Shown: positions 1 through 64,000 of the stretch, piece by piece | Layout: each line of letters starts with the position of its first letter | Position numbering within the stretch: the first letter of the stretch is position 1 | NCBI GenBank assembly: GCA_000002445.1 | Contig: CM000208.1 | Coordinates: 1,536,001 to 1,600,000 of the forward strand | Direction of reading: 5' to 3' | Source of the DNA: Trypanosoma brucei | Taxonomy: Eukaryota | Length of the DNA: 64,000 bases | Translations under genes and position numbers: made by a program | The notes under the pieces: model-generated | Database searches by the model: none | What the model saw: only the letters and a program-made list of their open reading frames with translations | Told to the model about the DNA's origin: nothing

Positions 1-307
1 CATCCTGAACATCCGCTGTCCACCAGTAACATGACCCCTCGCGCTAAAATCTGAAAATATACAAAACAGTACATGTAGAAGCACCCACCACATACTCCGG
101 ATTTATACAAACAGCCCGAAAAAGAACCATTAAGAAGGCACAAAGCACCAGGAGGTGAAAAGGCACAAACACCGTTCTTCGCGGGTGGAACCTGATAAAA
201 TAACCCGAGCATAGAAACAACACCGACTACACAAGCGTGGAAGTGAAACACACTCGAGAAAAGCAAAAGCGACATGTCGAAAAGACGACCGGCCACTGTA
301 CCACATG

Positions 308-2455
308 CTATACCCTACCAGATTCACGCAGTAGCCGAAGGAATGTTGTCGACATGCCACGGCCAACGGGGGCGCTAGAAGGCTTTTTTACAGACGAAAA
401 GGCGGTGCCCCGCTCCCTTGCAATCATGCCCTCGATCGTGTGGATACCTGCTTTATGCGTTTCTTCGATACACTTACGGCGCCGGTACTCCTGAATCAAC
501 AGACGCTCAACCTCGTAACGAATCTTTTCATGGTCCACATACGGATCCGCATTCTGCTGCTGTTTGTCCGACTCATCGTCATAAAAACTAACACTCATCA
601 AGTTAGTCTTCAAGGACCGCTGTTTCCCCCCCGTGCCAACTAGGAGGTCATGCAAGGGGTGATTGGAATCCTCACAGATGCCAGTGTGAAAGGGTCTCCT
701 GTGGTAACTTCTGGAGCTTTCGGGTCTAGCGAGGGAGAGCCATGCGAAGGAGTGTGATGGGGGCCGCGACAGACACTCTTCAGTCCATGCCACGTATAGG
801 AGTTTTGACCACTCTTCTCCCATAGCATCTGAGGTGACACTCAGGTGTGAAAGCGGTTTCAGATCCTTTCCCTTCTTAACTTTTCGATAAACTGGGTAAA
901 GATAATGCAAATTGTCTAACGTGACGTTGGGACCCAAAATAAACGCCTTGGTTTGCTCTCTAGAATTCTGCTTCCTGCGCGAATTCATGAGCACGCGGAA
1001 CTCCTTGAATGTTGAAAGTGAATGAAGAGGTTCCCGCAAAGATAGAGGGCCCTCTCTAACGAAACGCACCTCCACTTTTTCCAATGCTTTCTCTGTGTCT
1101 TGAATACGTGCCCTACACTGAACAGGGGCAGATCCACTAGCTAAATCTGGCCTGGGATCCAACCCAGATTGGCCGGCGCCCATAGATTCGGGGAACGTCA
1201 GGTGGCCCTTCTCCAGGAGAATGGCTGTAACAAAGCAAGCATTTGCACGTCTTCGATATGGTCCTTCAGAAGGGTTTTCGGTATCGGCTAAATTCACCCA
1301 TGCGTAATTCTTCTCCTCCTTTCCCTTGCCACATTCGTCCATGTAGCCAGCCATGGTTAAATTGGTCATACTCTTTAAAATACTTGAGCAGTGGGAAGAG
1401 CGCGTCCACAAGGACAACGAATGCGAGAGCACTTGCCTCTCTTTGGTTCCATCAGTGGGAGCCTCCTCCTGCAGAGTCGCAGGTCCACACCATGATTTCT
1501 CATCAGTGGTGTTGTTAGTGAAAAGATTTTCAGATATGTGAAGCGTTTTCGCTGAAAGGCACGTCTCCAGTACCAACGGATCATTGTAACACAACTGGTG
1601 GCAATTGATCACAAAAAGTAAGCGTCGCCTGACAAGTTCTCGCCTCTCAATACTCTCTTCGTCCATTAAAAGCCGAATCAACTTCCTCTCGCGGGATGTT
1701 TGCATCGGGTTAGTGCGTGTGTTGCACCGTATCCACGCTCTCTCAATAATGCTAACTGCGTGCTTAAACACTTCTTGCTGCTTCCTCCATTTCAGACGCA
1801 AACTTTCAAGTGCGCGAAGGAACGTCATCACCATCACTGCATTGTGCTCTGCAACCCTACCCTCTTCCTTCCCTTTCAGGTCAAGAGACAATGCGTACGC
1901 GGTGCAAGCTTCGACAATAATGCGTTTAGCAATGCGTGTGCGCAACTTCCATAGACGGTGCTCCCAGGTATACCGCTTCTCAATCCGAGAAGCCAATGCG
2001 TCAGGAGAATCTACAAGTCTTCGCAGCAGCGTCACGCGGAACCAACGCTGGAGACGACTCACTGACACCTCCATTGCCACACGATGCAGGCGCGAGTTCG
2101 ATGTGTTTCCACCACTCTTTGATGTTGTCCCACGGCTTCCCGTAGGGTACGTAAGCCGGTCTGCGGTAAAGCAGGAAGTGGGTCTCCTTGATCCTGTACC
2201 CCACACGGAGCTGCGACGCGTTGAAGTATCACTACTAAGCGTCCTCCCCTGCGGACCAGAACGGCTAGTTGCGCTTCCCTGCCGACCGCGCATACTGCCG
2301 CGTTGCTGACTCATCGACCCGGTAGAGATTGTCCGCTCTTTAGATGTAGTCTTCCTGCGCGACTCCTGTGGTAAGCGTTGCGAACTCGTCCCACGCTGCT
2401 GCACGGGCGGTAGCCGTAGTTTTTTTGGTGACCCACCCCCCTTACCCCGATTCAT
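308..2455 (-). CDS. Hypothetical protein, 715 aa, with an Arg/Ser/Gly-rich low-complexity N-terminal third (SR/RG-like) and a C-terminal globular region
   Basis: Long minus-strand ORF, co-oriented with all neighbours. First codon confirmed as a true ATG (plus-strand 'cat' at 2453-2455). Plus-strand polypurine (minus polypyrimidine) at about 2612-2634, upstream of the start. No family motif recognised. Confidence 0.55.
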   Translation of the reverse strand: MNRGKGGGSPKKLRLPPVQQRGTSSQRLPQESRRKTTSKERTISTGSMSQQRGSMRGRQGSATSRSGPQGRTLSSDTSTRRSSVWGTGSRRPTSCFTADRLTYPTGSRGTTSKSGGNTSNSRLHRVAMEVSVSRLQRWFRVTLLRRLVDSPDALASRIEKRYTWEHRLWKLRTRIAKRIIVEACTAYALSLDLKGKEEGRVAEHNAVMVMTFLRALESLRLKWRKQQEVFKHAVSIIERAWIRCNTRTNPMQTSRERKLIRLLMDEESIERRELVRRRLLFVINCHQLCYNDPLVLETCLSAKTLHISENLFTNNTTDEKSWCGPATLQEEAPTDGTKERQVLSHSLSLWTRSSHCSSILKSMTNLTMAGYMDECGKGKEEKNYAWVNLADTENPSEGPYRRRANACFVTAILLEKGHLTFPESMGAGQSGLDPRPDLASGSAPVQCRARIQDTEKALEKVEVRFVREGPLSLREPLHSLSTFKEFRVLMNSRRKQNSREQTKAFILGPNVTLDNLHYLYPVYRKVKKGKDLKPLSHLSVTSDAMGEEWSKLLYVAWTEECLSRPPSHSFAWLSLARPESSRSYHRRPFHTGICEDSNHPLHDLLVGTGGKQRSLKTNLMSVSFYDDESDKQQQNADPYVDHEKIRYEVERLLIQEYRRRKCIEETHKAGIHTIEGMIARERGTAFSSVKKPSSAPVGRGMSTTFLRLLRESGRV

Positions 2456-2611
2456 TTGGCACCTGCTGCGTACAAGGTATGTTCGCTACACTGATTGCTT
2501 TTCTTCTTTGAAATATATATATATATATTATGCGCTCTGAGAGCGTTGAAGCAAAAGCGACTTAGCTTTGAGGCGGTGGCTGCGCACAGACACAGCGCGA
2601 CAGCCTCCATT

Positions 2612-2634
2612 TAAAGGGGAGATGAGAAAGGTAG
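2612..2634 (-). promoter_or_regulatory. Polypyrimidine tract (minus strand) with downstream AG dinucleotides; putative spliced-leader trans-splicing signal for the 308..2455 gene
   Basis: Plus-strand polypurine run 'aaaggggagatgagaaaggtag' lies about 160-180 nt upstream (in minus orientation) of the ATG at 2455. AG dinucleotides follow it on the minus strand. This is the standard kinetoplastid signal architecture. Confidence 0.35.
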
Positions 2635-2909
2635 CAATACGTAAAAGCAACTCCGGAAGCAAACAACAATGAGGCAGTGGGGACCAAAGTACATAATAAT
2701 GATAATTAGTTAGAGTGTGGAGTAATTGTAATGTGAAGAAGGCCTCAAGTCTTAGTTCTTCTCCTTCGCCATATATGTTTTTTTTTCCAAAAGCAACATT
2801 AGCGAAAGAACCGCTATGACGCCATTTCCTTGCCAACCCGTGTCCGTGTGAGAAACAGACAAGCTCTGCTGCGGCGTCTTTCTTACGTCCTCGGAAAGAC
2901 GCCACAAAA

Positions 2910-3650
2910 CTACAACTCGAACTTCTCGTCACCGTAACTCCCCATGGAATACAAGGGTGCGGCAAATGGCTCGTAGTCTGAGTAACACTGTTTGAAGATG
3001 CGCTCTACGGCGCGCTCCGAGAAACCACGGCATAATGGGTTTTTTTCCACAGCTGTAATAGCACGACGACGAACACACTGTATACCACCACTCAGGAGAT
3101 CAAACCGCCCGCGACGCATCTCCTCCCCGACAAAACAGTCACCACTCAGCCTGGCAGCGCGTACTTCACTGCATGCCTGGTGCATACAATCCGAGGCTTC
3201 AATAATGCCTCGCGCGTCGTCAAAGGCATGGATCAGCTCGTGTCTGAGATTCCGCTCAACTGCAGTGCAAGTTTTCGCCCCGGGTACAATGCTGTCGTTC
3301 TCAGTTGCCTTATCCAGCACAACATGTTGCTCGATAAGTAAAATGTCCCCCTTTTCGCAATCCCTGCGTGCCCGACGCCACATGTACCCTGCCGCTGAGG
3401 TGCCATCTGCCATGGTGTTGCTGCCACCAGCCCAAGATGCATTGGCAACACCGCCGCTGTCGAGTTGGGGAACGCACTTTATTCGCTCACGACGGAATGG
3501 GGTGTTGCTAATTTCTTCTATGCTTTTGATCAGATACTGCACGGTATTAACATTTGCAAGGACCTCATCTACAGCAGCCTCACATATTTCGTGGATGGAG
3601 GGCTGCTTTCTGCTTAAGTTCCCTACACCATCAGGTTCCACAGAGGCCAT
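2910..3650 (-). CDS. ATP23: Mitochondrial inner-membrane metalloprotease ATP23 (Ku70-binding KUB3 family), 246 aa
   Basis: HExxH zinc-protease motif in the characteristic ATP23 context 'LRHELIHAFDDARG', with Cys residues spaced as in ATP23 (CMHQAC...CF...). The ORF-track start at 3824 is TTG. The first in-frame ATG is at 3650 ('cat' at 3648-3650), giving MASVEPDG..., which fits ATP23 length (about 230-250 aa). Confidence 0.7.
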   Translation of the reverse strand: MASVEPDGVGNLSRKQPSIHEICEAAVDEVLANVNTVQYLIKSIEEISNTPFRRERIKCVPQLDSGGVANASWAGGSNTMADGTSAAGYMWRRARRDCEKGDILLIEQHVVLDKATENDSIVPGAKTCTAVERNLRHELIHAFDDARGIIEASDCMHQACSEVRAARLSGDCFVGEEMRRGRFDLLSGGIQCVRRRAITAVEKNPLCRGFSERAVERIFKQCYSDYEPFAAPLYSMGSYGDEKFEL

Positions 3651-4230
3651 CAACAGCGACACCTGCAGTGTCCCGGTGAAGGTGACAACAACCGCAAAGA
3701 AACGGTTGGAAGAAGTGACAAAAACTAAAAAAGAAAAAAGTGAACTGTGACGAGGAGACAATACATACACAAACGCATACAAAATAAGCTTGTAAGCAGA
3801 ACAGAGGATGCTTTGCGACGCCAAACTGTGCCACCTCTGTACACAGTTTCCGCTTCTTTGTACGCGAGTAAATGAGCGCCGACAGCAACAACATTGTTAC
3901 AAAAAGTAACGACAACAACAACAGTAATGATAGTAAGAGTCCTATCTACCCGTAATTCCTCAAAGGTAAATATACTCGTCGCATTTGAAATACAAACACG
4001 AGTGAGCATATATAAATATATTCTTCTTTTTATATTTATGTGTGAGCGTGTAGGCGCGTATAAAAGGGACAGGAAAGGAAGTTGACCTTCGTCCTTACTT
4101 CTAAGCAGTGGAAAGAACACCGGTCACGTTAAATATATATAAATGCAACAGTTACTAAACCTCTTCTTTCTCCCTTTTTTCATTTACCTTTTTCTCATTT
4201 TTTTTTGATGTATTACATCACTCCTTGAAC

Positions 4231-4254
4231 ATATATATATATATATATATATAT
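4231..4254. repeat. (AT)n microsatellite
   Basis: Perfect 'atatat...' run of about 24 nt in a long intergenic region. Confidence 0.9.
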
Positions 4255-4438
4255 GAAGATGTGTATATATTTCTCAAAAAAGAAAAAAAGGAGAATCATA
4301 AGTAAGGGGTGTGTAAACTCCACTACCTCATAGAGGCTTCATGAAAGCGCCGCGCGCGCATCGCACATTGTTTTCTTCATAAATCTTCCTCTTCTTCTAA
4401 CGATTAGTCCCTCAACTACCTTCCCTTCTTCACGTTTT

Positions 4439-4460
4439 ACATCATCATCATCATCATCAT
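4439..4460. repeat. (CAT)n trinucleotide microsatellite
   Basis: 'catcatcatcatcatcatcat' seen directly. Confidence 0.9.
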
Positions 4461-4914
4461 TCTCTGTTCTCCCTTCTTGTCTTCTTTGCCCACCTTCAAG
4501 TCTCCAACGTGATGACAATCATCAAAATAAATAAATAGAGAAGTCAAAACATATAACATTTTCTTCTCCCTTAACCCGAATTCCACTTGCCTCTTATTTT
4601 ATTATAGGAACCCTTATAAAGACAGACAAACACACTCATTTATTCACTCAATTCTAACGCATAACTCTCACATGTATATATGCGTGTGAACTAACTATTC
4701 GTCACCACTTAAAAACTAAACGCCTAAAAAAAAAAAAGATGATGCTACTACCCAAAATTGCTAAAAAGGGCACCACAAGTCATTTTCCTAATAACTATGG
4801 CACCACTATAATACGAATAAAAAAAATAGGGAGCGGAGGGAGGGGGTCATGACTGTGTGTGCTGACATTTCTAGCATGTTGTCACACGATGACATACACC
4901 CACACACGCATACA

Positions 4915-4972
4915 TCTATATATATATATATATATATATATGTGGGTGGGTGTGTGTGTGGGTGTGTGTATG
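4915..4972. repeat. Compound microsatellite: (TA)n followed by (GT)n/(GGGT)n
   Basis: 'tatatatatatatatatatatatatg' is followed immediately by 'tgggtgggtgtgtgtgtgggtgtgtgtatg'. Confidence 0.9.
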
Positions 4973-5824
4973 TTTCTTTACTTTCACAAGAAGCGTTACA
5001 TCCCACAACATCACGAAAACTCAAAACTAATAAATCTCTCCTTGCGGTTCAACACAATATCACACAAATGCAGCGAAATAATTCTGCGATGCATCATTGT
5101 CGGTAAGGGTGCAGCACACAAAATGTTCATATGCGTCTCCTCCTCCTCATTCCCCCATTAGGTGAAGTAAATGGAATAAACGTGCAGCAGCGTTCAGGCA
5201 AAGAAAATAGTGAAGAGAAAAGGAGAGGGGAAAAAAAAGGAATAGCAGCGACTCGCTAATCCATCCACACGCCCGTGCCCCTTTTAGGTCTTAATCTCAT
5301 GGAACCTACACTTCTCACTCGTGTATGCACATGTGCGTATGGCAATTCTTTTTTTTTCTTTTTACCTCGTGTTCAAATATGTTATTCTATTGAACTTTGA
5401 GACTGCTACGAGCACCAACTCACGAAAGGAGAAATACTGCAATAATCCTCACCCAGTTATCCACCTTTTGTTCATGTTTTATTTCTTCACTACACATATT
5501 CCATTCAAACCACTCATTTATTCTTAAATTTATTGTTCTTCCTTTACCCAATGAGTTACGCTTACACCCTCGTGTGCCCAACTACTTCACCGCATACAAA
5601 ACAAACAAACACGAAGGAATGTACTAAAAATATCCAATCTGCTACAATAAAAAAAGAAAGAAACAGTGGCGACCGTGTACTTATATGATACCACCACACC
5701 TGAAAATGGTTAAGGTAAACAAAAAAATGATCTTTCACTATTCTTTGGAAATGCAAACAAAACTTATGATTGTCTCTGATGATGATGAAGAAGAAGAGAA
5801 ACAGAGGGGGAAATATGCGCGACA

Positions 5825-7066
5825 TTACCGGTACGAGTAACTACGTAACCACTGTGGTGAGAATGTCCCTTCACCCCCAGTGGCGGAGTCCTGAACAGAA
5901 TCTCCATTATTTCCTAATGTAAAGGAAACAGAGACACCATCAGTGGCAGAACTGTCATTCCCAGCGACGGCAAGTTGATGAAGCAATCCAGCGAATATTT
6001 GCGCGGGATCCTCCTCGTTTTGCCCCTCCTGCGGGGCGTTCTGCAAACTACTCGGGTCACGGAATACCGCAGTCTTGTGGTCAAGAAGGTCTGACGAATC
6101 GCTTTGGCTGGTCATCGTATACTTTGGAGATCTATCACGCTCATCCACTACATTGTTGATCTCATTAAGTAATGGAAGAGGTATCATATCACGTTCACTC
6201 AACTCCGCTTCCTGACGTCTGCCACCTCGGTGCTGCCTTAACTTAGCATCATCTAATACACCCTTCTCCATGAAATAATGCGGAACCCGCAATGCGGAGA
6301 ATAGCTTAGGACAACACTCACGAAAAACCGCGCCAAGTAATCCCCTCAATTCACGAAAGCCCCGCTCCCCAGGCGCCGCCAAGTCGTCCCCAAGCGTCGG
6401 TGTCCAATCAACAGGGTATGGCGCCTGCAACGAATTCATGGTAGAAGAGTCATCGATGGAAGGAGATGACAGTTGAGTCTCCCGTACGGCTACTGAGCCC
6501 CCTTTGGTAGCGTTTTCTTTTAAGCTACAGCCGCTGCTCATATCCTCCATGCCAACTGCTGGTGGTCCCATCCCATGCGTGTCTCTGCGCGATGCCGCTG
6601 CACCCCCTGTCGCTACATGCATTCTGCCAAAAAATGCCCGCGGCCACAGAAAATCGATGGGAAGGGGACATGAAATGTCCACAGGCACCGCCGCGCACCT
6701 TTCTGTTGACTGAAAAGAACTCTTGCTTGTACTGCCCACGGCAAGAGGAGGAAAAGCGACAGCTGCCGGATCTGCAAGTGTAAAAGTGCTGTTGCTGCCA
6801 CTTACCGCGTCTTTGTGCGACCGTTCGCAAGTTGATGTACCTTGCTGGGGCGTACTCCCCCCAACGTCGTTGCTTTGCGCGGAACTTCTTGAAAGGATGG
6901 CGCGCTGGTACGAAGTTTGAGAGACAATATTTAACCAATCACCGCCTCCAGCGATTTCCACGCCGCCGGTGGCTGCTCTCTCAGGTGGCCCATTTTTCCT
7001 TTGCTTGGAAGTACCGCAGCCGCTTCGCATTAGGGGGTAACCATTGTAAGGACCACCGTTGTTCAT
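5825..7066 (-). CDS. Hypothetical protein, about 413 aa, Ser/Gly/Ala-rich, no recognisable domain
   Basis: Minus-strand ORF 5825..7174. The track start at 7174 is TTG. The first in-frame ATG is at 7066 ('cat' at 7064-7066, MNNGGPYNGY...). It is co-oriented with the array. Confidence 0.5.
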   Translation of the reverse strand: MNNGGPYNGYPLMRSGCGTSKQRKNGPPERAATGGVEIAGGGDWLNIVSQTSYQRAILSRSSAQSNDVGGSTPQQGTSTCERSHKDAVSGSNSTFTLADPAAVAFPPLAVGSTSKSSFQSTERCAAVPVDISCPLPIDFLWPRAFFGRMHVATGGAAASRRDTHGMGPPAVGMEDMSSGCSLKENATKGGSVAVRETQLSSPSIDDSSTMNSLQAPYPVDWTPTLGDDLAAPGERGFRELRGLLGAVFRECCPKLFSALRVPHYFMEKGVLDDAKLRQHRGGRRQEAELSERDMIPLPLLNEINNVVDERDRSPKYTMTSQSDSSDLLDHKTAVFRDPSSLQNAPQEGQNEEDPAQIFAGLLHQLAVAGNDSSATDGVSVSFTLGNNGDSVQDSATGGEGTFSPQWLRSYSYR

Positions 7067-7755
7067 GGATGATGATGGCCCGCGCTTCCTAAAACTGTTG
7101 GTAGACCTCTGGAAGAACAATTCTTCGAAATGATTTGTTTTCTCTCTTGAACTCTGCTTTTCTCCGCTTATCAACTAAGTAATGATAAGCGACTTCTTTA
7201 AAAAAAAAAAAAAGAGGCACAGCGGGCAGCAAAAAAAGCGAAGGTATTAAGATGTTTGTTCACTTGGACAGTTACGTTGTCACGGATTTATTGCATCGTT
7301 GCCTGTGGTGGTGCCGTCTTCTTCTCCCTCTCCTCCTGTTATGTCCTCCTGTTGTATTTGACGGTATCGTATATTCCATCCTTCCCCCTTCCCACACATA
7401 AACTTTTTCTTTTTCCAACATGCAACATCAATACGAAACAGAATGAAACACACGTGAATAAAAGCGCAGAAGCGATATCCACAACATAGCATGAAGCGCT
7501 TGTGCTCGTACTGAGATAAAAGCGCACTTAACAACAAAGTGCATGGAAGAAGAACAAGACTAAGCAAACCTATTCACACGCACAGAGAGTGACATATGCA
7601 CACATACGGAAAGTACAAATAGAACTCTTCGCTGAATGTGCCCACAAATGCAAAAAAAAATGAGGGTAAATATGGAGGTAAAGGCTATGTAAATAAATAA
7701 ACCGAGAACCGAATTTTATGTACGCGTGTGCACATTGTAACCCTCGATAGACCTT

Positions 7756-8784
7756 TCACTGAAGCATGCCTGCGTTGGCCCATTCGACTGCAGCCGCACT
7801 ATTAGTTGGTTTTGCCTCATCCCACGGTCCATTGATTTGATCTTTCATGCTGCCATGCAATTTGACGAAGAAGAATGGAATGACAACAGATATTACCACC
7901 ACCACTACACAGTACAGAAGGGCAAATACCGGAACCTCCATCAAGAAGTAGATGGCAAGCGCACATATAGTGAATGTTAACACAACATGTGCCCTTAGGG
8001 AGACATGTTTGAGGTTATGTCTGGGAATAGGAGACAAAGTGAAGCATAGAATTCCAAACATAATGAGTGCACCGCTCTGAAACACCCTCTGAATGCGTGA
8101 GGCAATAAGTATTATGCCGAATGTGGCTGCATTCACCGCAGTGTTCTGCTGATACCTCTCCGAATAGCAGTTGAGGTAATTATAATCCGTCAGAAGCACA
8201 TGCACGAACATTGACAAGGAACTAAGTGTCACAATGGTGTCATTGCTATACGCCACAGTCAAGGTTTGTAGGACGGGTGACAGAAGAATAAGGACCCCCA
8301 CCAGTGGAATGCCTTGCCTACACAACCCCATCAAGTAATGCGTAAACGGTGTGGGAATCTCACCGCGATCAACAGCCTGCTGCCGCTGCACCACAATACA
8401 AAACACAAACGCCAACGTGAATAGTGTAGCATTCACCCACATGAGCGCGCACTCATCCACCCTCCCGGAAAGCATCATAGAAAATACAAAGAGATAGAAC
8501 ACAACAAACGAAAATTGCTGAATAACAACAAATGTGTCCAACACCACCTTGTTATACTCATAGGTGGCAACATTCACATTCTGCCGTAGGTCCTGAAGGA
8601 ACTGCTGAGGATCCACATAGTTGTCTTCATACGGCTGACGCGTGTACAACACTTTGCGCCAAACGCGCCCCTCATCACGCACTGTCGCTGTTTCAGTTGA
8701 CACGCTCCCAATAGTACCACGTGGCTGTGCTGCCTCTCCCATCGCTGACGTTTCTCGCAACGAAGCCGGCTGACAATTGCGCAT
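7756..8784 (-). CDS. GPI2: Phosphatidylinositol N-acetylglucosaminyltransferase subunit C (PIG-C / GPI2), a multi-pass membrane protein in the first step of GPI-anchor synthesis, 342 aa
   Basis: Strong similarity, recalled from memory, to PIG-C. 'RVWRKVLYTRQPYEDNYVDPQQFLQDLRQN...VVIQQFSFVVFYLF' matches human '[29 protein letters not shown]...VVIQQLCSVCVFVV'. The C-terminal 'INGPWDEAKP' matches 'IHGPWDEAEI'. Several hydrophobic transmembrane segments are present. The track start at 8823 is TTG; the first ATG is at 8784 ('cat' at 8782-8784). Confidence 0.8.
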   Translation of the reverse strand: MRNCQPASLRETSAMGEAAQPRGTIGSVSTETATVRDEGRVWRKVLYTRQPYEDNYVDPQQFLQDLRQNVNVATYEYNKVVLDTFVVIQQFSFVVFYLFVFSMMLSGRVDECALMWVNATLFTLAFVFCIVVQRQQAVDRGEIPTPFTHYLMGLCRQGIPLVGVLILLSPVLQTLTVAYSNDTIVTLSSLSMFVHVLLTDYNYLNCYSERYQQNTAVNAATFGIILIASRIQRVFQSGALIMFGILCFTLSPIPRHNLKHVSLRAHVVLTFTICALAIYFLMEVPVFALLYCVVVVVISVVIPFFFVKLHGSMKDQINGPWDEAKPTNSAAAVEWANAGMLQ

Positions 8785-9488
8785 CCAAATAGAGGGCAAC
8801 AGAAACAACAGTAACAACGGCAACGGCTATGGCAACAGCAATGGCGCCAAAGAACTTAGTAAGCAAATGGTATAATAAATAATTATAAGTTAACAATTCT
8901 ACATGCGCTGAAACGAACTAAAGTGAGCGGTTGAAGAATGAAGAAATCATGGGAAAGGTAGACACACATCCGCAAAAACAGAGACATTAAGGAGGAAGCC
9001 AGCGCAGAAGCGCAACATCACGCATTTTCAAGCGCAGTGCCTACTTATTTTTAAAAAAGAAGTGTAAAAAGTTTTCAAGTGAAAGCCACTGCACCCCATT
9101 ACCCGCCTCACTTCCTACCTTTCTACATTTCTTTGTAAATATGTGCCCCACTAAACCATATACATATTGATATGCACAACACTTCTGCGATCCCTCGCGC
9201 ACGGTGGTCGAGTGGAGGGTCATCAACCAATCGGTGACGACACACTCAGGGAAGGGGGTGAAAGGCAATAAAATACAGTGGAAATAATAAGCAAACACAA
9301 CCACACGATCCGAGCAAACCTGCGAGACTTCCCCTCAACCGCACTAACTTCTCGCATTACTTGGGTAACTCCCTTTTTGATTATACTTTGTTCTGGGATC
9401 GTAACCCCTCTTATTGCTACAGCGGCAACAGCAGCAGCAAACATATATCTGTAATTTCTTCGACGTGTAGGAAATAACCCCGTTGTCC

Positions 9489-9511
9489 CACACAAACACA
9501 CACACACACAC
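9489..9511. repeat. (CA)n microsatellite
   Basis: 'cacaaacacacacacacacacc' lies in the 3' flank of the BEACH gene. Confidence 0.85.
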
Positions 9512-9796
9512 CTCGCACCAGCTTCGATGTTCTTCAGTTTGCAACATTTAAACAACGACACTGCAAGTTAAGTAGCGTTCTGAAACATCGAAAGAGATTC
9601 ACAACGCAACCGACACACACATCACCCATATGAGACAAAACATGCAAAGGAAATATATAAAAAGCACCAACCTGGTATGAGGCCAACGTGAGCCACCACA
9701 AAAAAGAAAAAGGCAACCACACAATGCGACAGCGGGGAAGTGAAGGATAAAACACCAACACACACATATAAGCAATTGTTTCTTCGCTTTTTGACA

Positions 9797-12700
9797 TTAC
9801 GGTGGTGCATCCACTTTCGACCCCAAGCAGAGAAGTGATAAATATCCATGAGTCGAACCACACACCACTGCCTGGGGATTGCTGGAGTGGCACGCACAGG
9901 AAGAAATGGTATCACCGGTAGCGGGTAATGGGCACTGTACTGACTTCAAAACGTTAAGGTGAAATGCGTGCATAAAGTGAAGAATACCACGGGAATCCTC
10001 CGATGCACTGGTGTTTGTTAGCGGAGCCGTCGAAACAAGAACAGTCTGTTTAGGTGTAGTGCACCACCCGGTAATACGACCGGGGGCGGATACAGAGCGG
10101 AGCAAAACACCATTGATGCTTATCTGATGAATCACGTTATCAATTGTGGACGTAAAAAGAATATTCGGTAAATAGCAATTCGGTTGGATAAGCACACGGT
10201 CGATAGGGAGCTTTGCGGGATGGCGCAGACTGCGCTCCAAACGATTATTCGCCAAGCTATGAAGCATAAGCATGCCATCCCGACTTGCAGTAGCGACAAC
10301 GTCGAGGATGGGGCACACACTTACTGCAGTGGGGTCGTCCTCATGACCGTATACTGTAAACATCAAATCCACGCGCAGCTTCAAGCGGTTGCGCTGGAAG
10401 TGGCAACTCCACACAATAAAAGTCGTGTCCTCCGCACCGCTCACAAGGTATCTGCTGTCCGCACTCGCCGCAACAAGTACCACGCGGCCACAGTGGGCGT
10501 GTAGCCGCTCCTCCTGGAAAGCTGGGGTCGTTAAAAAGTTACGAATGACTATTGTGTTATCAAAAACGCCCCCGAGCGCTACAAACACTTCATTGTCAAG
10601 GAGCAAAACAGCCACATTCCCCGTCTCACAGGGACCACCAGCCTTCTGACCAATGTTCGGTATCATGCCGGGTGGAAGCGGTGGAATTCGCCGCTCAAAA
10701 TCTTCGGCCACGTCGACGATCGGCCGTCGGAAGCCACTGCCGTCCACCGAGCCCTGTGGCACGGGTGCCGCCGGCGCTCCTGAAACGATTCCAAGTAAAT
10801 ATGAGGATGTGTGAGCAACGGCAGCCGCCACAGAAGGGGCAGGGGTCTGATTACTAAAATGGCTTTTAACGTTGCCATCGGCGACAGGACCAACCCTAGG
10901 CGTCGTCAACGTCGGAGTTACCGCGGGGCTCGGCAGTTGCTGCATACGCCTCATCACTGGCGAAACACTAATTCGGTAGAGCAGTGCGGCACCGTTCCCA
11001 CACACCACGAGCACCCGATCATTGTCAAGCACCACCACGCGCGCCACGCGCGTGCACAAGTGGCGAATGTCAACTGCCCTCATGCCAAGCACGCAACTGA
11101 TAGGGTCAGCATATTCCATGGCACGCCGCTCAACATGAGGGCGGGTGAAAAGTTGAATGGGTGTCTGGCCAATGTTATCGAGCGAGTCGATCAGCAGCCG
11201 CTCATCTACATCATCTGTTTGACTCCTGTCTAGATCTTCGTAAGAATGCCAATTAAAGACATTAAGTGCTGCGATGGCCTCCTTGCCCCTTTGTTTGTAT
11301 CCAAATATCAAATCGATCCAATGGTGTAAGTTCAGTGAAACGTAATCACTCTCAAGGGCTTCCCTCATGCGGTAAACAAACTCGTAGGGATCACCATGGG
11401 CCCACGGTGGCAACTCCAGTGAATCTGTGGGTCGGCCGTCTTGTCTGCACCCAAACCGGATTCCATTTGTATTTACACACATTTCGGGCAGGTAGAACAA
11501 CTCTGGAATGAGCTCGCGGACATCCTGCGAGTTCGTCAGCACCCCATTCCAACATGACGCCAAGGAGTGAAACATTCGGTCGGCACAATCAAAGTGCCCA
11601 TCTTGCAGGATAACCTGCAGCGTTGTGAACGGCTCGACGCGGATCATGTAATACAGGACAACTGCTGGAGAGCTGTAATGTGTGAAGTAATGGGCAGGCA
11701 CGTCACCAGTTTGTCGCATTTCTTCATACCGTGTTTCCACGTACTCGCGACTCTGAGGTCCATTGCAAATCCCTATGGGCAACGACAAGTCACGAAACGT
11801 GGAGGATTTCTCCAAATCAAGTCGGTCACTCTTGTAGTCGGCAATCACCCAGGGGAATACGGGGTACTGCGTAAGATCATTCACCGTCCGGCCACCAAAG
11901 AAATTCAACCAGAGAAGGTATTCAAAGTTAGATATCTTGTGTTCGCGCCACTGATTCGTGCGACACATAAGGAGTGGCTCCTTACGTGGGGTCTCATGAA
12001 ACAGGTAGAACGGGTGGTAGGGCACCTTGTGTCGCTCCACCGACATTCTTATGCGGTTTACAGCTGTCCGCATTTCCTTCACGGAAGCAAAATTCAGCAG
12101 CACACTGCGACCATCGCGGAACCACATTTCTACTGCACTACGCCTCATTCGAAACCGCCTCCCTGGCGCAAGCTGAGCGATATGACCAGTGGGATAGATA
12201 ATGTCCCGCGGCTTTACAACTAGCGACGATGCTTCATCAGCAACACGTTGGTTGTATGCTTTATTCTCGTCGTCAAAGAATACGCAAAGCTCACAGTCAC
12301 GAATAATTAGCATGGCACTCCAGCAGTGCATCATAGAAGGCACCTCACATGAAGAGGAGAAGTGCACGATAGGCTTTGGAGTCTGCGCCGTATTGGTCCC
12401 CGTGATGCTGTTCGTATCTTCGTGGCTAACTTGTTTGTCGAGGATTTCATCGCAGTCCACAGAGCTATCAGACGTAAGCAACATCTGTTCACCGCCTCGT
12501 GCACGAGGTAACTGTTTCCCAAAGACCTTGGTGTCACTTACGGGTGCCCCGGCTGCGGTGATGTTGGCGTGATCAGTTCCACAAGGATCAAACTCAAATT
12601 TCCTCCGTATCAGCAATTTCTGTTCGACATCCTGCAAACGCACATACTTCATGTTCCGCTGCTCCCCAGGCCCAACATCCCAAATAGTACCTCTGCAGCG

Positions 12701-15700
12701 GCTGAGAAATCGAGCCCATACTGTATTGAAAAAAACCGTAGCGACCTCCCGAACTGCTAGTGTTGCGAATCGCTCTGCTGACGACTCCACCCCTCCAGCT
12801 GCATCGTCACCTTCTCCCTCCGTGCCATCCTGCAAGTGCTGCTCCAATACCTCAAGCATTGTCCTTCGTGAAATACTAAAGTCAGTCAATATTCCATGCA
12901 ACCGCGCCATCGTCACACTGTGGTATTGTTCAATGGTGCGTGCCATACTCTTGTCTGTGAGTTGGTCGCGTTCCATCGCCAATGTGCACTGGGAAATGAA
13001 CGCCTCGTAGTCTTCGCGAGAGGCGACTTCAACAAACTCCTTCATGGAGTCCTCTCCCGATCTGCCACAGAGCCATTCAAGTGTGCACTGTTTCACGGTT
13101 TGCTCGCCCACGCTGGAAGGCACAGTTCGACTGAAAAACTGCATCTGGTTCAAGTCACGCTTGTGAAGAATACATATGGCCTTCATACGACGCAGTATCT
13201 CCTGGTTCGCATCCGGAAATCGCAAGGAAGGACCCAACAAAGAAAACCTCAGCCGCCGGTTCAGAAGCTCGTGTAGACTTAGAATGAGTGTCATACAACT
13301 GGAAAGTGGAGAATGCTCCTTCACCTCCGACCACTGCCACATCAACAACGCAAAAGGACTGTAGTCGTTGTCGACGACATCAACCCAACGCAGAGCCAAA
13401 GATAATATGTCGTCTAACTGAGCCGCATCACGGAGTGTAAAACCACACACCACACGGAAAAGACGAACAAAGAGCCGAATAAAACCGCCTTTGCGCGGCC
13501 GCAGTCCCTGCGGCACGGCGTCCGACCCAGGGGCGCTACCTCCATTACCGCTACTACTACTAAAACTGTTATTCCACGTTCCAGTTGAGTTTAGAATGGC
13601 TCCGCTCGTCGTCAGCAGCTGCATTGTGCGCACCGCCAGAGCAGCATGCAACCAAACACCATCAGGTGCGGTGCGCAGCAACATCGAGTCACCAGAAAGA
13701 AATGAAACACCGTTTTGTAGCATCTCATCACGTCGGTATTCACTCCCCTCCGGGTAACCCTCGCAAAACTCAAGCTTCAACATTCCTTCATCGGTAAACA
13801 CAACGAGCTCCTCCTCCTCTGAGTAACCACGTTTGCGATGCGCGTCGGCTGGTCGTGTTGCATCACAGTTAATATACGCGGTCGTGGAGTAGAAGAGAAC
13901 GTCTTCAACGACAGAGAGAAATGCAGTGAAATTTGCTAACGCCAGTTGGCTGCCTAGACTTAGACAGCCGCCGGTATTATCATCCCGGCGATTTGTCAAA
14001 TAAGAAGTGTACTCCTTCACAACACCGAGTAGTACGGCATTCAAGAAGACGTTGGCACGTCGGCGGAAGAGATAAGTTATGAGTAATTCCAGCTCGGACG
14101 CACCGTAAGACTCCTGAATAAGCGCCTGAAATATAGTGCGAGAAAATATAAAAGCAGTTGTTGCCATAAAAAGTGACTGTTCACCCCTCCGTGCTTCAAG
14201 TGACTCGGCATCAGAGAGGTACAACTCTGCGATGCTCGCGTACCACCCTTGCACAGAAAGAATGCTCCTCCACGCTACTGAATCCTGCTGTACTAGAGTG
14301 GCAATATCTGTCATGACCTTCTCCTTCATCACCTTGTTGGGAGTTCTCTTCATCAGCAGCAAGAGTGGCGTCAGAACAGGAGCAAAACAAATTTTATCAT
14401 CGGCTGTTATCGTCACATCCTGCTGAAGGGAGACATCGAAGCGGCCAATGAGGGCGGCAAGTAGAGTTGTGTATAAGGAAACGTCCACAGCGCAATCGTT
14501 CAATTTATCGCGTAACCAGGAAAGAGAGATATCACGGGTGACGTGAACAGCCTCGCGTGATGCAAGTAGCGTCGGATTTAACAGTTCCTGTGTCTTCCGT
14601 GAGCGGCTTGCTAGCAAAATGAAGAACAGCACCACCTCATTCCGCACCTCCCGCGGCGAGTTGTTCAAAGCAGGCAAAAGATCTTTGACAAAGTTCCTCT
14701 TTCCCAAGAAGGAGGCTAGGTTAGGCTCCCTGTTTGCAACAAGAACACGTGTGCGCACAAGTATTTCTATAAGCACGTCCCGGTGTAAATCCTGCTTACG
14801 AAGCATCACGCTCACGAGACGTTGAATGGCATCTGCATCATTCATCGTGAGACCACCCTCCATAACAGCCTCCATCAGGAGGAAGAACCCCTCTCGCATC
14901 TCCCGATGATGCTCCGAGGTTCCATTGTACGTCTGCATTATTTGACCAACAACAAAGTGAGGCAGGTCCAAACCGCGCAGGTGACGTCGCGCCGGGGCGT
15001 TATTATGGCAAAGCAAATACTGCACTTGAAGTAACAACAGTTGTGTCGGCTCCGAGCAAACATGGAGGAGATCACCCGATAAAAACAGGGAATGATACGC
15101 CGCGTCGAATAGTGCCTCGTCGCTGACAAGTGCGACACAAATATCATACAAACGCCGTGGAAGCTCAGGACAGTCGTATACAGTAAACTGTTGTACAGCA
15201 TGCGAAATCATCGGAAACAAACCAACTTCCAACACATCAGCACGCACAATGTTACTAAGTAGAAGAGCCTCAACAAACTTCAGTAGCTCATTCATCGCCT
15301 TGCGCGTCGCTTCCGAAGCAGGCCTCCTGCGACCAGGAGGCACACGGCAGTAAAAGGGTAGTTGAGGGTTTACAAGAAGAACGAGTAGCGGAATCACAAC
15401 GGTTTGAAGTGCCCCAAGAACACATACCGAGTCCATGATACTTTTTGTATTACAAGCAACGGTTCCCTCGTACGTGATCAGGGGCCGTTCTGTAGGTTTT
15501 CCACGCAGTAAGGCGGCCAGATTGTGTAATTGTCCACGCTCTCCGAAGCGAGGGTCGACATAGACAGCAATACCAGAGAAAAAACCACGCCTTACGCTTT
15601 CACCACCCGACTTCTCTAAGAACAGCTCCAACACTGACTTTGGGGAGAGGGCACATGTGAAGAAATGCACAGCAGCCACTTGACCAACAAAATTGTTGCT

Positions 15701-18700
15701 AGATGTACGCTGCTCAATATCCTCGCCGCGCGTGCCAACGTGGAAAAACAAGCCTTGCAATTGGGGGTACCTTACGGATGGCTGGGCGCAAACCTCCACA
15801 CCGTTCACAAACACAACAAACTCACTTGCACTGAATGGGAACTTCGATTGACTATGCACAACCGTTAAGTGCGTCCAAACCAGCGCCGCCAGCTGGCAAC
15901 CAAGGTCTACCTCAGTAGCTTTGTTGTGTTCAACATCATAAGATACGGCCAACTGTCCATTACTTTTTACAACCAGTTCTAATATGGTACGTTTCTCAAT
16001 ACTCTGAAGAGAATAAATACATTGCCGAGTCCGTCGACCGCCATGAGTCTCCAACCTTATCCACAGGCACAAAGTGTATGCATCGAGGGGAAAATCTGAA
16101 AGAATGGCCTTGAGGCCAGTTGGTCCGTTGTGCTGACGAAACGCTATGTAATTCTGCTGCGTCGCCTGGCAATTTAGTATGTGACGAGAGGCGGCGCTCA
16201 GCACCTCAATCACAATGGGAACTAGAAATCGTCGTTCTTCCTCGCTCTTTGCGTGTGCAATGCTCATAAGAAACTGCTTTGTCTCCCGAACGGTGACGTG
16301 ATGACCAGCAATGGCCATGACGAGGGACAACACTGAATCAATAAGTGCAGTCCCTGCCACCACTGGGATAAGGGCAGTAAGCGAATCAAACACACCGGCA
16401 TTCGCCACCATCCACAGGGAACTCTGCGACACCATGACATCGGACGAAAGGCGCGTCACAAGACACTGCAGTGCGTCACGGTGATCCTCCTTAAATTCAG
16501 GTAGATCCAGGAAGAGTCTCAATAGAGGCAAAAGTAACTCAGGATTACGCACCGTTAACGTGCCCTCCTCCCCGCCCACAACTGAACGGCGACCATCCAA
16601 ACCATTATCAAACCCACAGGATGGCCCTACACTTCCAACCGCTGCACTAACATGAGCCTCATCATCCTCATACACGAGCAAAAGCATACACCGGATAAAC
16701 TGCAGCCACGATCCGTTATGCGATGTAAACCATGCGGTCTTGAATGACTCCACCAGTTGATCAGCGCCAATGGTGTGAATGAGAACGGCACGCAGTGGTG
16801 GATTCTCCTTAACAAGCATGACAACGGTGTTCATGATACACGAGAGACCGTAAGACGAATCAACAACACGCCACGGTGCGGCTGTCCGGTGGAACAGACG
16901 GAGAAAAGCATCCATTGCGTTTTCCTTACCACCACAGAGGGCGTTCTGCAACTGCCTCATTGACCCCCACTGAAAAATGTCAGATCGAAGCGCACTAAGA
17001 GAGGCCGACATGCAATTCAGCACTGACAAAAACATCTCTTCGTCTTCATTATCTGCCTCACACCCTGACTCCAAACGGGCACATTTATCAAGAGCATCCC
17101 AAGTACACTTAACTAACTGATCCATCCGCTGTGTATATTCTGCATCGGGACAACTGTGTGTGTAAAGTAAAAGAAGCATCCGCTTCGCATTCGGGCGTAT
17201 TTCCTTCACAGAGAGAAGTGAAAAAAAAATATCCACCTCGCCCATTAACACACTGCACTGAACATCCAATCTTTGCAAAAGCCGCAATAACAAATGCAGC
17301 ACTAGCATACTAATTCCATCGCCTGATAGCCTACCGGACGTGTAACATTCCCTCAACAAACCCACAAGTTTCGAAATACCACCACATCTGATGACGGCAG
17401 TTGCGACAGCATCACTATTTGTCCCACACAAAGAGGAATGGAATATCACACATAACTTTAGTAACACATCCGCCAATTCCTCCTGCCGCGCCACTACCCC
17501 TCCCCTGTTTTGCTTTTCGTTATCATCGCCGGCGCCCGCAGCCTCACCTTCCACTGACTCAGTGGGCTGTTCCCCAACTTTTATGCTGCAAAGTAAGTCG
17601 AGAATGAGGCCAACTTCATTCTCGATGGCTGCACCCCCATCACTGCTCTCTGCCTTGGGAGGAAGAGAGTTCAGCCTGTGGTGTAGTAAATACAATACTG
17701 CGTGCTGCAACCGCGGATCTTTCTGGAAAACCCCAAAGACTGGATTAAGAAAAACGACGCGGTAAAAATCCGCGTCTACTAACGATCCTGCGGTATTCAC
17801 CTGCCGCCGCTCTTGCACCGGGGTTTCCATCGGTGCCAGAGAGTTTATGGCGTATTTCATCAACGCATCATACAAACAAGAGGTGGGCGCAAGTGCGTCT
17901 CCGGAATGAAGAAGGGCCTCGAGGAGAGAGAATTCCATTTGCATAAAGTGGCGCGCTGCCTCGAGGTCACGATGCACCTCCGCCGTCCTTCTCACCTCCC
18001 GCTGTGTCTCCAGTAAACCGAGATAGCAATGTAAAAACTCGTCTACAACCGCGTTGTCTGCGAGTCGAGTAAAAGCGGGTCGTTTGAGGCTAACCACACA
18101 ACCGGAATCCAAATGCAAACCGTCGTTACCCGCATCAGCCAAGGTGCGTAGCTCGCGTGCACACTCCTGACCCGCAATGCGGCACCCATCACAGTGCACA
18201 CAATGATATCTAACACTTATTACTTGCAACAACCGCACCACGTTTGCAGAAAAATTCACAGAATTCATAGCCTTAACAACAAGCAACGGGGACTCTCGCA
18301 GCAATCTGGAAAGAAGCAACATGCTACACGAAGCTTGACGCAAGGTTTGCAGCTCTGAATCTCCGGTGCGCTCCACAGCCACAAAATGGGTTAACTCAGC
18401 GCCGATACTGATGAGCGAGTTCCGCACTACAAGCTCACTGGGGTTACGTAGAAGGCTAAGTACAACGAGCGGCAAGTTACAGAGAGCTTCAGATATCGTC
18501 CTCTCTTCTTCCCCTCCCCTTTCGACCGACCCAATAGCTACTTCCGAACAGTGTAAACAAAGTCGACTACACTCCAACAAGATACCATCACGTTTGGTGT
18601 GGGTTCTCAGTGTACTCCCACTGGTGCTTCCCTTTCTTTCTTCGGCTGGGCAAGAACGTTTATGCATCTCCGCGTACAAACTATCCGGCCGCAGACGCAC

Positions 18701-19522
18701 CCACCCCTTCGCTAACTGACTATTCGATATTCCGGTGGCATTGCCCATGTCAGAATAAACGCCCGCTTCACCGGGTGACGGCCGCTTCGAGGGTCCGCAA
18801 CGAACGTACACAACTTTTAAAACCCGCAAAGTGTCGCGCAAGATGGTCAACAATTCACGGTACCGTATTTCAGTTGCCCTCGGAGGTTCGCAGCTGTCAA
18901 AGCATGTTCTCGTAGCAGTAACAACGTCTTCATCACCCCCGCCTTCAGAGTATTCTAGGGGGATGTCATCTGATGGATCCAGGGGTGTGGACACGTTTCC
19001 TGCAGCGCTATCACTCACTTGATGCGAAACCGAACTTCCTCCCATCTTCTCGTCACTTAATGCTTGACGAAGAAACTGAAGGATGTGAAGCATATGCCTA
19101 TCAAACCCTAGCTCGAGCATAAGGAGCCCAACTTTGAGTGGGTTCACTAATAAAGCCGCCTCGAGAACCGGTATAGAGTCTCGTAAAAAATTAATCTTCG
19201 CCGTGTCACCAAGTTTGGTGCATGCATACTCCAAACGCTTCAACATTAGCGACAACATCTTCGCCGGAAGCTGCCTGCATGCGCCATTTGATTGAATCAA
19301 TCTCAGTACCGACAGTTCAAGGCCAGTATCCGATGACAGGGGGTATGGGAAGGATGACTTGGACCCGCTACTAACCAGCCGCTCCAACTCATCCTTCACC
19401 TCTGAGGCCGCAGAATGGTTTAGAAACACTCTGTACTCCGCCTCATGTTCATCTTTGCGTTTGGTATCCCTGCAGGGAGCCATACTTCTCCCCACGACAA
19501 ATGTGTCGAGGAACTTGAACAT
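9797..19522 (-). CDS. Giant BEACH-domain protein (LYST/LRBA/neurobeachin-like) with a ConA-like lectin region, PH-BEACH module and C-terminal WD40 repeats; 3241 aa in a single exon
   Basis: Canonical BEACH signatures 'TQYPVFPWVIADYKSDRLDLEKSSTFRDLSLPIG', 'LIDSLDNIGQTPIQLF' and 'FNWHSYEDL' sit in the C-terminal third, roughly nt 12300-11400. WD-repeat signatures ('SGAEDTTFIVW', 'TASRDGMLMLHSL') follow near the C-terminus. The upstream region resembles the ConA-like/LamG domain of LRBA-type proteins. The track start at 19537 is GTG; the first ATG is at 19522 (MFKFLDTF...). Confidence 0.9.
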   Translation of the reverse strand: MFKFLDTFVVGRSMAPCRDTKRKDEHEAEYRVFLNHSAASEVKDELERLVSSGSKSSFPYPLSSDTGLELSVLRLIQSNGACRQLPAKMLSLMLKRLEYACTKLGDTAKINFLRDSIPVLEAALLVNPLKVGLLMLELGFDRHMLHILQFLRQALSDEKMGGSSVSHQVSDSAAGNVSTPLDPSDDIPLEYSEGGGDEDVVTATRTCFDSCEPPRATEIRYRELLTILRDTLRVLKVVYVRCGPSKRPSPGEAGVYSDMGNATGISNSQLAKGWVRLRPDSLYAEMHKRSCPAEERKGSTSGSTLRTHTKRDGILLECSRLCLHCSEVAIGSVERGGEEERTISEALCNLPLVVLSLLRNPSELVVRNSLISIGAELTHFVAVERTGDSELQTLRQASCSMLLLSRLLRESPLLVVKAMNSVNFSANVVRLLQVISVRYHCVHCDGCRIAGQECARELRTLADAGNDGLHLDSGCVVSLKRPAFTRLADNAVVDEFLHCYLGLLETQREVRRTAEVHRDLEAARHFMQMEFSLLEALLHSGDALAPTSCLYDALMKYAINSLAPMETPVQERRQVNTAGSLVDADFYRVVFLNPVFGVFQKDPRLQHAVLYLLHHRLNSLPPKAESSDGGAAIENEVGLILDLLCSIKVGEQPTESVEGEAAGAGDDNEKQNRGGVVARQEELADVLLKLCVIFHSSLCGTNSDAVATAVIRCGGISKLVGLLRECYTSGRLSGDGISMLVLHLLLRLLQRLDVQCSVLMGEVDIFFSLLSVKEIRPNAKRMLLLLYTHSCPDAEYTQRMDQLVKCTWDALDKCARLESGCEADNEDEEMFLSVLNCMSASLSALRSDIFQWGSMRQLQNALCGGKENAMDAFLRLFHRTAAPWRVVDSSYGLSCIMNTVVMLVKENPPLRAVLIHTIGADQLVESFKTAWFTSHNGSWLQFIRCMLLLVYEDDEAHVSAAVGSVGPSCGFDNGLDGRRSVVGGEEGTLTVRNPELLLPLLRLFLDLPEFKEDHRDALQCLVTRLSSDVMVSQSSLWMVANAGVFDSLTALIPVVAGTALIDSVLSLVMAIAGHHVTVRETKQFLMSIAHAKSEEERRFLVPIVIEVLSAASRHILNCQATQQNYIAFRQHNGPTGLKAILSDFPLDAYTLCLWIRLETHGGRRTRQCIYSLQSIEKRTILELVVKSNGQLAVSYDVEHNKATEVDLGCQLAALVWTHLTVVHSQSKFPFSASEFVVFVNGVEVCAQPSVRYPQLQGLFFHVGTRGEDIEQRTSSNNFVGQVAAVHFFTCALSPKSVLELFLEKSGGESVRRGFFSGIAVYVDPRFGERGQLHNLAALLRGKPTERPLITYEGTVACNTKSIMDSVCVLGALQTVVIPLLVLLVNPQLPFYCRVPPGRRRPASEATRKAMNELLKFVEALLLSNIVRADVLEVGLFPMISHAVQQFTVYDCPELPRRLYDICVALVSDEALFDAAYHSLFLSGDLLHVCSEPTQLLLLQVQYLLCHNNAPARRHLRGLDLPHFVVGQIMQTYNGTSEHHREMREGFFLLMEAVMEGGLTMNDADAIQRLVSVMLRKQDLHRDVLIEILVRTRVLVANREPNLASFLGKRNFVKDLLPALNNSPREVRNEVVLFFILLASRSRKTQELLNPTLLASREAVHVTRDISLSWLRDKLNDCAVDVSLYTTLLAALIGRFDVSLQQDVTITADDKICFAPVLTPLLLLMKRTPNKVMKEKVMTDIATLVQQDSVAWRSILSVQGWYASIAELYLSDAESLEARRGEQSLFMATTAFIFSRTIFQALIQESYGASELELLITYLFRRRANVFLNAVLLGVVKEYTSYLTNRRDDNTGGCLSLGSQLALANFTAFLSVVEDVLFYSTTAYINCDATRPADAHRKRGYSEEEELVVFTDEGMLKLEFCEGYPEGSEYRRDEMLQNGVSFLSGDSMLLRTAPDGVWLHAALAVRTMQLLTTSGAILNSTGTWNNSFSSSSGNGGSAPGSDAVPQGLRPRKGGFIRLFVRLFRVVCGFTLRDAAQLDDILSLALRWVDVVDNDYSPFALLMWQWSEVKEHSPLSSCMTLILSLHELLNRRLRFSLLGPSLRFPDANQEILRRMKAICILHKRDLNQMQFFSRTVPSSVGEQTVKQCTLEWLCGRSGEDSMKEFVEVASREDYEAFISQCTLAMERDQLTDKSMARTIEQYHSVTMARLHGILTDFSISRRTMLEVLEQHLQDGTEGEGDDAAGGVESSAERFATLAVREVATVFFNTVWARFLSRCRGTIWDVGPGEQRNMKYVRLQDVEQKLLIRRKFEFDPCGTDHANITAAGAPVSDTKVFGKQLPRARGGEQMLLTSDSSVDCDEILDKQVSHEDTNSITGTNTAQTPKPIVHFSSSCEVPSMMHCWSAMLIIRDCELCVFFDDENKAYNQRVADEASSLVVKPRDIIYPTGHIAQLAPGRRFRMRRSAVEMWFRDGRSVLLNFASVKEMRTAVNRIRMSVERHKVPYHPFYLFHETPRKEPLLMCRTNQWREHKISNFEYLLWLNFFGGRTVNDLTQYPVFPWVIADYKSDRLDLEKSSTFRDLSLPIGICNGPQSREYVETRYEEMRQTGDVPAHYFTHYSSPAVVLYYMIRVEPFTTLQVILQDGHFDCADRMFHSLASCWNGVLTNSQDVRELIPELFYLPEMCVNTNGIRFGCRQDGRPTDSLELPPWAHGDPYEFVYRMREALESDYVSLNLHHWIDLIFGYKQRGKEAIAALNVFNWHSYEDLDRSQTDDVDERLLIDSLDNIGQTPIQLFTRPHVERRAMEYADPISCVLGMRAVDIRHLCTRVARVVVLDNDRVLVVCGNGAALLYRISVSPVMRRMQQLPSPAVTPTLTTPRVGPVADGNVKSHFSNQTPAPSVAAAVAHTSSYLLGIVSGAPAAPVPQGSVDGSGFRRPIVDVAEDFERRIPPLPPGMIPNIGQKAGGPCETGNVAVLLLDNEVFVALGGVFDNTIVIRNFLTTPAFQEERLHAHCGRVVLVAASADSRYLVSGAEDTTFIVWSCHFQRNRLKLRVDLMFTVYGHEDDPTAVSVCPILDVVATASRDGMLMLHSLANNRLERSLRHPAKLPIDRVLIQPNCYLPNILFTSTIDNVIHQISINGVLLRSVSAPGRITGWCTTPKQTVLVSTAPLTNTSASEDSRGILHFMHAFHLNVLKSVQCPLPATGDTISSCACHSSNPQAVVCGSTHGYLSLLCLGSKVDAPP

Positions 19523-20363
19523 CCTCCAGTCAAACACTAAATGAAACTAAGACAGTCAGACTGTGCACCGACAACGAAACCACTAAATTTTTCCCGTACC
19601 TCTCCCTTTCTGGTACAGTTCCCCCTCCCACCGCGATATACGCAATAATACTTGTACTTGCTTACCTCCTACCTATGGTTTCTTTCACACCGCCTTCCCT
19701 TCTTCCACTCTCGCGAAGGTGCGTGTATGCTGCCTTTCCTTTATTATTATTATTATTTGTTCTTTCGCACTCCTTCTCGCTAAGTGTGTTTGAGCAAGGG
19801 TGACCACTCCGTCTCCAGTCACCTTAACCGCATACACAGAGCGCCTTTTGAAGCGGGCAAACAGAAGCCAAGAAAGTAAATTTGGAATAAAGGGAGGAAA
19901 ACTTAAAACATACTCGGGAACAAATCCGCAGGAAGCAGGGTGAAACAGTAGGAAACACAGAAAGGACAAAGAAAGTGTAACACATCAAAAGAAGGAGAAA
20001 CGCCGCCAACAAAGCAGAAACAACATAATTTTCCGCACGCGGAGAGGCGAGGAATAGCGCCAAAATAATGGCAGTGGCTAGTTGCCGCTCAACATGCCAC
20101 ACTTTGATGGCACAGTTCACAATAGTGAAGTTGAGACGTGCACGCAAAAAAATTACAAGCGACGGCACCAATCAGTGAGCGTCACTTTCTGCTCGCACCA
20201 GCACCCCCCCCCACCGCCAACCTTGTACCACGCGCATACACATAGTGAATACAACACAAAGTGGCACTTCCACATATGCGAATGAGAGCGCGGCTTCGAA
20301 GTAGTCACCGATGAAAAGAAAGAAAGAACAACCGCGAAGACTCCCATTCCCGAGATATTGGTG

Positions 20364-22559
20364 TCATTCACGTCGTTCCTGCGGTTGTTGCCGAATGGTG
20401 TCGGCCTCTGCCAACAGTTCATCCATGCGCGACCGCACAGGACCCATAATAGCGTTCCTTATTGAAGCGTGAGTAATAAATATCGTGAGCAATTCCTCCT
20501 GGTCGGCAAGCAATCGACGGGCACATTCCACAGCGGGTTCAACCGCACCGGGTGCTTTTCTCGCAATCCCAATCAGCGGGGATGATGCCGCAGTAAGTAT
20601 CGCCTGTGCAGCACGTTCCGTGCAGAGTTTGATCTCACTCTCTACATCTTTCTTGGACTCCCGCGACGACTGCACAATCTCCAACCGGCGCAAAGCGATT
20701 TTTGAAAGGTCAATTCCCTTCTCCACCACGATGATATTCTCGTCGATAAGCGAAAGCTCGTCACGGAGGTGAAGCAGATGCCTCAGTTGACACAGAATAC
20801 CCTTCAACGGGGCATGCTCGACAGCTTGCTGCCCAACCAACTTAGACAGCTCCTGCACTTGGAGTAGTGTGCAGTTGATGGCCTCCTCCGCAAACACGGA
20901 AAAAATAGGAAACTCCAGTGATGGATAGAGAAGTTGCAGAAGTGTTACGCAGTTCGTAAGTGCAGGAATGTACGTGTCACTCGCTGATGCTTCATGATTG
21001 AGGAACTGCTGTGCTGCATCTCTTGTCAAGGTGTACTGTGAAATAGAATGACGCAAGAAAACACTAGTGCGGAATACCAGTCGCTCCTGTGTATCCTGAA
21101 TCATTTTGGTAAGGAGGCCGCTCAACTCCGCTGAACTATACTGCTTAGCGCTCGCCCGCTGTATCTCTTCAATTGTCTGAGCCAATACCTCCAGGTCATC
21201 CACCTGCAGCAAATGTGAACGAAATACGTGGTACTCTTCCCCGGAAATGTCAGAGACGATTTGAGGAAAAAGGCGAGCACTGAAATCTTCACGAAGCCAA
21301 ACGCCGTCAAAAACCTCTTTCTCATGCTCCAAAGCAAGTTTCATCATCCCTACAAGATGACCGACGAACTGTGGGACGGTTTTGTTTCCCTCTTTAACGC
21401 TCCCGCCACTGGTTCCACACATCATTTCCAGCCAGTTTTTCAGCACAGGGCCAATGATAAGAACACGGGCATCACGATAAGTGTCAAAAATGTCATCATC
21501 ATTTGTCTCTTCAAACGGTTGACGGCCGCCGCCGTGCGCCTCCATCAAACGCCGTAAGGAAGCCTTCTCGTTCAGTCTGGCGCAGAAAACATTGTCAACG
21601 CTAGCAAGCATACCCGCCATCAAGTGATGTGCTGATGTCATATCACCGCCAAGTACCGCTTGAAGGAGCATCACAAGGGGGTTGCTGCCAGTATCCACAC
21701 TCGGAGTAACTGTTTCCTGTCCCTCCTGATGTCGTTGCTGATTGCCGTAGAAAATAGAACGATAGACATCAGCAGACAGGGTGCAATTTTGAGCGGTGCG
21801 TATGGAAAAAATAATGGCATCCTTTAAGCACTGATAAGCTTGTTGGTACGCCGCAGCAAGCTTCGTCGTGTACGCTTTCGTCGATAGGAACTGGGGGTGG
21901 CATGTGAGAAACTGCATCTCCTCTTCCATCTCTTGCAATATGCTGGAGTAACGTTGCGACGTCGCTGACAGGGTCTGTTGTTCTACCTCTCTCACTAAAG
22001 CATCAATATGCGAAAAGTGTTTGATCATGCGTTGAAGTTCCTCCTGCACCATCTCAAGCCGGGCTTTGCGCACCATTAATTCGGACGCGTTGCTGCTGAG
22101 TTTGTTGCTTTGTTCCTGCACAGCTACCGTCACACCTCGCATTGAATCCAAACAGTCAACCAAGCCCTTGAGGACTCTAAGGCACCGCTCCCCCATCTGC
22201 CTTCCGTGTCTCGCACGTTCCAGCCACTGCTGCAACCCTTCAACGGCAGTTTCGCACCCAGTTCTCGCAACAGCTCGCAGTACCGTCTCGGCAGCAATTT
22301 CGTCGCCTTCGTGCACGCTTCTTCTCACAGCATCACATCCCTTTGAAGCCGCCCCCATTGAAACCGACCGCCGTTGCGAAAGGGAAGGAAAAGAGCGCCC
22401 GCACCACGGATCGCCTTCCAATGGAACACCAGGCCCACCTGTCGCGTAGCTAATGGGCAAAGCGTGCTGGAATGACTTCGACAAAGGCGCTAGCGAAATG
22501 TCTAAAAGACGCGAGAACTCTGCATCAGTAAGCATCTCGGCGTCAAAAGAGGTGCACAT
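20364..22559 (-). CDS. Hypothetical conserved protein, 731 aa, helical and coiled-coil-rich; possibly a vesicle-tethering-complex-like subunit (very tentative)
   Basis: Uninterrupted minus-strand ORF with a true ATG at 22559 ('cat' at 22557-22559). Leu/Glu/Gln-rich predicted helices. No diagnostic motif recognised. Confidence 0.55.
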   Translation of the reverse strand: MCTSFDAEMLTDAEFSRLLDISLAPLSKSFQHALPISYATGGPGVPLEGDPWCGRSFPSLSQRRSVSMGAASKGCDAVRRSVHEGDEIAAETVLRAVARTGCETAVEGLQQWLERARHGRQMGERCLRVLKGLVDCLDSMRGVTVAVQEQSNKLSSNASELMVRKARLEMVQEELQRMIKHFSHIDALVREVEQQTLSATSQRYSSILQEMEEEMQFLTCHPQFLSTKAYTTKLAAAYQQAYQCLKDAIIFSIRTAQNCTLSADVYRSIFYGNQQRHQEGQETVTPSVDTGSNPLVMLLQAVLGGDMTSAHHLMAGMLASVDNVFCARLNEKASLRRLMEAHGGGRQPFEETNDDDIFDTYRDARVLIIGPVLKNWLEMMCGTSGGSVKEGNKTVPQFVGHLVGMMKLALEHEKEVFDGVWLREDFSARLFPQIVSDISGEEYHVFRSHLLQVDDLEVLAQTIEEIQRASAKQYSSAELSGLLTKMIQDTQERLVFRTSVFLRHSISQYTLTRDAAQQFLNHEASASDTYIPALTNCVTLLQLLYPSLEFPIFSVFAEEAINCTLLQVQELSKLVGQQAVEHAPLKGILCQLRHLLHLRDELSLIDENIIVVEKGIDLSKIALRRLEIVQSSRESKKDVESEIKLCTERAAQAILTAASSPLIGIARKAPGAVEPAVECARRLLADQEELLTIFITHASIRNAIMGPVRSRMDELLAEADTIRQQPQERRE

Positions 22560-22813
22560 GTGCGTATACCTACTAAGAAAAAAAAAAGATGGTATATGCA
22601 GAAAAGGTGTTCAAAAGGATGAGGAATGTCGACTGAGTCAAATTCTGGAAAAGAAATAGGAAATGCAGAAAGAACAACCGGAAAACAGTACCAAATGCTC
22701 ACGAGTTGGGAAAGAAAGTAGCCCCACACCATTTTTCCATGTGATGCCTCGACACAAATGAACTTTCCTCTCGATATCTTCAGCCTCGAAACACCTCTCA
22801 GAGACGGTCGGAA

Positions 22814-25800
22814 CTAAGAGGTTCCCACGTCTTCCACAAGTTCCTCAAGGGCTGCAACCAGACCATCAATACCTTCCCGATCTGGTGCCAGCTGCAGTAA
22901 CTGCCGCAAACACTCAGCCACGCGAACACGGCAATGCAGGCTAAGAGAGGGTGATATATTCCGCTTTTCTGATCTCAGGGCATGGAGGAGAGCGGGTACA
23001 ACCCTAACGCATGTATCAAACACAGTGCGGCAGCCACCTTCAGGCAAACCAACGCAATAAGTTACAAAGCAGGCGTCACCAGCTGTAACTAATCGATACA
23101 ATTCGGAATGCAGCCACAGCCCAGTCCTGTCAGTTTTACCCATCTGACTTTGAAGTGCACGCGATGCGCACTCAACCACCTCCCAACAAACAGTGGTATC
23201 ATCACTGCAAAGCGCCCTGGCGAGGAGAATATTCACCGAATCGTGCACCGACAGATCATGTTCCTTCATGAGGATGGTGCGCTGCAATTCAGTAAGCTGC
23301 GGCAAGGCGCTAGCGTGCATCGCCTCGCAGGTGTTAGTAGCAGCTCCGGTGATAGCTAAGCCCAACAGCACTAAACCACACTCCCCGGCAGAAATGGAAG
23401 TTCCGACATCTTTTGTAGCAATCCGTAGGTCCTCCCCACCGCCAGTACCGTGGTAGAAACGAAGCATGTTATCTACGGAAAACCTCAAAACCTCGAGGAA
23501 AGAGCGATCACGCTCATCCGACCGTGAACGGAAGAGCCAGGCAGCGCACAGCGACTCAATCAAGGCAACTGTTTCCCTCCGTTGGAGAACGAATGGCTTT
23601 TCGGCACCCACACTACCTTCTTCAGAACCCTCTCCCATGTTACCGGGTCTTCTCTCATGGATAGCGCTGGCGCAGTGCAGCACAATTTCGCTCACCATGG
23701 AGATGTCACCGGCATCCCTCGAGCACATCCTTGTCATGGAACGCAGTGCTCTGCAAACACGCCGCGCGTCCTGAGAGACTTCAGGTGCCTTCAACTTTTC
23801 AAAAAGCGGCAAAAGAAATAGTGAGGCCTCATCAGCAGCAAAGGCAGCACCGTAAAGCATGGCATACGCACAACGGTAACAATATAGCTCTGACAGCTTC
23901 TCTTCAGGCATTAGGAGCAGCCCCGCTTTGAGTGTCGCAGATTCGATATAGAGAGGTGAGAGCACACCCGCAATAACTCGCGCAGATGTACACTGGTGGC
24001 TGTACTTGCGAAGCTTACACACATACCCCGCAAGGGAAACGCATGCCATTAAATTTTGGCGACAATCCCAGGACACGTCGTTGCCACTCAACGTCCTGAG
24101 AGACAACAGTAGCTTCTTTACACATATGGCCATATATGTGTCAAAAGACGGCTGAGGAGGATGCTCAAAAAAACCGAGAACGCTGACAAATGCCATAATT
24201 TCTCTCAACGTATAAGATTCCAGTATGGTGGAAACAGAGTCCATATTTTCTACTAGTGCATCCATGCGCTTCACTATACTCACAGCGAGTGTGACCAGCG
24301 GATCTGCATTAGCAGAACCATCTGGCGTACACACCGGTTTCCAGTCACACGACGAGCTCTCCTGGTATTCTGCCGATGGCAAAAAAACAGTGGGGCGAAG
24401 AAACCGCGAGGACTGTAACGCCTGCAGAACGACCTGGCATTGCTTCAGGCTGCACATTTGCATACGCTCCGCTACATTGCACGCGAGGGTGTTTAGAATA
24501 CGGCCATTCCACACGCCTAAACGTGCAAAGGCACTTAGAAGAAGAGAAAGCTCCAACGGCCCCATGGCGGGCGACATATCGCGAACGAGTGGCAGTAACT
24601 CGTATAGTAAGGAGTGGTGCCCCACCTCCACCTTCTCAAAACTTTGTACAAGCATGACAACCTCTTGCGGTGTCATTTGCCATCCACCACCAGTCGCCAC
24701 GCCACACGAGTACGGTGACTGCTGCATCTGCAAACAGACGGCGTCGCCTATCATCGTAAAGGTGTCGTGAACAACCCCGAAATCATCACCCTTAGACAGT
24801 AAATCACTTGATACCTCCCTTTCCGCAGCATCGCTGTCCACATCCTCAGAATCATCAGCCCCTTCCGCAGCGGGCTCCGATGAGATAGCCTGCAGCTGCG
24901 CTAACGTGTACGCAAGAAGAACAACATCTCGGGGGGAAATTGTCATCACATCCGTCTCTAGCATATCACGTGCATTCTGCATGGCAATTCGTTTCAGCGC
25001 GGAAAGGGCTTCCTTCTCACAGGGTTTTATGGCCGCATTCTTTATAATCGGCAACACACACCGAAGAAAAGACGTTGTTTTCTTCGGTGCCGTTGAGAGA
25101 AGTGTCCCTGCCCGCCACAAGAGCGACGCCGATATTTGTACTTCCCGCACTTGCCGCATCCCGTCGAGGAGAGATTGAATGTCGTGCAGTGTCATTTCGA
25201 CACGGCCCGACTGCTCAACAAGAGATTTCATCGCTTCTCGCGCCACCGCCTCACCAATCAAGTCCTTTGACAGCAGCTCCCTTGTGTATTTAGCGAGAGC
25301 CCCAACCTCGTAAGCATTCGCCATCGGTGCAAGACGAATCACTTGATTGGCGGCGCTGTCAAAAGATCGCTGCGCGGAAGGTGAATACGTAACCGTGGCC
25401 GCTGAGTTATGCACGGCAGTTTCCTCCTCTCCCGCAGGAAATGGGGCCCCTAATCCGGGTATGAGAACGCCGAGCAACTTGACAAGACTTTTGGGGTCCT
25501 GTATCTCCTTTACGGTTCCCATGGCGCCTTGTCTTACCATCTCGTAAAGCTCCCCGGCACGCAGGAGCAACTCCTCCTCTTCACGTCTCACGGGCACACA
25601 CTTTTCACGGAACGTATCAAGAGCATTCATGAGAGTAAATACCCCACTCGGGTCCTCATGTCCAATTACCGCGTGACCGTCACTAACTCCGTCATTGCTC
25701 TCATCACATGTAACATTCGACACCTCTACGAACCTGGAAGCTGCCCCGACAAGTTGTGAGTCCAGTGAAGCGTAAACAGTGAGCGACAAGGCAGAGTGGA

Positions 25801-27340
25801 GTTGTGAAAAGAGAAGAAGTAATTGTGCCGCCTCAACAGTCGTAACCGCCCGCGCCGAAGCCAATGTAACAACGCGATCGGCTGAGCGACGAAGGCAAGG
25901 AAGCACGGCAGGCAATAATGGGGCATCCCAAACAGTCACATACGACTCATCCTTCACCGACCGGGTGTGATAGTCACCGAACCGACACAGCCCCTGAAGA
26001 AACGGAATGAGATGAGACGGTTGTACTGAGTCCATATGAGATGCAAAAGAGCTGCAAAGAAGGTTCACAAGGTCCTCAGAAACCTCCGTGTCCAGGCGCG
26101 TGAGATTGGCTAGAAGTAACGAGCTCTCAATGTGACGAAGAGTCTCCGGGTGGGTTTCCGCGAGCAAGAATAGCTTTGGTCGCATGGCGCCAACTATGCG
26201 CTGAACCAGTAGTCCATCAGCAACTTCCGGTGCGCAACTACGCAGACGTACCAACAAAGACACCGCCATGCTCATCTCCTTCACTGTCGCCGAAGCAAGA
26301 GCGAGTGGCAACAAAGAGACAGCGCCGCGAGAAAAAAAAATCATACTCTCCCGGTGCTTTAACTTCAACGCACAAGAGAGTAAGTGGCAAAGGTCTCCGG
26401 GCCGTTTTGCTGCACCCGATGCGCATGATCCGAAGGCTGTGCCTAGTACCGGTTGCAAGGGCAAAAGAACCGCGTGCATTTCTTCCATATCCTTGACGCC
26501 ATCAGCATCCACATCGCTGCAGAGAGACTCAAAGCGCTGAAACGCCAGGAGAGTGTGGGTGCAATCCTGAACGTCAAATGAGGATGCGGACGCGGTTGCC
26601 GATAAGAGAGCGTCCGCCGCCTTCGTCAATAACTCTGCAACACTCCTGCGTAGGACAGAGGCTGCGCTCCCCGAAGCCAACGTCTTACCCGCCATTCCCA
26701 CAGAGGGTCCCTCGGGTTCTATATCTTTAGTCTCACCGCCCCCGGCATCGCCAACGCCACAGTTGTCGTCGCATTCTAAAAGTCTGTTAACAAGGCTGAA
26801 GACAGAGACAATGGCACTGTAATGCTGTTTCATCTCGACCTCATTCATTGTTGCGGTGGAAACCGACGCCTCCAGCGAGGTCAACAGAGGGGTAATGAGC
26901 TCCTCCATAACAAACTGCCGCCCGAGCGACTTACCATCCTTTAGATTAAGTAGTGGCATCGCAACGGACATAACCTGCCGTGTGGTTAATAAACTGGATT
27001 TGTTTATCCGCACCCACTGAAGTGCCTCCGCAACCCGCTGTGTTGTAGTAGTGGCCCCAAACGCTGCAGCAACGCTCAACAACTTCCCGACTTCAATACA
27101 AAAGGAAGACGAGACCACACTTACGTCCGACAGCATGTCGCTTCCCCGCACCTCTCGCCGGAGGAGCTTCAGCGCCTCGTCCGCAAGCCTCTGCTTACTT
27201 AGCGAAGTTTCACACCCCGCCATCGGCGTCTCCCGACGTTGAAGAGGACGCTGATACTGCTGGCGCAGGCGCTGTAGGGTTCTCAACACGGACTGAGGTG
27301 CAGATGCCCCCTGAAGACGCCGAAGGCATACATGGAGCAT
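22814..27340 (-). CDS. Large hypothetical protein, 1508 aa, Leu/Ala/Ser-rich alpha-solenoid-like
   Basis: 4.5-kb uninterrupted minus-strand ORF with a true ATG at 27340 ('cat' at 27338-27340). No catalytic motif recognised. Confidence 0.6.
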   Translation of the reverse strand: MLHVCLRRLQGASAPQSVLRTLQRLRQQYQRPLQRRETPMAGCETSLSKQRLADEALKLLRREVRGSDMLSDVSVVSSSFCIEVGKLLSVAAAFGATTTTQRVAEALQWVRINKSSLLTTRQVMSVAMPLLNLKDGKSLGRQFVMEELITPLLTSLEASVSTATMNEVEMKQHYSAIVSVFSLVNRLLECDDNCGVGDAGGGETKDIEPEGPSVGMAGKTLASGSAASVLRRSVAELLTKAADALLSATASASSFDVQDCTHTLLAFQRFESLCSDVDADGVKDMEEMHAVLLPLQPVLGTAFGSCASGAAKRPGDLCHLLSCALKLKHRESMIFFSRGAVSLLPLALASATVKEMSMAVSLLVRLRSCAPEVADGLLVQRIVGAMRPKLFLLAETHPETLRHIESSLLLANLTRLDTEVSEDLVNLLCSSFASHMDSVQPSHLIPFLQGLCRFGDYHTRSVKDESYVTVWDAPLLPAVLPCLRRSADRVVTLASARAVTTVEAAQLLLLFSQLHSALSLTVYASLDSQLVGAASRFVEVSNVTCDESNDGVSDGHAVIGHEDPSGVFTLMNALDTFREKCVPVRREEEELLLRAGELYEMVRQGAMGTVKEIQDPKSLVKLLGVLIPGLGAPFPAGEEETAVHNSAATVTYSPSAQRSFDSAANQVIRLAPMANAYEVGALAKYTRELLSKDLIGEAVAREAMKSLVEQSGRVEMTLHDIQSLLDGMRQVREVQISASLLWRAGTLLSTAPKKTTSFLRCVLPIIKNAAIKPCEKEALSALKRIAMQNARDMLETDVMTISPRDVVLLAYTLAQLQAISSEPAAEGADDSEDVDSDAAEREVSSDLLSKGDDFGVVHDTFTMIGDAVCLQMQQSPYSCGVATGGGWQMTPQEVVMLVQSFEKVEVGHHSLLYELLPLVRDMSPAMGPLELSLLLSAFARLGVWNGRILNTLACNVAERMQMCSLKQCQVVLQALQSSRFLRPTVFLPSAEYQESSSCDWKPVCTPDGSANADPLVTLAVSIVKRMDALVENMDSVSTILESYTLREIMAFVSVLGFFEHPPQPSFDTYMAICVKKLLLSLRTLSGNDVSWDCRQNLMACVSLAGYVCKLRKYSHQCTSARVIAGVLSPLYIESATLKAGLLLMPEEKLSELYCYRCAYAMLYGAAFAADEASLFLLPLFEKLKAPEVSQDARRVCRALRSMTRMCSRDAGDISMVSEIVLHCASAIHERRPGNMGEGSEEGSVGAEKPFVLQRRETVALIESLCAAWLFRSRSDERDRSFLEVLRFSVDNMLRFYHGTGGGEDLRIATKDVGTSISAGECGLVLLGLAITGAATNTCEAMHASALPQLTELQRTILMKEHDLSVHDSVNILLARALCSDDTTVCWEVVECASRALQSQMGKTDRTGLWLHSELYRLVTAGDACFVTYCVGLPEGGCRTVFDTCVRVVPALLHALRSEKRNISPSLSLHCRVRVAECLRQLLQLAPDREGIDGLVAALEELVEDVGTS

Positions 27341-28625
27341 CTTCTTTCAAAACAAAACACCCACTTGACCTATTGCTGACTTCCTCTTCACAGCCCGCTA
27401 ACTTCAATGAACAAGCGGTATGGGGCCACGGTCACTTTTAACGTCAGCTTGAATTCAAGGGCATCCGGCAGAGCACGTGGACATTGGTACACGTGGATGC
27501 GTATTTCAGAAGGACAAAAAGGTGGAAAAGGGAGAAGGAGCGCAACGATGTTAAATAAAAGGAAAAGAAGGAACAAAAAACAAATTCAGAAAAGGGATAT
27601 AACCGAACAAGAGTGCACAGAAACCAAAAATAACCGGCAAACCAGAACTCATTCCTATTGTCGTGACATTTTTGATTCTATTTGTTTGTTTGGTGTTGTT
27701 GTTGTTTTGCTTTAGTGTGTGTATGTGATTCACTTTATGTGATCGTGTCCCGTGTACATTCCACTGAGCCTCATCACCAGCCTTAACGCTCTCTTTTTCC
27801 CTCGTCCTCACACTCTTTCCCTGCTGTCACCACCATCAGGACCTCGCTGGTGCTTCACAACATTGGTCGCGCATCCCACAACCATTTGCCACTCTGCTGC
27901 AACTCCCCCACAACCGTTATGACTAAACAACCCAAAACAATAACCACAAACACGTACATCCGCAATTCCCCATCCCCATCATCCTCCTCCCCCTCCTCCT
28001 CCTCCGCACTCCCCTTCCCTCCAGCGGCTTGGCACATGCAGCCGGCTTTGACGCATCGGTAACTGTGAGGCCCAGGGGAAGAAAAGAAAAATCGGATACT
28101 CTTTGGGGGTACACAGTAGAGGGTTTTGCAGAAGAAAAATGGAATGAAAATGAAAACAAAATGGAGGTATGCGCACACATATGGTTGCTGACAACCTTTC
28201 AGCACTCCCAATCCCCTGGGGCTACCAAGTTATTGCACAAACCCCCCGCCTCCAACAATCAACAGGTGGAAAATAATAATAATAACGATAAAATACAGAA
28301 CCAAGCGAATACACAAACAGAAGAGAACGTGTCTTTGTCCCTGTCTAGGTCAGTCAGGACAACTCGGCGAAGGAACGCAAAGCACAAACGAACAAAAGAG
28401 AGACCACGGTTGTCAACACAGTGCAATGACAAAGTAACGTTAACAGTCTTTAAAAGGAGTGAAATTCACAAGCTGAAGATAGGGCGCCCACAACTCACCG
28501 ATACTAATAAGAACAGGCGCATAGACATGTAAACGAAGTAGGGAACAAAGAATAATGGAAGTGCAGGCACATGGCAGGTAACGGCAATATCAATTCTCCC
28601 ATGTACTCCTGAGGAAGAAATAAAA

Positions 28626-30125
28626 TCAGTTGTTCGTTCCGTATCCACTGTTAATTTCATGTTGCAAAAGCTCAACATCCTCAGCCTCTCGTGCTCCCAT
28701 ATGCTTAAAGTAGTTCTTGTAGCTGCTCTTCAGACGACGGACACAGCCCTTACACAAGCGGGTTGTGTATATCAGAGAGAGTAGTGCAAAGAAAATGGTG
28801 GCCACCGTAGTCCATATGTACGCCGCAGTACATAATGCCACATATCGGAAGGTTCCATCCCCTGTAAGTTCGTAACAAAAGGGGATGGCGCTCTGTTGCT
28901 CCACCGCCGTGGTTAAAACAAATTCTGGCATATCCGGTAACGCCCTAACAAAGTAGCCAAGGAAGGGTGAAGGGCCTTCGCCTTCTGTGGCGCCCGACCT
29001 AAACGGAGAAACATAAGACATGATTGATCGACCCACACGATCGGCTATCAACAGTAGATCATGTGAAGGATTTTCATATATACCGCTGGCAGCATGCATG
29101 AAAACCGGTGATGTGACCGGATAACTCGGTTGCCGCTGATGAGGGGTGTTAAAGTCACTTGCAGCCACTGGGGATGACTTTCCCACGAGGGGTACAAGAT
29201 AGACCATGCCATCCTCTTTGCTCGTTACATACATGTGTGGAACCTCGAAGTACGATGCAGGCGATTCAATGGGCTTAAAGTACCGAGAAGGGAACGCCAC
29301 TTGCACCGGTGATGGAACAGTTATCGAGAAAACATACGCTCCCGTGTCAGCATAAAACACCAGCAATTTGTTGAGAGCAATATCACACAATACAAGGTAG
29401 CGAGCGAGGAGGCCCTCCCCCGTTGCGAAACTTCCAGCGGGTGCCGCTTGCTCCACAAGGAAGCGGGGAAGCGGGGGAGAAATGGCTAGCCCTCGAACAG
29501 AGAGCAATGCGTATTCGTTACTCCATGGGGAAACAAACAATCCGACTTTCTTCGGTATCTTTGATGCCGCGGAACCGTTCGTGAGAGCAAACACAGAATT
29601 TTCAGCAGGTTCCCAGCGTGGATATTTGCCTTTTCCGTCATCAACGCGCGTGTATCTCGCAACAGTGACGCTGTTCTGGTTGGATGCATACAGTGAATCG
29701 TCATCAGGATTAAAGACTATGGCATACGGATGATCAAGCATTGGATTGTTGTCGTCTTGCTCAGCCACGGTAAAGAGGTAGTCACGAGTACAGTTTTTTC
29801 CGAGTGTCCCATTAAGAACACCATTCCCTGAGACGGCGAAGATGCGACTAAATTTCCCTCGCGCGCTAGCGATATACAAGTGCTCCCCCGGGCCGAACTT
29901 CATATCGCGCAACTTCTCCACGCGCACGGGGAAAGATTCCTTGTTCAACACGTTGCCTATAAACCGTCCTTCCGTGTCAAAGGCCCAGATGTTATCTGCG
30001 GCATTCGAGGTGACGTAAACCGCATGTGTGTTACCGTTAGACGGACAGTACGCGGCAGCACAATCAAACAATAGCGAGAGAGACACCGTAGCAGCCACGT
30101 AAAGGGAAAAAACAAACGGGTTCAT
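28626..30125 (-). CDS. Type-I membrane protein, about 499 aa: N-terminal signal peptide, large lumenal/extracellular domain, one C-terminal transmembrane helix and a short basic cytoplasmic tail
   Basis: From the first ATG at 30125 the protein begins 'MNPFVFSLYVAATVSLSLLFDCAAAY', a classic signal peptide. The C-terminal hydrophobic stretch 'IWTTVATIFFALLSLIYTT' is followed by 'RLCKGCVRRLKSSYKNYFKH...'. The track start at 30158 is GTG. The ectodomain has several N-x-S/T sites. Its fold was not identified; it may be a beta-propeller. Confidence 0.6.
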   Translation of the reverse strand: MNPFVFSLYVAATVSLSLLFDCAAAYCPSNGNTHAVYVTSNAADNIWAFDTEGRFIGNVLNKESFPVRVEKLRDMKFGPGEHLYIASARGKFSRIFAVSGNGVLNGTLGKNCTRDYLFTVAEQDDNNPMLDHPYAIVFNPDDDSLYASNQNSVTVARYTRVDDGKGKYPRWEPAENSVFALTNGSAASKIPKKVGLFVSPWSNEYALLSVRGLAISPPLPRFLVEQAAPAGSFATGEGLLARYLVLCDIALNKLLVFYADTGAYVFSITVPSPVQVAFPSRYFKPIESPASYFEVPHMYVTSKEDGMVYLVPLVGKSSPVAASDFNTPHQRQPSYPVTSPVFMHAASGIYENPSHDLLLIADRVGRSIMSYVSPFRSGATEGEGPSPFLGYFVRALPDMPEFVLTTAVEQQSAIPFCYELTGDGTFRYVALCTAAYIWTTVATIFFALLSLIYTTRLCKGCVRRLKSSYKNYFKHMGAREAEDVELLQHEINSGYGTNN

Positions 30126-30227
30126 TTCCCACACCGTTACAAAACTGGGTCGTCTCACAGTTGAAACCTCTTATAAACCCTACCTGGTAGGCAACTTCAC
30201 TGCCCCTTAGGGAGTGTGTCAGCAAGC

Positions 30228-30275
30228 ACAGACACACACACACACACACTCACTCACACACTCACTCACGAACGC
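30228..30275. repeat. (CA)n / (CACTCA)n microsatellite
   Basis: 'gcacagacacacacacacacacactcactcacacactcactcacg' lies immediately upstream (minus sense) of the 28626..30125 gene. Confidence 0.85.
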
Positions 30276-30568
30276 GAGCAAAGCCAGTTACGCGGAAGGG
30301 GGAAAAAAAAAGAACGAAAGTGGATGGCGACAGATAACAATATCAAGAAAAAATGGACTCGTTGATGCTATGGGTGACGGTGCCGCACACAGACGTGCAA
30401 ACGGTACCCGTATATGTATGCACATAAACTTACACGTCCAACCGCACGCACACGCAACCGACAACAGTCGCATAAAAACCATAGATAATTATAGAACTTT
30501 TTGTTTTAACAGAAACAAACGATAACAACAATGTCAACCAGCCATGTGACGGTAAGAAGTGCAACTTT

Positions 30569-32080
30569 CTACACACGTGACTCCAGAACATATTTAACGT
30601 CGAGAAACGCGTCAATGCCGTACTTTGAGCCATCCCGACCCAACCCACTTTCTTTGACACCGCCGAATGGAGCACAGGGTGATGATAAACCACTGTCATT
30701 AATCCCAATCATACCAAAACTCAGTTGCTCCATTATTTGCTTCTGCCTACGGTAATCCTGCGTGTACACATAAGCTGCCAGACCTGCAGGAGTCGCGTTG
30801 GCCAAACGTATAGCCTCCGTATCGTCATCAAACGTAATTATGGGTATAATAGGACCAAATATCTCCTCCTGACAGCAGCGCATCGTATCGTGGTTTACAC
30901 CGGAAAGTACTGTGGGTTCGAAAAAGTACCCAGGACCTGATAAGCGCCGACCTCCTGCTTCCACCTTGGCTCCCTTTTCCACCGCATCTTGCACCAGCGA
31001 CACCACACGCTCGACTGCGGAACTGCTGACAAGTGCGCCCATCGTTGAAGACGGGTCAAAGTTATTCCCCACACGGATTGAGTTCACCCTCTCCAGCAAC
31101 CTCGTCATGAAGTCACCGTAAACCGTGGAGTGCACGAAAACACGGTTGGCGCTTATGCATGCCTGTCCCGCAGCACGAAACTTCGCATTCATGAGTCCAG
31201 TGACCGCGCGATCCACCTCAGCGTCACTGAACACGATAAATGGTGCGTTTCCACCAAGCTCCAACCCTAACTTCTTCATGGTGCTTGCGGAGCGCCGGTA
31301 TATGTACTTACCAACTCTGGTGGACCCGGTGAAAGAAATCTTACGCACATCAAAACTATCCAGAACCGCATCACCGATGGGTGCCGCGTTTCCAGTAACG
31401 ATATTAAACACCCCGTCGGGCACGCCTGCTTCAACTGCCAACTGGGCGAGTGCAAGTGCACTGAATGGAGTTAGTTCTGATGGTTTCAACACAACGGCAC
31501 AACCTGCAGCAAGAGCCCCACCCACAACTCGCGTGACCATTGCTGACGGGAAGTTCCACGGAGTGATGGCACCCACTACACCCACAGGCCGCCGCAACAC
31601 AGTTGTTGAAACATCAGGGCGAGGACTTCCCACAACATCCCCATAAGCGCGTTCCGCCTCTCCCGCATACCATTCAAGGAACCGTGCGGCGTACAGGCAT
31701 TCGTCAACACCTTCTTGCACAACTTTCCCCGACTCTCGGGAGAGGAGAGAACCGAGGGAATTTCTGTGATGATATATTAACTGCGCCCATCGATGAAGTA
31801 TGACTGCACGTGTGCGGGGCACGGTATCCTTCCATGTTTCAAAGGCTTTCTGAGCCACCGCAATTGCCTGCAGCGTTTCATCCTTCCCTAAGTTGGGAAT
31901 ATCGCCAATAGTAACATTAGTGCAAGGATCCTCAACTGAAATCACGTCCGCAGCACCGGAAGTCACAAAACAACCGTTGATGAAGGAGGTTGGTTGATTC
32001 AAGACACGCCCAGAACGGAATGCTTCAGCGTTGCTCAAGTCGAAAACAGCCCTCGACAGTAGACGAGTCGTCTTTCGCAT
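30569..32080 (-). CDS. NAD(P)+-dependent succinate-semialdehyde dehydrogenase (GabD-like aldehyde dehydrogenase) with an N-terminal mitochondrial-type presequence, 504 aa
   Basis: ALDH catalytic motifs are present: 'LELGGNAPFIVFSDAEVDRAV' (Glu active site) and 'FRAAGQACISANRVFV' (Cys active site). The first is almost identical to E. coli GabD 'LELGGNAPFIVFDDADLDKAV'. GabD-like blocks extend to the C-terminus ('PFGGVKESGLGRDGSKYGIDAFLDVKYV'). The track ORF extends to 32284 with a TTG start and a basic, low-complexity, non-conserved extension. The first ATG at 32080 ('cat' at 32078-32080) gives 'MRKTTRLLSRAVFD...', a plausible mitochondrial targeting sequence. Confidence 0.85.
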   Translation of the reverse strand: MRKTTRLLSRAVFDLSNAEAFRSGRVLNQPTSFINGCFVTSGAADVISVEDPCTNVTIGDIPNLGKDETLQAIAVAQKAFETWKDTVPRTRAVILHRWAQLIYHHRNSLGSLLSRESGKVVQEGVDECLYAARFLEWYAGEAERAYGDVVGSPRPDVSTTVLRRPVGVVGAITPWNFPSAMVTRVVGGALAAGCAVVLKPSELTPFSALALAQLAVEAGVPDGVFNIVTGNAAPIGDAVLDSFDVRKISFTGSTRVGKYIYRRSASTMKKLGLELGGNAPFIVFSDAEVDRAVTGLMNAKFRAAGQACISANRVFVHSTVYGDFMTRLLERVNSIRVGNNFDPSSTMGALVSSSAVERVVSLVQDAVEKGAKVEAGGRRLSGPGYFFEPTVLSGVNHDTMRCCQEEIFGPIIPIITFDDDTEAIRLANATPAGLAAYVYTQDYRRQKQIMEQLSFGMIGINDSGLSSPCAPFGGVKESGLGRDGSKYGIDAFLDVKYVLESRV

Positions 32081-32991
32081 TTTATATTTCCCCTTCCTTC
32101 TAAACCTCCCGCTCTTTCTTTTCCTTCGCTTCGGGCGGCTTTTCCTTTTTTTTCTCCGTGGATGGGTAAATGAGTGAGCAGGGGTCCTGGAATTCAACCT
32201 CAACGCAACCAATAAAAAAAAAAAGAAGTTCAAGATGATAGTTGAAGTCGGTAACATCATAACTGCGAAAACCTCACATGTCAACGGAGCAATGACGGGA
32301 GAAGGAGGAGAAAAAAAGATCCCTCAACCAATTCACTTCTTCTTACACTAAGGAACAAACACCAGCATGCTCCCAACATATTAATATATATATATATATA
32401 ATATTTGCCGCCACCGCAGAGACGAAAGAAATAATGGTCATGCTAATGAAATGAGATTAGTTCTCCCCCCGCACATTCCTCCCGATACTCTCTCCTTTTC
32501 TTTTCTCAACTTACTTTATCCTCAACGAGAATGCGCAGCGTACTGCTGAAAAGGGGTACACAGCTCAGGGGGAAAAAAATAGTAACAATAATAAGGATGG
32601 CAATAATAATGGCGACGGAAAAAATAACAAAAAAAAGTAGACAATCAAAAAAAAATTAAGAAATGTTTGCATCACACATCCTCTACTAAACATCGTTAAG
32701 GGTACTCCTGATGAAGTCCAAAATAAAAAATAAAAAAACTAATGAAGACACACGAACGTGCAACATAATCCTATGGACGTTGCTGGTTTGTGCTCTTTTA
32801 TTGTACTAAATACGTAGCATATACATGACATACCTCCCCTGTTTCGGTGATATTCCCCAACCCTTTTTTTTTCTAATTTACCACTTCCCCTAACCCTCAA
32901 TCATATCTTCTATTACACTACGGTAGTTCAAATCCCCAGTCCGCACCTCTTGCGAGAGGGCTGGAATGCCATTTCCTTTTTTTTCTTAAAT

Positions 32992-32993
<2 letters not shown>

Positions 32994-33028
<35 letters not shown>
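32994..33028. repeat. (AT)n microsatellite, about 35 nt
   Basis: Perfect alternating AT run seen directly. Confidence 0.9.
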
Positions 33029-33032
<4 letters not shown>

Positions 33033-33186
33033 CTGAGAGCGTCTGCAATGGAAACAGATGAAAAGAAATAGCGATAAACGGTTTTTTTTCTTTTTTCTTT
33101 TAAAAGAAAAAACAAAAAATAACAAAGGAGACTAAAATGCGTACCTGTGCCTTCGCTGTGGAATACGCAACAAACTTTTGCCGGTG

Positions 33187-33501
33187 TTACACTGCCCTGT
33201 CAGGAACATTGCGGAAAAACGTATCGATTTGCGGACCCCACGCATCCGACCACTGATACCCGGTGCCGAGTTTGCGGCGCCAAACACGTAAATAATCATC
33301 CTTGTATTTAGCACGGCATGAAAAGAGGCTTCCTATGCGCAGCATTACAAACCATAAGGCAACAAAATACCCCAAAATGCAAAGCACAGCTTTCGTGTCC
33401 GTAGCGTAGTGAAGGTGGTCGTAGTTTGTATACCGTCGGGACGGTACACTCAGCCTTGCAACAGTCCGGGACAACTCAGTTCCAGCAACGCGTCGGAGCA
33501 T
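33187..33501 (-). CDS. Candidate small protein gene (104 aa): Arg-rich amphipathic N-terminus (mitochondrial-presequence-like), a single transmembrane helix, and a basic C-terminal tail
   Basis: True ATG at 33501 ('cat' at 33499-33501). The protein begins 'MLRRVAGTELSRTVARLSVPSRRY...' and has the hydrophobic segment 'VLCILGYFVALWFVML'. The ORF shares the orientation of the whole gene array. A plus-strand polypurine run (33568-33590, polypyrimidine on the coding strand) is followed by AG dinucleotides about 70 nt upstream of the ATG, the trans-splicing arrangement. It lies in an otherwise 2.3-kb 'intergenic' gap. Confidence 0.35.
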   Translation of the reverse strand: MLRRVAGTELSRTVARLSVPSRRYTNYDHLHYATDTKAVLCILGYFVALWFVMLRIGSLFSCRAKYKDDYLRVWRRKLGTGYQWSDAWGPQIDTFFRNVPDRAV

Positions 33502-33567
33502 TCCCTATTCGATTACTTCACTATATATATATAATGTATATATATAATGTATATATGTATTCGCTAG

Positions 33568-33590
33568 GGAAAAAAAAACAACGGCCAAAA
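33568..33590 (-). promoter_or_regulatory. Polypyrimidine tract plus AG acceptor candidates; putative trans-splicing signal for the small ORF 33187..33501
   Basis: Plus 'gggaaaaaaaaacaacggccaaaag' is minus 'cttttggccgttgtttttttttccc'. AG dinucleotides lie between it and the ATG at 33501. Confidence 0.3.
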
Positions 33591-34388
33591 GCTTTAGTCA
33601 ATCTCTCTTTCTTCCTTTCAAGTAAAAATAAAAAGTAAAAAAGAAATATATGCGTGTATGCATGCACATACAAATGTATATATACACACATTTGAAGTAC
33701 AGTTGCTTGTATATCAGAAATATAAGAGCTAAGTGTTACGTGGGGGGGGCGTCAACATAAGGAACAAAAAGAGAAGAAAGGAAAGGAAAATGACACGACG
33801 GGACTGGACGGGACGGAAGCAGTCGCTGCTGCAGCCCGCACGTTACAGCCCGCCTCATCCCTACAAACATCACATATGTTCAAGCAAATGAAATAATCGC
33901 TGTAAGAAACGTTCAGAGTTTCAGGGTAGTGGAGACGTTGGTAATCGCATCAGAGGAAAGTGAGGGGAGAATTTTCAGGTGAGCTTTGGGACCCGCACTT
34001 GTACGGCACATTAGTGATCGAAGTGGGCAAACAACGCGGAAGGGAGTTGAAGCAAGAGAACGGCACACAAAGAAGAAAAAAAAAGTTGCGCATGTGCCCC
34101 CCCCCCACTCTTAGCGTCTCCACCACTGCGCAAGTGGCAGGATAATACATGAACCTTTCACTGTCATCCATCACCCCCCCCAAAAAAAAAAAGAAAAACA
34201 AGTAGGGTAATGATACAAAGAGTGGTGATTATACAACAGAGAGGGGGGAAATAAGTGAAAATTGAAAGAAAGTGTGCACTCCACGCGAAATGTAAAAGAA
34301 AAAAAAGAAGAAATTGAAGGGGGGGAGAAAAATAGGCAAAAAAAAAGAGGGTAACTGGTGGTCCACACGTTTGACTCACTATTCTCCA

Positions 34389-36224
34389 TTAGGTACATGT
34401 CGTGGAGTGGCCACGGCTACCCTTATCAGACAATGCAAGTGGAACCTTCCTACAGGTTAAAGTGTCTCCAAATGCTCTTGACAACCCGTCACCCTCCCTC
34501 ATCAATATTAGGCGCTTGCCCTCCACTAGCTGCTTGTCTCTCCGATTTTGCCGTAGCATCCCAGTAGACTTGGTGACATTTTGGCGGTTGGGAGGCGAAG
34601 GACGCGTGACACCTGGCAGGCCCCCCAAAAGGTCCCCGCCATGCTCACCACCAGCTATAACCTTCTGATCAAATGCTGAGAGATGTGCATGTACAAAGTT
34701 ACGGATTTGGGGATCCGTTGGATTCAAGTTGTAACATGACAGCACATCCCTCAAGGCATAGCGTGGTTGGTTCATATCAAAGCGACATCTCGCGCGATGG
34801 TAAAAAAACACCGGCTCCGTACTGCACGTCGCAATGGCGGTACTAAACTCCCTCTCTGCTTCTTCATGTTTCCCTTCTCTATGAAGTTCACAACCGTGTA
34901 TATCGTGCAACACAGCAATTCGCTGCGTTGCTTCGGGGTGTTTCGGGGATATTCTGTCCACAGTCAAGAAGTCGAATAATGCCTTTTGATAATCCCCCAT
35001 CTTAATGTAACACTCACCACGGGCAAGCAACACGGGGATGTTGTCTTGCCGCCACATCAGGGAAGTAGTGTAGTATTTGATTGCATCGGCTGTTGTACTT
35101 TGGCCATCATTGCTTGAACCAAGACGAAACAGCGTTTCTGTCATTAAGTCGATGGCATGTGCATGTCTTCCCTCAGAAGCGCTGATGCAGCGAAACAAAT
35201 CAGTAACTGCTTTCCTGTCCATTCCCTTGGCAATATAGTGTTTGGCGCGCTCTAATAGCAAGGTAGAATCACCTGGAAACACCGAAATACAACGGGTAAG
35301 TCCTTGCAGGTCCGAATGGTCGATGGAGCGATTACGGTAAGTTTTGTAAGTGCGACTAAATATGTGCTGTGCCAGCAGAACTTGGGGATGCTGCCGCTCC
35401 TCTAGAGGAACCCTTTCCAACAACGCCTTCGCGGGACTGAACGACTGACGAAGGCAGTAGATGTGGACAAGCAGAGAACAGCTAAGAATAAAGAATGAGG
35501 GGTTCTCTTCAATATGCTTATCTAAAACTTTCTCCGCTTCATCCTCGCGCTCAAGTGCGATCAGGTAAGCGCAACGGTGCAAAACCACTTGCGGATCTTT
35601 ACATAATTCCAGTGACTCGTCAGTAAAACGGAGGGCTTGCTCATAGTCCTCCACGTTGAACAAAACAATGCTCAGCGCGTCGAGAATACCGGCCAGTCGG
35701 CGCCGCACCGCCCTCTCAAGTGAGGCATCATCATACGGTTCCGTGGTACAAGCGGAACTTCCTCTGCGAAAAATGGTGTGTCCTGTAACATCTGTACTTA
35801 CAGAAAATGACACTCCATCTAACCCATTACAATCCATCAAATCACTCCCAAAGGCAGTTGAACTACCATCTGCTGCGGTAGTTGGTCTCCCTTGCGGGGA
35901 AAAAAATGAGCGGCTATCACGCCCCGTACCTGAGGCACGCGAACAGCAATTACTGCGCCCGTTCGATGACCGAAGCAGCCATAGGGATCGGCGGTACTGC
36001 TTCACAGCGCCTTGGAAATCATAGAGCGAGACATGGCATTCTGCGGAGGCAATGAACGGGTGCGGTTTGTGTGGAGCAAAGAAGGATGCTTTGGAAAACG
36101 CCAGGATCGCCTTCTCCAACTCCCCGTTCTGCATGTACTGAAGTCCCTCCTGGTACCTGAACTCGCCCTTCTCGTCAGAGTAGAGAACATTCGACTGCAC
36201 GACTGGTTCAGGCGACACCGACAT
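34389..36224 (-). CDS. Tetratricopeptide-repeat (TPR) protein, about 611 aa
   Basis: Multiple TPR-like 34-residue units, e.g. 'YQEGLQYMQNGELEKAILAFSKASFFAP', 'ARGECYIKMGDYQKALFDFLTVDRISP' and 'LHREGKHEEAEREFSTAIA'. The track start at 36236 is GTG; the first ATG is at 36224 ('cat' at 36222-36224, MSVSPEPVV...). Confidence 0.75.
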   Translation of the reverse strand: MSVSPEPVVQSNVLYSDEKGEFRYQEGLQYMQNGELEKAILAFSKASFFAPHKPHPFIASAECHVSLYDFQGAVKQYRRSLWLLRSSNGRSNCCSRASGTGRDSRSFFSPQGRPTTAADGSSTAFGSDLMDCNGLDGVSFSVSTDVTGHTIFRRGSSACTTEPYDDASLERAVRRRLAGILDALSIVLFNVEDYEQALRFTDESLELCKDPQVVLHRCAYLIALEREDEAEKVLDKHIEENPSFFILSCSLLVHIYCLRQSFSPAKALLERVPLEERQHPQVLLAQHIFSRTYKTYRNRSIDHSDLQGLTRCISVFPGDSTLLLERAKHYIAKGMDRKAVTDLFRCISASEGRHAHAIDLMTETLFRLGSSNDGQSTTADAIKYYTTSLMWRQDNIPVLLARGECYIKMGDYQKALFDFLTVDRISPKHPEATQRIAVLHDIHGCELHREGKHEEAEREFSTAIATCSTEPVFFYHRARCRFDMNQPRYALRDVLSCYNLNPTDPQIRNFVHAHLSAFDQKVIAGGEHGGDLLGGLPGVTRPSPPNRQNVTKSTGMLRQNRRDKQLVEGKRLILMREGDGLSRAFGDTLTCRKVPLALSDKGSRGHSTTCT

Positions 36225-37028
36225 TATGCAACACACTTGTATGGTGTCAGTCGTGCGAAATATAGGAAGAGAGAAGCAGAAATAGCCCCTAAATGAATGC
36301 TTGTTCCCTCAATCAGGCCGAGTTGTGATCTCTTAGATGGGAAATGTACATACACATAAAGACACACAAGCTTCTGTTCCGCCTATGCTGCCAAATAATA
36401 ACAACTGTAACTGCACAAGGCACCCTTCCATAACCACAGTGAGTCGACACGAGGAAGTATAAGGAGCGGGGAAAGAGGAAAGAAACTGAGAGATAAAAAC
36501 GCGACTAAAGGTGAGGGTCAGAGACCCGGCACGTTTGCGGACCAACAGCAACAGCAATGGTAAAAAACGGGTGCGTTGGGGAAGTAAACATACCGTACCT
36601 ATCCACACAGTTGGGTGCTTCGAAGTGTGCCCAAATAGTATTAAGCTAACGTCCATCTGAACGAGTTACACGTGAATTAATAAGAGCGTTACTAAAAGAG
36701 AAATTAACAGGATGGTTTTAAAAAACAAAGAGAGAGAACTGAGACAGATATATTCGTTTACTAACATGGATTACTGGTGACACAACACCCGAAGGGCAGT
36801 TACAGCGGAGCTCCACTGATATGCGCAAACTCCCTTGCTACACCACCCGACGAATCGTGTTACAATATTAAAATCTAAGGAAAGAGCACAGACAAGCTAT
36901 CAGTGGCAAGATTAGTGTGGAAGAGATGATATCCCGTGCATGTCGTGCCACGTCACTTCCAACAAAGTACTATGGACAACTTAGTTTTCTTTTTTTGTGT
37001 GTGATGCGACAAGGCAGAGAAATCCACA

Positions 37029-39434
37029 TCAGCGCCCAATGACTCTGTCGGCTCCCCGTTTCTTGGCAGCTTTCTTGAGACGAGGTTTCTTTTGTGGTGG
37101 ATCATCACTACCATTGAAGGGGTCAGCAGGCGGCACTTCTACACGCGCCCGCTTCTTCCGTCGAGTGGAACATTCCCCGGCAACTGTAGCTGTCTCCGGA
37201 TATTGTGCATCGGGGGAAGAATCTTTCACATTTGTAGTCTCCTCAGGTTGAGCTGCCACATCACCGACGGATACCTCCTCAGCCGTCACGGCCTTTGGTG
37301 GCCCATCCATTCCGTACTTCAACAGAAGTTCGGGGCGGTACACCGCCAGCTCGTCGAGCTCATAGCGGTAGCAGCGGGCCGCATTGCACTCTATCGCTCC
37401 GCCATGTGCCGTCTTCTCTGCGATGGCGGCATCGGGACACACAATTTGGACGTCGCGTTTCCACTCATTCCTATAGTAACCAACTCGCCCGGCAATGGGA
37501 AACTTCGCAGCTACCTCGGTGGGGATGGGCTTCATAGAACTCCTTTTTTTCTTCTTCGGAACTCCCCCCAAGTATTCCTCCAACATGATGCTTAACTTAC
37601 TCCCGCTGTTGCATATCAAAAGTGTAACGCCGGAGTCGGGTTGAAGCTCGACTAGGGTATTGCAGGCAGCTTCGATTTCCTTACAGTCGATAAAAGGTAA
37701 TCGCAACACGCCTTGATAGGCAAAAATTGCCTCGCTGTAGTCTACATCCACGTGATCTGGGTAAAATGGACCGAAGACAGAGTTTGGATCTAACACGGCG
37801 CCGTGCAACTCCACGGGCAGCCCCCCAACACTCATGCGCGGTAACACCGCAAGCAGCTGCACCACGGGATGCCTCGGTGTGCCTCGCTCAAACTCAACGT
37901 CCACTGAGTCTGTAAAGCGAGCCAAGTCGTCCAGCAATGGGGCATAATGATACGGATAGAACCAGTTCCACGAAGGGCAACCAGATGTGTAGTACCGCAT
38001 CACCCATTGAGTTCCCCGCAAATACTCCGCACAACAGCGTTTAACTCTCTTCTCAAACTTGGACCGTTTCTCAGGGTCCCATCCGAATTTCTTCTGGTAG
38101 TACTTATCTCGGTAATCCTCGTCGTGATACGTAAAACCTAGTGAACCTTTGTCCCCAACAAATGACACTCGTTCCTTCAAAGCAGACACCATCAATTTGT
38201 GAGCGGTGTCACTAACCTCCTGGGCATTGGTTTTGTCACGTTTAACGCTTGCCAAAACCTTTTTGAGTTCAACCTGGTATTTGTTCACCCGCTCCGCCAC
38301 GTTGCCTCTCCCTCGCTCTTTCGCTCGCTCCCCAAACGAGGATTCGTCCCTCAAGACAGAACCATAGTCATTCAGGAATCGAGCTAAGAACGAAGACAGA
38401 GCTTTAAATCTCACCTCTCCACCATCTGTTAAATACGAGTGACTTGCAAATTCGTTAACGTAGTGGTCTAACAGAAGCTCGACACCTCTCGTTTTGATCG
38501 ATATTAAGGGAACGTGCGGAAGAAAGTCATTCCCGACAAAAAAACATAAAAAAATAAAATCGTCGACGACACGCTCGAAACTCATCTCCTTAATGCCATC
38601 AAAATCCCTTTTCAAACACTCACGAAATTTAACCAAGCTAAAGTAGCAAAACTTTCCATGAGCTGCATTGAACGTTTCGTTGAGTTGGTTTCGCAAAATG
38701 GTCACACTCTTCTCATGAGTCGAGAGTCCGAGACTGATGAGGTCAGCATCCATGCCATAAATAACGTGAGACGTATCCGGATCGTAGCCCGGCTGCATCC
38801 GAAGACCACGGATGTATTGCATAATCTTATGCTCACCTTCACCGGGGACGTGTGCATCGGAAAAGACAACGGCAACTTTCTTCCACAATGGGTCCTCATT
38901 TACCTTCTTCACAACAAACCATTCAATGGCAAGACCCAGGCGCTCCATGAACGGTGTTGAGGGTGTGATAACATTGTGATCCCAACGTTCCCTCACCTTG
39001 GGGTAAGGTAGGCCCTTCTCTAACAACACATCGGCACACTTCGCCGACATCACTTCACCTTCCGCTCGCTCCTCTGCAGCGCGAAAACGCCGGCTTCGCT
39101 GCTGATTCATCTTACTCTGTGGTGCAACACCGTCCACACAGAGAATAAGGCATTTCCGTGGCCTCACCACCTTAAACACAAGATCTATTTGAGTAAAAAC
39201 ACGCTCAAACATTTCTTCCTCCGACTCGGGCTCAGGTAGCGGAGACGTATCGTGACAGCATGGGTGAACGAGCCCGTTCAGATCCAAATACAAGTTGTCG
39301 AACTTATGTGACTGCATATACTCCTTTGGAGGTGGAGACGACTTCGAAGCGGCTTCAACCACGCACTGCGGAACATCCTCCATGCAAGATGCGTACCAAC
39401 GCTTCAACCACAGGTAAAAACCGGCAATCCCCAT
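37029..39434 (-). CDS. 5'-3' exoribonuclease of the XRN family, 801 aa. It is one of the short kinetoplastid XRN paralogues, possibly XRND/Rat1-like, but the paralogue cannot be assigned from sequence alone.
   Basis: XRN N-terminal signature 'MGIAGFYLWLKRWY' (compare 'MGVPxFFRWL'). Catalytic-core motif 'LILCVDGVAPQSKMNQQRSRRFRAAEE' (compare 'DGVAPRAKMNQQRSRRFR'). Downstream acidic active-site blocks: 'VIYGMDADLISLGLSTHE' and 'FLCFFVGNDFLPHVP'. True ATG at 39434. Confidence 0.85.
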   Translation of the reverse strand: MGIAGFYLWLKRWYASCMEDVPQCVVEAASKSSPPPKEYMQSHKFDNLYLDLNGLVHPCCHDTSPLPEPESEEEMFERVFTQIDLVFKVVRPRKCLILCVDGVAPQSKMNQQRSRRFRAAEERAEGEVMSAKCADVLLEKGLPYPKVRERWDHNVITPSTPFMERLGLAIEWFVVKKVNEDPLWKKVAVVFSDAHVPGEGEHKIMQYIRGLRMQPGYDPDTSHVIYGMDADLISLGLSTHEKSVTILRNQLNETFNAAHGKFCYFSLVKFRECLKRDFDGIKEMSFERVVDDFIFLCFFVGNDFLPHVPLISIKTRGVELLLDHYVNEFASHSYLTDGGEVRFKALSSFLARFLNDYGSVLRDESSFGERAKERGRGNVAERVNKYQVELKKVLASVKRDKTNAQEVSDTAHKLMVSALKERVSFVGDKGSLGFTYHDEDYRDKYYQKKFGWDPEKRSKFEKRVKRCCAEYLRGTQWVMRYYTSGCPSWNWFYPYHYAPLLDDLARFTDSVDVEFERGTPRHPVVQLLAVLPRMSVGGLPVELHGAVLDPNSVFGPFYPDHVDVDYSEAIFAYQGVLRLPFIDCKEIEAACNTLVELQPDSGVTLLICNSGSKLSIMLEEYLGGVPKKKKRSSMKPIPTEVAAKFPIAGRVGYYRNEWKRDVQIVCPDAAIAEKTAHGGAIECNAARCYRYELDELAVYRPELLLKYGMDGPPKAVTAEEVSVGDVAAQPEETTNVKDSSPDAQYPETATVAGECSTRRKKRARVEVPPADPFNGSDDPPQKKPRLKKAAKKRGADRVIGR

Positions 39435-40563
39435 TTCTCACCCTTTGCCTTACGTACGCACACCCTTTTAATCCTTAACCACAGGACAAGCAAGAATACA
39501 GAAGGTCGTAGGGAAAGAAAGCAAACGATAGTTAGGAAATGCGTGTATATCAATAACGTTAACGACACCGATAGGAGGGAGTTACGCAAAACGAACATTT
39601 GTAATGAAGTACAACCACGAAAGTTGGTCAACCAAACTGCAGGTCTGTGGGCTCGTGCCGGGGAAACACCAACAAGAAAGAAGGCGCAGACACCGCTTAC
39701 TCCCAGCCTCAGCCATATAACAAAGAGTAATAGCCGTCATTAAGGGTCACAACATACATCTTCACTGCGCCGTCAAGGCTCCATAGATGGTGATATCGCC
39801 GTGAGGCACATTTGCAAGCGATGTCGGGGCAAAACACTACCGACATGCACGTAAGCAATCAGAATGTTGGTGCAAAAAGAAAGAGAGTTCGAAGACGAAT
39901 ATCTCCCACCTTCATGTTGGGGACCCAAAGTTAACGGCGAAACCCCGCACCAACCCCGTGTATCGAAGGATGACGTAAATGCCCCGTGCATCCATAAAGC
40001 GATCAAGTGTAATGCTCCACCTCTCCATGCACAATAAGATACACACACACATAGACAAATCACCTCGTTACGGGGCGAAGCTCTAATGCATCTACTGCAC
40101 CACGAAGAAAAAATATATACATCATAAAGTGAGTGCGCACACCTTACGTTTCCAACAATTTTCGACGCAGGAAGGCACGTGATGGTGTGAATTGCATAGT
40201 AACACCATTGTTATAAGCAAACACTCGGTAAACAACGCAACCAGAAGGCCCGGAAAAACAGCAACAAAGACAGTGCAATAGATGTGAATGCGGAGAGAGC
40301 TTGTACGGCCATCAAACTAATAACACAAGCCCCATACACCACCGCGTGGATGGAGGAATGTGCATGTCACAAAGTACATATGAGTTCACACATCACAATG
40401 AAATTGGCAGAAGTCAGACGAAAAGGTCGTCACACTAACGGTAGGAGCACGTGAGAGCGAGACAAGTCCTATGGCACGAACCCTCCAACGACGTACAGCA
40501 AACACATCAACGATGCCCATTTCTCCAGCATGCGATTTCAAACAACCTGCATTGATAGGGATC

Positions 40564-42636
40564 TTAGGCAGCGTAAATACCGTTTTTGAATGTCCCATCA
40601 AACACAGTGCCATCGGGATAGCACAGACGGCCTTTCCCGTGCGGCCGGCGATTACACACGTCACCTTCATACATACTTCCATCGATAAATTGGATCTTTC
40701 CCCGCACATCTTTCTGTGTGCCACTACACCACTCACCAACATGTGTCTCGCCGCAAGCATCAGTGAAGCAACCACATCCATGCGGCTTGTCGTTACGCCA
40801 CTCACCGACGTACACCGAGCCGTCTGCGTACCGCAACGTCCCGCTACCACACCGCCCCCCGTTGGACCAGTCACCCTCGTAAACATCACCGTTATTGTAC
40901 CTATAGTGCACAAACCCATCCTGTGACGCTCCCTGATGCCAAAGACACCGCAAAACGGTTCCATCGGGGAAGGAAGCAACTCCCACGCCCTGTCGCTTGC
41001 CATCTAGCCATGTTCCCTCATAAATGTCTTCTGCCGAGCGAGATGTGCCATAGCTCTCTAGTTTTCCTAGAAGAAACAGTCCTTCATACTGGGTGCCAGT
41101 CTCTCCTTCCAATGCTATACCGTGGCCCACCTGGCGATCCCCCTTCCAACTACCTCTGTACATGGACCCGTTGCACCCTTGGTAATAGCCCTCTCCACAG
41201 CGAACGTCATCCTCAAACTCTCCGTGATATGTTCCATCAACTGCACGTTGAACGCCCAAACCACAGCGCACCCCTTTGAACCACTCTCCGGCGTAACTTC
41301 GATTCAGGCCAGTCTCAACAAACTTACCAAAACCGTGCCTCTTGTCGTCTTTCCAACTCCCTTCGTACTTGTCGCCATTGGGGTACGTACAGCAGCCGAT
41401 ACCCTCCCGACAAAGTGACTCATCATTCCAGCCTCCGACGTACACCTCGCCATTGGGAAATGTGAACACACCCCCTTGCCGCTGTCCGTTTTCCCAGTCG
41501 GCTACACAAACGACGCCATTTGCAAAAGTCAACTTCCCCTCACCGGTGCGTTTGTCGTCCTCCCATTTTCCAACGAAAACGTTCCCGGGGGCATCGGTGT
41601 GGGTACCATTTCCATGCCGGCAGCCCTTCGTCCACTCTCCGACGTAAAAGGACCCATCGGGATAGTTAGCTCTGACCTCGGGGCAAAGTTCATCATTCTC
41701 CCATTTTCCGGTCACCGCAACACCACTTGAGTACACAAACAACCCCTCTCCTGAGCGCACATCGTCCTCCCAATGTCCCTGATACCGTGATCCGTCAGGA
41801 TAAAATGCCTTCCCAAGACCATGTTTGTTGTCAAGGTGCCATTCTCCTTCGTAATGAAGGCCATTTGAGGTACAAAAGACGCCAAACCCCTCTCGCATAC
41901 CTTCCTTCCACATTCCCCAGTACGAGCGGTCTGACCACTGGTAAACACCAAGACCCTCCTTCTTCCCATTTACCCACTCCCCTTCGTACACCTCAGCTGT
42001 AAGCAAAGGCAAGGCAATGATGGACCAACTGACCTCACGACGAGACACACCGAGTAGCGACGCCCTCGCCACAGGAGTTGCCTCCTCTCGGCGGTACGAC
42101 CTCGAGTTTTGCTTCCTTAAACTATGTGCACTCCACCTCACTGCGCCCTCTTCAACATTACGGGCGTCTAATCCATATATTACACGACCAAAGCCATGAT
42201 AGTAGAAACCTAACCACGAGCCGCAGTACAAAGATTTGTTGATAAGCGAATACCATTCCGCCTCGTAGCTGTCGCGAAGTGTCAGTTTAAGGCGGATGAA
42301 AGAGTTCCCGTTGTCTTCCACGTAACGCACAGCAAGGTAAAGAGTTCCAAGACTGTAGGAAGGATCCGCTGGGAGAATAGTTAACATTTTGTTCGGATCT
42401 GGTGAAAGGTGCTTCCATACGGCCGTGTGCTTACTTGGATGCGGGTCCGTTGGACTCAGCAGCAGCACGCACCGCGAGGCCGTATTAAATTCCTGAAACT
42501 CAATCAACACTTGCGAGGGTTTTTCAAGCTTGATGCTAAAAAACAACGCCGGATCTGTCACCCCAATACGAACATCACATAACTCCGCGTCTGGTATAAG
42601 AGGGATGGAGATCTTATCCTCCGTTACAGTTAACAT
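40564..42636 (-). CDS. MORN-repeat protein, 690 aa: a non-MORN N-terminal domain of about 200 aa followed by about 16 tandem MORN repeats
   Basis: Repeated 23-residue units of the form 'YEGEWxxGKxHGxGxxxxxDGSxY', e.g. 'YEGEWVNGKKEGLGVYQWSDRSY', 'YEGEWHLDNKHGLGKAFYPDGSRY' and 'YVGEWTKGCRHGNGTHTDAPGNVF'. True ATG at 42636. The repeat DNA also creates spurious long ORFs in other frames (e.g. 40386..41003 minus, 40471..40926 plus). Confidence 0.85.
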   Translation of the reverse strand: MLTVTEDKISIPLIPDAELCDVRIGVTDPALFFSIKLEKPSQVLIEFQEFNTASRCVLLLSPTDPHPSKHTAVWKHLSPDPNKMLTILPADPSYSLGTLYLAVRYVEDNGNSFIRLKLTLRDSYEAEWYSLINKSLYCGSWLGFYYHGFGRVIYGLDARNVEEGAVRWSAHSLRKQNSRSYRREEATPVARASLLGVSRREVSWSIIALPLLTAEVYEGEWVNGKKEGLGVYQWSDRSYWGMWKEGMREGFGVFCTSNGLHYEGEWHLDNKHGLGKAFYPDGSRYQGHWEDDVRSGEGLFVYSSGVAVTGKWENDELCPEVRANYPDGSFYVGEWTKGCRHGNGTHTDAPGNVFVGKWEDDKRTGEGKLTFANGVVCVADWENGQRQGGVFTFPNGEVYVGGWNDESLCREGIGCCTYPNGDKYEGSWKDDKRHGFGKFVETGLNRSYAGEWFKGVRCGLGVQRAVDGTYHGEFEDDVRCGEGYYQGCNGSMYRGSWKGDRQVGHGIALEGETGTQYEGLFLLGKLESYGTSRSAEDIYEGTWLDGKRQGVGVASFPDGTVLRCLWHQGASQDGFVHYRYNNGDVYEGDWSNGGRCGSGTLRYADGSVYVGEWRNDKPHGCGCFTDACGETHVGEWCSGTQKDVRGKIQFIDGSMYEGDVCNRRPHGKGRLCYPDGTVFDGTFKNGIYAA

Positions 42637-43140
42637 TTGACACTTCTTCTCGGCACCGGCGACGGATATCTAAATATTTCGTGCTAAGCGTCAGAAAAAA
42701 GAAGGAGCAAAACAACAGAGGTTTGGGAGTTGATAAAACAAAAAAATGTAGGTAAGTAGTAAATAAAAACAAAAAAAGAGCGTTTTATCCTTATCACATC
42801 CACCGCACGCAGCTCCTCAGTTTGGTATTTATTTGCCTTTACCCCCGGCATGTAGGGATATCACCGCTCGCCACAACCGAGTATTCATGACAGAGACTCA
42901 ACAACATATTGACAATGATAGCAGTGACAATACCGGTGACGAACGGCAGAACAAAAATTTTTGTTGTATTTAAATAAGTGTTGTTATCAGCACACGCCTA
43001 TTGTTATTGCTACGATTATTATTATCACTATTTTAGCCATAAGAGTCAACAACACGTCATTCATCCCCGCCACTCCTTTCCACCCCCTATAGCGAAACGT
43101 TTTCATGGGGTTAAAAAAGGAAGCCTGGCGGTAGTGTACA

Positions 43141-43167
43141 ATATACATATATATATATATATATATT
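43141..43167. repeat. (AT)n microsatellite
   Basis: 'atatacatatatatatatatatatatattttg' seen directly. Confidence 0.85.
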
Positions 43168-44216
43168 TTGTGGTGGGAGAAAGCTACATGCATAAACCGC
43201 ACGTGGAACGATGATACACCCAACAAACAAACAATTATAACAACAAGGAATAGCATTTCACGCACAAATATAGATGTCCACATAGAATAAACTTTTTAAA
43301 AAAATACTTAAAAAAACTAATTGTATGAATAACACATGAATTCCCTTTCCCCACCCTGCTCCAATGGATACCCTCGCACTATCCCCGGTACAAAAGAAAA
43401 AGATAAAACGAAAACCAAAAAACAACAACAACAATAGCAATAAGGAAAAGAACAAATCACTCCCCACCCCCCTCAATCACCCTATTTCCCCTTCCCCAAA
43501 ATGACCCCAAATACACGGCATTCGGTTCCCTACCAAAAGACCAACGAGAACCCTCAACATTCACACGACGCAAACGCAAACACAAACCCATATAAATAAA
43601 GAAAAGCATACGGATAATGAAAGGCATTTATAGTAATAATAATAATAAACTATTGCCACGGACGCAAGCAGCCCCACTACAACAGGGAGCAGAGTCGTCT
43701 TCCAACACCCAACCACTCCTGAAAGAAAGAAAAAGAGAAGTCGCCCTCACATAAAACAATAATAAGTGGTCGGATGAAAATAAGAAGGGAAAAAAAAGAA
43801 GACGTGGAAAGAATAGTGGGTAAAACGAGACATTTAAACGCGATAACCAGACGGAAAGAAAGGAAGAGATATATAAGAAACGTAGCGCAAACTAAGGGCT
43901 GGAAAAAGAAGAAATGTCAATACTCGCACATTACTTCTGTCCCGGCACCCACACTTACAACCGATACGTCGAAACGCACCACAATAGACATAAACATTTA
44001 AAAAAGACATAAAATCAAAACAAACTGGCCCTTCACCGGTACAACACGTGCTTGCAACCTGTACAAAAAAAAATATGTATTAATGTACAGTCACACACAC
44101 GCAAAACAAAAGAACCAATGCACAACCAGAGGTCGAGAACCCACAAAATGATCTCAAACAGCACAAACCAATTCACTGCATGACATCGAATTGACAACTT
44201 GACAACGATAAACTTT

Positions 44217-45428
44217 CTACATGATTACACACGAACCTGTGCATCCCACCTCCCGGCGACGACCAGACAGCTCCCGCTTCTTCTGACGTTCCAACCCACA
44301 CGCGTGCACCTCTCCATCATGTGAAAGGCTACGAAGAAGCGTAGACTGTGTTTCCGTCTGATTTGGGGGACCTTCAGATACACAGTATCCATTTTCATGC
44401 AAAGCTGAAAAAGGTTCTGGCTCGGTCCCTCCAACCAATACAACATCCGAGCACCAGGGAGCACTCCCGTCTTCGCACTCTGTTGGTCCCCGCACGGCAT
44501 CAACGGTATTTCTTCGGGCGGCGGAATTACGTCTTGATGCAACAGCGACACCCACCAAACTGGGAGTTCGCTTTACAACCACAGCACTCGGTGATGTGGT
44601 GCCTCCAACGGCAATATTAGATCGCTCCCCCAATGCTCTTATGGGAGAGCGCATACGGAAGAATGCACTGCCAGGTCGTTCGTCAAACGATGTAAAACAC
44701 GGCGTCAAGGAAGGGGGTGTAGCAAACTCTATCGAGGAGGTCAAGGTTACCGGCGCGGGAAGTCTTCTCTTTGAGAAGTTACTTATCATTAGAATCATGA
44801 TACGCAACGCATGCAATACCTCATTTGTGCGTAACGCGGAAACTTCCACAACAGGAAGTGTAGAAGAAATCGCGTCACGCACCAGTTTGGCAAATCCCTC
44901 AGCCTCCACAACCTTTTTCCTGTTCATGTGCTGCATCTTCAGCGAAAGTGCCGAGAGACATGACCTTGCAACGGCTTCCGCCTCTGGCATAGTGACCACA
45001 CGACTACGACGGTCGTCCCGCTTCGTTCCCACCAGCAGAATGGGCATCGCAGCCTTAACCCCAATATTGTGACGCGCTTCCCTCAACTCTTTTACCCACC
45101 CAACTACAGATGCTAGGGACTCCTTGTCCGTCGTTGAGTAGAAAAGCAGAACACCGTCCGCGCGCGCGAGATAGAGCAACCGGTGGCGCACAAACGCCTC
45201 ACTTCCAGAGGAGTCGCATAGATGCAAAACATAATTCCTGCCGTCCACTGTCGTTCTGTGTATAAACGTCTCCAGGGTCGTCGGCACGTAATCGCTACGG
45301 AATGTCCCTTTCATCACCTGGTCAATGAAGGTGCTCTTACCAACACGTTCACATCCAAGAACGACTACATTATATAACGTCGGAACAGAGGCGTATTTTT
45401 GCGCACTCCCATCACCACGTAGGTTCAT
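44217..45428 (-). CDS. Atypical Ras/Rab-like small GTPase with a 170-aa Ser/Arg-rich C-terminal extension ending in a CaaX prenylation box (CVIM), 403 aa
   Basis: G1 P-loop 'LGCERVGKST'; switch-I Thr in 'YVPTTLETF'; G3 'LHLCDSSGSEAF' (DxxG, but with Ser at the Ras Gln61 position); G4 'LLVGTKRD' ([N/T]KxD); G5 'VVEVSAL'. The C-terminus is '...GCTGSCVIM' followed by the stop. True ATG at 45428. Confidence 0.75.
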   Translation of the reverse strand: MNLRGDGSAQKYASVPTLYNVVVLGCERVGKSTFIDQVMKGTFRSDYVPTTLETFIHRTTVDGRNYVLHLCDSSGSEAFVRHRLLYLARADGVLLFYSTTDKESLASVVGWVKELREARHNIGVKAAMPILLVGTKRDDRRSRVVTMPEAEAVARSCLSALSLKMQHMNRKKVVEAEGFAKLVRDAISSTLPVVEVSALRTNEVLHALRIMILMISNFSKRRLPAPVTLTSSIEFATPPSLTPCFTSFDERPGSAFFRMRSPIRALGERSNIAVGGTTSPSAVVVKRTPSLVGVAVASRRNSAARRNTVDAVRGPTECEDGSAPWCSDVVLVGGTEPEPFSALHENGYCVSEGPPNQTETQSTLLRSLSHDGEVHACGLERQKKRELSGRRREVGCTGSCVIM

Positions 45429-45838
45429 CCTAGAGGCTTCAAAAGAGCACAGTGTAACAAGTTCGAGTTAAACGAGGGGGCGGGTTATGACCAACGCCAT
45501 GAGCAGATGGAAAGGGGGTTCGTGCAGACTGAGTAAAATGGAAGAAAGAGGCATTAGACATATAAAGGATAATCCCACGTCAATGACAGAATATCAGGGT
45601 GTGAGGTGGTGATGCCTGAGTGATTCAACACCCCCGCAGGGAAGAGAAATTACGGAATAACACATGTAAAGGCATGCGGACAACAAATCCACCACCATGT
45701 GGCACGCCAACAGTCACATCACAACCTGAGAGTGCATATAAACGAGCAAGCAACACCTCAGTGGATACACACTGTCTTGCAGCGGTTTCGTCGCACGAGC
45801 ACTTATGCCCCAGAGTATACATACGCGGCAAGATATTC

Positions 45839-47584
45839 TCAGAAGAACACACTCCCCATACCCCCCTCAAAATACAGGTGGTTATACTCTCGGTTGTTGT
45901 GACGGAAATTCTTCGCCACGAATGCAAAAAGAGCTTTAGAGGAAACTTCCCCCTGGACCCCATTCCCTTCAGAAGGATACCCGCTCGCAACTGGTAGCAC
46001 AGGGCCTCCTGGCCCTGTGCTACCACGCACCTCCCCTTTGAGGAAATTCAGTGTTGGACACGGCATGTTCTCATCCTGGCGCAAGCAAGCAGCAACGTCC
46101 ACAATGCGTACCCACAACGAATACAAAAGTATCTCCTGGCAATCCTCCCGAGTCACTTGAGCGCCATGTCGCACGACGCCGTATTTCCACACATCATGCA
46201 AAGGATACAGCACATTACGGTAGAACCAGCTTCGATGGCGACTGCGCGCATACAGCGCTACGCGGTACCTCACTGCCTGGTACGCGCGAGTCATTCTGCT
46301 GTAGTACTGCTCGTGCACCTTGGGTCCCTCACTGGGCTTCGGTCTTGCATTCAATGTGGCTTGGTCGAGTCGCTCGAGCGACTCGCTAACCATTCGGAGA
46401 TATAATTGTTTTGCCTCCGACGACGTTAGGGAGGAGGACGGTGCACCGTAAATCAGTTGAAGTTCCGCAACTGACTCCACATATTGCCGCACAAACAATC
46501 CATCGCTTCCGCTTCGCTGGACCACCAATGGGGCTGCAAGAAACAAGGCGAACGAAGCAGCACTACACGTTACTATGAACATGATAACAATGCGGATGCA
46601 ATATGCGAGAAAGAGTCGAAATTCCCTGCGCATCTCAGAGTCTATTCTCCCTACTTCAGTGACGGATACAGTAGAAGAGCTACAATTTGCCACGGCCACC
46701 GGTACGTCAACGGGTGGCCAGCTTGGTGGTGGCTGGTGCCTAGAGCGGAGGTAGCCATTGCGACGTCTGCCATGCGGGTTGCTATTTTCCTTCGGTATGG
46801 GCGAGAGTTCGAGGGGCCCCAGCGTGGACCTCGAGAACGAATTGGATGACGGCGTTGCCTGGCTTGAACGCCCGCTCGTTTTGGGGGAGCCCACCCCCGC
46901 TGCGGGTGCAGTGCTCTTAAGGTACGCAATGGCACTGCGTGTGCTCAGAAAACTAAGATCACTGCGGCTTCCCCCGTGCTTGGGGCGCCTTCCGTCAGAT
47001 GATTGCCGCGTGTGGAAGTGAGACTGCTTACTAGATGTATGTGATGAAAGAGCGCTACTACGTGAAGTCGAATGGGGAACCAGAGTGGTTCCCACTTCCA
47101 ATACCCCGCAAGAACTTCGCACGTCCGGCACACTCCCACGAGTTTGAGGTAGTCCAAAAGAGATGGACTCACGAAGGTGAGAAAACCCATGAACCTCCAA
47201 TTGCTCACTGCAGAGTGACGGCGAGTAATCAATAATGCCCTCTACAGACCGAGCACTTGCAGCTTTGGCTACCTGTGGTGAAACCACCGGCCGCTCCCCG
47301 GCGTCACTCATCGCTAGTGCCCCCTCGGGGTGCTGAACCCCACTACTGGTAGATCCATGATTTGTACCACCACTGCCCAAGCCATCGCCTAATGATGCGC
47401 TCACCGATTGTCTAGAGGTTTTCGGTGTCCGCTCAAAATGAGGCTCCCTCTGTCCTTCTCCATCCTCCTCTTCAAATGCTTCATCTACTGCAGCATTGTG
47501 CAGCTCCAGTCGCCGCCGTGTCGGAGTTCTTAGAGGGGTGCTAGTACCGCTCCTCGACGTTCGTTTGGCCCCACTGTGAGCCAT
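45839..47584 (-). CDS. Hypothetical protein, 581 aa: Ser/Thr/Arg/Pro-rich disordered N-terminal half, one predicted transmembrane helix, conserved-looking C-terminal region
   Basis: True ATG at 47584 ('cat' at 47582-47584). Hydrophobic segment 'IVIMFIVTCSAASFALFLAAPLVV'. No family motif recognised. Confidence 0.55.
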   Translation of the reverse strand: MAHSGAKRTSRSGTSTPLRTPTRRRLELHNAAVDEAFEEEDGEGQREPHFERTPKTSRQSVSASLGDGLGSGGTNHGSTSSGVQHPEGALAMSDAGERPVVSPQVAKAASARSVEGIIDYSPSLCSEQLEVHGFSHLRESISFGLPQTRGSVPDVRSSCGVLEVGTTLVPHSTSRSSALSSHTSSKQSHFHTRQSSDGRRPKHGGSRSDLSFLSTRSAIAYLKSTAPAAGVGSPKTSGRSSQATPSSNSFSRSTLGPLELSPIPKENSNPHGRRRNGYLRSRHQPPPSWPPVDVPVAVANCSSSTVSVTEVGRIDSEMRREFRLFLAYCIRIVIMFIVTCSAASFALFLAAPLVVQRSGSDGLFVRQYVESVAELQLIYGAPSSSLTSSEAKQLYLRMVSESLERLDQATLNARPKPSEGPKVHEQYYSRMTRAYQAVRYRVALYARSRHRSWFYRNVLYPLHDVWKYGVVRHGAQVTREDCQEILLYSLWVRIVDVAACLRQDENMPCPTLNFLKGEVRGSTGPGGPVLPVASGYPSEGNGVQGEVSSKALFAFVAKNFRHNNREYNHLYFEGGMGSVFF

Positions 47585-47960
47585 GGCGCAGAAGAGGTGA
47601 AAGAAGTATTTCTAATATGTCCTTAGACCGCAGACCGGCGGCCTTTCAAACGAATTTAGTGTACACGTGACCGAGGATCGGTCCGGCGTCAGATATTCCA
47701 GGCGTTCAACGAAGCTTCCGTTCCGAGTTCCCCGGTAATCCGCTGCTCACTAGCCCTTCTCCTACCTCCGAAACACCTCCTCTGTTCTAGCAAAGAGGAG
47801 CCGTTTCTCCCACCGACCGAACCCTCCTGTTCTTTTGGGTCGATGCCACTACTAAGCAACTGAGTGCCCGGGCAACGCCTCAGCGTAAGATGATGAGGTG
47901 ACGGCACGCACAAGATCCGGTACGTCTAATCGCCGGCTTGTGACAACGCCTTAATTGAAC

Positions 47961-48018
47961 GGAAAAAAAAAGGGAGGAGAAGTACGTAAGAAAAGAAAGG
48001 GGAAGTGACGTGAAAAGA
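47961..48018 (-). promoter_or_regulatory. Long polypyrimidine tract (minus strand); putative trans-splicing and polyadenylation coupling signal upstream of the 45839..47584 gene
   Basis: Plus-strand purine run 'ggaaaaaaaaagggaggagaagtacgtaagaaaagaaaggggaag', with AG dinucleotides just downstream on the minus strand. Confidence 0.35.
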
Positions 48019-48548
48019 CTATCAATTAGCAAGCGTCAATGGAAGGCATGTATTCGGGGCCAGGTGTGCAGCACACGTGACCAAACGTAGGATGACCGCG
48101 AAACATGTGCCTATTGTGTAGGTAGCGTGCCACGTTTTTGTCCACCTAACAACGAAATCAAAATCACTCACGTTAGCTGATATGGTGCGTAGAAAAACGA
48201 AACTGTGCAACCTCAGGATCAAAAACATAGGCACAACCCAACCTAGAGCCAAGCACATACGCACGTCACACTAGAAAATTACCCTTGGCGTCAGCATGAT
48301 CACCGCTGCTTACGCCCCTGTCAACAGCCTCGGTGCAAGCACCCAGATACTCAACGTGCATGGCACGAAACGGCTTCTGATTATTTATTATTCTACCGTG
48401 GAAGTTTTGCTGTTCTTAATTCCTCCGCTGGTTATCCGTTAAAAAAATTAGCGCCCTCAGCAGGTAAACCACGTCCGTTGTTTGCGTGCACAGGGGACTG
48501 CTGAGAGAGGTGTGAGCGCTTACAACAAGTTAACCCTTCGGGAGAGCC

Positions 48549-50363
48549 CTACCACTCACCACTGATGTTCTCCCGGCGCTTCTTCAGCGTAGTTTCGTTC
48601 AGCCTCCGCCTTTGACTATCCTTGGATTCCATCATCCGGCGGAATTCATGCCGCGACTTCTTACTCATGTGCGCAGCGGACTGCGATAGATCCAACTTCA
48701 GCGGTGGTGGCTCACTTAGGGCGAAGCCTTTGGCGACTGCGGCGAGGTCGAGGTTGTGAATGTCAAAAACGTTTTTTAACTGAGAGCTGCTGTAGCTGAG
48801 CAAATAGCCCTCATACGCGAGGCGTGCGGAGCTGCGCAGGTAGTAGTTGGCACTCACAAGCTGCTCCAGCTGCTCAGCTACATTTCCCTTCACCTTATTA
48901 AGATCAAATGTGTACTCACTCACTGACACATGGGCGTCGTCGTGCAGATACTTGAGAAACAGTTTCTCCTGGGGAAGAAGAAACATAAGAGCATTCCCTG
49001 TGCGACCAGCACGGGCGGTACGGCCAACGCGATGGACGTACTTGACGGGGTCGTCAGGTGGGTCAAATTGAACGATCCAATCAACCTGCGGAATGTCGAG
49101 ACCACGGGCAGCTACATCTGTGGTAAAGAGCACGCCGCTAGGGGCGTTACAAAACTGCATGTACGTGGCCGAGCGCTGGTGTTGTTTTTGTTTTCCGTGA
49201 AAGGCAACGCAAGGAACATCGATGTAGTTAAACAACTCGCAGTGAAAACTAACAGCATTGCGACTGCTGAAGAAAACGATTACTTTCTTCTTCAGATTCC
49301 GCCTGACAAAGTGATACAGTACAAGCAACCGCTGCTGTGAAGGACAAATAACATAACCCTGTTCCAACGTGTCAACGGTTGCCTTGTCCTCCTTACGCTT
49401 CATTGAAATGAACAGGGGTGGTCGGTAGAACGACACGCGAGCCAACTGTTCGACCCTAGTTGTTTGAGTCGCAGAAAACAAGAACGTTTGTCGCTGCCTG
49501 GGCAGTAAAGAAACAATTTCTCGCATATCATCTTCAAATCCGTTGTCAAGCACACGATCCGCCTCATCGACGGCCAAAACGAGTAAATTCTTTGTTAACC
49601 AATCCGTTGTAAGCTTAAGATGATCCAAGAGACGCCCAGGGGTGGCCATCACAACCATCATGCCACTCACAAGTTTAAACGCCTCTTGCTTCCGACTTAT
49701 TCCGCCTATGCAACAGAGGAACGTTACCGATCCGTTAAAGTGTTTGAGCAGCTTCAGCAGCACTCCTTCAATCTGGAGACACAGCTCACGCGTTGGCCCA
49801 ATGATGATTGCAGCCGTTCCGCTTCGCTGACGAAAACCCACGCGCGTGATGATCTCCACTATTGGGATAAGAAAAGCTAAAGTTTTACCAGAGCCTGTCT
49901 TTGCCTCTGCAAGGAGATCTCGACCGGCAAGGGCAGCAGGAATGCATCGTCCCTGAATGCCTGTCAGCTCCTGGAACTTGAAGTCATTCTCCAATGCAGT
50001 TACTATGTGAGGATTTAACTTCAGCGACCTGTAGTCGGAAACAGGGGGATACTTCTCTCGGTCCCTTGAAACTTTAATTGGCGGACCGTTGGTTTCAGGT
50101 TGCTCTAACTTCCCCGGTTCCTCTTCTCGTTGCCTTTTACGACGTCCAGACGTTTCCCCCTCAACATCGGGCATGGATGCCGCCTTTTCTTCATCCACTG
50201 GGTACTCCTGCTGTTCTTCCCCACCTTCTTCACCAACAAAGGTAAGGGTTTCGTCGTCCGCCTCAGTTGCTTGACTTATCCTACGTTTCGGGCGATGGCG
50301 TCGCATGCGCCTCCGTTTCTTCTCCGGTATCTCCTCCGCAGAGCCTACGTCATCCACACCCAT
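48549..50363 (-). CDS. DEAD-box ATP-dependent RNA helicase, HAS1/DDX18-like ribosome-biogenesis helicase, about 604 aa with a basic and acidic N-terminal extension
   Basis: Q motif 'FQELTGIQ', motif I 'AKTGSGKT', motif II 'VDEAD', motif III 'SAT', motif VI 'HRVGRTARAG'. The block 'GFEDDMREIVSLLPRQRQTFLFSATQTTRVEQLARVSF' matches Has1 '[38 protein letters not shown]' closely (recalled from memory). The track start at 50420 is TTG; the first ATG is at 50363 ('cat' at 50361-50363, MGVDDVG...). Confidence 0.85.
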   Translation of the reverse strand: MGVDDVGSAEEIPEKKRRRMRRHRPKRRISQATEADDETLTFVGEEGGEEQQEYPVDEEKAASMPDVEGETSGRRKRQREEEPGKLEQPETNGPPIKVSRDREKYPPVSDYRSLKLNPHIVTALENDFKFQELTGIQGRCIPAALAGRDLLAEAKTGSGKTLAFLIPIVEIITRVGFRQRSGTAAIIIGPTRELCLQIEGVLLKLLKHFNGSVTFLCCIGGISRKQEAFKLVSGMMVVMATPGRLLDHLKLTTDWLTKNLLVLAVDEADRVLDNGFEDDMREIVSLLPRQRQTFLFSATQTTRVEQLARVSFYRPPLFISMKRKEDKATVDTLEQGYVICPSQQRLLVLYHFVRRNLKKKVIVFFSSRNAVSFHCELFNYIDVPCVAFHGKQKQHQRSATYMQFCNAPSGVLFTTDVAARGLDIPQVDWIVQFDPPDDPVKYVHRVGRTARAGRTGNALMFLLPQEKLFLKYLHDDAHVSVSEYTFDLNKVKGNVAEQLEQLVSANYYLRSSARLAYEGYLLSYSSSQLKNVFDIHNLDLAAVAKGFALSEPPPLKLDLSQSAAHMSKKSRHEFRRMMESKDSQRRRLNETTLKKRRENISGEW

Positions 50364-51109
50364 AGTGCAACTCTGCTGCCAACTTCCTGCCGTTACAAAC
50401 TTTACACAGAACCCCCGCAAAAGTTCACCTTTTATTTAACTTTGCGTCTCCATCGGTAAGCGCGCAAGGCGGGGCACAAGGATACGCGTAGCAAGTAGAA
50501 AAACAAAAATGGATAAAATAGAGTAGTTAAACGGCGCGTAAAGCTGTAAAACAAAAGCGCAAGCACACATAACAGTAGAAACGATAAGCCTTTTTAACAC
50601 AAGCACTCACCATAATCACCGTGTGGTAAATGTCCGAAGATATAACGCCAGAAGGCAGGGAAAGCAGAGAACGCAGTGCCCCGCTACTTGGATTCATCCG
50701 CTCGACTAGTAAAGGAAGAGGGCCACAACACCACAACACGCCCTCAATAACGTAATGACGCGGAACCTCCAGGTAGCCAAGCGGTATGGCACTCCCGAGT
50801 TCGTTTGACCACCCGATTCCGGGCAATAATGCGCCACCACCACGCGTACACAGCAAGGGGGACAATTGCTGATGCAAGAAACGAAGATAATATAACATAA
50901 TATAATATATATATCGAGCCATAAACTACATTAACCACCATACGTGATGGCATTACCCGCGACAACAGTGGCGCGAGCCATGAGTCAGCCGCATGGTAAA
51001 TGCGGGAGGGTGGTGGGCACTGGAAGAACATTAACCTCTGTCCCCACCCCTTTTTCCGAAACCAGCACGCAGCTTTTAAAAAATATACAAACAAGCTCCG
51101 GCGTAACAA

Positions 51110-51766
51110 CTATGGACTCACAAAACTAATTAACTCTGCGATACTAAGAATTTTCCCACAGCCCTGCTCTTTCTTCACATCTTCACCGCTACTGCTTTGG
51201 TGCACATCCACATACAAACCTAGCCGCATGTCAGATGGCGCACGGCATCCCCTAATAAGTGGCCACGGGGGCTGGGCAGCGTCAAAATCCTTCATGTGGG
51301 AGCGGTCAGATGAGAAATACTCCAGATAATCCCTTCCCGGAACAACACGGAAGCGCTGTCGATACTTGTCGTCCAATTGCATCTCCGGGTGAAAAGACTC
51401 CTCGATGTAACGGAGTCCCTCACATGGGAACGGTAGCGTTGTATCTTGATCAAACGCCCACATGCCGCCCTCGTCACCTGCGCCCACATTAACAAGAGTT
51501 ATCACGTGATAGTCCCACATTAGCGGACACCTCCCGTTCCCTAATCTTTGCTTCCATACCGGTGTGGATTTACAGTCGTTGCTAATGAATACCGCAAAAA
51601 CAGCGTGATCGGGGAGCGAAAAATCTCGATAGAGTGCCTCAACGAGTTTGTATGCGTTCTCTTCACAGTAGTGAGAAGCATAGGGAACGTGTTCACGACG
51701 GAGACAACGCAGCCGTTCTAAAACAGAGAGCGTGGGAAGTGCACGTTCTCGATAAGCATCAGCCAT
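51110..51766 (-). CDS. NTAQ1: Protein N-terminal glutamine amidohydrolase (NTAQ1 / WDYHV1 family; Nt-Gln amidase of the Arg/N-degron pathway), 218 aa
   Basis: Contains the family-defining 'WDYHV' pentapeptide ('PLMWDYHVITL'). The N-terminal catalytic-Cys context 'YASHYCEENAYKLV' matches the conserved 'CEEN' motif of NTAQ1. The size is right (about 200 aa). The track start at 51784 is GTG; the first ATG is at 51766 ('cat' at 51764-51766, MADAYRER...). Confidence 0.85.
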   Translation of the reverse strand: MADAYRERALPTLSVLERLRCLRREHVPYASHYCEENAYKLVEALYRDFSLPDHAVFAVFISNDCKSTPVWKQRLGNGRCPLMWDYHVITLVNVGAGDEGGMWAFDQDTTLPFPCEGLRYIEESFHPEMQLDDKYRQRFRVVPGRDYLEYFSSDRSHMKDFDAAQPPWPLIRGCRAPSDMRLGLYVDVHQSSSGEDVKKEQGCGKILSIAELISFVSP

Positions 51767-52148
51767 CAGACACAGTGGATACACCTAAAACAAATGGCTG
51801 CGAACAAAGTAACAAAAAAAAAGTGACCGCCGCAAGAACAAATGGTGAAGACAGATACGAGCAAACTATGTATGTGAGGCGCCCTGACGCTATACAAGTA
51901 GTAAAGAAACAGAATCAGGAACAAAACTAGATGCAGAAATAAGTAGTGCAAGTCAGGGGAAAGCGAGGAGGCAGTTTACCACCCAACGTACGCAAAAGCG
52001 CCATGCGCTAGCACTACAACGTGTCGTTAAAGCACAAATGGGGAAACTTAGACAGCATTAAAATTTTTGATTACTTTCGTCACAACTATGCCTTCAGGCC
52101 GGAGATAAAGATGACTGAAGCTCACAACGAACGACCCTCGCGGGACTT

Positions 52149-53687
52149 TCATGACTTCATCTGCTTCCGCACCTCTCGCCGCTTTGCCCAGAGTGACTTG
52201 TGCTGCTGTTTCTTCGTCATTTGGAAGACAGATTCGTGTTCACGACGGAGACGCAGCGTAGAGAAGTCGGCCGTGCCATGCTTTGCATCGTCGTAACCCA
52301 TATCGTTGTCGCCCCGCTCCCGTTTTGCCCTCCTTGCAGTAGTTAACTGGCGCGCTTCCCTCTCAAATTTCGCCTCCTGGTCGCTCTCTCGCATCTCCTT
52401 CACCGCCTCCTGCTCAGCGTCCTCTACACGCTGCAGTACAGCAGCAACGTCACCATCACTAATGGGCCACTCTTCACACTTCACACCCGTCGACGCTTCC
52501 ACCTTCTGCAGTAACACAATATCATATTGACTGATAATGTTGACAGCCTTTCCCTGTGCCCCAGCACGCGCCGTACGCCCTACGCGGTGGATATAATCTT
52601 CCACTCGGTCCGGCAGCGCAAAGTTGACAACAACATCTGTACGGGGAATATCCAAACCACGTTGCGCAACATCTGTACACACAAGGATGCGCACCCTACC
52701 CTCCTTGAACTTTGTTAAGGCAATGTTACGGTTCTTCTGATCCATGCGACCCATGAGCGGCAATGCCTGGTGGCCTAACACTCGTAATGTCAGCGTGATG
52801 CGATGTACCAACGCGGCACTGCGGCAAAAGACAAGAATGTGGTTCCCGGACTCACGCGTAAGATACAAATGAAGATAAGGAAGCATCTGCGCAAACGGAG
52901 CGAAAACGTAATACTGCTTGAGGGTGTCCACAGTTGTGTTTTTGCGATGAACCTCAAGAAGAACGGGGTCATTAAGCGATGCGTTCTGCAAACGGTCGAT
53001 CTTCGTGCTGAGGGTGGCAGAGAATAGAAGTGTCTGGCGGTTGTGTGGCAGATGTTCCAGAATGGCGTTTATCTCCTTTTCGTAGTCCATTTCTAGCATC
53101 TTATCAGCCTCATCGAGCACAAGTGCGTGAAGCTTGACCAGTTGAAACCCCTTCGTGTTGTTCAGGTGATCTTTTACACGGCCTGGCGTGCCGACAACAA
53201 CGTGCGGCCGCCGGCTCAACTCGCATGCCTGATCAACCATATCCGCCCCACCAACTAAAGTCGCCACACGCAGGCCCACGCTGCTCCCGAGCATAACAAA
53301 CTGTGCCGCAACCTGTTGTGCAAGCTCGCGCGTGGGAACCATCACTAGAATTGAAAGATAAGGAACCTTTGCTTGCGTTAAAAGCCAATTCACGAGGGGC
53401 AGAACGTATGCTCCAGTTTTCCCGCTGCCTGTCTGCGCAACGCCAATGATGTCCCTCCCCTCGGAGACAACAGGAATTGTTGCAACCTGAATTCTCGTCG
53501 GCATGCGCCAGCCCGCTTCTTTGCACGCGCCAATAAGCTCCTCACACAGCCCAAGTGACTTAAACGTCACATCCTTGCTCTCTTCGTTGTCCAGCAACTC
53601 AGAGCCAATGCTTTGGTTAGGCGGTATGGTACGGAGCGACTCCTCCCTTGGCCGCTTCTTTCCTCCCGCCAACTTCTCCTTAACCAT
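52149..53687 (-). CDS. DEAD-box ATP-dependent RNA helicase, RRP3/DDX47-like, 512 aa
   Basis: 'FKSLGLCEELIGACKEAGWRMPTRIQVATIPVVSEGRDIIGVAQTGSGKTGAY' matches Rrp3 'F.ELNLVPELIQACKNL.Y.KPTPIQ...IP..LEG.DIIGLAQTGSGKTAAF'. Motif II 'VLDEADKML', motif III 'SAT', motif VI 'HRVGRTARAG'. True ATG at 53687. Confidence 0.85.
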   Translation of the reverse strand: MVKEKLAGGKKRPREESLRTIPPNQSIGSELLDNEESKDVTFKSLGLCEELIGACKEAGWRMPTRIQVATIPVVSEGRDIIGVAQTGSGKTGAYVLPLVNWLLTQAKVPYLSILVMVPTRELAQQVAAQFVMLGSSVGLRVATLVGGADMVDQACELSRRPHVVVGTPGRVKDHLNNTKGFQLVKLHALVLDEADKMLEMDYEKEINAILEHLPHNRQTLLFSATLSTKIDRLQNASLNDPVLLEVHRKNTTVDTLKQYYVFAPFAQMLPYLHLYLTRESGNHILVFCRSAALVHRITLTLRVLGHQALPLMGRMDQKNRNIALTKFKEGRVRILVCTDVAQRGLDIPRTDVVVNFALPDRVEDYIHRVGRTARAGAQGKAVNIISQYDIVLLQKVEASTGVKCEEWPISDGDVAAVLQRVEDAEQEAVKEMRESDQEAKFEREARQLTTARRAKRERGDNDMGYDDAKHGTADFSTLRLRREHESVFQMTKKQQHKSLWAKRREVRKQMKS

Positions 53688-53995
53688 TGCTTGATGTACA
53701 ATGTGCAGATCGTAGAGACTACACAGTCTCCTCCTTATATGAAGTTACACGAAGTCATGAGTAGGGGGAAATATTGTAACGGTGCTGGATTTAGAAGTAT
53801 TTTACGGGTGGAAGTAAGCAAACAAGGATGTGACCAGTATGCTTATCGCCCGCTGCCAAAATGCAAGCACATCACGGTTAACCTCTCAGAATTCACTCAC
53901 ACAAATAACACATACCCCTGTAACAATCAAATATCCACAGCCTCCCATAAGATTGTTTTGCACTCGATAAAGGAAAGGTCCACCCATGTGGCCCC

Positions 53996-55303
53996 TCAGT
54001 GTAACTGGTAGTTACGTTTTATGTGTGTTGGCAAGCCGACATCCACACGTGGATTCACAATTGGTATCGAACCGAGGTCCCTAGTTGTTTTACCCAATCG
54101 CTTCAACACGTCTTCCAGCGTCCGTCGCCTAGTGTCCTTTGCCGTTGTGGGTGCCGGTGAAGTTTGTGCTTCTTCGAGTCGGCGCCGCATCTCATCGCCC
54201 CGCAGTCCCATGCGCGGTTCATTAAGGTGTTCGTCACTTCCGGCAAAGAAGTCTTTCCAGTAAACATCGTCATAGTATCCCTTCTTCAAGTGATCGGGTA
54301 GACGATTGTCCACAACACGGTCGGGCATTAGCAACCCATCCTTCCCCGGTGGGTGCATTGCCATCATACCTTTACGCCGACGTATTTCCTCCAAATACGG
54401 ATAAATGTTATAAATGAGGGAATGCGGCACCTTACCACGACTCGCCGCTATTTCACTCACACTTCTAAGTGCCTTGACCGCTTCAAAGACCCCCTCCACA
54501 GTGTGTGTCGGTGATTTGGGATTATTTGTCGCTTTCAAGTTGATTCTGCACCCGGCATGCTGAAACCCAAATGCGCAGAGAATGTCAGCAACACGGAAGT
54601 TGGCCACAATCCGTCTGGCAGGATAGAGCAAAACGCGCACGCCATCGGCGTTAACACGGACCGGATACATGGGACCTTCCTGCTCCAGATCCACAGCGAT
54701 AATGTTGGAAAAAGCCTCCCTAATAGCCTCTTTCTTTGCCTCCTGAGTGCTTGGGGCAACAGCGCGACCCCATCCGGCTATACCTTTGCCGCTACCCACA
54801 TACAGAACGCAATAGATCCACTGGCGGTGGTCTTTGGGACTAAACTTGACCACTCGCATATCATATGCTACAATATTTAGTTGAAAGTTGCACAAGAACC
54901 GGCCGCGATGCTCCTTTGGAATGAGGTCTGGTGTCAACCACGTGTTAGACCGCCACTGGTTGTACTCTGTATTTAGTTTGTGCTTCCATTGAAACCCCTC
55001 TGGATAAAGATCAGGAACAATGCGGTACTCATTATAGAGATCGATAGCGTTATCCATACCTTTAATACCTTTAGAGTCAGCAGCATGTGCTATAGCCTCA
55101 GCTGAATCACGTGTATCGCGGAAGTAAAGAGAGGTACCAGTTTCTAAATCGACGAATGGATTACGCATCTTCTCGAAGCGCCTCCGAGTGAAACTTCCAG
55201 GTCGCATCCACGCATAATAAATGCGGGGTACCCCACCGCGCATAGTGCCTTTCGTATACCATGAGTTTAGGTTCTTCTGTGAAGCAGCAGTCAACCGAAA
55301 CAT
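53996..55303 (-). CDS. Mitochondrial ribosomal protein uS5 (S5 family) with a long kinetoplastid-specific N-terminal extension, 435 aa
   Basis: S5 N-domain (dsRBD-like) 'YVGSGKGIAGWGRAVAPSTQEAKKEAIREAFSNIIAV' (compare E. coli '[37 protein letters not shown]') is followed by an S5 C-domain-like 'INLKATNNPKSPTHTVEGVFEAVKAL'. The N-terminus 'MFRLTAASQKNLNSWYTKG' is presequence-like. True ATG at 55303. Confidence 0.65.
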   Translation of the reverse strand: MFRLTAASQKNLNSWYTKGTMRGGVPRIYYAWMRPGSFTRRRFEKMRNPFVDLETGTSLYFRDTRDSAEAIAHAADSKGIKGMDNAIDLYNEYRIVPDLYPEGFQWKHKLNTEYNQWRSNTWLTPDLIPKEHRGRFLCNFQLNIVAYDMRVVKFSPKDHRQWIYCVLYVGSGKGIAGWGRAVAPSTQEAKKEAIREAFSNIIAVDLEQEGPMYPVRVNADGVRVLLYPARRIVANFRVADILCAFGFQHAGCRINLKATNNPKSPTHTVEGVFEAVKALRSVSEIAASRGKVPHSLIYNIYPYLEEIRRRKGMMAMHPPGKDGLLMPDRVVDNRLPDHLKKGYYDDVYWKDFFAGSDEHLNEPRMGLRGDEMRRRLEEAQTSPAPTTAKDTRRRTLEDVLKRLGKTTRDLGSIPIVNPRVDVGLPTHIKRNYQLH

Positions 55304-55795
55304 TTTTCGCCCTCACCAGCCAGCAGAAAAGACACAGTAAGGATAATGGTGCAAACAGGTGTAGTGCCTCAATGACCTTACACGGTTCACCCAACGGCCG
55401 TCCTCAGTTGTGGCTAACGCAAAAGCAAGCTCCCACACAAGATGAACCTTGTATGCACTGCCTGCACGCGACAAAAAAAAAAGAAGTTATTGAAAGAAGT
55501 GACCAACACAACGAAACATGAAGACAGAGGCTCTACGAACAACGGTGAGTGGCGACAATGATCACTAAGTACGAATACTCAGTAAATACGAGACATGGCA
55601 GTTGGCGCGCCAGCACAGAAATGACCCCCGAAAAGCTGTTTAGGAAGTATATAAGAATACATCCTCGTTTCTACTACTTCGGTCATGGGGTTACACACGC
55701 ACCGCTTACGGTGAAAAATAAAAAAAACGAACACACAGCGCACGCGAAGGACGTGCATCAGCAACAAAATGAGCAGCCATGTTCCACCACGTTAG

Positions 55796-58384
55796 TTACT
55801 GCTGCACATGACCAGTCAACTCTGACGCTGTGTTGAAGAGGTTAATGGGAGTGCTGCCATCCATAACTAAGTATCCCTGGAGTCCCAAACTTTCCAGCAG
55901 CTTGGCTTGGAGTTCGGGACCGGCCTTCGCAATTTCTTCCACCGTATCAGGGCCCAGAGCGCTCATCACCGCGGCAAACTTGTCATTCTCAATTTTGGAG
56001 AGCTCTCGCTTAAACTCACGTTCGAGAGAAGCTCGAGCCGCTTCGTATTGATGCTCCTGAGTCCGCCTGTTCTGCTCGATCTCGCACAGCGCACCATTCA
56101 TAATATCTTCACTCTTCATACGAACGCGTGTACACTTTAGGTTGGTCTCCTCTTCCACACTGGCAGCCTTCGCAGCAGAATCAGCGGCTGATCTGAAACG
56201 ACCTGAAGATATGGTGGCAGCACTCTTCGCCTCCGCTTCCAACAGGGCCTTCCTCTGGGTCTCATTTTCTACCTGGTCTTTCATTTTTTGCTGCGCAAGC
56301 AAGGCGGAAGACTGTTGTTCACGTGCCAGTGCAACCTGCTGTGCACTCGATTCTTGGGCCTGAGTTGACATTTCAATAGCAATTTTTACTGACTTTTGGA
56401 GGCCTTCACGTGTGCGGGGGTCGAGAACTTCCATTGTATGAGTGTCAACGGAAGTAACCACAAAGTTATTCGCGTCAAATCGGAGTTCACTCATGGGATC
56501 GCCGTTGACAGGATTTATCCCAAATACCGCCTGCTGAAGCACCTTCACACTGCTCTTGTGAAATTGCTGAAAAGGAAGGGATGCAACAGCGGCACGTATG
56601 CGCCCGGCAATAAGGGAACATGCGTCGGCGATGAAGTCATCTACACCAAAGCACTTACGAGCAGCGGCCTCGTCGCCGTGTGCAACATCGAAATGCCATG
56701 CATAGCACAGCTGTAGGGCAAGCTGGGCATGATCCCGTGTTTCGACGTGGACAATGTCTGTTACGTTCGAAGGGCCGAGGAAGAGATGTAGAGCGTTCAC
56801 ACGGCTGGACTCCTTAGATTGGCATTTCGCGGGACTTGTCCCATCAGACGAGGGTAGCGAAAGTTTTACAACTGTAAACTCTTCATCTGGCTCCAAAGTA
56901 ACGCGGTCGGGACCAAAAATGGTGCGGGTTTTCATTGTCCGGTAGTTGTATAGCTGTGTCACACTCCGATGAGGAACCTTGTAGACCACTGTTTTGTACG
57001 CACTCCTCACTAGATTACGAGGAACGAGCACTGGTCCTTGTCCCGCAGCAATGTGCCCCTCCATAGGAGACAGCTGCCGCTGCAAACACCCTTCGACATC
57101 CGGAGGAAGTGATTTTTCCCACAACTCCTCGTGAACCCCAAGCATATACGCTGCGGGACCTGTTACTGTTCTAACTACGCCCGTGGTTTTGTCTCTCACA
57201 TAAATACCATCACCGTCGCACAAAAGAATGCGTTCCCGTATGTCGTTACCATTTTTGTCCTTGCATACCTCCACCAAACTGTGCGGAACATACTCCCGTG
57301 GCCCGTGGAGCAACCAAAGGTCCTCAGCCACACGCTGCACTGGTGGCTCCACACTTTCGTCCTGAAACATGTCAAGGGCGCGCAAAAGAAGTGCCTGTCC
57401 CTCACCAAGAAGATAACATCCATGTATTGCATCATTTTCCACCTCCTCATCGACTTGCAGGTAATAGGAAACGTTGGTTATAGTACGCCGCCGAGATTTA
57501 GAAGCATTCACAATAACAGCGTATTGCTTGTCCGTAAGGCGCATCTTGTGAACAGTACGCAAAATTTTTTCATTTGGATGAGGCACGAACATGGGGCAGT
57601 CCTCGTGGGTGACAACGTACACCTCCCCGGCGTGGCGCGCTCTGTTGAAGGCATTGGGCCGCTCGTCCACAAAGTTGCGCAACACCTCGACATGTAACGC
57701 CTCATCAGGGGGTATAATAAGCGGCTCGACGTGTTCGACGAACTGCTCATCCACATCGCACAAATACGACCCCGGTGTCAGATAAAGGTACTCATCATCC
57801 CGTTTACGGGTACGTCCGGTCCTATCAGTGAACAATTCCAAAGCACGTAGCCTAATTGCGCACCCTTTCTTAATGTTAACAGCGTGACGCACCTCTAGTG
57901 GCGTCTCCTCTACGCGGGGAAAGTAAGTCCCGGGACCTTTAAACAAATAACGCTCGCCCTGAGATCGTCTCACGCCACCCTCAGATGTGTAGTCATGTAT
58001 CACGCGCACAAGAAGGGCACTATTCGTGTCGAGAACCGTGAGGGGTTCCACCGACACGAGTTTTTCCTCAGGGTACAATGGAACAGCGAGGGGACCCACA
58101 AAAATCTTCCGCTTTCCGAGAGACACCTTCACCTGTCCGGACTTATCACAGACAGGCGTAACGCCATCTTCTGCTACTTCGTGAGGATTTTCAATACAGC
58201 AGTAGTGCCCATGTGGCACCACATGAAAGGGGGTTATTGGTTTGGTTAACCGCTCGTCTGAACCTAGCGTGCGCGTCATCGGTCCGGTGATAAGAACCGT
58301 ACCATTATCGTTGTCGTTCGTGATGTGAGCATACTGATGAACCCCCAGTTTCAGGACCAGCTCATTCGCTAAATAATCATTCAT
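55796..58384 (-). CDS. MVP: Major vault protein (MVP), about 862 aa
   Basis: The length and organisation are those of MVP (human 893 aa). The N-terminal vault-repeat region has the conserved early 'PxHYC' block ('VVPHGHYCCIENP'; human 'VPPRHYCTVANP'). The repeats are built as 'KGxxxxxR(V/I)..G..Y.L.P.E'. The C-terminal region is an Ala/Glu/Gln-rich coiled coil ('...QQVALAREQQSSALLAQQKMKDQVENETQRKALLEAEAKSAA...'), corresponding to the shoulder and cap-helix. The track start at 58390 is GTG; the first ATG is at 58384 ('cat' at 58382-58384). Confidence 0.8.
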   Translation of the reverse strand: MNDYLANELVLKLGVHQYAHITNDNDNGTVLITGPMTRTLGSDERLTKPITPFHVVPHGHYCCIENPHEVAEDGVTPVCDKSGQVKVSLGKRKIFVGPLAVPLYPEEKLVSVEPLTVLDTNSALLVRVIHDYTSEGGVRRSQGERYLFKGPGTYFPRVEETPLEVRHAVNIKKGCAIRLRALELFTDRTGRTRKRDDEYLYLTPGSYLCDVDEQFVEHVEPLIIPPDEALHVEVLRNFVDERPNAFNRARHAGEVYVVTHEDCPMFVPHPNEKILRTVHKMRLTDKQYAVIVNASKSRRRTITNVSYYLQVDEEVENDAIHGCYLLGEGQALLLRALDMFQDESVEPPVQRVAEDLWLLHGPREYVPHSLVEVCKDKNGNDIRERILLCDGDGIYVRDKTTGVVRTVTGPAAYMLGVHEELWEKSLPPDVEGCLQRQLSPMEGHIAAGQGPVLVPRNLVRSAYKTVVYKVPHRSVTQLYNYRTMKTRTIFGPDRVTLEPDEEFTVVKLSLPSSDGTSPAKCQSKESSRVNALHLFLGPSNVTDIVHVETRDHAQLALQLCYAWHFDVAHGDEAAARKCFGVDDFIADACSLIAGRIRAAVASLPFQQFHKSSVKVLQQAVFGINPVNGDPMSELRFDANNFVVTSVDTHTMEVLDPRTREGLQKSVKIAIEMSTQAQESSAQQVALAREQQSSALLAQQKMKDQVENETQRKALLEAEAKSAATISSGRFRSAADSAAKAASVEEETNLKCTRVRMKSEDIMNGALCEIEQNRRTQEHQYEAARASLEREFKRELSKIENDKFAAVMSALGPDTVEEIAKAGPELQAKLLESLGLQGYLVMDGSTPINLFNTASELTGHVQQ

Positions 58385-58935
58385 TATCACACCTCACCTA
58401 TACCTTGTCTGCTCACGCTGCTGTGAACGATTTTTTTTTCTTTTCCTCCTTTAATAGATGATCTACGCGCACCACACGATGGCACTCACACGTTATCGCC
58501 GGCTCATCGAAAAAATAAGATAATGTAGCCACAAACCAGTAAGAACGGGATACGTATATACATATATATATTTGACAAGTAAAAAAAAAAGAAAGAAAAG
58601 GAAGGGAGCACACGTACCCACGCATCTGTGCATGTCCGATCCGATAGGCGATTGGCAAAATTTTTTCGCACTCGAAACACAATTGAACCATATTTACTTT
58701 ACTTATTTAACGCGTTGCTACCGGTGTCAAACGTGGAGCTCGAGTTTACTTTCCCTCTCTGCCCCTTCAAAGCTGCCAACGTTCCATGGCAGTTGAGTCA
58801 AGCGGGGAAGTGGGAAAAAAAAAACCACCACCGCCACAATTCCGTGCCAATCGCACCATACCACGCCCCTGAATCTTTAAACGTGTACCTTTTTGATCAG
58901 AAAGTGTTTCTGCAATGTCGTTTGTGCGATAGGCG

Positions 58936-60777
58936 CTACTCACCAGCGGGATCTGATGCCTCATCATTGTGAGCACGTTTTACACCGGCCGTTAATTTCC
59001 CAGACTTTCTTCGTTTCATCGTCTCGGGAAGCGGCGGCGGCGGCCGAATTTCCCCCGACGACGGGTCATGCGACTCCAACAACTCATACGGTCCAAGAGC
59101 GTCCAGCTGCTTTGTCACCACCGGAGCCTGTCCATGCGTCAACTTTGAAACCTTGTAAAAGTGTTTACAAAACACCTCCGCTACGTTACGCATCGTTGGA
59201 TGGAAACTCTTTGCTAGAAGACTCAACTCCCAAGTGAAGCTGCAATCAGCGTTCGATGAGGCAATCTGCGTCGCCCCAGGTGTGTACACACCACGACCTG
59301 CTATAAAGTTGTCACTACCACCAATGACAATCCCACTGACCGCCGGATACCGCAACATAAGGCGGTGATTGAGAGCCAATAAAGAAAGGCCAATGTGGGG
59401 CGGACACGAAGGAATGGCCTGCATTATGCGGCGAACAAAGGCCGTAACACGTGGCACCGGAAGGTGCTTTTGGGTTAAAACCAAAAGGTCCATAGCACGC
59501 AATACGAGGCCAACGCGAAATGTCCACTCCCGCGATGCATTTGAGTGCACAAACTTCTCCTGTGCCATGGACTCCGTTATGGAGAAGGCCTGCGAAGAAA
59601 GGGAACCAGCAGATGACGTAGATCCCTGGGAGGCAACTTCATCCCCGTCATCGTCTCCATCCCCGCCTTCCCCAGTTGTCCCCTTATTTGATTCAACACA
59701 TTTCGGAAGGGTAAGAGCCTCAGGGAGACAGCGGAAGAGCACCTCGTGGAAATAACTAAGGTCCACCCGCCAGTCGCTTGCCGTCGTTGTTGCGTCCCTC
59801 TGCGCAAGAGAAGCCACAGACACAAGGGCGTGCAACTTTGTAGTGACAGAGGTAGCCTCGTCGTTTACAAGATCCTTAAGCGCCGTAATGAGCTGTTGGT
59901 GGAGTTCCACATTAACGAGAGGGGCAAACTTCACCAAGCCTTCAAGCGCCGGAGCAAGGATCCTCGTTTGATGCTGTTGGGAACATGATTTGGACGCCTC
60001 GAGTACGCGCAAGTAAATGACAAAAACACGATGCAAGATCCGGCTCTGTTTAACGACAATCTCAGCGCGGTCGCGCCTCGCCTTGCTCTTCTGTAGCTGG
60101 CGGGCCAATTCCTTGTCTTCTTTTTTCAGTCGCTTGTTCTTCGCCACTTCCTCTGTCAAGTCCCGGCGGTGCATGTCCACCATCGCCACCCGTATATGCA
60201 AAAGCAAATTAAGGAGCTTTGGATTCATGGCATAATGTTGCTTACGAACAATATCTAAAAGCGCTGAGACAATGCACTCTGTTGCATCAGAAACCATCTG
60301 TCCGTCGAGTAACTCGGCGAGCGCCGTCAGTGCCGGTCGTGCCACACGCGTTGATTTCGCATTTGCAAACGTAACTGCCAGCGACAAGAGCTTGTCCGCA
60401 TGATTGAACTCAGACGCACGGGGGACCAGTCGTGCACACAAGCGACTTCCGAGCGCCTGCTGCTCCGGGTGCGGCTTCCTCTGCAGCCTTCGCAAAAGCT
60501 GAAGGAAGTGCTCATACTGCACGAGTACCTCGTGCTCCAGCTTCTGCACTTGATACACCTCCTTCTGCTTGCGACCGGTCTGACCACCATCCTCCTCTTC
60601 GATCGTTGCAGATATTTTGTAATTTGGTATAACGTCGCACAGGATAGAGCACTCCTTCGTGAGGTTTTCCACAAGTTCACCGTAGTCGCTCACGGTGCGG
60701 TTATGCAGCGAGTGCAGCTCCTTGAGTTGAGAACTCAAATAAGACGTATTCATCAAGTAGCGCTGCATGGCTGCCAT
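58936..60777 (-). CDS. NOC3: NOC3-like nucleolar pre-ribosome / replication-licensing protein (tentative), 613 aa, helical-repeat
   Basis: The N-terminal region 'ECSILCDVIPNYKISATIEE...KEVYQVQKLEHEVLVQYEHFLQLL' resembles the Noc3p N-domain consensus '...VFkDIIPgYrIrpLTE.E...SKEVkkLR.FEqaLl.hYk.YLqlL'. The rest is ARM/HEAT-like helical with basic KK/RR linkers. True ATG at 60777. The assignment is from memory of the family consensus only. Confidence 0.45.
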   Translation of the reverse strand: MAAMQRYLMNTSYLSSQLKELHSLHNRTVSDYGELVENLTKECSILCDVIPNYKISATIEEEDGGQTGRKQKEVYQVQKLEHEVLVQYEHFLQLLRRLQRKPHPEQQALGSRLCARLVPRASEFNHADKLLSLAVTFANAKSTRVARPALTALAELLDGQMVSDATECIVSALLDIVRKQHYAMNPKLLNLLLHIRVAMVDMHRRDLTEEVAKNKRLKKEDKELARQLQKSKARRDRAEIVVKQSRILHRVFVIYLRVLEASKSCSQQHQTRILAPALEGLVKFAPLVNVELHQQLITALKDLVNDEATSVTTKLHALVSVASLAQRDATTTASDWRVDLSYFHEVLFRCLPEALTLPKCVESNKGTTGEGGDGDDDGDEVASQGSTSSAGSLSSQAFSITESMAQEKFVHSNASREWTFRVGLVLRAMDLLVLTQKHLPVPRVTAFVRRIMQAIPSCPPHIGLSLLALNHRLMLRYPAVSGIVIGGSDNFIAGRGVYTPGATQIASSNADCSFTWELSLLAKSFHPTMRNVAEVFCKHFYKVSKLTHGQAPVVTKQLDALGPYELLESHDPSSGEIRPPPPLPETMKRRKSGKLTAGVKRAHNDEASDPAGE

Positions 60778-60900
60778 GGCTTTCCTGACTGTGTTTCAAC
60801 AAGCCCGTTGCGCTCTCCAAGCACGCCCCTCAGGTTCCACCTACGCACTGCCACATTATTAACAACATCATTGAACAGAACGTGGTTGATAATCAAGATA

Positions 60901-60917
60901 GGAAAAAAAAACAAAGG
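60901..60917 (-). promoter_or_regulatory. Polypyrimidine tract (minus strand) upstream of the 58936..60777 gene; putative trans-splicing signal
   Basis: Plus 'ggaaaaaaaaacaaagg' is minus 'cctttgtttttttttcc'. Several AG dinucleotides lie between it and the ATG at 60777. Confidence 0.35.
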
Positions 60918-62020
60918 TTAGAGAATAAGGGAGTTTACCCGAGGCAAAAGCATTCCCGACATTGCACAAATTACAATGAAGGTGCCTGTAGTTTTATCAT
61001 ACCTTTACCTCCTTTGGAATTTCCGTTGGGCCCCACCAAAGACTGTACGATAAGGGAAACATCCCTGTATTCACGTTAAGGTCAAAAACGAAACGAAAAT
61101 AGTAAACATTAAAGGCACCGGGTGCTCCTGACCGCGGCAGCCTGTGATCTAGGGTTTGAATTTTTTTTTTCACGTCATCAGCCGCATCAGTGAACACGCA
61201 ACCAACTGAAACGCAAGGACGTCGCTCGGTTTCGTGTTCCCAACGTTTGCGGGGAACCCTCACTGCAAAAGCAGCACCCATGCGCTAATACTGCATGCGG
61301 AACAGATGAGGAGAACGTGTAGTGCATAAGCAAACAGAAGGAAGGTATCCACCAAAGCAGTGAAAAACAAAAAAAGTTGTTTGTGTGTCCCATGACACAC
61401 AATCACTCCCTCCATCTCTTCCCTCTCTTTTACTCTACGGTTGTACTCAGTAACACGGCGAAGCAGCAACTTCTCACACACTCATCTGGTTCACAGCCTC
61501 ATCTAAGTGTCCCTCCTTTTCCTCATTCATTTCTAAGAGGTCCACTTCATATATACTTTGTTCCGATTTTATTGTCACTGTTATTTATAAACGTGCCGGC
61601 ATTTCGACCGGTGCACCCATATCTCCAGAACCCATACGTCTATCGGGCTTCGAAGGATGAGGGCCCATTTTGAATGCAGCGCAAAACGGTTGTTTTGCAA
61701 GCAGAAACAACGGACAATGAAGACGACACATCCGTAAAAATGAGTACAAGTGGACCGAGGCCACCCCAATGGATAGAGGAATATGGAATAAGATAAAGTT
61801 ACAGCACCTCACAAACAAGGAAAAGGGGAAAGAATACAAATAAAAGTGAACAAAAAAGCTTGGGTGAAGAGAGAGGTGGAGAAACAAAAAGAAAACGCTC
61901 AGACAATCGCGCGCGAGCACCATAACAGGCGGCATTACAATAAGGAACCGCTACCATATCTCCGTCTAATGTAATATTTGTGCGCACACACACACAATTC
62001 ACACCACACCAAACCACAGC

Positions 62021-64000
62021 CTAAACGATTTCCAACGAATATTGCGGATCGCGAGCATACTCAGGCACGGGGGGCGCTGTGACATCGGAGCGCCAGGTGT
62101 TACCAACCTCCCCATCGACATTAGCCCCCATTATACCATTGCCCCGCACCCTCCGTTCATTGTTCGTCAACGAAGATACGCCATTTGGATCTCGTGCACC
62201 CATGGCTTGCCGCAACTCCAGCGTAGTTGTCCCGGTACCCTGTTCCACAAAAAAACGTGGAACGACACCCTGAGGAAACATGGCTACACCGCCAGACGTA
62301 GTAGTGGCAACTTCTCCACCAAAAGTTGGGGAAACACTTGTCGCACCACTATGTCCCAGCAACGCCTCCAGCTCACGAAGAGCGGCGGAAGTCTCCTGCT
62401 GGGGCAGAAGCGTGGTTGTAGCGCCTCTATTTTCATAGCACTGTTTTGCGTCGTCGTGGTGGCCACCATTTTGGCCCTGCTCAGGTTGGGGGGAATATGT
62501 GACTAGCTGTCCAGGATTACCAGCCCCAGCCCCTTCCACGCGGTTTTTCTTCTCCGCGGTCATGCGACAAGCGCTCCCTTCAGCCTCACCTCCATCTTGT
62601 GCCCTCTTGCGGTCAGCCGTGTTCACCATGTTAACGTGGGCCACCACAAGCCTCCCAGGAACCTGCGGACGGGACGAATGCGGCAAGTCGTAGTTGTTGG
62701 CCCTCCCCTCTACTACAACGGGAAGAATAGCAGCATGAGGAGCGACCGCGGCAGTGGACACAAGGTTGTGTTGGGAAGCGGTACCCCTGTCAAAACCATA
62801 CACAGCAAGATCCCCGCGCCTCTCTCCCTCCGTGGCCAACACTTGCCGTCTTGCTGGAGGTCCAGCGCACTCCCCGTAATGTCGGCGTTCATCCTGTCGC
62901 TGAAGCTCATCGAAGACATCCCCCGCGGTTTGGTACGTAGCAAAAAACTGAAGAGCAAGTGCCGATGGGACGGTGACACAGTTCGCAGAATTAGTTCCCT
63001 GTAGAGGTGGCACAGTTGTATCGTCAATAGGTTCCTCGTCACCCTCACTGAACACGCTCATCTCATGCCACGTGCTGTTTGCACCGATGTCCCCGATGGC
63101 AGTAGATGCCTCTTTAAGCATTTCAGAAAACCGTTTACTCCGACCAGGGTTGCTCTCAACCAGCACCGCCTCGGGAAAAGTAGAAGCTGCTACGTTGCTC
63201 AGCTGTCCATTTGGACTCGTCGCGGGGTTTATCCTCTTTACTTGTCCTTCCTGAGGGCTAGTTTGGATCCCTTTCGAGACCGTTGGAGCCCTCCCCGTTA
63301 GAATGGTTTCAGCACCCTCAGCTTGGCGATATGATTCGTTGAGTCTCTCCTGTGCTTTTGATAAAGGAGTAATACCGCCTTGTTTACGACCACTCGCGTC
63401 GGCAGCCCCGGTGCCGCTGTCAAACGCGGGCGGTAAGCCGCACGACCCTCCACTGGAACATGGTGAAAGACTGTCCGCCGACGATGTCACTGTATCCTGG
63501 AGTTGGCTGGAAAATGTGGTGTTAGCGTGGGGGCGCCGTGTTAGTGTCACCTCTACCTTCTGCTCGTTTCTCCGCTGAAGGTGCAACGGTATCGGTGCGG
63601 GAACTGCATCAAAATCACCATGAGACATCGTCAGGTCGTCGAACACATTGTCGTCTGATGGTCGTTGCAACTCCTCCAGTGAATAGGAAAACAATTCACC
63701 GCCCTGATAGGGCGTGCCATCAGGCTGGGCGACGTCGCACACTTCGACAGACACCCCCGCCCCCTCCTCTTCTTCGTTATCTAGTGAATCACCAGCACCA
63801 AGCATGTCCGCAATCTCATCACAACTCTCACCAACGGTCTCCTTTACAACAAACTTTGTACGCTTCAGCAGCCTCACCAGCAAGCGAAAAAATACCACAT
63901 TCTCATCACGTATCTCCCTAGCCATATCGTTAATTCGTCCAACTTGCATCTTTATCTCCTGCACAGCCTTTGAGACTGCCTCTCCAAAGTGGTGGGCATC
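62021..64000 (-). CDS. Hypothetical protein, probably 5'-truncated by the window edge (at least 642 aa), Ser/Thr/Gly-rich disordered body with a coiled-coil-like N-terminal segment
   Basis: The minus-strand reading frame stays open from 62021 to the window end at 64000; I see no in-frame stop between 63965 and 64000. The ORF-track start at 63964 is GTG. An in-frame ATG exists at 63949, but the real start may lie beyond the window. Confidence 0.45.
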   Translation of the reverse strand, partial: DAHHFGEAVSKAVQEIKMQVGRINDMAREIRDENVVFFRLLVRLLKRTKFVVKETVGESCDEIADMLGAGDSLDNEEEEGAGVSVEVCDVAQPDGTPYQGGELFSYSLEELQRPSDDNVFDDLTMSHGDFDAVPAPIPLHLQRRNEQKVEVTLTRRPHANTTFSSQLQDTVTSSADSLSPCSSGGSCGLPPAFDSGTGAADASGRKQGGITPLSKAQERLNESYRQAEGAETILTGRAPTVSKGIQTSPQEGQVKRINPATSPNGQLSNVAASTFPEAVLVESNPGRSKRFSEMLKEASTAIGDIGANSTWHEMSVFSEGDEEPIDDTTVPPLQGTNSANCVTVPSALALQFFATYQTAGDVFDELQRQDERRHYGECAGPPARRQVLATEGERRGDLAVYGFDRGTASQHNLVSTAAVAPHAAILPVVVEGRANNYDLPHSSRPQVPGRLVVAHVNMVNTADRKRAQDGGEAEGSACRMTAEKKNRVEGAGAGNPGQLVTYSPQPEQGQNGGHHDDAKQCYENRGATTTLLPQQETSAALRELEALLGHSGATSVSPTFGGEVATTTSGGVAMFPQGVVPRFFVEQGTGTTTLELRQAMGARDPNGVSSLTNNERRVRGNGIMGANVDGEVGNTWRSDVTAPPVPEYARDPQYSLEIV

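Follow-up and report, generated by a model that had tools for sequence, protein, structure and literature searches.

Several human diseases of membrane trafficking trace to BEACH proteins: Chediak-Higashi syndrome, gray platelet syndrome and LRBA deficiency (PMC5559528). LYST, the founder of the family and the origin of the database name ‘beige protein’, is a giant BEACH-domain protein (BDCP) with a PH-BEACH-WD40 C-terminus, as are Beige and Dictyostelium LvsB. Human NBEA and LRBA follow a ConA-like/DUF4704/PH-BEACH/WD40 plan, and plant BCHB (Penstemon ‘BEACH domain-containing protein B’, P0003) and a chytrid ‘Neurobeachin-like protein 2’ (P0005), both of ~3,000-3,300 aa, carry their modules in the order solenoid, ConA-like, DUF4704 solenoid, PH, BEACH, WD40. 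Here, we analysed a 64-kb stretch of Trypanosoma brucei DNA (the window) containing Tb927.10.6150, whose product is of similar length and shares both the plan and this module order. Tb927.10.6150 is an ordinary, divergent member of this pan-eukaryotic membrane-trafficking family. The gene and its family assignment have been public since the genome was published and are no discovery; our additions are modest, comprising a corrected domain map, a class placement away from LYST and the limits of the lineage-specific parts.

A minus-strand open reading frame at 9797..19537 of the window runs for 3,246 codons counted from a GTG, with no internal stops. At ~3 stops per 64 codons, the chance of so long an open frame is (61/64)^3246, or ~1e-68. 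The first ATG, at 19522, defines a complete coding sequence at 9797..19522 (minus strand; 3,241 aa plus stop), exactly the span given in a sequence-only reading of this DNA. The translation shows 0 differences over 3,241 residues to the T. b. brucei TREU927 protein EAN78029.1/XP_822857.1 (Q38AZ1)—publicly named “neurobeachin/beige protein, putative”—which bears out T. brucei as the organism. Because the adjoining downstream neighbour, GPI2, is Tb927.10.6140, the BEACH gene is Tb927.10.6150. Met1, within an MFKF/MYRY-type start, is kept in 10/10 aligned orthologues. All ORFs with Pfam matches in the window lie on the minus strand, as expected of a kinetoplastid polycistron, and the description of a single-exon giant agrees with this arrangement. 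Tb927.10.6150 is a real, intact gene. In the searchable literature, the single mention concerns transcript length: the gene is given as neurobeachin/beige protein, with a transcript of >10 kb that spans the whole coding sequence (PMC10048164). We found no functional, localisation or interaction study there, in keeping with the sequence-only description of the protein as little characterised.

The C-terminal part carries the features that define a BDCP, namely a complete BEACH domain, an adjoining PH domain and a C-terminal WD40 propeller. The BEACH-associated PH domain (aa 2386-2498; 12029..12367, minus strand, as are all features of the gene below) is matched by PH_BEACH PF14844 at aa 2392-2491 (E 1.9e-14) and is modelled as a beta-sandwich with a C-terminal helix. 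According to Pfam and the model, it sits immediately N-terminal of the BEACH domain and packs against it. The BEACH domain itself (aa 2523-2799; 11126..11956) matches PF02138 over the complete profile (1-276/276; E 2.7e-110; 368.5 bits against a cut-off of 26.8), and a search of PDB sequences returned neurobeachin 1mi1 (E 9e-85) and LRBA 1t77 (E 1.5e-81). The sequence-only reading had staked itself on a BEACH domain being found at aa 2350-2650; the domain is there, but ~170 aa more C-terminal, with the PH-BEACH unit overlapping the proposed range. Both BEACH motifs that it quoted are present, YPVFPWVIADY at aa 2553 (nt 11834-11866) and LIDSLDNIGQTPIQLF at aa 2777 (nt 11147-11194). BEACH identity among kinetoplastid orthologues amounts to 55-72%. 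In Foldseek comparisons, the predicted PH-BEACH unit superposed on the LRBA crystal structure 1t77 with a TMt of 0.88 and an rmsd of 3.2 Å, and across human NBEA and LRBA the PH-BEACH alignments had 36-38% identity and TMt values of 0.84-0.88.

A seven-bladed WD40 beta-propeller (aa 2812-3233; 9824..11089) completes the protein, its last strand lying 8 residues before the end. The C-terminal AlphaFold model (pLDDT 83, pTM 0.85) contains 28 propeller strands, counted as 7 blades; NBCH_WD40 PF20426 matches at aa 2970-3152 (E 3.7e-16; 59.3 bits against a 50-bit cut-off), and Foldseek aligned it at TMt ~0.7 with seven-bladed propellers, RACK1, G-beta and LIS1 among them. Between blades 1 and 2 lies a Pro/Ala/Ser/Thr/Val-rich insertion of 73 residues (aa 2862-2934; 10721..10939), predicted to be disordered (pLDDT 24-45); it shows the lowest conservation, with 50% alignment occupancy among orthologues.

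Pfam, the PDB sequence search, AlphaFold and Foldseek together recovered the ConA-like, PH-BEACH and WD40 modules that had been read from the letters. The accompanying statement that the N-terminal ~2300 aa hold no recognisable domain beyond the ConA-like stretch does not stand, since mapping of DUF4704 and PF20425 and the AlphaFold model point to solenoids there. The N-terminal model (m2e679094cd0d, overall pLDDT 86) runs in the order solenoid, beta-sandwich, solenoid. Its first part, aa 761-1118 (16169..17242), is all-helical save for a disordered loop at aa 956-985. A Pfam scan of the T. brucei sequence itself gives no match to PF20425 (‘Neurobeachin alpha solenoid’), yet the PF20425 matches in the relatives from Sulcionema, Diplonema and Papus fall on T. 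brucei 758/870-1095, suggesting an equivalent alpha-solenoid. The ConA-like/laminin-G beta-sandwich follows at aa 1125-1288 (15659..16150), with 12 beta-strands in the model and a Laminin_G_3/ConA-like PF13385 match at aa 1143-1297 (E 5.5e-12). Foldseek comparison of the N-terminal model with the PDB matched the helical part to HEAT/ARM solenoids and the sandwich to pentraxin domains (TMt 0.61-0.70); the PDB, the only collection compared, holds no full-length BDCP, and these generic solenoid and pentraxin matches are to be read in that light.

C-terminal of the sandwich, aa 1362-1799 (14126..15439) probably form a DUF4704-type alpha-solenoid. The PF15787 signal is faint in T. brucei (aa 1596-1776; E 0.047; 12.9 bits against a cut-off of 22.9 bits) and rises above the cut-off at collinear positions in Bodo saltans (25.8 bits) and the kinetoplastid P0037 (33.5 bits), while the DUF4704 of Sulcionema maps onto T. 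brucei 1351-1818, where the T. brucei model is helical. The Papus, Diplonema and Sulcionema relatives (diplonemid and prokinetoplastid) bear both PF20425 and DUF4704. Judged by orthologues and predicted structure rather than by direct Pfam matches in T. brucei, the ConA-like domain is flanked by a PF20425-type and a DUF4704-type solenoid. A conserved middle region without a named domain (aa 1800-2385; 12368..14125) links these modules to the PH domain. It is 20-30% identical among kinetoplastid orthologues, and T. brucei ~1800-2028 and 2147-2376 can be aligned in part with relatives from diplonemids, Naegleria and elsewhere; Pfam gave no match within it, with DUF1088 and DUF4800 both undetected. 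The extreme N-terminus is a different matter: aa 1-750 (17273..19522) are only 12-26% identical to non-Trypanosoma orthologues, profile comparison finds similarity to non-kinetoplastid proteins beginning only at T. brucei ~623-747, and when aa 1-760 were compared by hhalign with the N-terminal parts of 10 relatives from outside kinetoplastids, no homology emerged (probability 0.6%). By these alignments, only aa 1 to ~620-750 are without a detectable relative beyond kinetoplastids.

The orthogroup was recovered by an exhaustive HMMER search; homology searches with the full protein or with aa 1-2390 gave only the T. brucei cluster and distant BEACH proteins, and a shorter alignment query matched only a T. 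vivax fragment. Orthologues include T. grayi XP_009309627.1, LmjF.36.1720 and its L. infantum counterpart A4IDE3, Phytomonas CCW66986.1 and Bodo saltans CUG06186.1, collinear with Tb927.10.6150 along nearly the full length as far as Bodo. On sequence comparison, orthologues occur throughout Kinetoplastea, including Bodo, and the closest outside relatives in diplonemids. Identity to kinetoplastid orthologues is 43-62% over the C-terminal 1,142 aa, while conservation is poor across the first ~750 aa and in the propeller insert. The two orthologues scanned with Pfam, those of Bodo saltans and P0037, carry the same modules as the T. brucei protein, and in Leishmania insertions lengthen the orthologues by ~1,100 aa, to 4,367 aa. 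T. brucei subspecies differ by 3 to 16 amino acids, and near-identical full-length copies are present in T. equiperdum, T. b. gambiense and independent Logan assemblies.

To which BEACH class the protein belongs was judged from N-terminal profiles and architecture. Of the phylogeny against the BEACH classes that the sequence-only reading had proposed, a BEACH-only neighbour-joining tree was run; its deep nodes had 0-5% bootstrap and gave no supported sister class, and for this reason it was dropped as a classifier. A kinetoplastid profile of the N-terminal 2,390 aa scored 93-103 bits against plant BCHB, 59 bits against a DUF1088-containing protein, 42 bits against the chytrid NBEAL2-named protein and 20 bits against a ctenophore NBEA/LRBA-type protein. 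The same profile found no match at E ≤ 0.01 to four LYST proteins and none to WDFY3 or WDFY4 (P0010, P0013). Proteins of the P0002/P0004/P0005 type (NBEAL1/2, BCHB) had the best N-terminal profile scores among the labelled classes, in a comparison that included no animal NBEAL1/2 reference, and BCHB/NBEAL-type proteins were likewise the best labelled matches to the full-length protein (346-356 bits). Resemblance to this type is nonetheless bounded: identity outside BEACH is only ~15-18%, the N-terminal 620-750 aa of the T. brucei protein are unmatched, the 73-residue propeller insert is extra, and PF16057 (DUF4800), listed for P0002, P0004 and P0005, is undetected in T. brucei.

DUF1088 (PF06469), located between DUF4704 and PH in NBEA/LRBA and listed for delimiting in the sequence-only reading, was not found by Pfam in T. 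brucei at E ≤ 1. It was equally missing at E ≤ 0.01 from Bodo, P0037, P0040, Papus and Diplonema, and from the best 25 of 29 Sulcionema families, whereas the NBEA/LRBA-type proteins P0012 and P0015 have it. Because this hallmark of NBEA/LRBA is absent, Tb927.10.6150 is not a one-to-one LRBA orthologue. Nor did it show an N-terminus homologous to that of LYST or a tree grouping with LYST/LvsB, and its BEACH scores against LYST are among the weakest of the labelled classes. Taken together, the sequence comparisons are evidence that Tb927.10.6150 belongs with the NBEA/LRBA/NBEAL/BCHB-type proteins and not with LYST; the proposed LYST/LRBA-like ‘clear orthologue’ holds as a BDCP but is drawn too widely.

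We consider it probable that Tb927.10.6150 encodes a canonical BDCP of the class common to NBEA/LRBA, NBEAL1/2 and plant BCHB, acting, by analogy with these proteins, as a cytosolic trafficking scaffold. From what is described for the family (PMC5701936, PMC5559528), and from the biology of LRBA, NBEA and NBEAL2, the product would be a large cytosolic scaffold residing peripherally on membranes. Its PH-BEACH unit and WD40 propeller would serve as binding sites for partner proteins or cargo tails, its solenoids and ConA-like module could provide a docking platform, and all modules jointly might control sorting, fusion or fission, whether of endosomal, post-Golgi or lysosome-related compartments. 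The role at lysosome and acidocalcisomes put forward in the sequence-only reading derives from family membership and may be regarded as one such possibility. A more far-reaching proposal, which we hold to be doubtful, is that the protein represents a euglenozoan lineage of an ancient NBEA/LRBA/NBEAL-type scaffold, in which two parts, the ~700 N-terminal aa peculiar to kinetoplastids and the disordered insert of the propeller, mediate recruitment to lineage-specific compartments, governing the biogenesis or cargo retention of lysosome-related organelles such as the acidocalcisome, or sorting in the endosomal system of the flagellar pocket. If true, the association of BEACH proteins with lysosome-related organelles, known from platelets and melanocytes, would reach back to the base of eukaryotes. 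T. brucei is genetically tractable and early-diverging, and its endocytic system is streamlined and polarised; it could be of use as a BEACH model, and this gene has apparently gone unstudied.

Several other explanations deserve weighing against the trafficking scaffold. Were the protein a LYST/Beige orthologue like Dictyostelium LvsB, it would limit lysosome size via lysosomal fission or fusion. The single lysosome of T. brucei needs some control of its size, giant size and a PH-BEACH-WD40 C-terminus are common to both, and the full-length query matches LYST-like proteins at 218-242 bits; however, the four LYST sequences rank with the weakest BEACH matches, and the N-terminal profile misses all four while matching BCHB, NBEAL2-named and DUF1088-containing proteins. 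The euglenozoan relatives moreover carry PF20425 and DUF4704, two domains that the precomputed Pfam annotation of the four LYST matches does not list. The BEACH tree supports neither direction. We regard LYST orthology as highly unlikely. Equally improbable, in our estimate, is an autophagy adaptor of the WDFY3/ALFY or Bph1 kind, joining cargo to ATG8 and PI3P membranes. The BEACH domain does match fungal Bph1 and WDFY-type proteins well (283-301 bits), and a separate Leishmania BEACH protein, A4I049, has been proposed to carry an LIR. That protein is a paralogue, though, the orthologue being A4IDE3/LmjF.36.1720; Pfam finds no FYVE domain (PF01363), and the N-terminal profile misses WDFY3 and WDFY4 and gives Bph1 only 14-15 bits. 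The LIR-like string EDEEMFLSV at aa 826 was rejected: it occupies model residues 67-75 within a predicted solenoid helix (66-87) and is therefore unlikely to be exposed as a linear motif.

A role in osmoregulation, or at the acidocalcisome or contractile vacuole, as for Dictyostelium LvsA, appears unlikely as well. In favour are the retention of the orthogroup in free-living Bodo, Leishmania and Phytomonas, the precedent of LvsA, which PMC5701936 cites at the contractile vacuole, and the contractile-vacuole proteome of T. cruzi, which lists a ‘neurobeachin/beige protein’, a candidate orthologue. The latter identification consists of one 6-residue peptide with a score of 16, however, and this peptide, EVVENK, is absent from all orthologues examined. 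T. brucei, in which no contractile vacuole is known, still keeps the gene intact. A mainly non-trafficking role would draw on the paraflagellar rod proteome of T. brucei, which includes the BEACH protein PFC10, for a cytoskeletal or flagellar scaffold, or on plant SPIRRIG, a BEACH protein that works in P-bodies (PMC4489804), for a function in RNA granules. PFC10 and Tb927.10.6150 are different genes, Pfam recovers only BDCP modules, with no sequence sign of flagellar targeting or RNA binding, and the architecture is of the trafficking type, so that we consider such a role very unlikely. Lastly, nothing save the extreme length and the low-complexity insert would suggest a decaying or mis-assembled frame, an explanation effectively refuted by the unbroken frame, the full-length near-identical copies in T. 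equiperdum, T. b. gambiense and independent Logan assemblies, the collinear orthologues as far as Bodo, the reported full-length transcript (PMC10048164) and two confidently folded AlphaFold models (pLDDT 86 and 83).

As to the surroundings of the gene, an antisense ORF at 11567-12223 (218 aa) sits within the BEACH-coding region and was treated as spurious, and Rfam and tRNA scans across the 64-kb window gave no matches. Upstream, the ORF at 20364-22559 is a COG3 homologue. The intergenic region between it and Tb927.10.6150 (19523..20363, minus strand) contains long polypyrimidine tracts and is presumed to be a trans-splicing and polyadenylation region.

The ORF listing contains a very long minus-strand frame (9797..19537) whose first ATG, at 19522, opens 3,241 codons plus stop, in exact agreement with the interval 9797-19522 proposed by the sequence-only reading; by our own arithmetic (3 stops per 64 codons), the chance probability of an open frame this long is ~1e-68. 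Both BEACH motifs quoted in that reading are present in the protein (YPVFPWVIADY at aa 2553, LIDSLDNIGQTPIQLF at aa 2777), and a conserved M-[FY]-[KR]-[FY] beginning across aligned orthologues supports the start methionine. The translation shows 0 differences over 3,241 residues from EAN78029.1/XP_822857.1/UniProt Q38AZ1 of T. brucei brucei TREU927 (‘neurobeachin/beige protein, putative’; matching record on a 4.05-Mb contig), and the T. equiperdum and T. b. gambiense proteins differ from it at 3 and 16 positions, respectively. These two (3,242 aa vs 3,241 in TREU927) carry one extra Glu after aa 452 (~18164-18169, minus strand), an in-frame single-codon indel within the poorly conserved N-terminal region. 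In the literature, GPI2 is Tb927.10.6140, and a nanopore transcript of >10 kb with complete CDS accompanies the naming of Tb927.10.6150 as neurobeachin/beige protein (PMC10048164). Given this naming and the position of GPI2 downstream, the BEACH gene is Tb927.10.6150, and it is expressed. Since public databases already annotate it as neurobeachin/beige, the gene was known, and its architecture will not surprise a specialist.

At the C-terminal end of the T. brucei protein, Pfam detected PH_BEACH (aa 2392-2491, E 1.9e-14), the full Beach model (1-276/276; E 2.7e-110) at aa 2523-2799 instead of the previously proposed aa 2350-2650, and NBCH_WD40 (aa 2970-3152; 59 bits vs a cut-off of 50). Neurobeachin (1mi1, 9e-85) and LRBA (1t77, 1.5e-81) were the sole BEACH structures in the PDB copy searched. 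Modelled with AlphaFold from an alignment of 35 sequences (pLDDT 83, pTM 0.85), aa 2380-3241 comprise PH at 2386-2498 and BEACH at 2509-2784, followed at 2812-3233 by 28 predicted beta-strands, counted as a seven-bladed propeller. As the propeller starts at 2812 and a disordered loop separates blades 1 and 2 at aa 2862-2934, blade 1 and this insert fill most of the apparent BEACH-WD40 ‘linker’. In Foldseek, the modelled PH-BEACH unit superposed on LRBA (TMt 0.88, rmsd 3.2 A, 36% identity) and NBEA (TMt 0.84-0.86), and the modelled propeller matched RACK1, G-beta and LIS1 (TMt ~0.7). Within the whole protein, conservation among orthologues is lowest in the Pro/Ala/Ser/Thr/Val-rich insert inside the propeller (10721-10939, minus strand; 11% identity, 50% occupancy), and A2918V within it is one of the few T. 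brucei subspecies differences. A 218-aa antisense ORF within the BEACH-coding region (11567-12223, plus strand) is interpreted as a frame that is open by chance, facing constrained coding sequence.

The N-terminus had been described as lacking domains beyond a ConA-like stretch. Pfam returned this stretch (Laminin_G_3/ConA-like, aa 1143-1297, E 5.5e-12) and a faint DUF4704 (aa 1596-1776, E 0.047; 12.9 bits, below the cut-off of 22.9), which scored above threshold at collinear positions in the Bodo orthologue and in P0037, another kinetoplastid orthologue. In the relatives Papus, Diplonema and Sulcionema, Pfam detected PF20425 (Neurobeachin alpha solenoid) and DUF4704 together with PH_BEACH, Beach and NBCH_WD40; when these proteins are aligned to the kinetoplastid profile, their PF20425 maps to T. 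brucei aa 758/870-1095 and their DUF4704 to aa 1351-1818. Independently, AlphaFold applied to aa 760-1800 with an alignment of 27 sequences (pLDDT 86, pTM 0.79) predicted a helical solenoid at 761-1118, a beta-sandwich at 1125-1288 and another helical solenoid at 1362-1799. Foldseek matched it to pentraxin/ConA-like sandwiches (TMt 0.61-0.70) and HEAT/ARM solenoids in the PDB but to no full-length BEACH-domain-containing protein (BDCP), because the PDB has none. Orthologue mapping and modelling thus argue for solenoids in the supposedly featureless region, and only aa 1 to ~620-750 found no counterpart outside kinetoplastids in profile searches and hhalign: profile matches to non-kinetoplastid proteins begin at aa 623-747, and hhalign of the N-terminal end against the N-termini of ten relatives gave a probability of 0.6%. 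The segment aa 1800-2385 is conserved within the group and contains no domain named by Pfam, with DUF1088 and DUF4800 not detected.

With aa 2100-3241 as query, exhaustive HMMER searching recovered orthologues in T. grayi (62% identity), Leishmania (LmjF.36.1720/A4IDE3, 4,367 aa; 49%), Phytomonas (44%) and Bodo saltans (43%), alongside several further kinetoplastid-like sequences; scores fall from 562 to 427 bits between this orthogroup and the prokinetoplastid Papus and diplonemids Diplonema, Sulcionema and Lacrimia. Full-length phmmer showed collinear similarity from ~aa 760-990 to the C-terminus in every kinetoplastid orthologue, and identity in the global alignment was 12-26% for aa 1-1000, 55-72% for BEACH and 34-53% for the propeller. 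The Leishmania ‘neurobeachin-related’ LIR protein A4I049 is a paralogue.

A neighbour-joining BEACH-domain phylogeny (171 sequences over 277 columns, with 200 bootstraps) joined T. brucei to two other Trypanosoma sequences, P0027 and P0028 (T. grayi), at 99% and recovered an 18-sequence kinetoplastid and diplonemid clade at 71%; every deeper node received 0-5%, so that this domain alone is uninformative on class. The N-terminus, in contrast, does carry class information: a kinetoplastid aa 1-2390 profile matched Sulcionema (189 bits), Diplonema (122), the Malawimonad Gefionella (115), Papus (107), Naegleria (104), plant BCHB (93-103), the DUF1088-containing protein P0012 (59), a chytrid ‘NBEAL2’ (42), a ctenophore NBEA/LRBA-type protein (20) and fungal Bph1 (14-15), and gave no match to four LYST proteins, WDFY3, WDFY4 or a FYVE protein. 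These scores and the absence of FYVE and DUF1088 from the T. brucei protein in Pfam place it in the NBEA/LRBA/NBEAL/BCHB architectural class. By sequence comparison, BCHB/NBEAL-like members appear closest, in a set without an animal NBEAL1/2 reference, and the protein does not appear to be a LYST; it has no strict one-to-one orthology to any human gene testable here. The outline of the sequence-only reading holds; its LYST/LRBA-like class, ‘featureless’ N-terminus and BEACH coordinates do not. We regard identity and class-level architecture as virtually certain.

LRBA rescues CTLA-4 from lysosomal degradation, NBEA acts in receptor trafficking and NBEAL2 in alpha-granule cargo retention. More generally, BDCPs are described as scaffold proteins whose regulation of membrane fusion, fission and sorting depends on their partners, and the PH domains of LRBA and NBEA do not bind phospholipids (PMC5701936). 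From these family roles we infer an adaptor role for Tb927.10.6150, whose product would most likely be cytosolic and peripherally membrane-associated. By analogy, partners or the tails of cargo may dock at the PH-BEACH groove and WD40 propeller, and further factors at the solenoid/ConA platform, with the site of action an endosomal, post-Golgi or lysosome-related compartment. Candidates for interaction surfaces specific to the lineage are the N-terminal region, which is poorly conserved, and the insert in the propeller. An endomembrane-sorting function by such analogy, whatever the compartment, seems somewhat favoured.

A LYST-type regulator of lysosome size would be one alternative, against which speaks the missing LYST match of the N-terminal profile. 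For an ALFY-type autophagy adaptor, the FYVE domain is absent (Pfam) and the sole LIR-like string sits in a predicted helix. For an LvsA-like role in contractile vacuole or acidocalcisomes, the T. cruzi proteome match is one 6-residue peptide, absent from the orthologues compared. A function outside trafficking, like that of PFC10 or SPIRRIG (PMC4489804), is a further alternative. Tb927.10.6150 is an intact, conserved and expressed multi-module scaffold, and a pseudogene or mis-assembly is effectively excluded. A literature search found no functional study of the gene or its orthologues. What value remains lies in a clean, apparently unstudied way into BEACH-protein biology in a divergent eukaryote.

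All window ORFs with a Pfam match lie on the minus strand, as is characteristic of polycistronic units in kinetoplastids. Two trafficking genes adjoin, with a homologue of COG3, subunit 3 of the conserved oligomeric Golgi complex (20364-22559; COG3_N 4e-14, COG3_C 2e-27), directly upstream of the BEACH gene; downstream lies GPI2, a GPI GlcNAc transferase subunit (7756-8823, minus strand; PF06432, 1.8e-76). The genome being polycistronic, these neighbours carry no functional weight. Also on the minus strand are an 864-aa major vault protein homologue (55796-58390; Vault repeats, MVP shoulder domain), an 801-aa XRN-family 5'-3' exoribonuclease (37029-39434; XRN_N 1.5e-86, XRN_M 1.5e-65), which belongs to the XRN paralogues of trypanosomes, and a 690-aa MORN-repeat protein (40564-42636; 1e-65), overlapped on the same strand by a 205-aa ORF (40386-41003) that is probably an out-of-frame artefact. 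In a 403-aa minus-strand protein (44217-45428), the Ras/Roc-type small GTPase domain (Ras family, 3.8e-26) is confined to residues 21-158; the C-terminal extension of ~240 aa has no match, an unusual length for a GTPase of the Ras type. A 1,508-aa minus-strand ORF (22814-27340) had no Pfam match at E <= 0.001, nor did Pfam match those at 308-2455, 5825-7174, 28626-30158, 45839-47584 and 62021-63964; all presumably count among the ‘hypothetical conserved’ proteins of kinetoplastids. Rfam and tRNA scans over the whole window found nothing. Low-GC stretches at 4001-6000, 32001-34000 and 42001-44000 (0.38-0.43 vs ~0.50 elsewhere) coincide with inter-ORF gaps and presumably represent long UTRs or intergenic sequence rich in AT/pyrimidine.

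What the first reader, a model, noticed from the sequence alone, without database searches (positions are those of the whole stretch)
44217..45428. Atypical prenylated small GTPase: Ser replaces the catalytic Gln, TKxD G4 motif, 170-aa tail ending CVIM
The G-domain has intact P-loop and G5 motifs. However, it has 'DSSGSE' where Ras has 'DTAGQE', so the Gln61-equivalent is lost, which predicts low intrinsic or GAP-stimulated hydrolysis. It also has TKRD rather than NKxD. A long Ser/Arg-rich tail ends in a farnesylation-type CaaX box. This looks like a divergent, possibly constitutively GTP-bound, membrane-anchored regulator rather than a standard Rab, Ras or Arf.
Basis: partly seen in the sequence, partly recalled or inferred. 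Interest (0 to 1): 0.5.

Follow-up and report, generated by a model that had tools for sequence, protein, structure and literature searches.

The report
Known trypanosome GTPase TbRHP, rediscovered
This is the already published Trypanosoma brucei gene TbRHP, a divergent lipid-anchored Ras/Rho-like switch protein needed for cell division; the odd motifs are real and conserved, but they were noted in 2011, and nobody has yet measured whether the protein hydrolyses GTP.

Summary
The 403-aa ORF at 44217-45428 (minus strand) is real. It is letter-for-letter XP_822866.1 = Tb927.10.6240 = TbRHP of T. brucei TREU927 chromosome 10. Abbasi et al. 2011 (PMC3214021) characterised it and already reported LCDSSGSE, the CVIM box and the long C-terminus.

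Checks made here:
- Ser76 aligns with Ras/Rac Gln61.
- The Ras Gly12, Gly13 and Ala59 equivalents are also replaced (Glu27, Arg28, Ser74). This is the same four positions that are substituted in GTPase-dead Rnd proteins.
- All 7 Trypanosoma orthologues keep Ser at position 61 and a non-Gly at position 12.
- 17 of 18 trypanosomatid orthologues keep a CaaX box plus a second upstream Cys.
- TKRD is not atypical; it is the Rac-type G4 motif (Rac1 has TKLD).
- The tail is predicted disordered and only mildly Ser/Arg-enriched.
- The tail carries a published cell-cycle-regulated phosphosite, S290.

The "constitutively GTP-bound" reading is plausible, and it fits the dead RhoGAP domain (Arg to Gln) of the partner TbOCRL. 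It has never been tested biochemically. Tagged protein was cytoplasmic or perinuclear, not clearly membrane-bound.

Sequence and fold similarity favour Ras/Di-Ras over Rho, and there is no Rho insert.

Verdict: an ordinary rediscovery of a known gene. Small new side observations are listed below.

The parts
44217..45428 (-). Complete CDS of TbRHP (Tb927.10.6240, XP_822866.1), 403 aa plus stop
   Evidence: ORF list and translation. Exact-sequence look-up returns XP_822866.1 / Q38AY2. PMC3214021 equates XP_822866 with Tb927.10.6240 / TbRHP.
44757..45380 (-). Ras-superfamily G domain, residues 17-224
   Evidence: Pfam Ras E = 3.8e-26. The AF2 model is confident over residues 12-224. Foldseek matches KRAS, HRAS and Ral with target-normalised TM about 0.85.
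45333..45356 (-). P-loop GCERVGKS. The GxxxxGKS frame is kept, but Glu27 and Arg28 occupy the Ras Gly12 and Gly13 positions.
   Evidence: Alignment A3. Position 12 is non-Gly in 7 of 7 Trypanosoma orthologues.
45264..45290 (-). Switch I YVPTTLETF, with Thr50 at the Ras Thr35 position
   Evidence: Thr50 is invariant across the orthologues and aligns with Ras Thr35.
45198..45215 (-). G3 / switch II DSSGSE. Ser74 is at the Ras Ala59 position and Ser76 (45201-45203) at the Ras Gln61 position.
   Evidence: Alignment to H-Ras, Rac1, Rnd3 and Di-Ras2. D72, S74, G75 and S76 are invariant in Trypanosoma.
45015..45026 (-). G4 TKRD, the Rac-type variant of NKxD
   Evidence: Aligns with Rac1 TKLD. Thr135 and Asp138 are invariant in Trypanosoma, while the Lys varies (K, C or R).
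44853..44948 (-). Lineage-specific 32-aa insert between helix alpha4 and strand beta6, residues 161-192. It is not at the position of the Rho insert.
   Evidence: Shows as a gap against H-Ras and Di-Ras2 in A3. AF2 predicts two short helices there at low confidence, pLDDT 53-66.
44832..44843 (-). G5 VSAL, residues 196-199
   Evidence: Aligns with Rac1 and Rnd3 CSAL and Ras TSAK. Only Glu195 just upstream is invariant, and the SAL itself varies among orthologues.
44232..44756 (-). Poorly conserved C-terminal tail predicted to be disordered, residues 225-399
   Evidence: pLDDT is below 50 over residues 225-403. Conservation outside two short motifs is low.
44559..44561 (-). Ser290, a published cell-cycle-regulated phosphosite in the peptide KRTPpSLVGVAVASR
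   Evidence: Supplementary tables of PMC6907760: localisation probability 0.99998, listed among the cell-cycle-regulated sites in cluster Phos-04. The residue is confirmed in this ORF.
44241..44243 (-). Cys396, a second conserved Cys four residues upstream of the CaaX Cys. It is a candidate S-acylation site (inference).
   Evidence: Invariant in Trypanosoma. A Cys 3-5 residues upstream of the CaaX Cys is present in 17 of 18 trypanosomatid orthologues.
44220..44231 (-). CaaX box CVIM, a farnesylation-type signal (X = Met)
   Evidence: Sequence. A CaaX box is conserved in 17 of 18 orthologues, with X = Met in 16. PMC3206815 calls CVIM a favoured substrate of the T. brucei farnesyltransferase.

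Best explanation
The ORF is TbRHP (Tb927.10.6240), the trypanosomatid-restricted Rho-like protein of Trypanosoma brucei. The identity is shown, not inferred.

Most likely mechanism (inferred):
- The G domain still binds GTP and Mg. It keeps the P-loop Lys31 and Ser32, Thr50, Asp72, Gly75 and the G4 Asp138.
- It cannot hydrolyse GTP efficiently, either alone or with an arginine-finger GAP. The four positions that matter in Ras (12, 13, 59 and 61) are Glu, Arg, Ser and Ser.
- It therefore sits mainly in the GTP form and acts as a standing adaptor rather than a timed switch.
- Its published partners are the catalytically dead RhoGAP domain of TbOCRL (Arg to Gln) and TbRACK1. Its published loss-of-function phenotype is failure of spindle formation and cytokinesis.
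- Control would come from protein level and turnover, from farnesylation of Cys400 (possibly with acylation of Cys396), and from phosphorylation of the disordered tail (pSer290, cell-cycle regulated). GAP and GEF cycling would play little part. This is the logic known for Rnd3 and Di-Ras.
For: Identity:
- Exact match to XP_822866.1, which PMC3214021 names Tb927.10.6240 / TbRHP.
- The neighbouring genes agree. A MORN-repeat protein lies downstream, matching Tb927.10.6230 in the RIT-seq table.

Catalytic residues:
- Ser76 is in the Gln61 column, Ser74 in the Ala59 column, and Glu27 and Arg28 in the Gly12 and Gly13 columns.
- This pattern is conserved in 7 of 7 Trypanosoma species. No orthologue among the 18 has Gln at position 61.
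- Rnd proteins have substitutions at the same four positions. [quoted passage not shown]
- Di-Ras2 is the best or second-best PDB sequence match. It has Ser at position 61, and DIRAS1 and DIRAS2 are 89% and 50% GTP-bound in cells (PMC8668980).

Partners and phenotype:
- The sole RhoGAP-domain protein, TbOCRL, binds TbRHP in yeast two-hybrid assays. It carries an Arg to Gln change predicted to kill GAP activity, and its knockdown phenocopies TbRHP knockdown.

Tail and lipid signals:
- The tail is predicted disordered.
- pS290 is cell-cycle regulated.
- The CaaX box plus an upstream Cys are conserved, and CVIM is a favoured farnesyltransferase substrate.
Against: - No hydrolysis, nucleotide-loading or prenylation experiment on TbRHP was found in the papers read.
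- Lack of Gln61 does not by itself abolish regulated hydrolysis. By established knowledge, Rap has Thr61 and uses a GAP that supplies an Asn.
- HA-TbRHP looked largely cytoplasmic or perinuclear, not clearly membrane-bound.
- The genome-wide RIT-seq screen shows no marked >4C enrichment for this gene at 24 h (ratio 0.227). The strength of the mitotic phenotype is therefore not independently reproduced there.
- The Rnd analogy is convergence, not shared descent.
Confidence: 0.6

Rival explanations
1. TbRHP is a conventional cycling switch. GTP is hydrolysed at a useful rate because a dedicated GAP supplies the catalytic residue in trans, as RapGAP and TSC2 do with an Asn thumb for Rap (Thr61) and Rheb. 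Alternatively, another TbRHP residue substitutes for Gln61.
For: All nucleotide- and Mg-binding residues are retained in Trypanosoma. By established knowledge, precedent exists for Gln61-less GTPases with trans-acting GAPs. Nobes et al. also could not exclude a specific GAP for Rnd. [quoted passage not shown]
Against: Position 12 is Glu, Thr or Asn in every Trypanosoma orthologue. In Ras, substitutions at this position block GAP-stimulated hydrolysis. The only RhoGAP-domain partner lacks its arginine finger. No candidate GAP is known.
Confidence: 0.25
2. The RHP family is drifting towards a pseudoGTPase. The G domain is mainly a structural scaffold, and its function does not depend on the bound nucleotide. 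The conserved part of the function lies in partner binding and the lipidated tail.
For: The syntenic Leishmaniinae orthologues have lost the DxxG glycine, reading DCSS[A/T]. They also lack the G4 aspartate at the aligned position, reading GTH[Y/H][G/R/A]E. They still keep the C-x4-C-aaX tail. Within Trypanosoma the G4 Lys and the G5 SAL are not conserved.
Against: In Trypanosoma the P-loop GK[S/T], Thr50, Asp72, Gly75 and Asp138 are invariant, which argues for selection on GTP and Mg binding. Abbasi et al. argue that binding to a GAP-type domain implies a GTP-bound form.
Confidence: 0.12
3. The ORF is a chance open frame or a pseudogene.
For: None found.
Against: Pfam E = 3.8e-26. Orthologues are conserved and syntenic across Trypanosomatidae. 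Published evidence includes antibody detection of a band of about 45 kDa, RNAi phenotypes and a phosphopeptide identified by mass spectrometry.
Confidence: 0.01

Closest known systems
TbRHP (Tb927.10.6240), Abbasi, DuBois, Leung, Dacks and Field 2011, PLoS One 6:e26890
   Same: Identical sequence (XP_822866.1). The paper already reports LCDSSGSE in place of LWDTAGQE, the absence of a Rho insert, the long C-terminal region and the CVIM motif. It also reports restriction to trypanosomatids, RNAi phenotypes (loss of the spindle, multinucleate cells) and the partners TbOCRL and TbRACK1.
   Different: Nothing differs; it is the same gene. The paper does not point out the substitutions at positions 12 and 13, the four-position parallel with Rnd, the second conserved Cys, or the loss of the G3 Gly and G4 Asp in Leishmaniinae. 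The S290 phosphosite comes from a later paper.
Rnd1/2/3 (RhoE), atypical GTPase-deficient Rho proteins of animals
   Same: Substitutions at the same four Ras positions. Position 12 is non-Gly, position 13 is non-Gly, and positions 59 and 61 are both Ser (Rnd3 DTSGS, TbRHP DSSGS). The CaaX box ends in Met, the farnesyl type. Rnd3 is regulated through tail phosphorylation and 14-3-3 binding rather than through GAPs (PMC2132722, PMC3690454).
   Different: Rnd proteins have the Rho insert and score as clear Rho-family members. TbRHP has no Rho insert, and the RHP-family profile scores Rnd3 at only 53.6 bits against 93.6 bits for Di-Ras2. The resemblance in the catalytic residues is therefore taken here to be convergent (inference). 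The TbRHP tail is about 180 aa, against about 45 aa in Rnd3.
Di-Ras1/2 (Ras-family subgroup, Kontani et al. 2002)
   Same: Best or second-best PDB sequence match (2erx, E = 8.6e-19 with the single sequence and 3.6e-26 with the profile). Ser at position 61 and a hydroxyl residue at position 59 (DTTGS). Substantially GTP-bound in cells.
   Different: Di-Ras keeps Gly12 and Gly13 (GAGGVGKS) and NKCD, is about 200 aa long, and has no alpha4-beta6 insert. Identity is only about 34% over the G domain. Orthology is not established.
TbRlp (Tb927.11.6030), the other Ras-like protein of T. brucei
   Same: A divergent, prenylated, Ras-like GTPase of the same organism that is needed for proliferation.
   Different: A different gene on chromosome 11. 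It is 226 aa long and all of its canonical GTP-binding motifs are intact.

Membership tests
TbRHP / Tb927.10.6240 (gene identity) | Amino-acid sequence identical to XP_822866.1 | tested here: met
   The exact-sequence look-up returns XP_822866.1, EAN78038.1 and Q38AY2_TRYB2. The paper gives XP_822866 as TbRHP.
TbRHP / Tb927.10.6240 (gene identity) | Chromosomal neighbourhood: MORN-repeat gene Tb927.10.6230 downstream and a conserved hypothetical gene upstream | tested here: met
   The downstream ORF 40564-42636 matches Pfam MORN at 1e-65, and the upstream 581-aa ORF has no Pfam match. The RIT-seq table lists 6230 as MORN and 6250 as hypothetical.
Ras superfamily small GTPase (Pfam PF00071) | G1 P-loop GxxxxGK[ST] | tested here: met
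   GCERVGKS at residues 25-32. G25, G30 and K31 are invariant.
Ras superfamily small GTPase (Pfam PF00071) | G2 switch I Thr, G3 DxxG and G4 [NT]KxD | tested here: met
   Thr50, D72-x-x-G75 and T135-K-R-D138 align with their Ras and Rac counterparts.
Ras superfamily small GTPase (Pfam PF00071) | Catalytic Gln at Ras position 61. This residue is typical of the superfamily but does not define it. | tested here: not met
   Ser76 occupies this position. No Gln is found in any of the 18 orthologues.
Ras superfamily small GTPase (Pfam PF00071) | Six-stranded, five-helix G-domain fold | tested here: met
   AF2 secondary-structure order and high pLDDT. Foldseek target-normalised TM is about 0.85 to KRAS and HRAS.
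Rho family | Rho insert helix between beta5 / G4 and alpha4 | tested here: not met
   Only 10 residues separate beta5 (130-136) from alpha4 (147-160) in the model. The extra 32 aa lie after alpha4. The paper also states that the insert is absent.
Rho family | Closer in sequence and fold to Rho than to Ras proper | tested here: not met
   The top 60 PDB sequence hits for both the single sequence and the profile are all Ras, Di-Ras, Ral, Rap, Rheb or Rab, with no Rho. Profile bit scores are Di-Ras2 93.6, H-Ras 81.2, RhoA 53.8, Rnd3 53.6 and Rac1 41.9 (the RhoA sequence was recalled from memory and not verified). There is no Rho among the top 50 Foldseek matches.
Rho family | [quoted passage not shown] | not tested
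   Published Bayesian and ML trees place it at the base of Rho and exclude it from Ras and RLJ. No tree was built here.
Rho family | Binds a RhoGAP-domain protein | not testable with these tools
   A yeast two-hybrid interaction with TbOCRL has been published.
Rnd-type GTPase-deficient G proteins (functional class) | Substitutions at Ras positions 12, 59 and 61 | tested here: met
   Glu27, Ser74 and Ser76, plus Arg28 at position 13. The Rnd pattern is described in PMC2132722.
Rnd-type GTPase-deficient G proteins (functional class) | No intrinsic or GAP-stimulated GTP hydrolysis, and GTP-bound in vivo | not testable with these tools
   No biochemical data were found.
CaaX farnesylation substrates | Cys at position -4 with Met, Ser, Gln or Ala at the C-terminus and nothing after it | tested here: met
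   CVIM is followed by the stop codon. The box is conserved in 17 of 18 orthologues, with X = Met in 16.
CaaX farnesylation substrates | Demonstrated incorporation of farnesyl | not testable with these tools
   The only support is indirect: CVIM is a favoured substrate of the T. brucei farnesyltransferase, and farnesylation was shown for the other T. brucei CVIM protein, KinesinCaaX.

The most novel reading that the evidence does not exclude
The RHP family is a kinetoplastid-specific, convergent counterpart of Rnd and Di-Ras. On this reading it is a permanently GTP-loaded, farnesylated and possibly also S-acylated G protein. Its on/off control is cell-cycle phosphorylation of the disordered tail (pS290) and protein turnover, and its effector is a dead RhoGAP domain (TbOCRL). 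In Leishmaniinae the family has gone further and lost the G3 glycine and the G4 aspartate, becoming a pseudoGTPase that keeps only the P-loop and the lipid anchor.
Probability: 0.35. Interest if true: 0.4.

Novelty: already known. Interest (0 to 1): 0.15.

Why it matters
TbRHP is described as the only Rho-related GTPase of African trypanosomes and as required for spindle formation and cytokinesis. Its CVIM box makes it one of only two T. brucei proteins carrying the farnesyltransferase's preferred signal, so it may be relevant to farnesyltransferase-inhibitor action.

The gene and its unusual motifs are already in the literature, so the scan finding adds no discovery. What remains open and cheap to test is whether the protein hydrolyses GTP at all. 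The conservation data gathered here sharpen that prediction: four catalytic positions are replaced, the family contains no Gln61 anywhere, and the Leishmaniinae copies are degenerate. The data also suggest that the "Rho" label rests on weak ground.

Tried and rejected
- Identity with TbRlp was rejected. TbRlp is Tb927.11.6030, 226 aa, with canonical motifs.
- Orthology with TcRho1 is implied by wording in PMC3206815. It was rejected because Abbasi et al. state that TcRho1 has no T. brucei orthologue and that RHP is a separate gene also present in T. cruzi. The T. cruzi RHP orthologue P0006 was recovered here.
- The database label "RAB6" on the T. theileri, T. grayi, T. rangeli and some T. cruzi orthologues was rejected as an annotation artefact. 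PDB and profile matches are to Ras proper, and the tail ends in a farnesyl-type CaaX box.
- The word-indexed homologue searches found only a few Trypanosoma sequences. The exhaustive HMMER search and a search seeded with the Leptomonas protein were needed to reach Leishmaniinae.
- The held TrypTag supplements (PMC9981465) contain no entry for the gene.
- The T. brucei palmitoyl-proteome paper is not in the searchable library, so acylation of Cys396 could not be checked.
- tRNA and Rfam scans of the whole window found nothing.
- The first H-Ras verification used too strict an E-value and returned nothing. The repeat succeeded.
- No phylogenetic tree was built. There was no named reference set and no ML program, so the Rho-versus-Ras question was addressed only by similarity and by the Rho-insert test.
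Full report
**1. What is in the sequence**

The coordinates 44217-45428 delimit a single 403-codon ORF on the minus strand. It starts at an ATG and ends CVIM-stop. An in-frame stop lies 15 codons upstream of the ATG. The plus-strand frames across the region are broken by stops.

The product matches Pfam Ras (PF00071) at E = 3.8e-26 over residues 21-158, and Roc at 1.3e-12. Every ORF of 250 aa or more in the 64-kb window except one lies on the minus strand. The exception (2992-3750, plus strand) sits inside a longer minus-strand ORF. GC skew is negative throughout. This is the layout of a trypanosomatid polycistronic unit.

**2. Identity**

An exact-sequence look-up returns XP_822866.1, EAN78038.1 and Q38AY2_TRYB2. 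The source name is "small GTPase, putative", from Trypanosoma brucei brucei TREU927, on a 4.05-Mb contig.

Abbasi et al. 2011 (PMC3214021) state that Tb927.10.6240 (NCBI XP_822866) is TbRHP. That paper already reports the following:
- LWDTAGQE is replaced by LCDSSGSE.
- The Rho insert is absent.
- The C-terminal region is unusually long and retains a CVIM prenylation motif.
- Orthologues exist only in trypanosomatids, and the Leishmania orthologues are about 90 kDa.
- The HA-tagged protein is cytoplasmic with a perinuclear concentration.
- RNAi abolishes detectable spindles and produces multinucleate cells.
- The yeast two-hybrid partners are TbOCRL and TbRACK1. TbOCRL is the only RhoGAP-domain protein, and it carries an Arg to Gln change predicted to inactivate GAP activity.

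The authors note that the divergent motif "may suggest altered GTPase activity". They made no biochemical measurement. A literature search for TbRHP or the gene identifier found no later functional study.

The other T. brucei Ras-like protein, TbRlp, is a different gene: Tb927.11.6030, 226 aa, with canonical motifs.

The window's neighbours agree with this identification. A MORN-repeat ORF lies downstream and a 581-aa ORF with no Pfam match lies upstream. These correspond to Tb927.10.6230 and Tb927.10.6250 in a genome-wide table.

**3.

I aligned the G domain with H-Ras, Rac1 and Rnd3, whose recalled sequences I verified as identical to PDB chains 121p_A, 1i4d_D and 2v55_B. I also included the Di-Ras2 stretch printed.

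The alignment gives these equivalences:
- Ser76 is in the Gln61 column.
- Ser74 is in the Ala59 column.
- Glu27 and Arg28 are in the Gly12 and Gly13 columns.
- Thr50 is in the Thr35 column.
- TKRD lies on Rac1 TKLD and Ras NKCD.

The Gln61 claim is therefore correct, but two other claims need amending:
- The P-loop is intact only as a frame. Its two catalytically sensitive glycines are replaced.
- TKxD is the ordinary Rac-type G4 motif, not an oddity.

The tail is about 179 aa and only slightly richer in Ser than the G domain, at 11.8% against 8.4%.

**4. Conservation**

An exhaustive HMMER search of 1.84 billion representatives found 8 proteins at E of 1e-30 or better. The top six are the query's own T. 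brucei cluster and five Trypanosoma orthologues: T. congolense, T. theileri, T. cruzi, T. grayi and T. rangeli. T. conorhini was added later.

All seven Trypanosoma species share these features:
- D[S/C]SGS, so Ser is at position 61.
- A non-Gly residue at position 12 (Glu, Thr or Asn).
- T[K/C/R]xD at G4.
- A C-terminal C-a-a-Met.
- A second invariant Cys three or four residues upstream of the CaaX Cys.

A Leptomonas seymouri protein of 812 aa (P0133) is the positional orthologue. Its locus reads DEAD/SPB4 helicase, unknown gene, RHP, MORN gene, a 405-aa gene with no Pfam match, then XRN. The window has the same order apart from that extra gene.

Ten further Leishmaniinae orthologues were retrieved. 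They keep GxxxxGKT, the switch I Thr and a C-x4-C-aaX tail. Their G3 reads DCSS[A/T], so the DxxG glycine is lost. Their G4 reads GTH[Y/H][G/R/A]E, so there is no Asp at the aligned position. No member of the family has Gln at position 61.

**5. Structure and family placement**

An AlphaFold2 model built from a 15-sequence alignment is confident over residues 12-224 and has the canonical strand and helix order. It is below pLDDT 50 over residues 225-403.

Only 10 residues separate beta5 from alpha4, so there is no Rho insert. A family-specific 32-aa insert lies instead between alpha4 and beta6, residues 161-192, and is modelled at low confidence.

Similarity favours Ras proper over Rho on every measure used:
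- The top 50 Foldseek PDB matches are KRAS, HRAS, NRAS, Ral, R-Ras2, M-Ras, Rheb and one Rab9B, with target-normalised TM about 0.85 for the best. None is a Rho.
- The top 60 PDB sequence matches contain no Rho, whether the query is the single protein or the Trypanosoma profile.
- Profile bit scores are Di-Ras2 93.6, H-Ras 81.2, RhoA 53.8, Rnd3 53.6 and Rac1 41.9.

Similarity is not phylogeny, and the published trees place TbRHP at the base of Rho. Even so, the one structural hallmark of Rho was tested here and is not met. I therefore file the protein as a trypanosomatid-restricted Ras-superfamily orphan that carries the published name "Rho-like".

**6. How it probably works**

What is shown:
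- It is a Ras-fold G domain.
- It retains the nucleotide- and Mg-binding residues.
- It lacks Gln61, Gly12, Gly13 and Ala59.
- It has a conserved farnesyl-type CaaX box.
- Its tail is predicted to be disordered.

What is published:
- It binds a RhoGAP domain that lacks the arginine finger, and it binds RACK1.
- Knockdown blocks spindle formation and cytokinesis.
- pSer290 (KRTPpSLVGVAVASR) is listed among the cell-cycle-regulated phosphosites, whose threshold is a maximum change of at least 3-fold.
- CVIM is a favoured substrate of the T. brucei farnesyltransferase, and only two T. brucei proteins end in CVIM.

What is inferred: TbRHP is hydrolysis-deficient and mostly GTP-bound, and it is controlled by abundance, lipidation and tail phosphorylation.

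The closest functional precedent is Rnd. In Rnd proteins Gly12 is Val, Ala or Ser, Gly13 is Gln or Glu, and Ala59 and Gln61 are both Ser. Rnd1 shows no GTPase activity even with RhoGAP, and the C-terminal residue is Met. Di-Ras is a second precedent.

Caveats:
- Gln61-less GTPases can still be switched off by GAPs that supply a catalytic Asn in trans.
- The observed localisation was largely cytoplasmic.
- The genome-scale RIT-seq screen shows no marked >4C enrichment for this gene at 24 h, with a ratio of 0.227. Library representation fell from 131 to 75 TPM.

**7. Verdict**

The very motifs flagged here were described in 2011.

The "GTP-locked" interpretation is reasonable and is somewhat strengthened here, but it remains untested. 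The "membrane-anchored" part is not supported by the published localisation. The "atypical TKxD" point is wrong.

- The four-position parallel with Rnd.
- The family-wide absence of Gln61.
- The second conserved Cys.
- The placement of the published pS290 in a partly conserved tail motif.
- The degenerate G3 and G4 motifs of the Leishmaniinae orthologues.
- The weak support for the "Rho" label.

Interest is low.

Noticed in passing
L001:8001-10439 (Leptomonas seymouri RHP orthologue P0133); also P0166-P0174: The syntenic Leishmaniinae orthologues (about 810-890 aa) have G3 = DCSS[A/T], so the DxxG glycine is lost. Their G4 reads GTH[Y/H][G/R/A]E, with no Asp at the aligned position. They also carry a much larger insert after alpha4. 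They still keep GxxxxGKT, the switch I Thr and a C-x4-C-aaX tail. This looks like a pseudoGTPase trajectory, which the papers read here do not mention.
   Followed up: partly
window 44241-44243 (Cys396): A second Cys lies 3-5 residues upstream of the CaaX Cys in 17 of 18 trypanosomatid orthologues (C-x2-4-C-a-a-X). It is a candidate S-acylation site and second membrane signal, as in H-Ras. No palmitoyl-proteome data could be consulted.
   Followed up: partly
window 44559-44561 (Ser290): The published cell-cycle-regulated phosphosite pS290 falls in the only partly conserved tail motif. That motif reads TPSLVGVAV in T. brucei and [KR]SVGVT[QH]S in T. cruzi, T. rangeli, T. conorhini and T. grayi. 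The source table tags it as matching a 14-3-3-binding motif.
   Followed up: partly
window 44853-44948: A family-specific insert of about 32 aa lies between helix alpha4 and strand beta6. Cys157 and Leu161 just before it are invariant in Trypanosoma. It is at a different site from the Rho insert, and its function is unknown.
   Followed up: partly
window 1-64000: All but one of the 21 ORFs of 250 aa or more lie on the minus strand, and GC skew is negative in every 2-kb bin. The exception (2992-3750, plus strand) lies inside a longer minus-strand ORF. No tRNA or Rfam match was found anywhere. The window is the interior of one polycistronic transcription unit on T. brucei chromosome 10.
   Followed up: partly
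window 34389-36236, 37029-39434, 40564-42636, 45839-47584, 48549-50420 (all minus strand): The neighbouring ORFs are a TPR / APC3-like protein, an XRN 5'-3' exonuclease, a MORN-repeat protein (Tb927.10.6230), a 581-aa ORF with no Pfam match (Tb927.10.6250) and a DEAD-box SPB4-like helicase. The order helicase, unknown, RHP, MORN, XRN is conserved with Leptomonas seymouri.
   Followed up: partly
window 9797-19537 (minus strand): A very long ORF of 3246 aa. It was not examined.
   Followed up: no
window 42978-43476: The intergenic stretch downstream of the TbRHP CDS has low GC (0.43 in the 42-44 kb bin). Its spurious ORFs translate as YIYIYIY and LLLLLL runs, so it is simple-repeat and pyrimidine-rich spacer typical of trypanosome intergenic regions.
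   Followed up: no
P0005, P0007, P0008 and some T. cruzi entries: Public records name the RHP orthologues of T. theileri, T. grayi, T. rangeli and some T. cruzi strains "small GTP-binding protein RAB6". This looks like an annotation error propagated by similarity.
   Followed up: partly
P0175 (Leishmania enriettii, 634 aa): This is the only orthologue without the C-terminal Cys motif. It is about 240 aa shorter than its relatives, so it is probably a truncated gene model rather than a real loss.
   Followed up: no
Supplementary dataset 1 of PMC9464253, row Tb927.10.6240: In the genome-wide RIT-seq cell-cycle screen (24 h induction) the gene shows no marked >4C or G2/M enrichment. The >4C ratio is 0.227, although library TPM fell from 131 to 75. 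This does not obviously reproduce the strong multinucleate phenotype of the 2011 RNAi study.
   Followed up: partly

What the first reader, a model, noticed from the sequence alone, without database searches (positions are those of the whole stretch)
51110..51766. NTAQ1 (WDYHV) N-terminal glutamine amidase: an Arg/N-degron pathway component in a kinetoplastid
The ORF carries the eponymous WDYHV motif and the catalytic 'CEEN' cysteine context of Nt-Gln amidohydrolase. This enzyme converts N-terminal Gln to Glu for subsequent arginylation and degradation. The N-degron pathway is poorly characterised in trypanosomatids, so its presence suggests an intact Nt-amidation to arginylation branch. The ORF-track start is GTG; the real ATG is 6 codons downstream.
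Basis: partly seen in the sequence, partly recalled or inferred. Interest (0 to 1): 0.5.

Follow-up and report, generated by a model that had tools for sequence, protein, structure and literature searches.

The report
Trypanosoma brucei NTAQ1 glutamine amidase gene
This is an ordinary, intact gene of Trypanosoma brucei that encodes the enzyme converting an N-terminal glutamine to glutamate (NTAQ1); public databases already name it this way by homology, but it has not been studied experimentally in trypanosomes.

Summary
A 218-codon ORF on the minus strand (ATG 51766 to stop 51110) matches Pfam PF09764 (Nt_Gln_amidase) end to end (E = 1.5e-53) and matches human NTAQ1 crystal structures (E = 2e-33). 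The human Cys28-His81-Asp97 triad corresponds to Cys34-His87-Asp106, and the five residues that hold the substrate's alpha-amino group are all present and invariant. An AlphaFold model (pLDDT 88.9) superposes on human NTAQ1 (TM 0.77-0.86). The GTG/ATG remark is right.

The protein is 100% identical to a Trypanosoma brucei brucei TREU927 protein. NCBI calls it 'hypothetical protein, conserved'; UniRef already calls it 'Protein N-terminal glutamine amidohydrolase'. Orthologues occur in nine further Trypanosoma species. The identification is therefore sound but already known by automated annotation.

My one ATE1 search returned only fungal hits, no paper held here addresses the question, and nothing in the window encodes an ATE or UBR domain.

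One side observation: among named kinetoplastids, only Trypanosoma appears in the searches. No Leishmania, Crithidia or Bodo protein turned up, which hints at lineage-specific retention but does not prove it. Interest is low.

The parts
51110..51766 (-). Complete coding sequence of the T. brucei NTAQ1 orthologue (218 codons plus TAG stop at 51112-51110)
   Evidence: ORF list and translation. PF09764 E = 1.5e-53. 100% identical to the T. brucei TREU927 protein P0001.
51656..51667 (-). C34-E35-E36-N37 motif; Cys34 (51667-51665) is the predicted catalytic nucleophile and Glu35 corresponds to human Glu29 (alpha-amino recognition)
   Evidence: Aligns with human Cys28-Glu29-Glu30-Asn31. Invariant in alignment A1. 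Roles taken from PMC4214742 and PMC11168063.
51503..51517 (-). W84-D85-Y86-H87-V88 motif; His87 (51508-51506) is the predicted general base, and Asp85/Tyr86 correspond to human Asp79/Tyr80 (substrate backbone contacts)
   Evidence: Aligned with human W78-D79-Y80-H81-V82. Invariant.
51449..51451 (-). Asp106, third member of the predicted catalytic triad
   Evidence: Aligns with human Asp97 in 'YDLDT' / 'FDQDT'. Invariant.
51293..51310 (-). S153-D154-R155-S156-H157-M158 motif; His157/Met158 correspond to human His148/Met149, which hold the substrate N-terminus
   Evidence: Alignment to 4w79. S153, D154, R155, H157 and M158 are invariant. Role from PMC11168063.
51782..51784 (-). GTG that opens the mechanical ORF; not the initiation codon
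   Evidence: ORF list. The eukaryotic gene and public model start at the ATG six codons downstream. The GTG directly follows a candidate splice-acceptor AG.
51785..51829 (-). Candidate spliced-leader acceptor region: pyrimidine-rich tract (cggtcactttttttttgttactttgttcgc) followed by AG at 51799-51798 and AG at 51786-51785, 18-31 nt upstream of the ATG
   Evidence: Read directly from the sequence. Its function is inferred from the general rule of kinetoplastid trans-splicing and is not demonstrated here.

Best explanation
The ORF is the single-exon gene for the Trypanosoma brucei orthologue of NTAQ1 (protein N-terminal glutamine amidohydrolase, EC 3.5.1.122). It sits inside a long minus-strand polycistronic unit of unrelated housekeeping genes.

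Shown here:
- a full-length family match;
- conservation of the Cys34-His87-Asp106 triad;
- conservation of the residues that clamp the substrate's free alpha-amino group (Glu35, Asp85, Tyr86, His157, Met158);
- a confidently predicted fold that superposes on human NTAQ1.

Inferred from the human and mouse enzyme:
- Cys34, activated by His87 and Asp106, attacks the side-chain amide of an N-terminal Gln exposed by endoproteolytic cleavage.
- Ammonia leaves, the thioester is hydrolysed, and the protein is left with N-terminal Glu.

Inferred and untested for this organism:
- The N-terminal Glu is then arginylated by an Arg-tRNA-protein transferase.
- The resulting N-terminal Arg is bound by a UBR-box E3 ligase, leading to ubiquitylation and proteasomal degradation.
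For: - Family match: PF09764 E = 1.5e-53, profile 1-183/184.
- Solved structures: human NTAQ1 chains 4w79/3c9q E = 2e-33 over residues 24-172. The C28S mutant chains differ at exactly the column of Cys34.
- Conservation: invariant C34, E35, E36, N37, W84, D85, Y86, H87, V88, D106, D108, Y120, S153, D154, R155, H157, M158 across trypanosome, vertebrate, environmental and bacterial-MAG homologues.
- Predicted fold: AF2 model pLDDT 88.9, pTM 0.86. Foldseek top 17 hits are all human NTAQ1, E about 1e-19 to 1e-17, TM 0.76-0.86, rmsd 2.3-2.8 A for most hits over about 200 columns. The next hit is SseI at E = 0.05.
- Catalytic and binding roles of the human residues come from PMC4214742 and PMC11168063.
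- Orthologues at 46-57% identity in T. congolense, cruzi, rangeli, conorhini, theileri, melophagium, vivax and grayi show purifying conservation.
- Identity with the TREU927 protein and its UniRef name.
Against: - No enzymatic, expression or phenotype data for any trypanosome NTAQ1 were found in the held literature.
- The downstream partners (ATE1, UBR-box N-recognin) were not located for T. brucei. The ATE1 search listed only fungal proteins, and no large ORF of the window has an ATE or UBR domain.
- The loop after the SHMK motif is 4-5 residues shorter than in human and lacks a counterpart of human Glu158, a residue proposed to help sense the second substrate residue. Fine specificity may therefore differ.
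Confidence: 0.85

Rival explanations
1. It is a genuine, active N-terminal Gln amidase, but in trypanosomes it does not feed a canonical ATE1/UBR Arg/N-degron route. The N-terminal Glu product might be handled by a bacterial-type L/F-transferase-like enzyme, as with Plasmodium ATEL1. Alternatively, deamidation might serve a non-degradative purpose, such as preventing pyroglutamate formation.
For: A putative L/F-transferase-like protein (LmjF.21.0725) is described in Leishmania and Bodo. The same paper states that nothing is known about the pathway in Leishmania (PMC6135404). I could not show a T. brucei ATE1. Named NTAQ1 hits in kinetoplastids are limited to Trypanosoma, so pathway composition may differ between lineages.
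Against: In every organism where NTAQ1 has been studied, it acts upstream of ATE1 (established knowledge, summarised in PMC11168063). The failure to display a T. brucei ATE1 is a limit of the search, which listed only the top 120 hits, all fungal. It is not evidence of absence.
Confidence: 0.1
2. It is an NTAQ1-fold protein with a changed activity, such as a protein-glutaminase, a transglutaminase-like enzyme or a peptidase, or it is a pseudoenzyme.
For: The fold belongs to the papain/transglutaminase-like group, whose members catalyse varied reactions (PMC4214742). There is a weak sub-threshold hit to Gln_deamidase_2 (E = 0.032, 14.9 bits against a cut-off of 25). The post-SHMK loop is shortened.
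Against: The triad and all five alpha-amino-recognition residues are invariant. The whole-length profile match and the structural match are to NTAQ1 only. The next structural neighbour is at E = 0.05, TM 0.29.
Confidence: 0.04
3. It is a chance ORF or a decayed pseudogene.
For: None beyond the fact that the mechanical ORF list opens with a GTG.
Against: E = 1.5e-53 to Pfam. The frame is uninterrupted with full profile coverage. Orthologues are conserved across the genus. The same coding sequence appears in two independent T. brucei read assemblies, with only a synonymous change.
Confidence: 0.01

Closest known systems
Human/mouse NTAQ1 (WDYHV1, C8orf32; PDB 4W79, 3C9Q, 6KGJ, 8JJx series)
   Same: - Same Pfam family over its full length.
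- 33-36% identity.
- Same Cys-His-Asp triad and the same Glu/Asp/Tyr/His/Met alpha-amino clamp.
- Predicted fold superposes at TM 0.77-0.86.
   Different: - About 6 extra N-terminal residues.
- A loop after SHMK that is 4-5 residues shorter and lacks the human Glu158 counterpart.
- A variable, low-confidence acidic/Ser-rich loop at residues 192-199.
- No biochemical data for the trypanosome protein.
Trypanosoma orthologues (T. congolense, cruzi, rangeli, conorhini, theileri, melophagium, vivax, grayi)
   Same: 46-57% identical, same length class (218-243 aa), a single PF09764 domain and 55 invariant positions.
   Different: N-termini and the 192-199 loop vary. Several are misnamed 'DREV methyltransferase' in NCBI although they carry only PF09764.
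Yeast Nta1 and metazoan NTAN1 (the other N-terminal amidases of the Arg/N-degron pathway)
   Same: Same pathway level: tertiary destabilising residues converted to secondary ones (established knowledge; PMC11168063).
   Different: Unrelated folds and families. Pfam returned no family above its cut-off other than PF09764 at E <= 1.
LmjF.21.0725, putative L/F-transferase-like protein of Leishmania major (PMC6135404)
   Same: It is the only other trypanosomatid N-degron-pathway candidate that I found discussed in the held literature.
   Different: A different enzyme class (aminoacyl-tRNA-protein transferase) at a different step, with no sequence relationship. That paper does not report it in Trypanosoma.

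Membership tests
NTAQ1 / Nt_Gln_amidase (PF09764; EC 3.5.1.122) | Significant, full-length match to the family profile above the curated threshold | tested here: met
   181.5 bits against a cut-off of 27, E = 1.5e-53, protein 29-215 on profile 1-183/184.
NTAQ1 / Nt_Gln_amidase (PF09764; EC 3.5.1.122) | Cys-His-Asp catalytic triad at the positions of human Cys28, His81 and Asp97 | tested here: met
   Cys34, His87 and Asp106 align to them and are invariant in 14 homologues. Triad defined in PMC4214742.
NTAQ1 / Nt_Gln_amidase (PF09764; EC 3.5.1.122) | Residues that recognise the free alpha-amino group and N-terminal backbone (human Glu29, Asp79, Tyr80, His148, Met149) | tested here: met
   Glu35, Asp85, Tyr86, His157 and Met158 are all invariant. 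Roles from PMC11168063.
NTAQ1 / Nt_Gln_amidase (PF09764; EC 3.5.1.122) | Alpha-beta-alpha sandwich fold of human NTAQ1 | tested here: met
   The AF2 model (pLDDT 88.9) matches human NTAQ1 chains at E about 1e-19, TM 0.77-0.86. The fold is predicted, not solved.
NTAQ1 / Nt_Gln_amidase (PF09764; EC 3.5.1.122) | Specific deamidation of N-terminal Gln (not Asn, not internal Gln) | not testable with these tools
   Needs an enzyme assay. No trypanosome data in the held literature.
Arg/N-degron pathway (functional membership) | The same genome encodes an Arg-tRNA-protein transferase (ATE_N/ATE_C or ATEL1-type) and a UBR-box N-recognin | tested here: inconclusive
   A yeast ATE1 query (verified against PDB 8e3s) listed only fungal proteins among its best 120. 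No ATE or UBR domain occurs in the window's ORFs. No paper was found. The T. brucei proteome itself is not searchable here.
DREV methyltransferase (name carried by some Trypanosoma orthologues in NCBI) | A methyltransferase domain | tested here: not met
   At E <= 1, Pfam finds only PF09764 plus a sub-threshold Gln_deamidase_2 hit in the T. brucei protein. The so-named orthologues carry only PF09764 in the precomputed column.
Gln_deamidase_2 (PF18626) | Score above the curated cut-off | tested here: not met
   14.9 bits against a cut-off of 25, E = 0.032.

The most novel reading that the evidence does not exclude
Within kinetoplastids, NTAQ1 may be retained only in the genus Trypanosoma and in some unannotated, probably free-living relatives, and lost from Leishmania and its allies. 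Leishmania and Bodo carry an L/F-transferase-like candidate that has not been reported in Trypanosoma. If both hold, the upstream branches of the N-degron pathway would be wired differently in the two major groups of trypanosomatid parasites.
Probability: 0.25. Interest if true: 0.35.

Novelty: already known. Interest (0 to 1): 0.15.

Why it matters
The result confirms that T. brucei has a catalytically intact first enzyme of the Nt-Gln branch of the Arg/N-degron pathway. It gives residue-level predictions (C34, H87, D106) for anyone who wants to test N-degron biology or design conditional degrons in trypanosomes. It does not change current understanding. The gene is in the published genome and already carries the correct name in UniRef, and NTAQ1 is widespread in eukaryotes (1958 homologous cluster representatives at E <= 0.001). 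The only mildly new angle is the apparent restriction to Trypanosoma among named kinetoplastids, which still needs a proper proteome-level check.

Tried and rejected
1. **ATE1 in T. brucei.** I recalled the yeast ATE1 sequence, verified it against PDB 8e3s (502/503 identical) and searched with it. Only the best 120 of 208 hits are listed and all are fungal, so the search says nothing about trypanosomes.
2. **Literature.** Ten searches covered NTAQ1, ATE1, arginyltransferase, N-degron, N-end rule and UBR, each combined with trypanosome terms.
   - No paper on NTAQ1, ATE1 or UBR N-recognins in trypanosomes turned up.
   - PMC8844716 used a Ub-Leu-eK degron on GFP in T. brucei but did not test dependence on the N-terminal residue.
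   - Two apparent 'UBR' hits contained no such word in their main text.
   - PMC1413915 (Graciet 2006) is not held.
3. **Foldseek against afdb50.** I wanted a divergent Leishmania structural homologue, but the library is not installed.
4. **Logan contigs L001/L002.** I hoped they were spliced-leader-bearing transcripts. They are genomic fragments without SL or poly(A), so they give no expression evidence.
5. **Synteny of the 16.8-kb contig L003.** It carries the nearest non-Trypanosoma-like homologue (P0299). No window gene other than NTAQ1 matches it, and its neighbours have no informative Pfam domains, so its organism remains unknown.
6. **Rfam gathering scan of the whole window.** No hits.
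7. **Rejected ideas.** Functional clustering with neighbours is ruled out, because the flanking genes are two DEAD-box helicases and other unrelated housekeeping genes. The 'DREV methyltransferase' label is ruled out, because there is no such domain.

Full report
**Observation**

The finding's coordinates enclose an ORF on the minus strand. The mechanical ORF runs from 51784 to 51110 (224 aa from a GTG). The first ATG is at 51766, six codons downstream, and gives 218 aa ending at a TAG at 51112-51110.

**Identity**

- Pfam gives one family above its curated cut-off: PF09764 Nt_Gln_amidase, E = 1.5e-53, 181.5 bits (cut-off 27). It covers residues 29-215 on profile positions 1-183 of 184.
- The only other entry is a sub-threshold Gln_deamidase_2 hit (14.9 bits against 25).
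- Against solved structures, the best matches are all human NTAQ1 (4w79, 3c9q, 6kgj, 8jj* series) at E = 2e-33 to 6e-32 over residues 24-172. The next hit is at E = 0.09.

**Catalytic and binding residues**

The human triad is Cys28-His81-Asp97 (PMC4214742).

- Counting along the HMMER alignment to 4w79 places the triad opposite Cys34, His87 and Asp106 of the window protein.
- The C28S mutant chains differ from wild type at exactly the Cys34 column.
- The 2024 substrate-complex study (PMC11168063) shows that the substrate's alpha-amino group and N-terminal backbone are held by Glu29, Asp79, Tyr80, His148 and Met149. These correspond to Glu35, Asp85, Tyr86, His157 and Met158.
- Tyr111, which hydrogen-bonds Asp97, corresponds to Tyr120.
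- All of these positions are invariant in a 14-sequence alignment spanning eight Trypanosoma species, three vertebrates, two environmental eukaryote-like sequences and a spirochaete MAG.
- One difference: human Glu158, proposed to sense a positively charged second residue, lies in a loop that is 4-5 residues shorter in the trypanosome proteins and has no counterpart.

**Fold**

AlphaFold2 on that alignment gives mean pLDDT 88.9 and pTM 0.86. Low confidence is confined to residues 1-4 and 192-199. In Foldseek against the PDB, the first 17 hits are all human NTAQ1 (E 3.6e-19 to 3.5e-17, TM 0.76-0.86, rmsd mostly 2.3-2.8 A over about 200 columns). The next hit is Salmonella SseI at E = 0.05, a known distant structural neighbour of NTAQ1.

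**Organism and prior annotation**

- The protein is 100% identical over its full length to a 218-aa protein of Trypanosoma brucei brucei TREU927 that lies on a 4,054,025-bp contig.
- NCBI calls it 'hypothetical protein, conserved'. UniRef calls it 'Protein N-terminal glutamine amidohydrolase'.
- Orthologues at 46-57% identity occur in T. congolense, T. cruzi, T. rangeli, T. conorhini, T. theileri, T. melophagium, T. vivax and T. grayi.
- The T. vivax and T. melophagium proteins are correctly named in NCBI. Four others carry the wrong label 'DREV methyltransferase' although PF09764 is their only domain.
- The identification is therefore right but not new.

**Gene model and context**

On the coding strand, a pyrimidine-rich tract (about 51829-51801) is followed by AG dinucleotides at 51799-51798 and 51786-51785, with the ATG 18-31 nt further on. 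This is the usual layout of a kinetoplastid spliced-leader acceptor. It is an inference, not a demonstration. In either case the GTG is either untranslated leader or the very first base of the mRNA, and the first AUG is 51766.

All real-looking ORFs of at least 180 aa in the window are on the minus strand. The neighbours are unrelated housekeeping genes:

- two DEAD-box helicases flanking NTAQ1;
- a mitochondrial-type S5;
- major vault protein;
- NOC3/CBF;
- a Ras/Rab-like GTPase;
- a MORN-repeat protein;
- an XRN exonuclease;
- a 3246-aa BEACH protein;
- COG3, GPI2, an M76 peptidase, an aldehyde dehydrogenase and a TPR protein.

No ORF carries an ATE or UBR domain. As expected for kinetoplastid polycistrons, position says nothing about function.

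**Mechanism**

Shown here: an intact active site, an intact N-terminus clamp and an NTAQ1 fold.

Inferred from the mammalian enzyme (PMC4214742): Cys34 thiolate attacks the side-chain amide carbon of an N-terminal Gln, ammonia leaves, water hydrolyses the thioester, and the protein leaves with N-terminal Glu.

Inferred from general knowledge of the Arg/N-degron pathway: N-terminal Gln arises by endoproteolytic cleavage rather than by Met removal. The Glu product is then arginylated and recognised by a UBR-box E3 ligase.

**What could not be settled**

- The yeast ATE1 query was verified against PDB 8e3s, but the search lists only its 120 best hits, and all are fungal.
- No paper in the held library deals with ATE1, UBR N-recognins or NTAQ1 in trypanosomes.
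- The nearest item is PMC6135404. It describes a putative L/F-transferase-like protein in Leishmania major and Bodo, and states that nothing is known about the pathway in Leishmania. It does not mention Trypanosoma orthologues.
- PMC8844716 used a Ub-Leu-eK degron to shorten GFP half-life in T. brucei. This is compatible with N-degron recognition but was not controlled for it.

**Distribution (side result)**

- An exhaustive HMMER scan of 1.84 billion cluster representatives found 1958 homologues at E <= 0.001. Two Trypanosoma clusters score 195-208 bits, then there is a gap to 139 bits.
- The ten next-best hits that I looked up are environmental sequences, a brown alga and an unnamed EukProt entry. 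None is a Leishmania protein.
- In a profile search built from nine Trypanosoma sequences, every named kinetoplastid hit is a Trypanosoma.
- A second tier of six unnamed Logan/JGI sequences follows at 266-281 bits. Below it, scores fall to 195 bits for other eukaryotes.
- Those six share trypanosome-like motifs and the short loop.
- One of their clusters includes a sequence filed under the chrysophyte Synura sphagnicola in EukProt. I suspect this is a bodonid contaminant.
- The one long contig (L003) is not syntenic with the window.
- The absence of Leishmania, Crithidia, Leptomonas and Bodo names is suggestive of loss or strong divergence. It is not proof, because only the top 120-150 hits are visible and genomes could not be searched in six frames.

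**Verdict**

- Novelty is 'already known', because the correct name already exists in UniRef and for two orthologues in NCBI.
- The pathway-level inference is plausible but untested.
- Interest is low (0.15). The only thread worth a short follow-up is the phyletic pattern of N-degron components across kinetoplastids.

Noticed in passing
Proteins P0004, P0006, P0009, P0293 (orthologues of window 51110-51766): The T. conorhini, T. theileri, T. grayi and T. rangeli orthologues are named '(putative) DREV methyltransferase' in NCBI, yet PF09764 is their only Pfam domain. This looks like a propagated annotation error.
   Followed up: partly
Search results for window 51110-51766: Among named kinetoplastids, only Trypanosoma species appear as NTAQ1 homologues. 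No Leishmania, Crithidia, Leptomonas or Bodo protein is among the top hits of either the exhaustive or the profile search. This may mean lineage-specific loss, but it is not proven.
   Followed up: partly
P0294-P0299; locus L003 8001-8669: Six unnamed SRA/metagenome proteins form a clade: 45-85% identical to each other and 40-49% to Trypanosoma NTAQ1, sharing the short post-SHMK loop. One cluster contains a sequence filed under Synura sphagnicola in EukProt, probably a kinetoplastid contaminant. The 16.8-kb contig shows no synteny with the window.
   Followed up: partly
window 51293-51280 region (residues 159-166) versus human 150-162: The loop after the SDRSHM motif is 4-5 residues shorter in most Trypanosoma proteins (not T. 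grayi). It lacks a counterpart of human Glu158, a residue proposed to influence preference for the second substrate residue.
   Followed up: partly
window 1-64000, minus strand: All convincing ORFs lie on the minus strand, forming one polycistronic unit. They include a 3246-aa BEACH-domain protein (9797-19537), COG3 (20364-22559), an XRN exonuclease (37029-39434), a MORN-repeat protein (40564-42636), two DEAD-box helicases (48549-50420 and 52149-53687), major vault protein (55796-58390) and NOC3/CBF (58936-60777).
   Followed up: partly
window 22814-27340, 308-2455, 45839-47584, 62021-63964, 5825-7174, 28626-30158 (all minus strand): Six large ORFs (449-1508 aa) have no Pfam match at E <= 0.001. 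They are presumably kinetoplastid-specific proteins of unknown function.
   Followed up: no
window 50887-50913; L001 ~930-960; L002 ~930-950; L002 711: An AT-rich microsatellite (ATAAT/TA units) in the presumed 3' UTR differs in length between the window and two independent T. brucei read assemblies. L002 also carries a synonymous TTA->CTA change in the Leu codon near the C-terminus.
   Followed up: no
Proteins P0325, P0138 (ENA); P0031, P0126, P0156: Some environmental homologues fuse the NTAQ1 domain to a zf-MYND domain (PF01753) or sit inside much longer proteins (529-649 aa). None of these architectures occurs in the trypanosome proteins.
   Followed up: no
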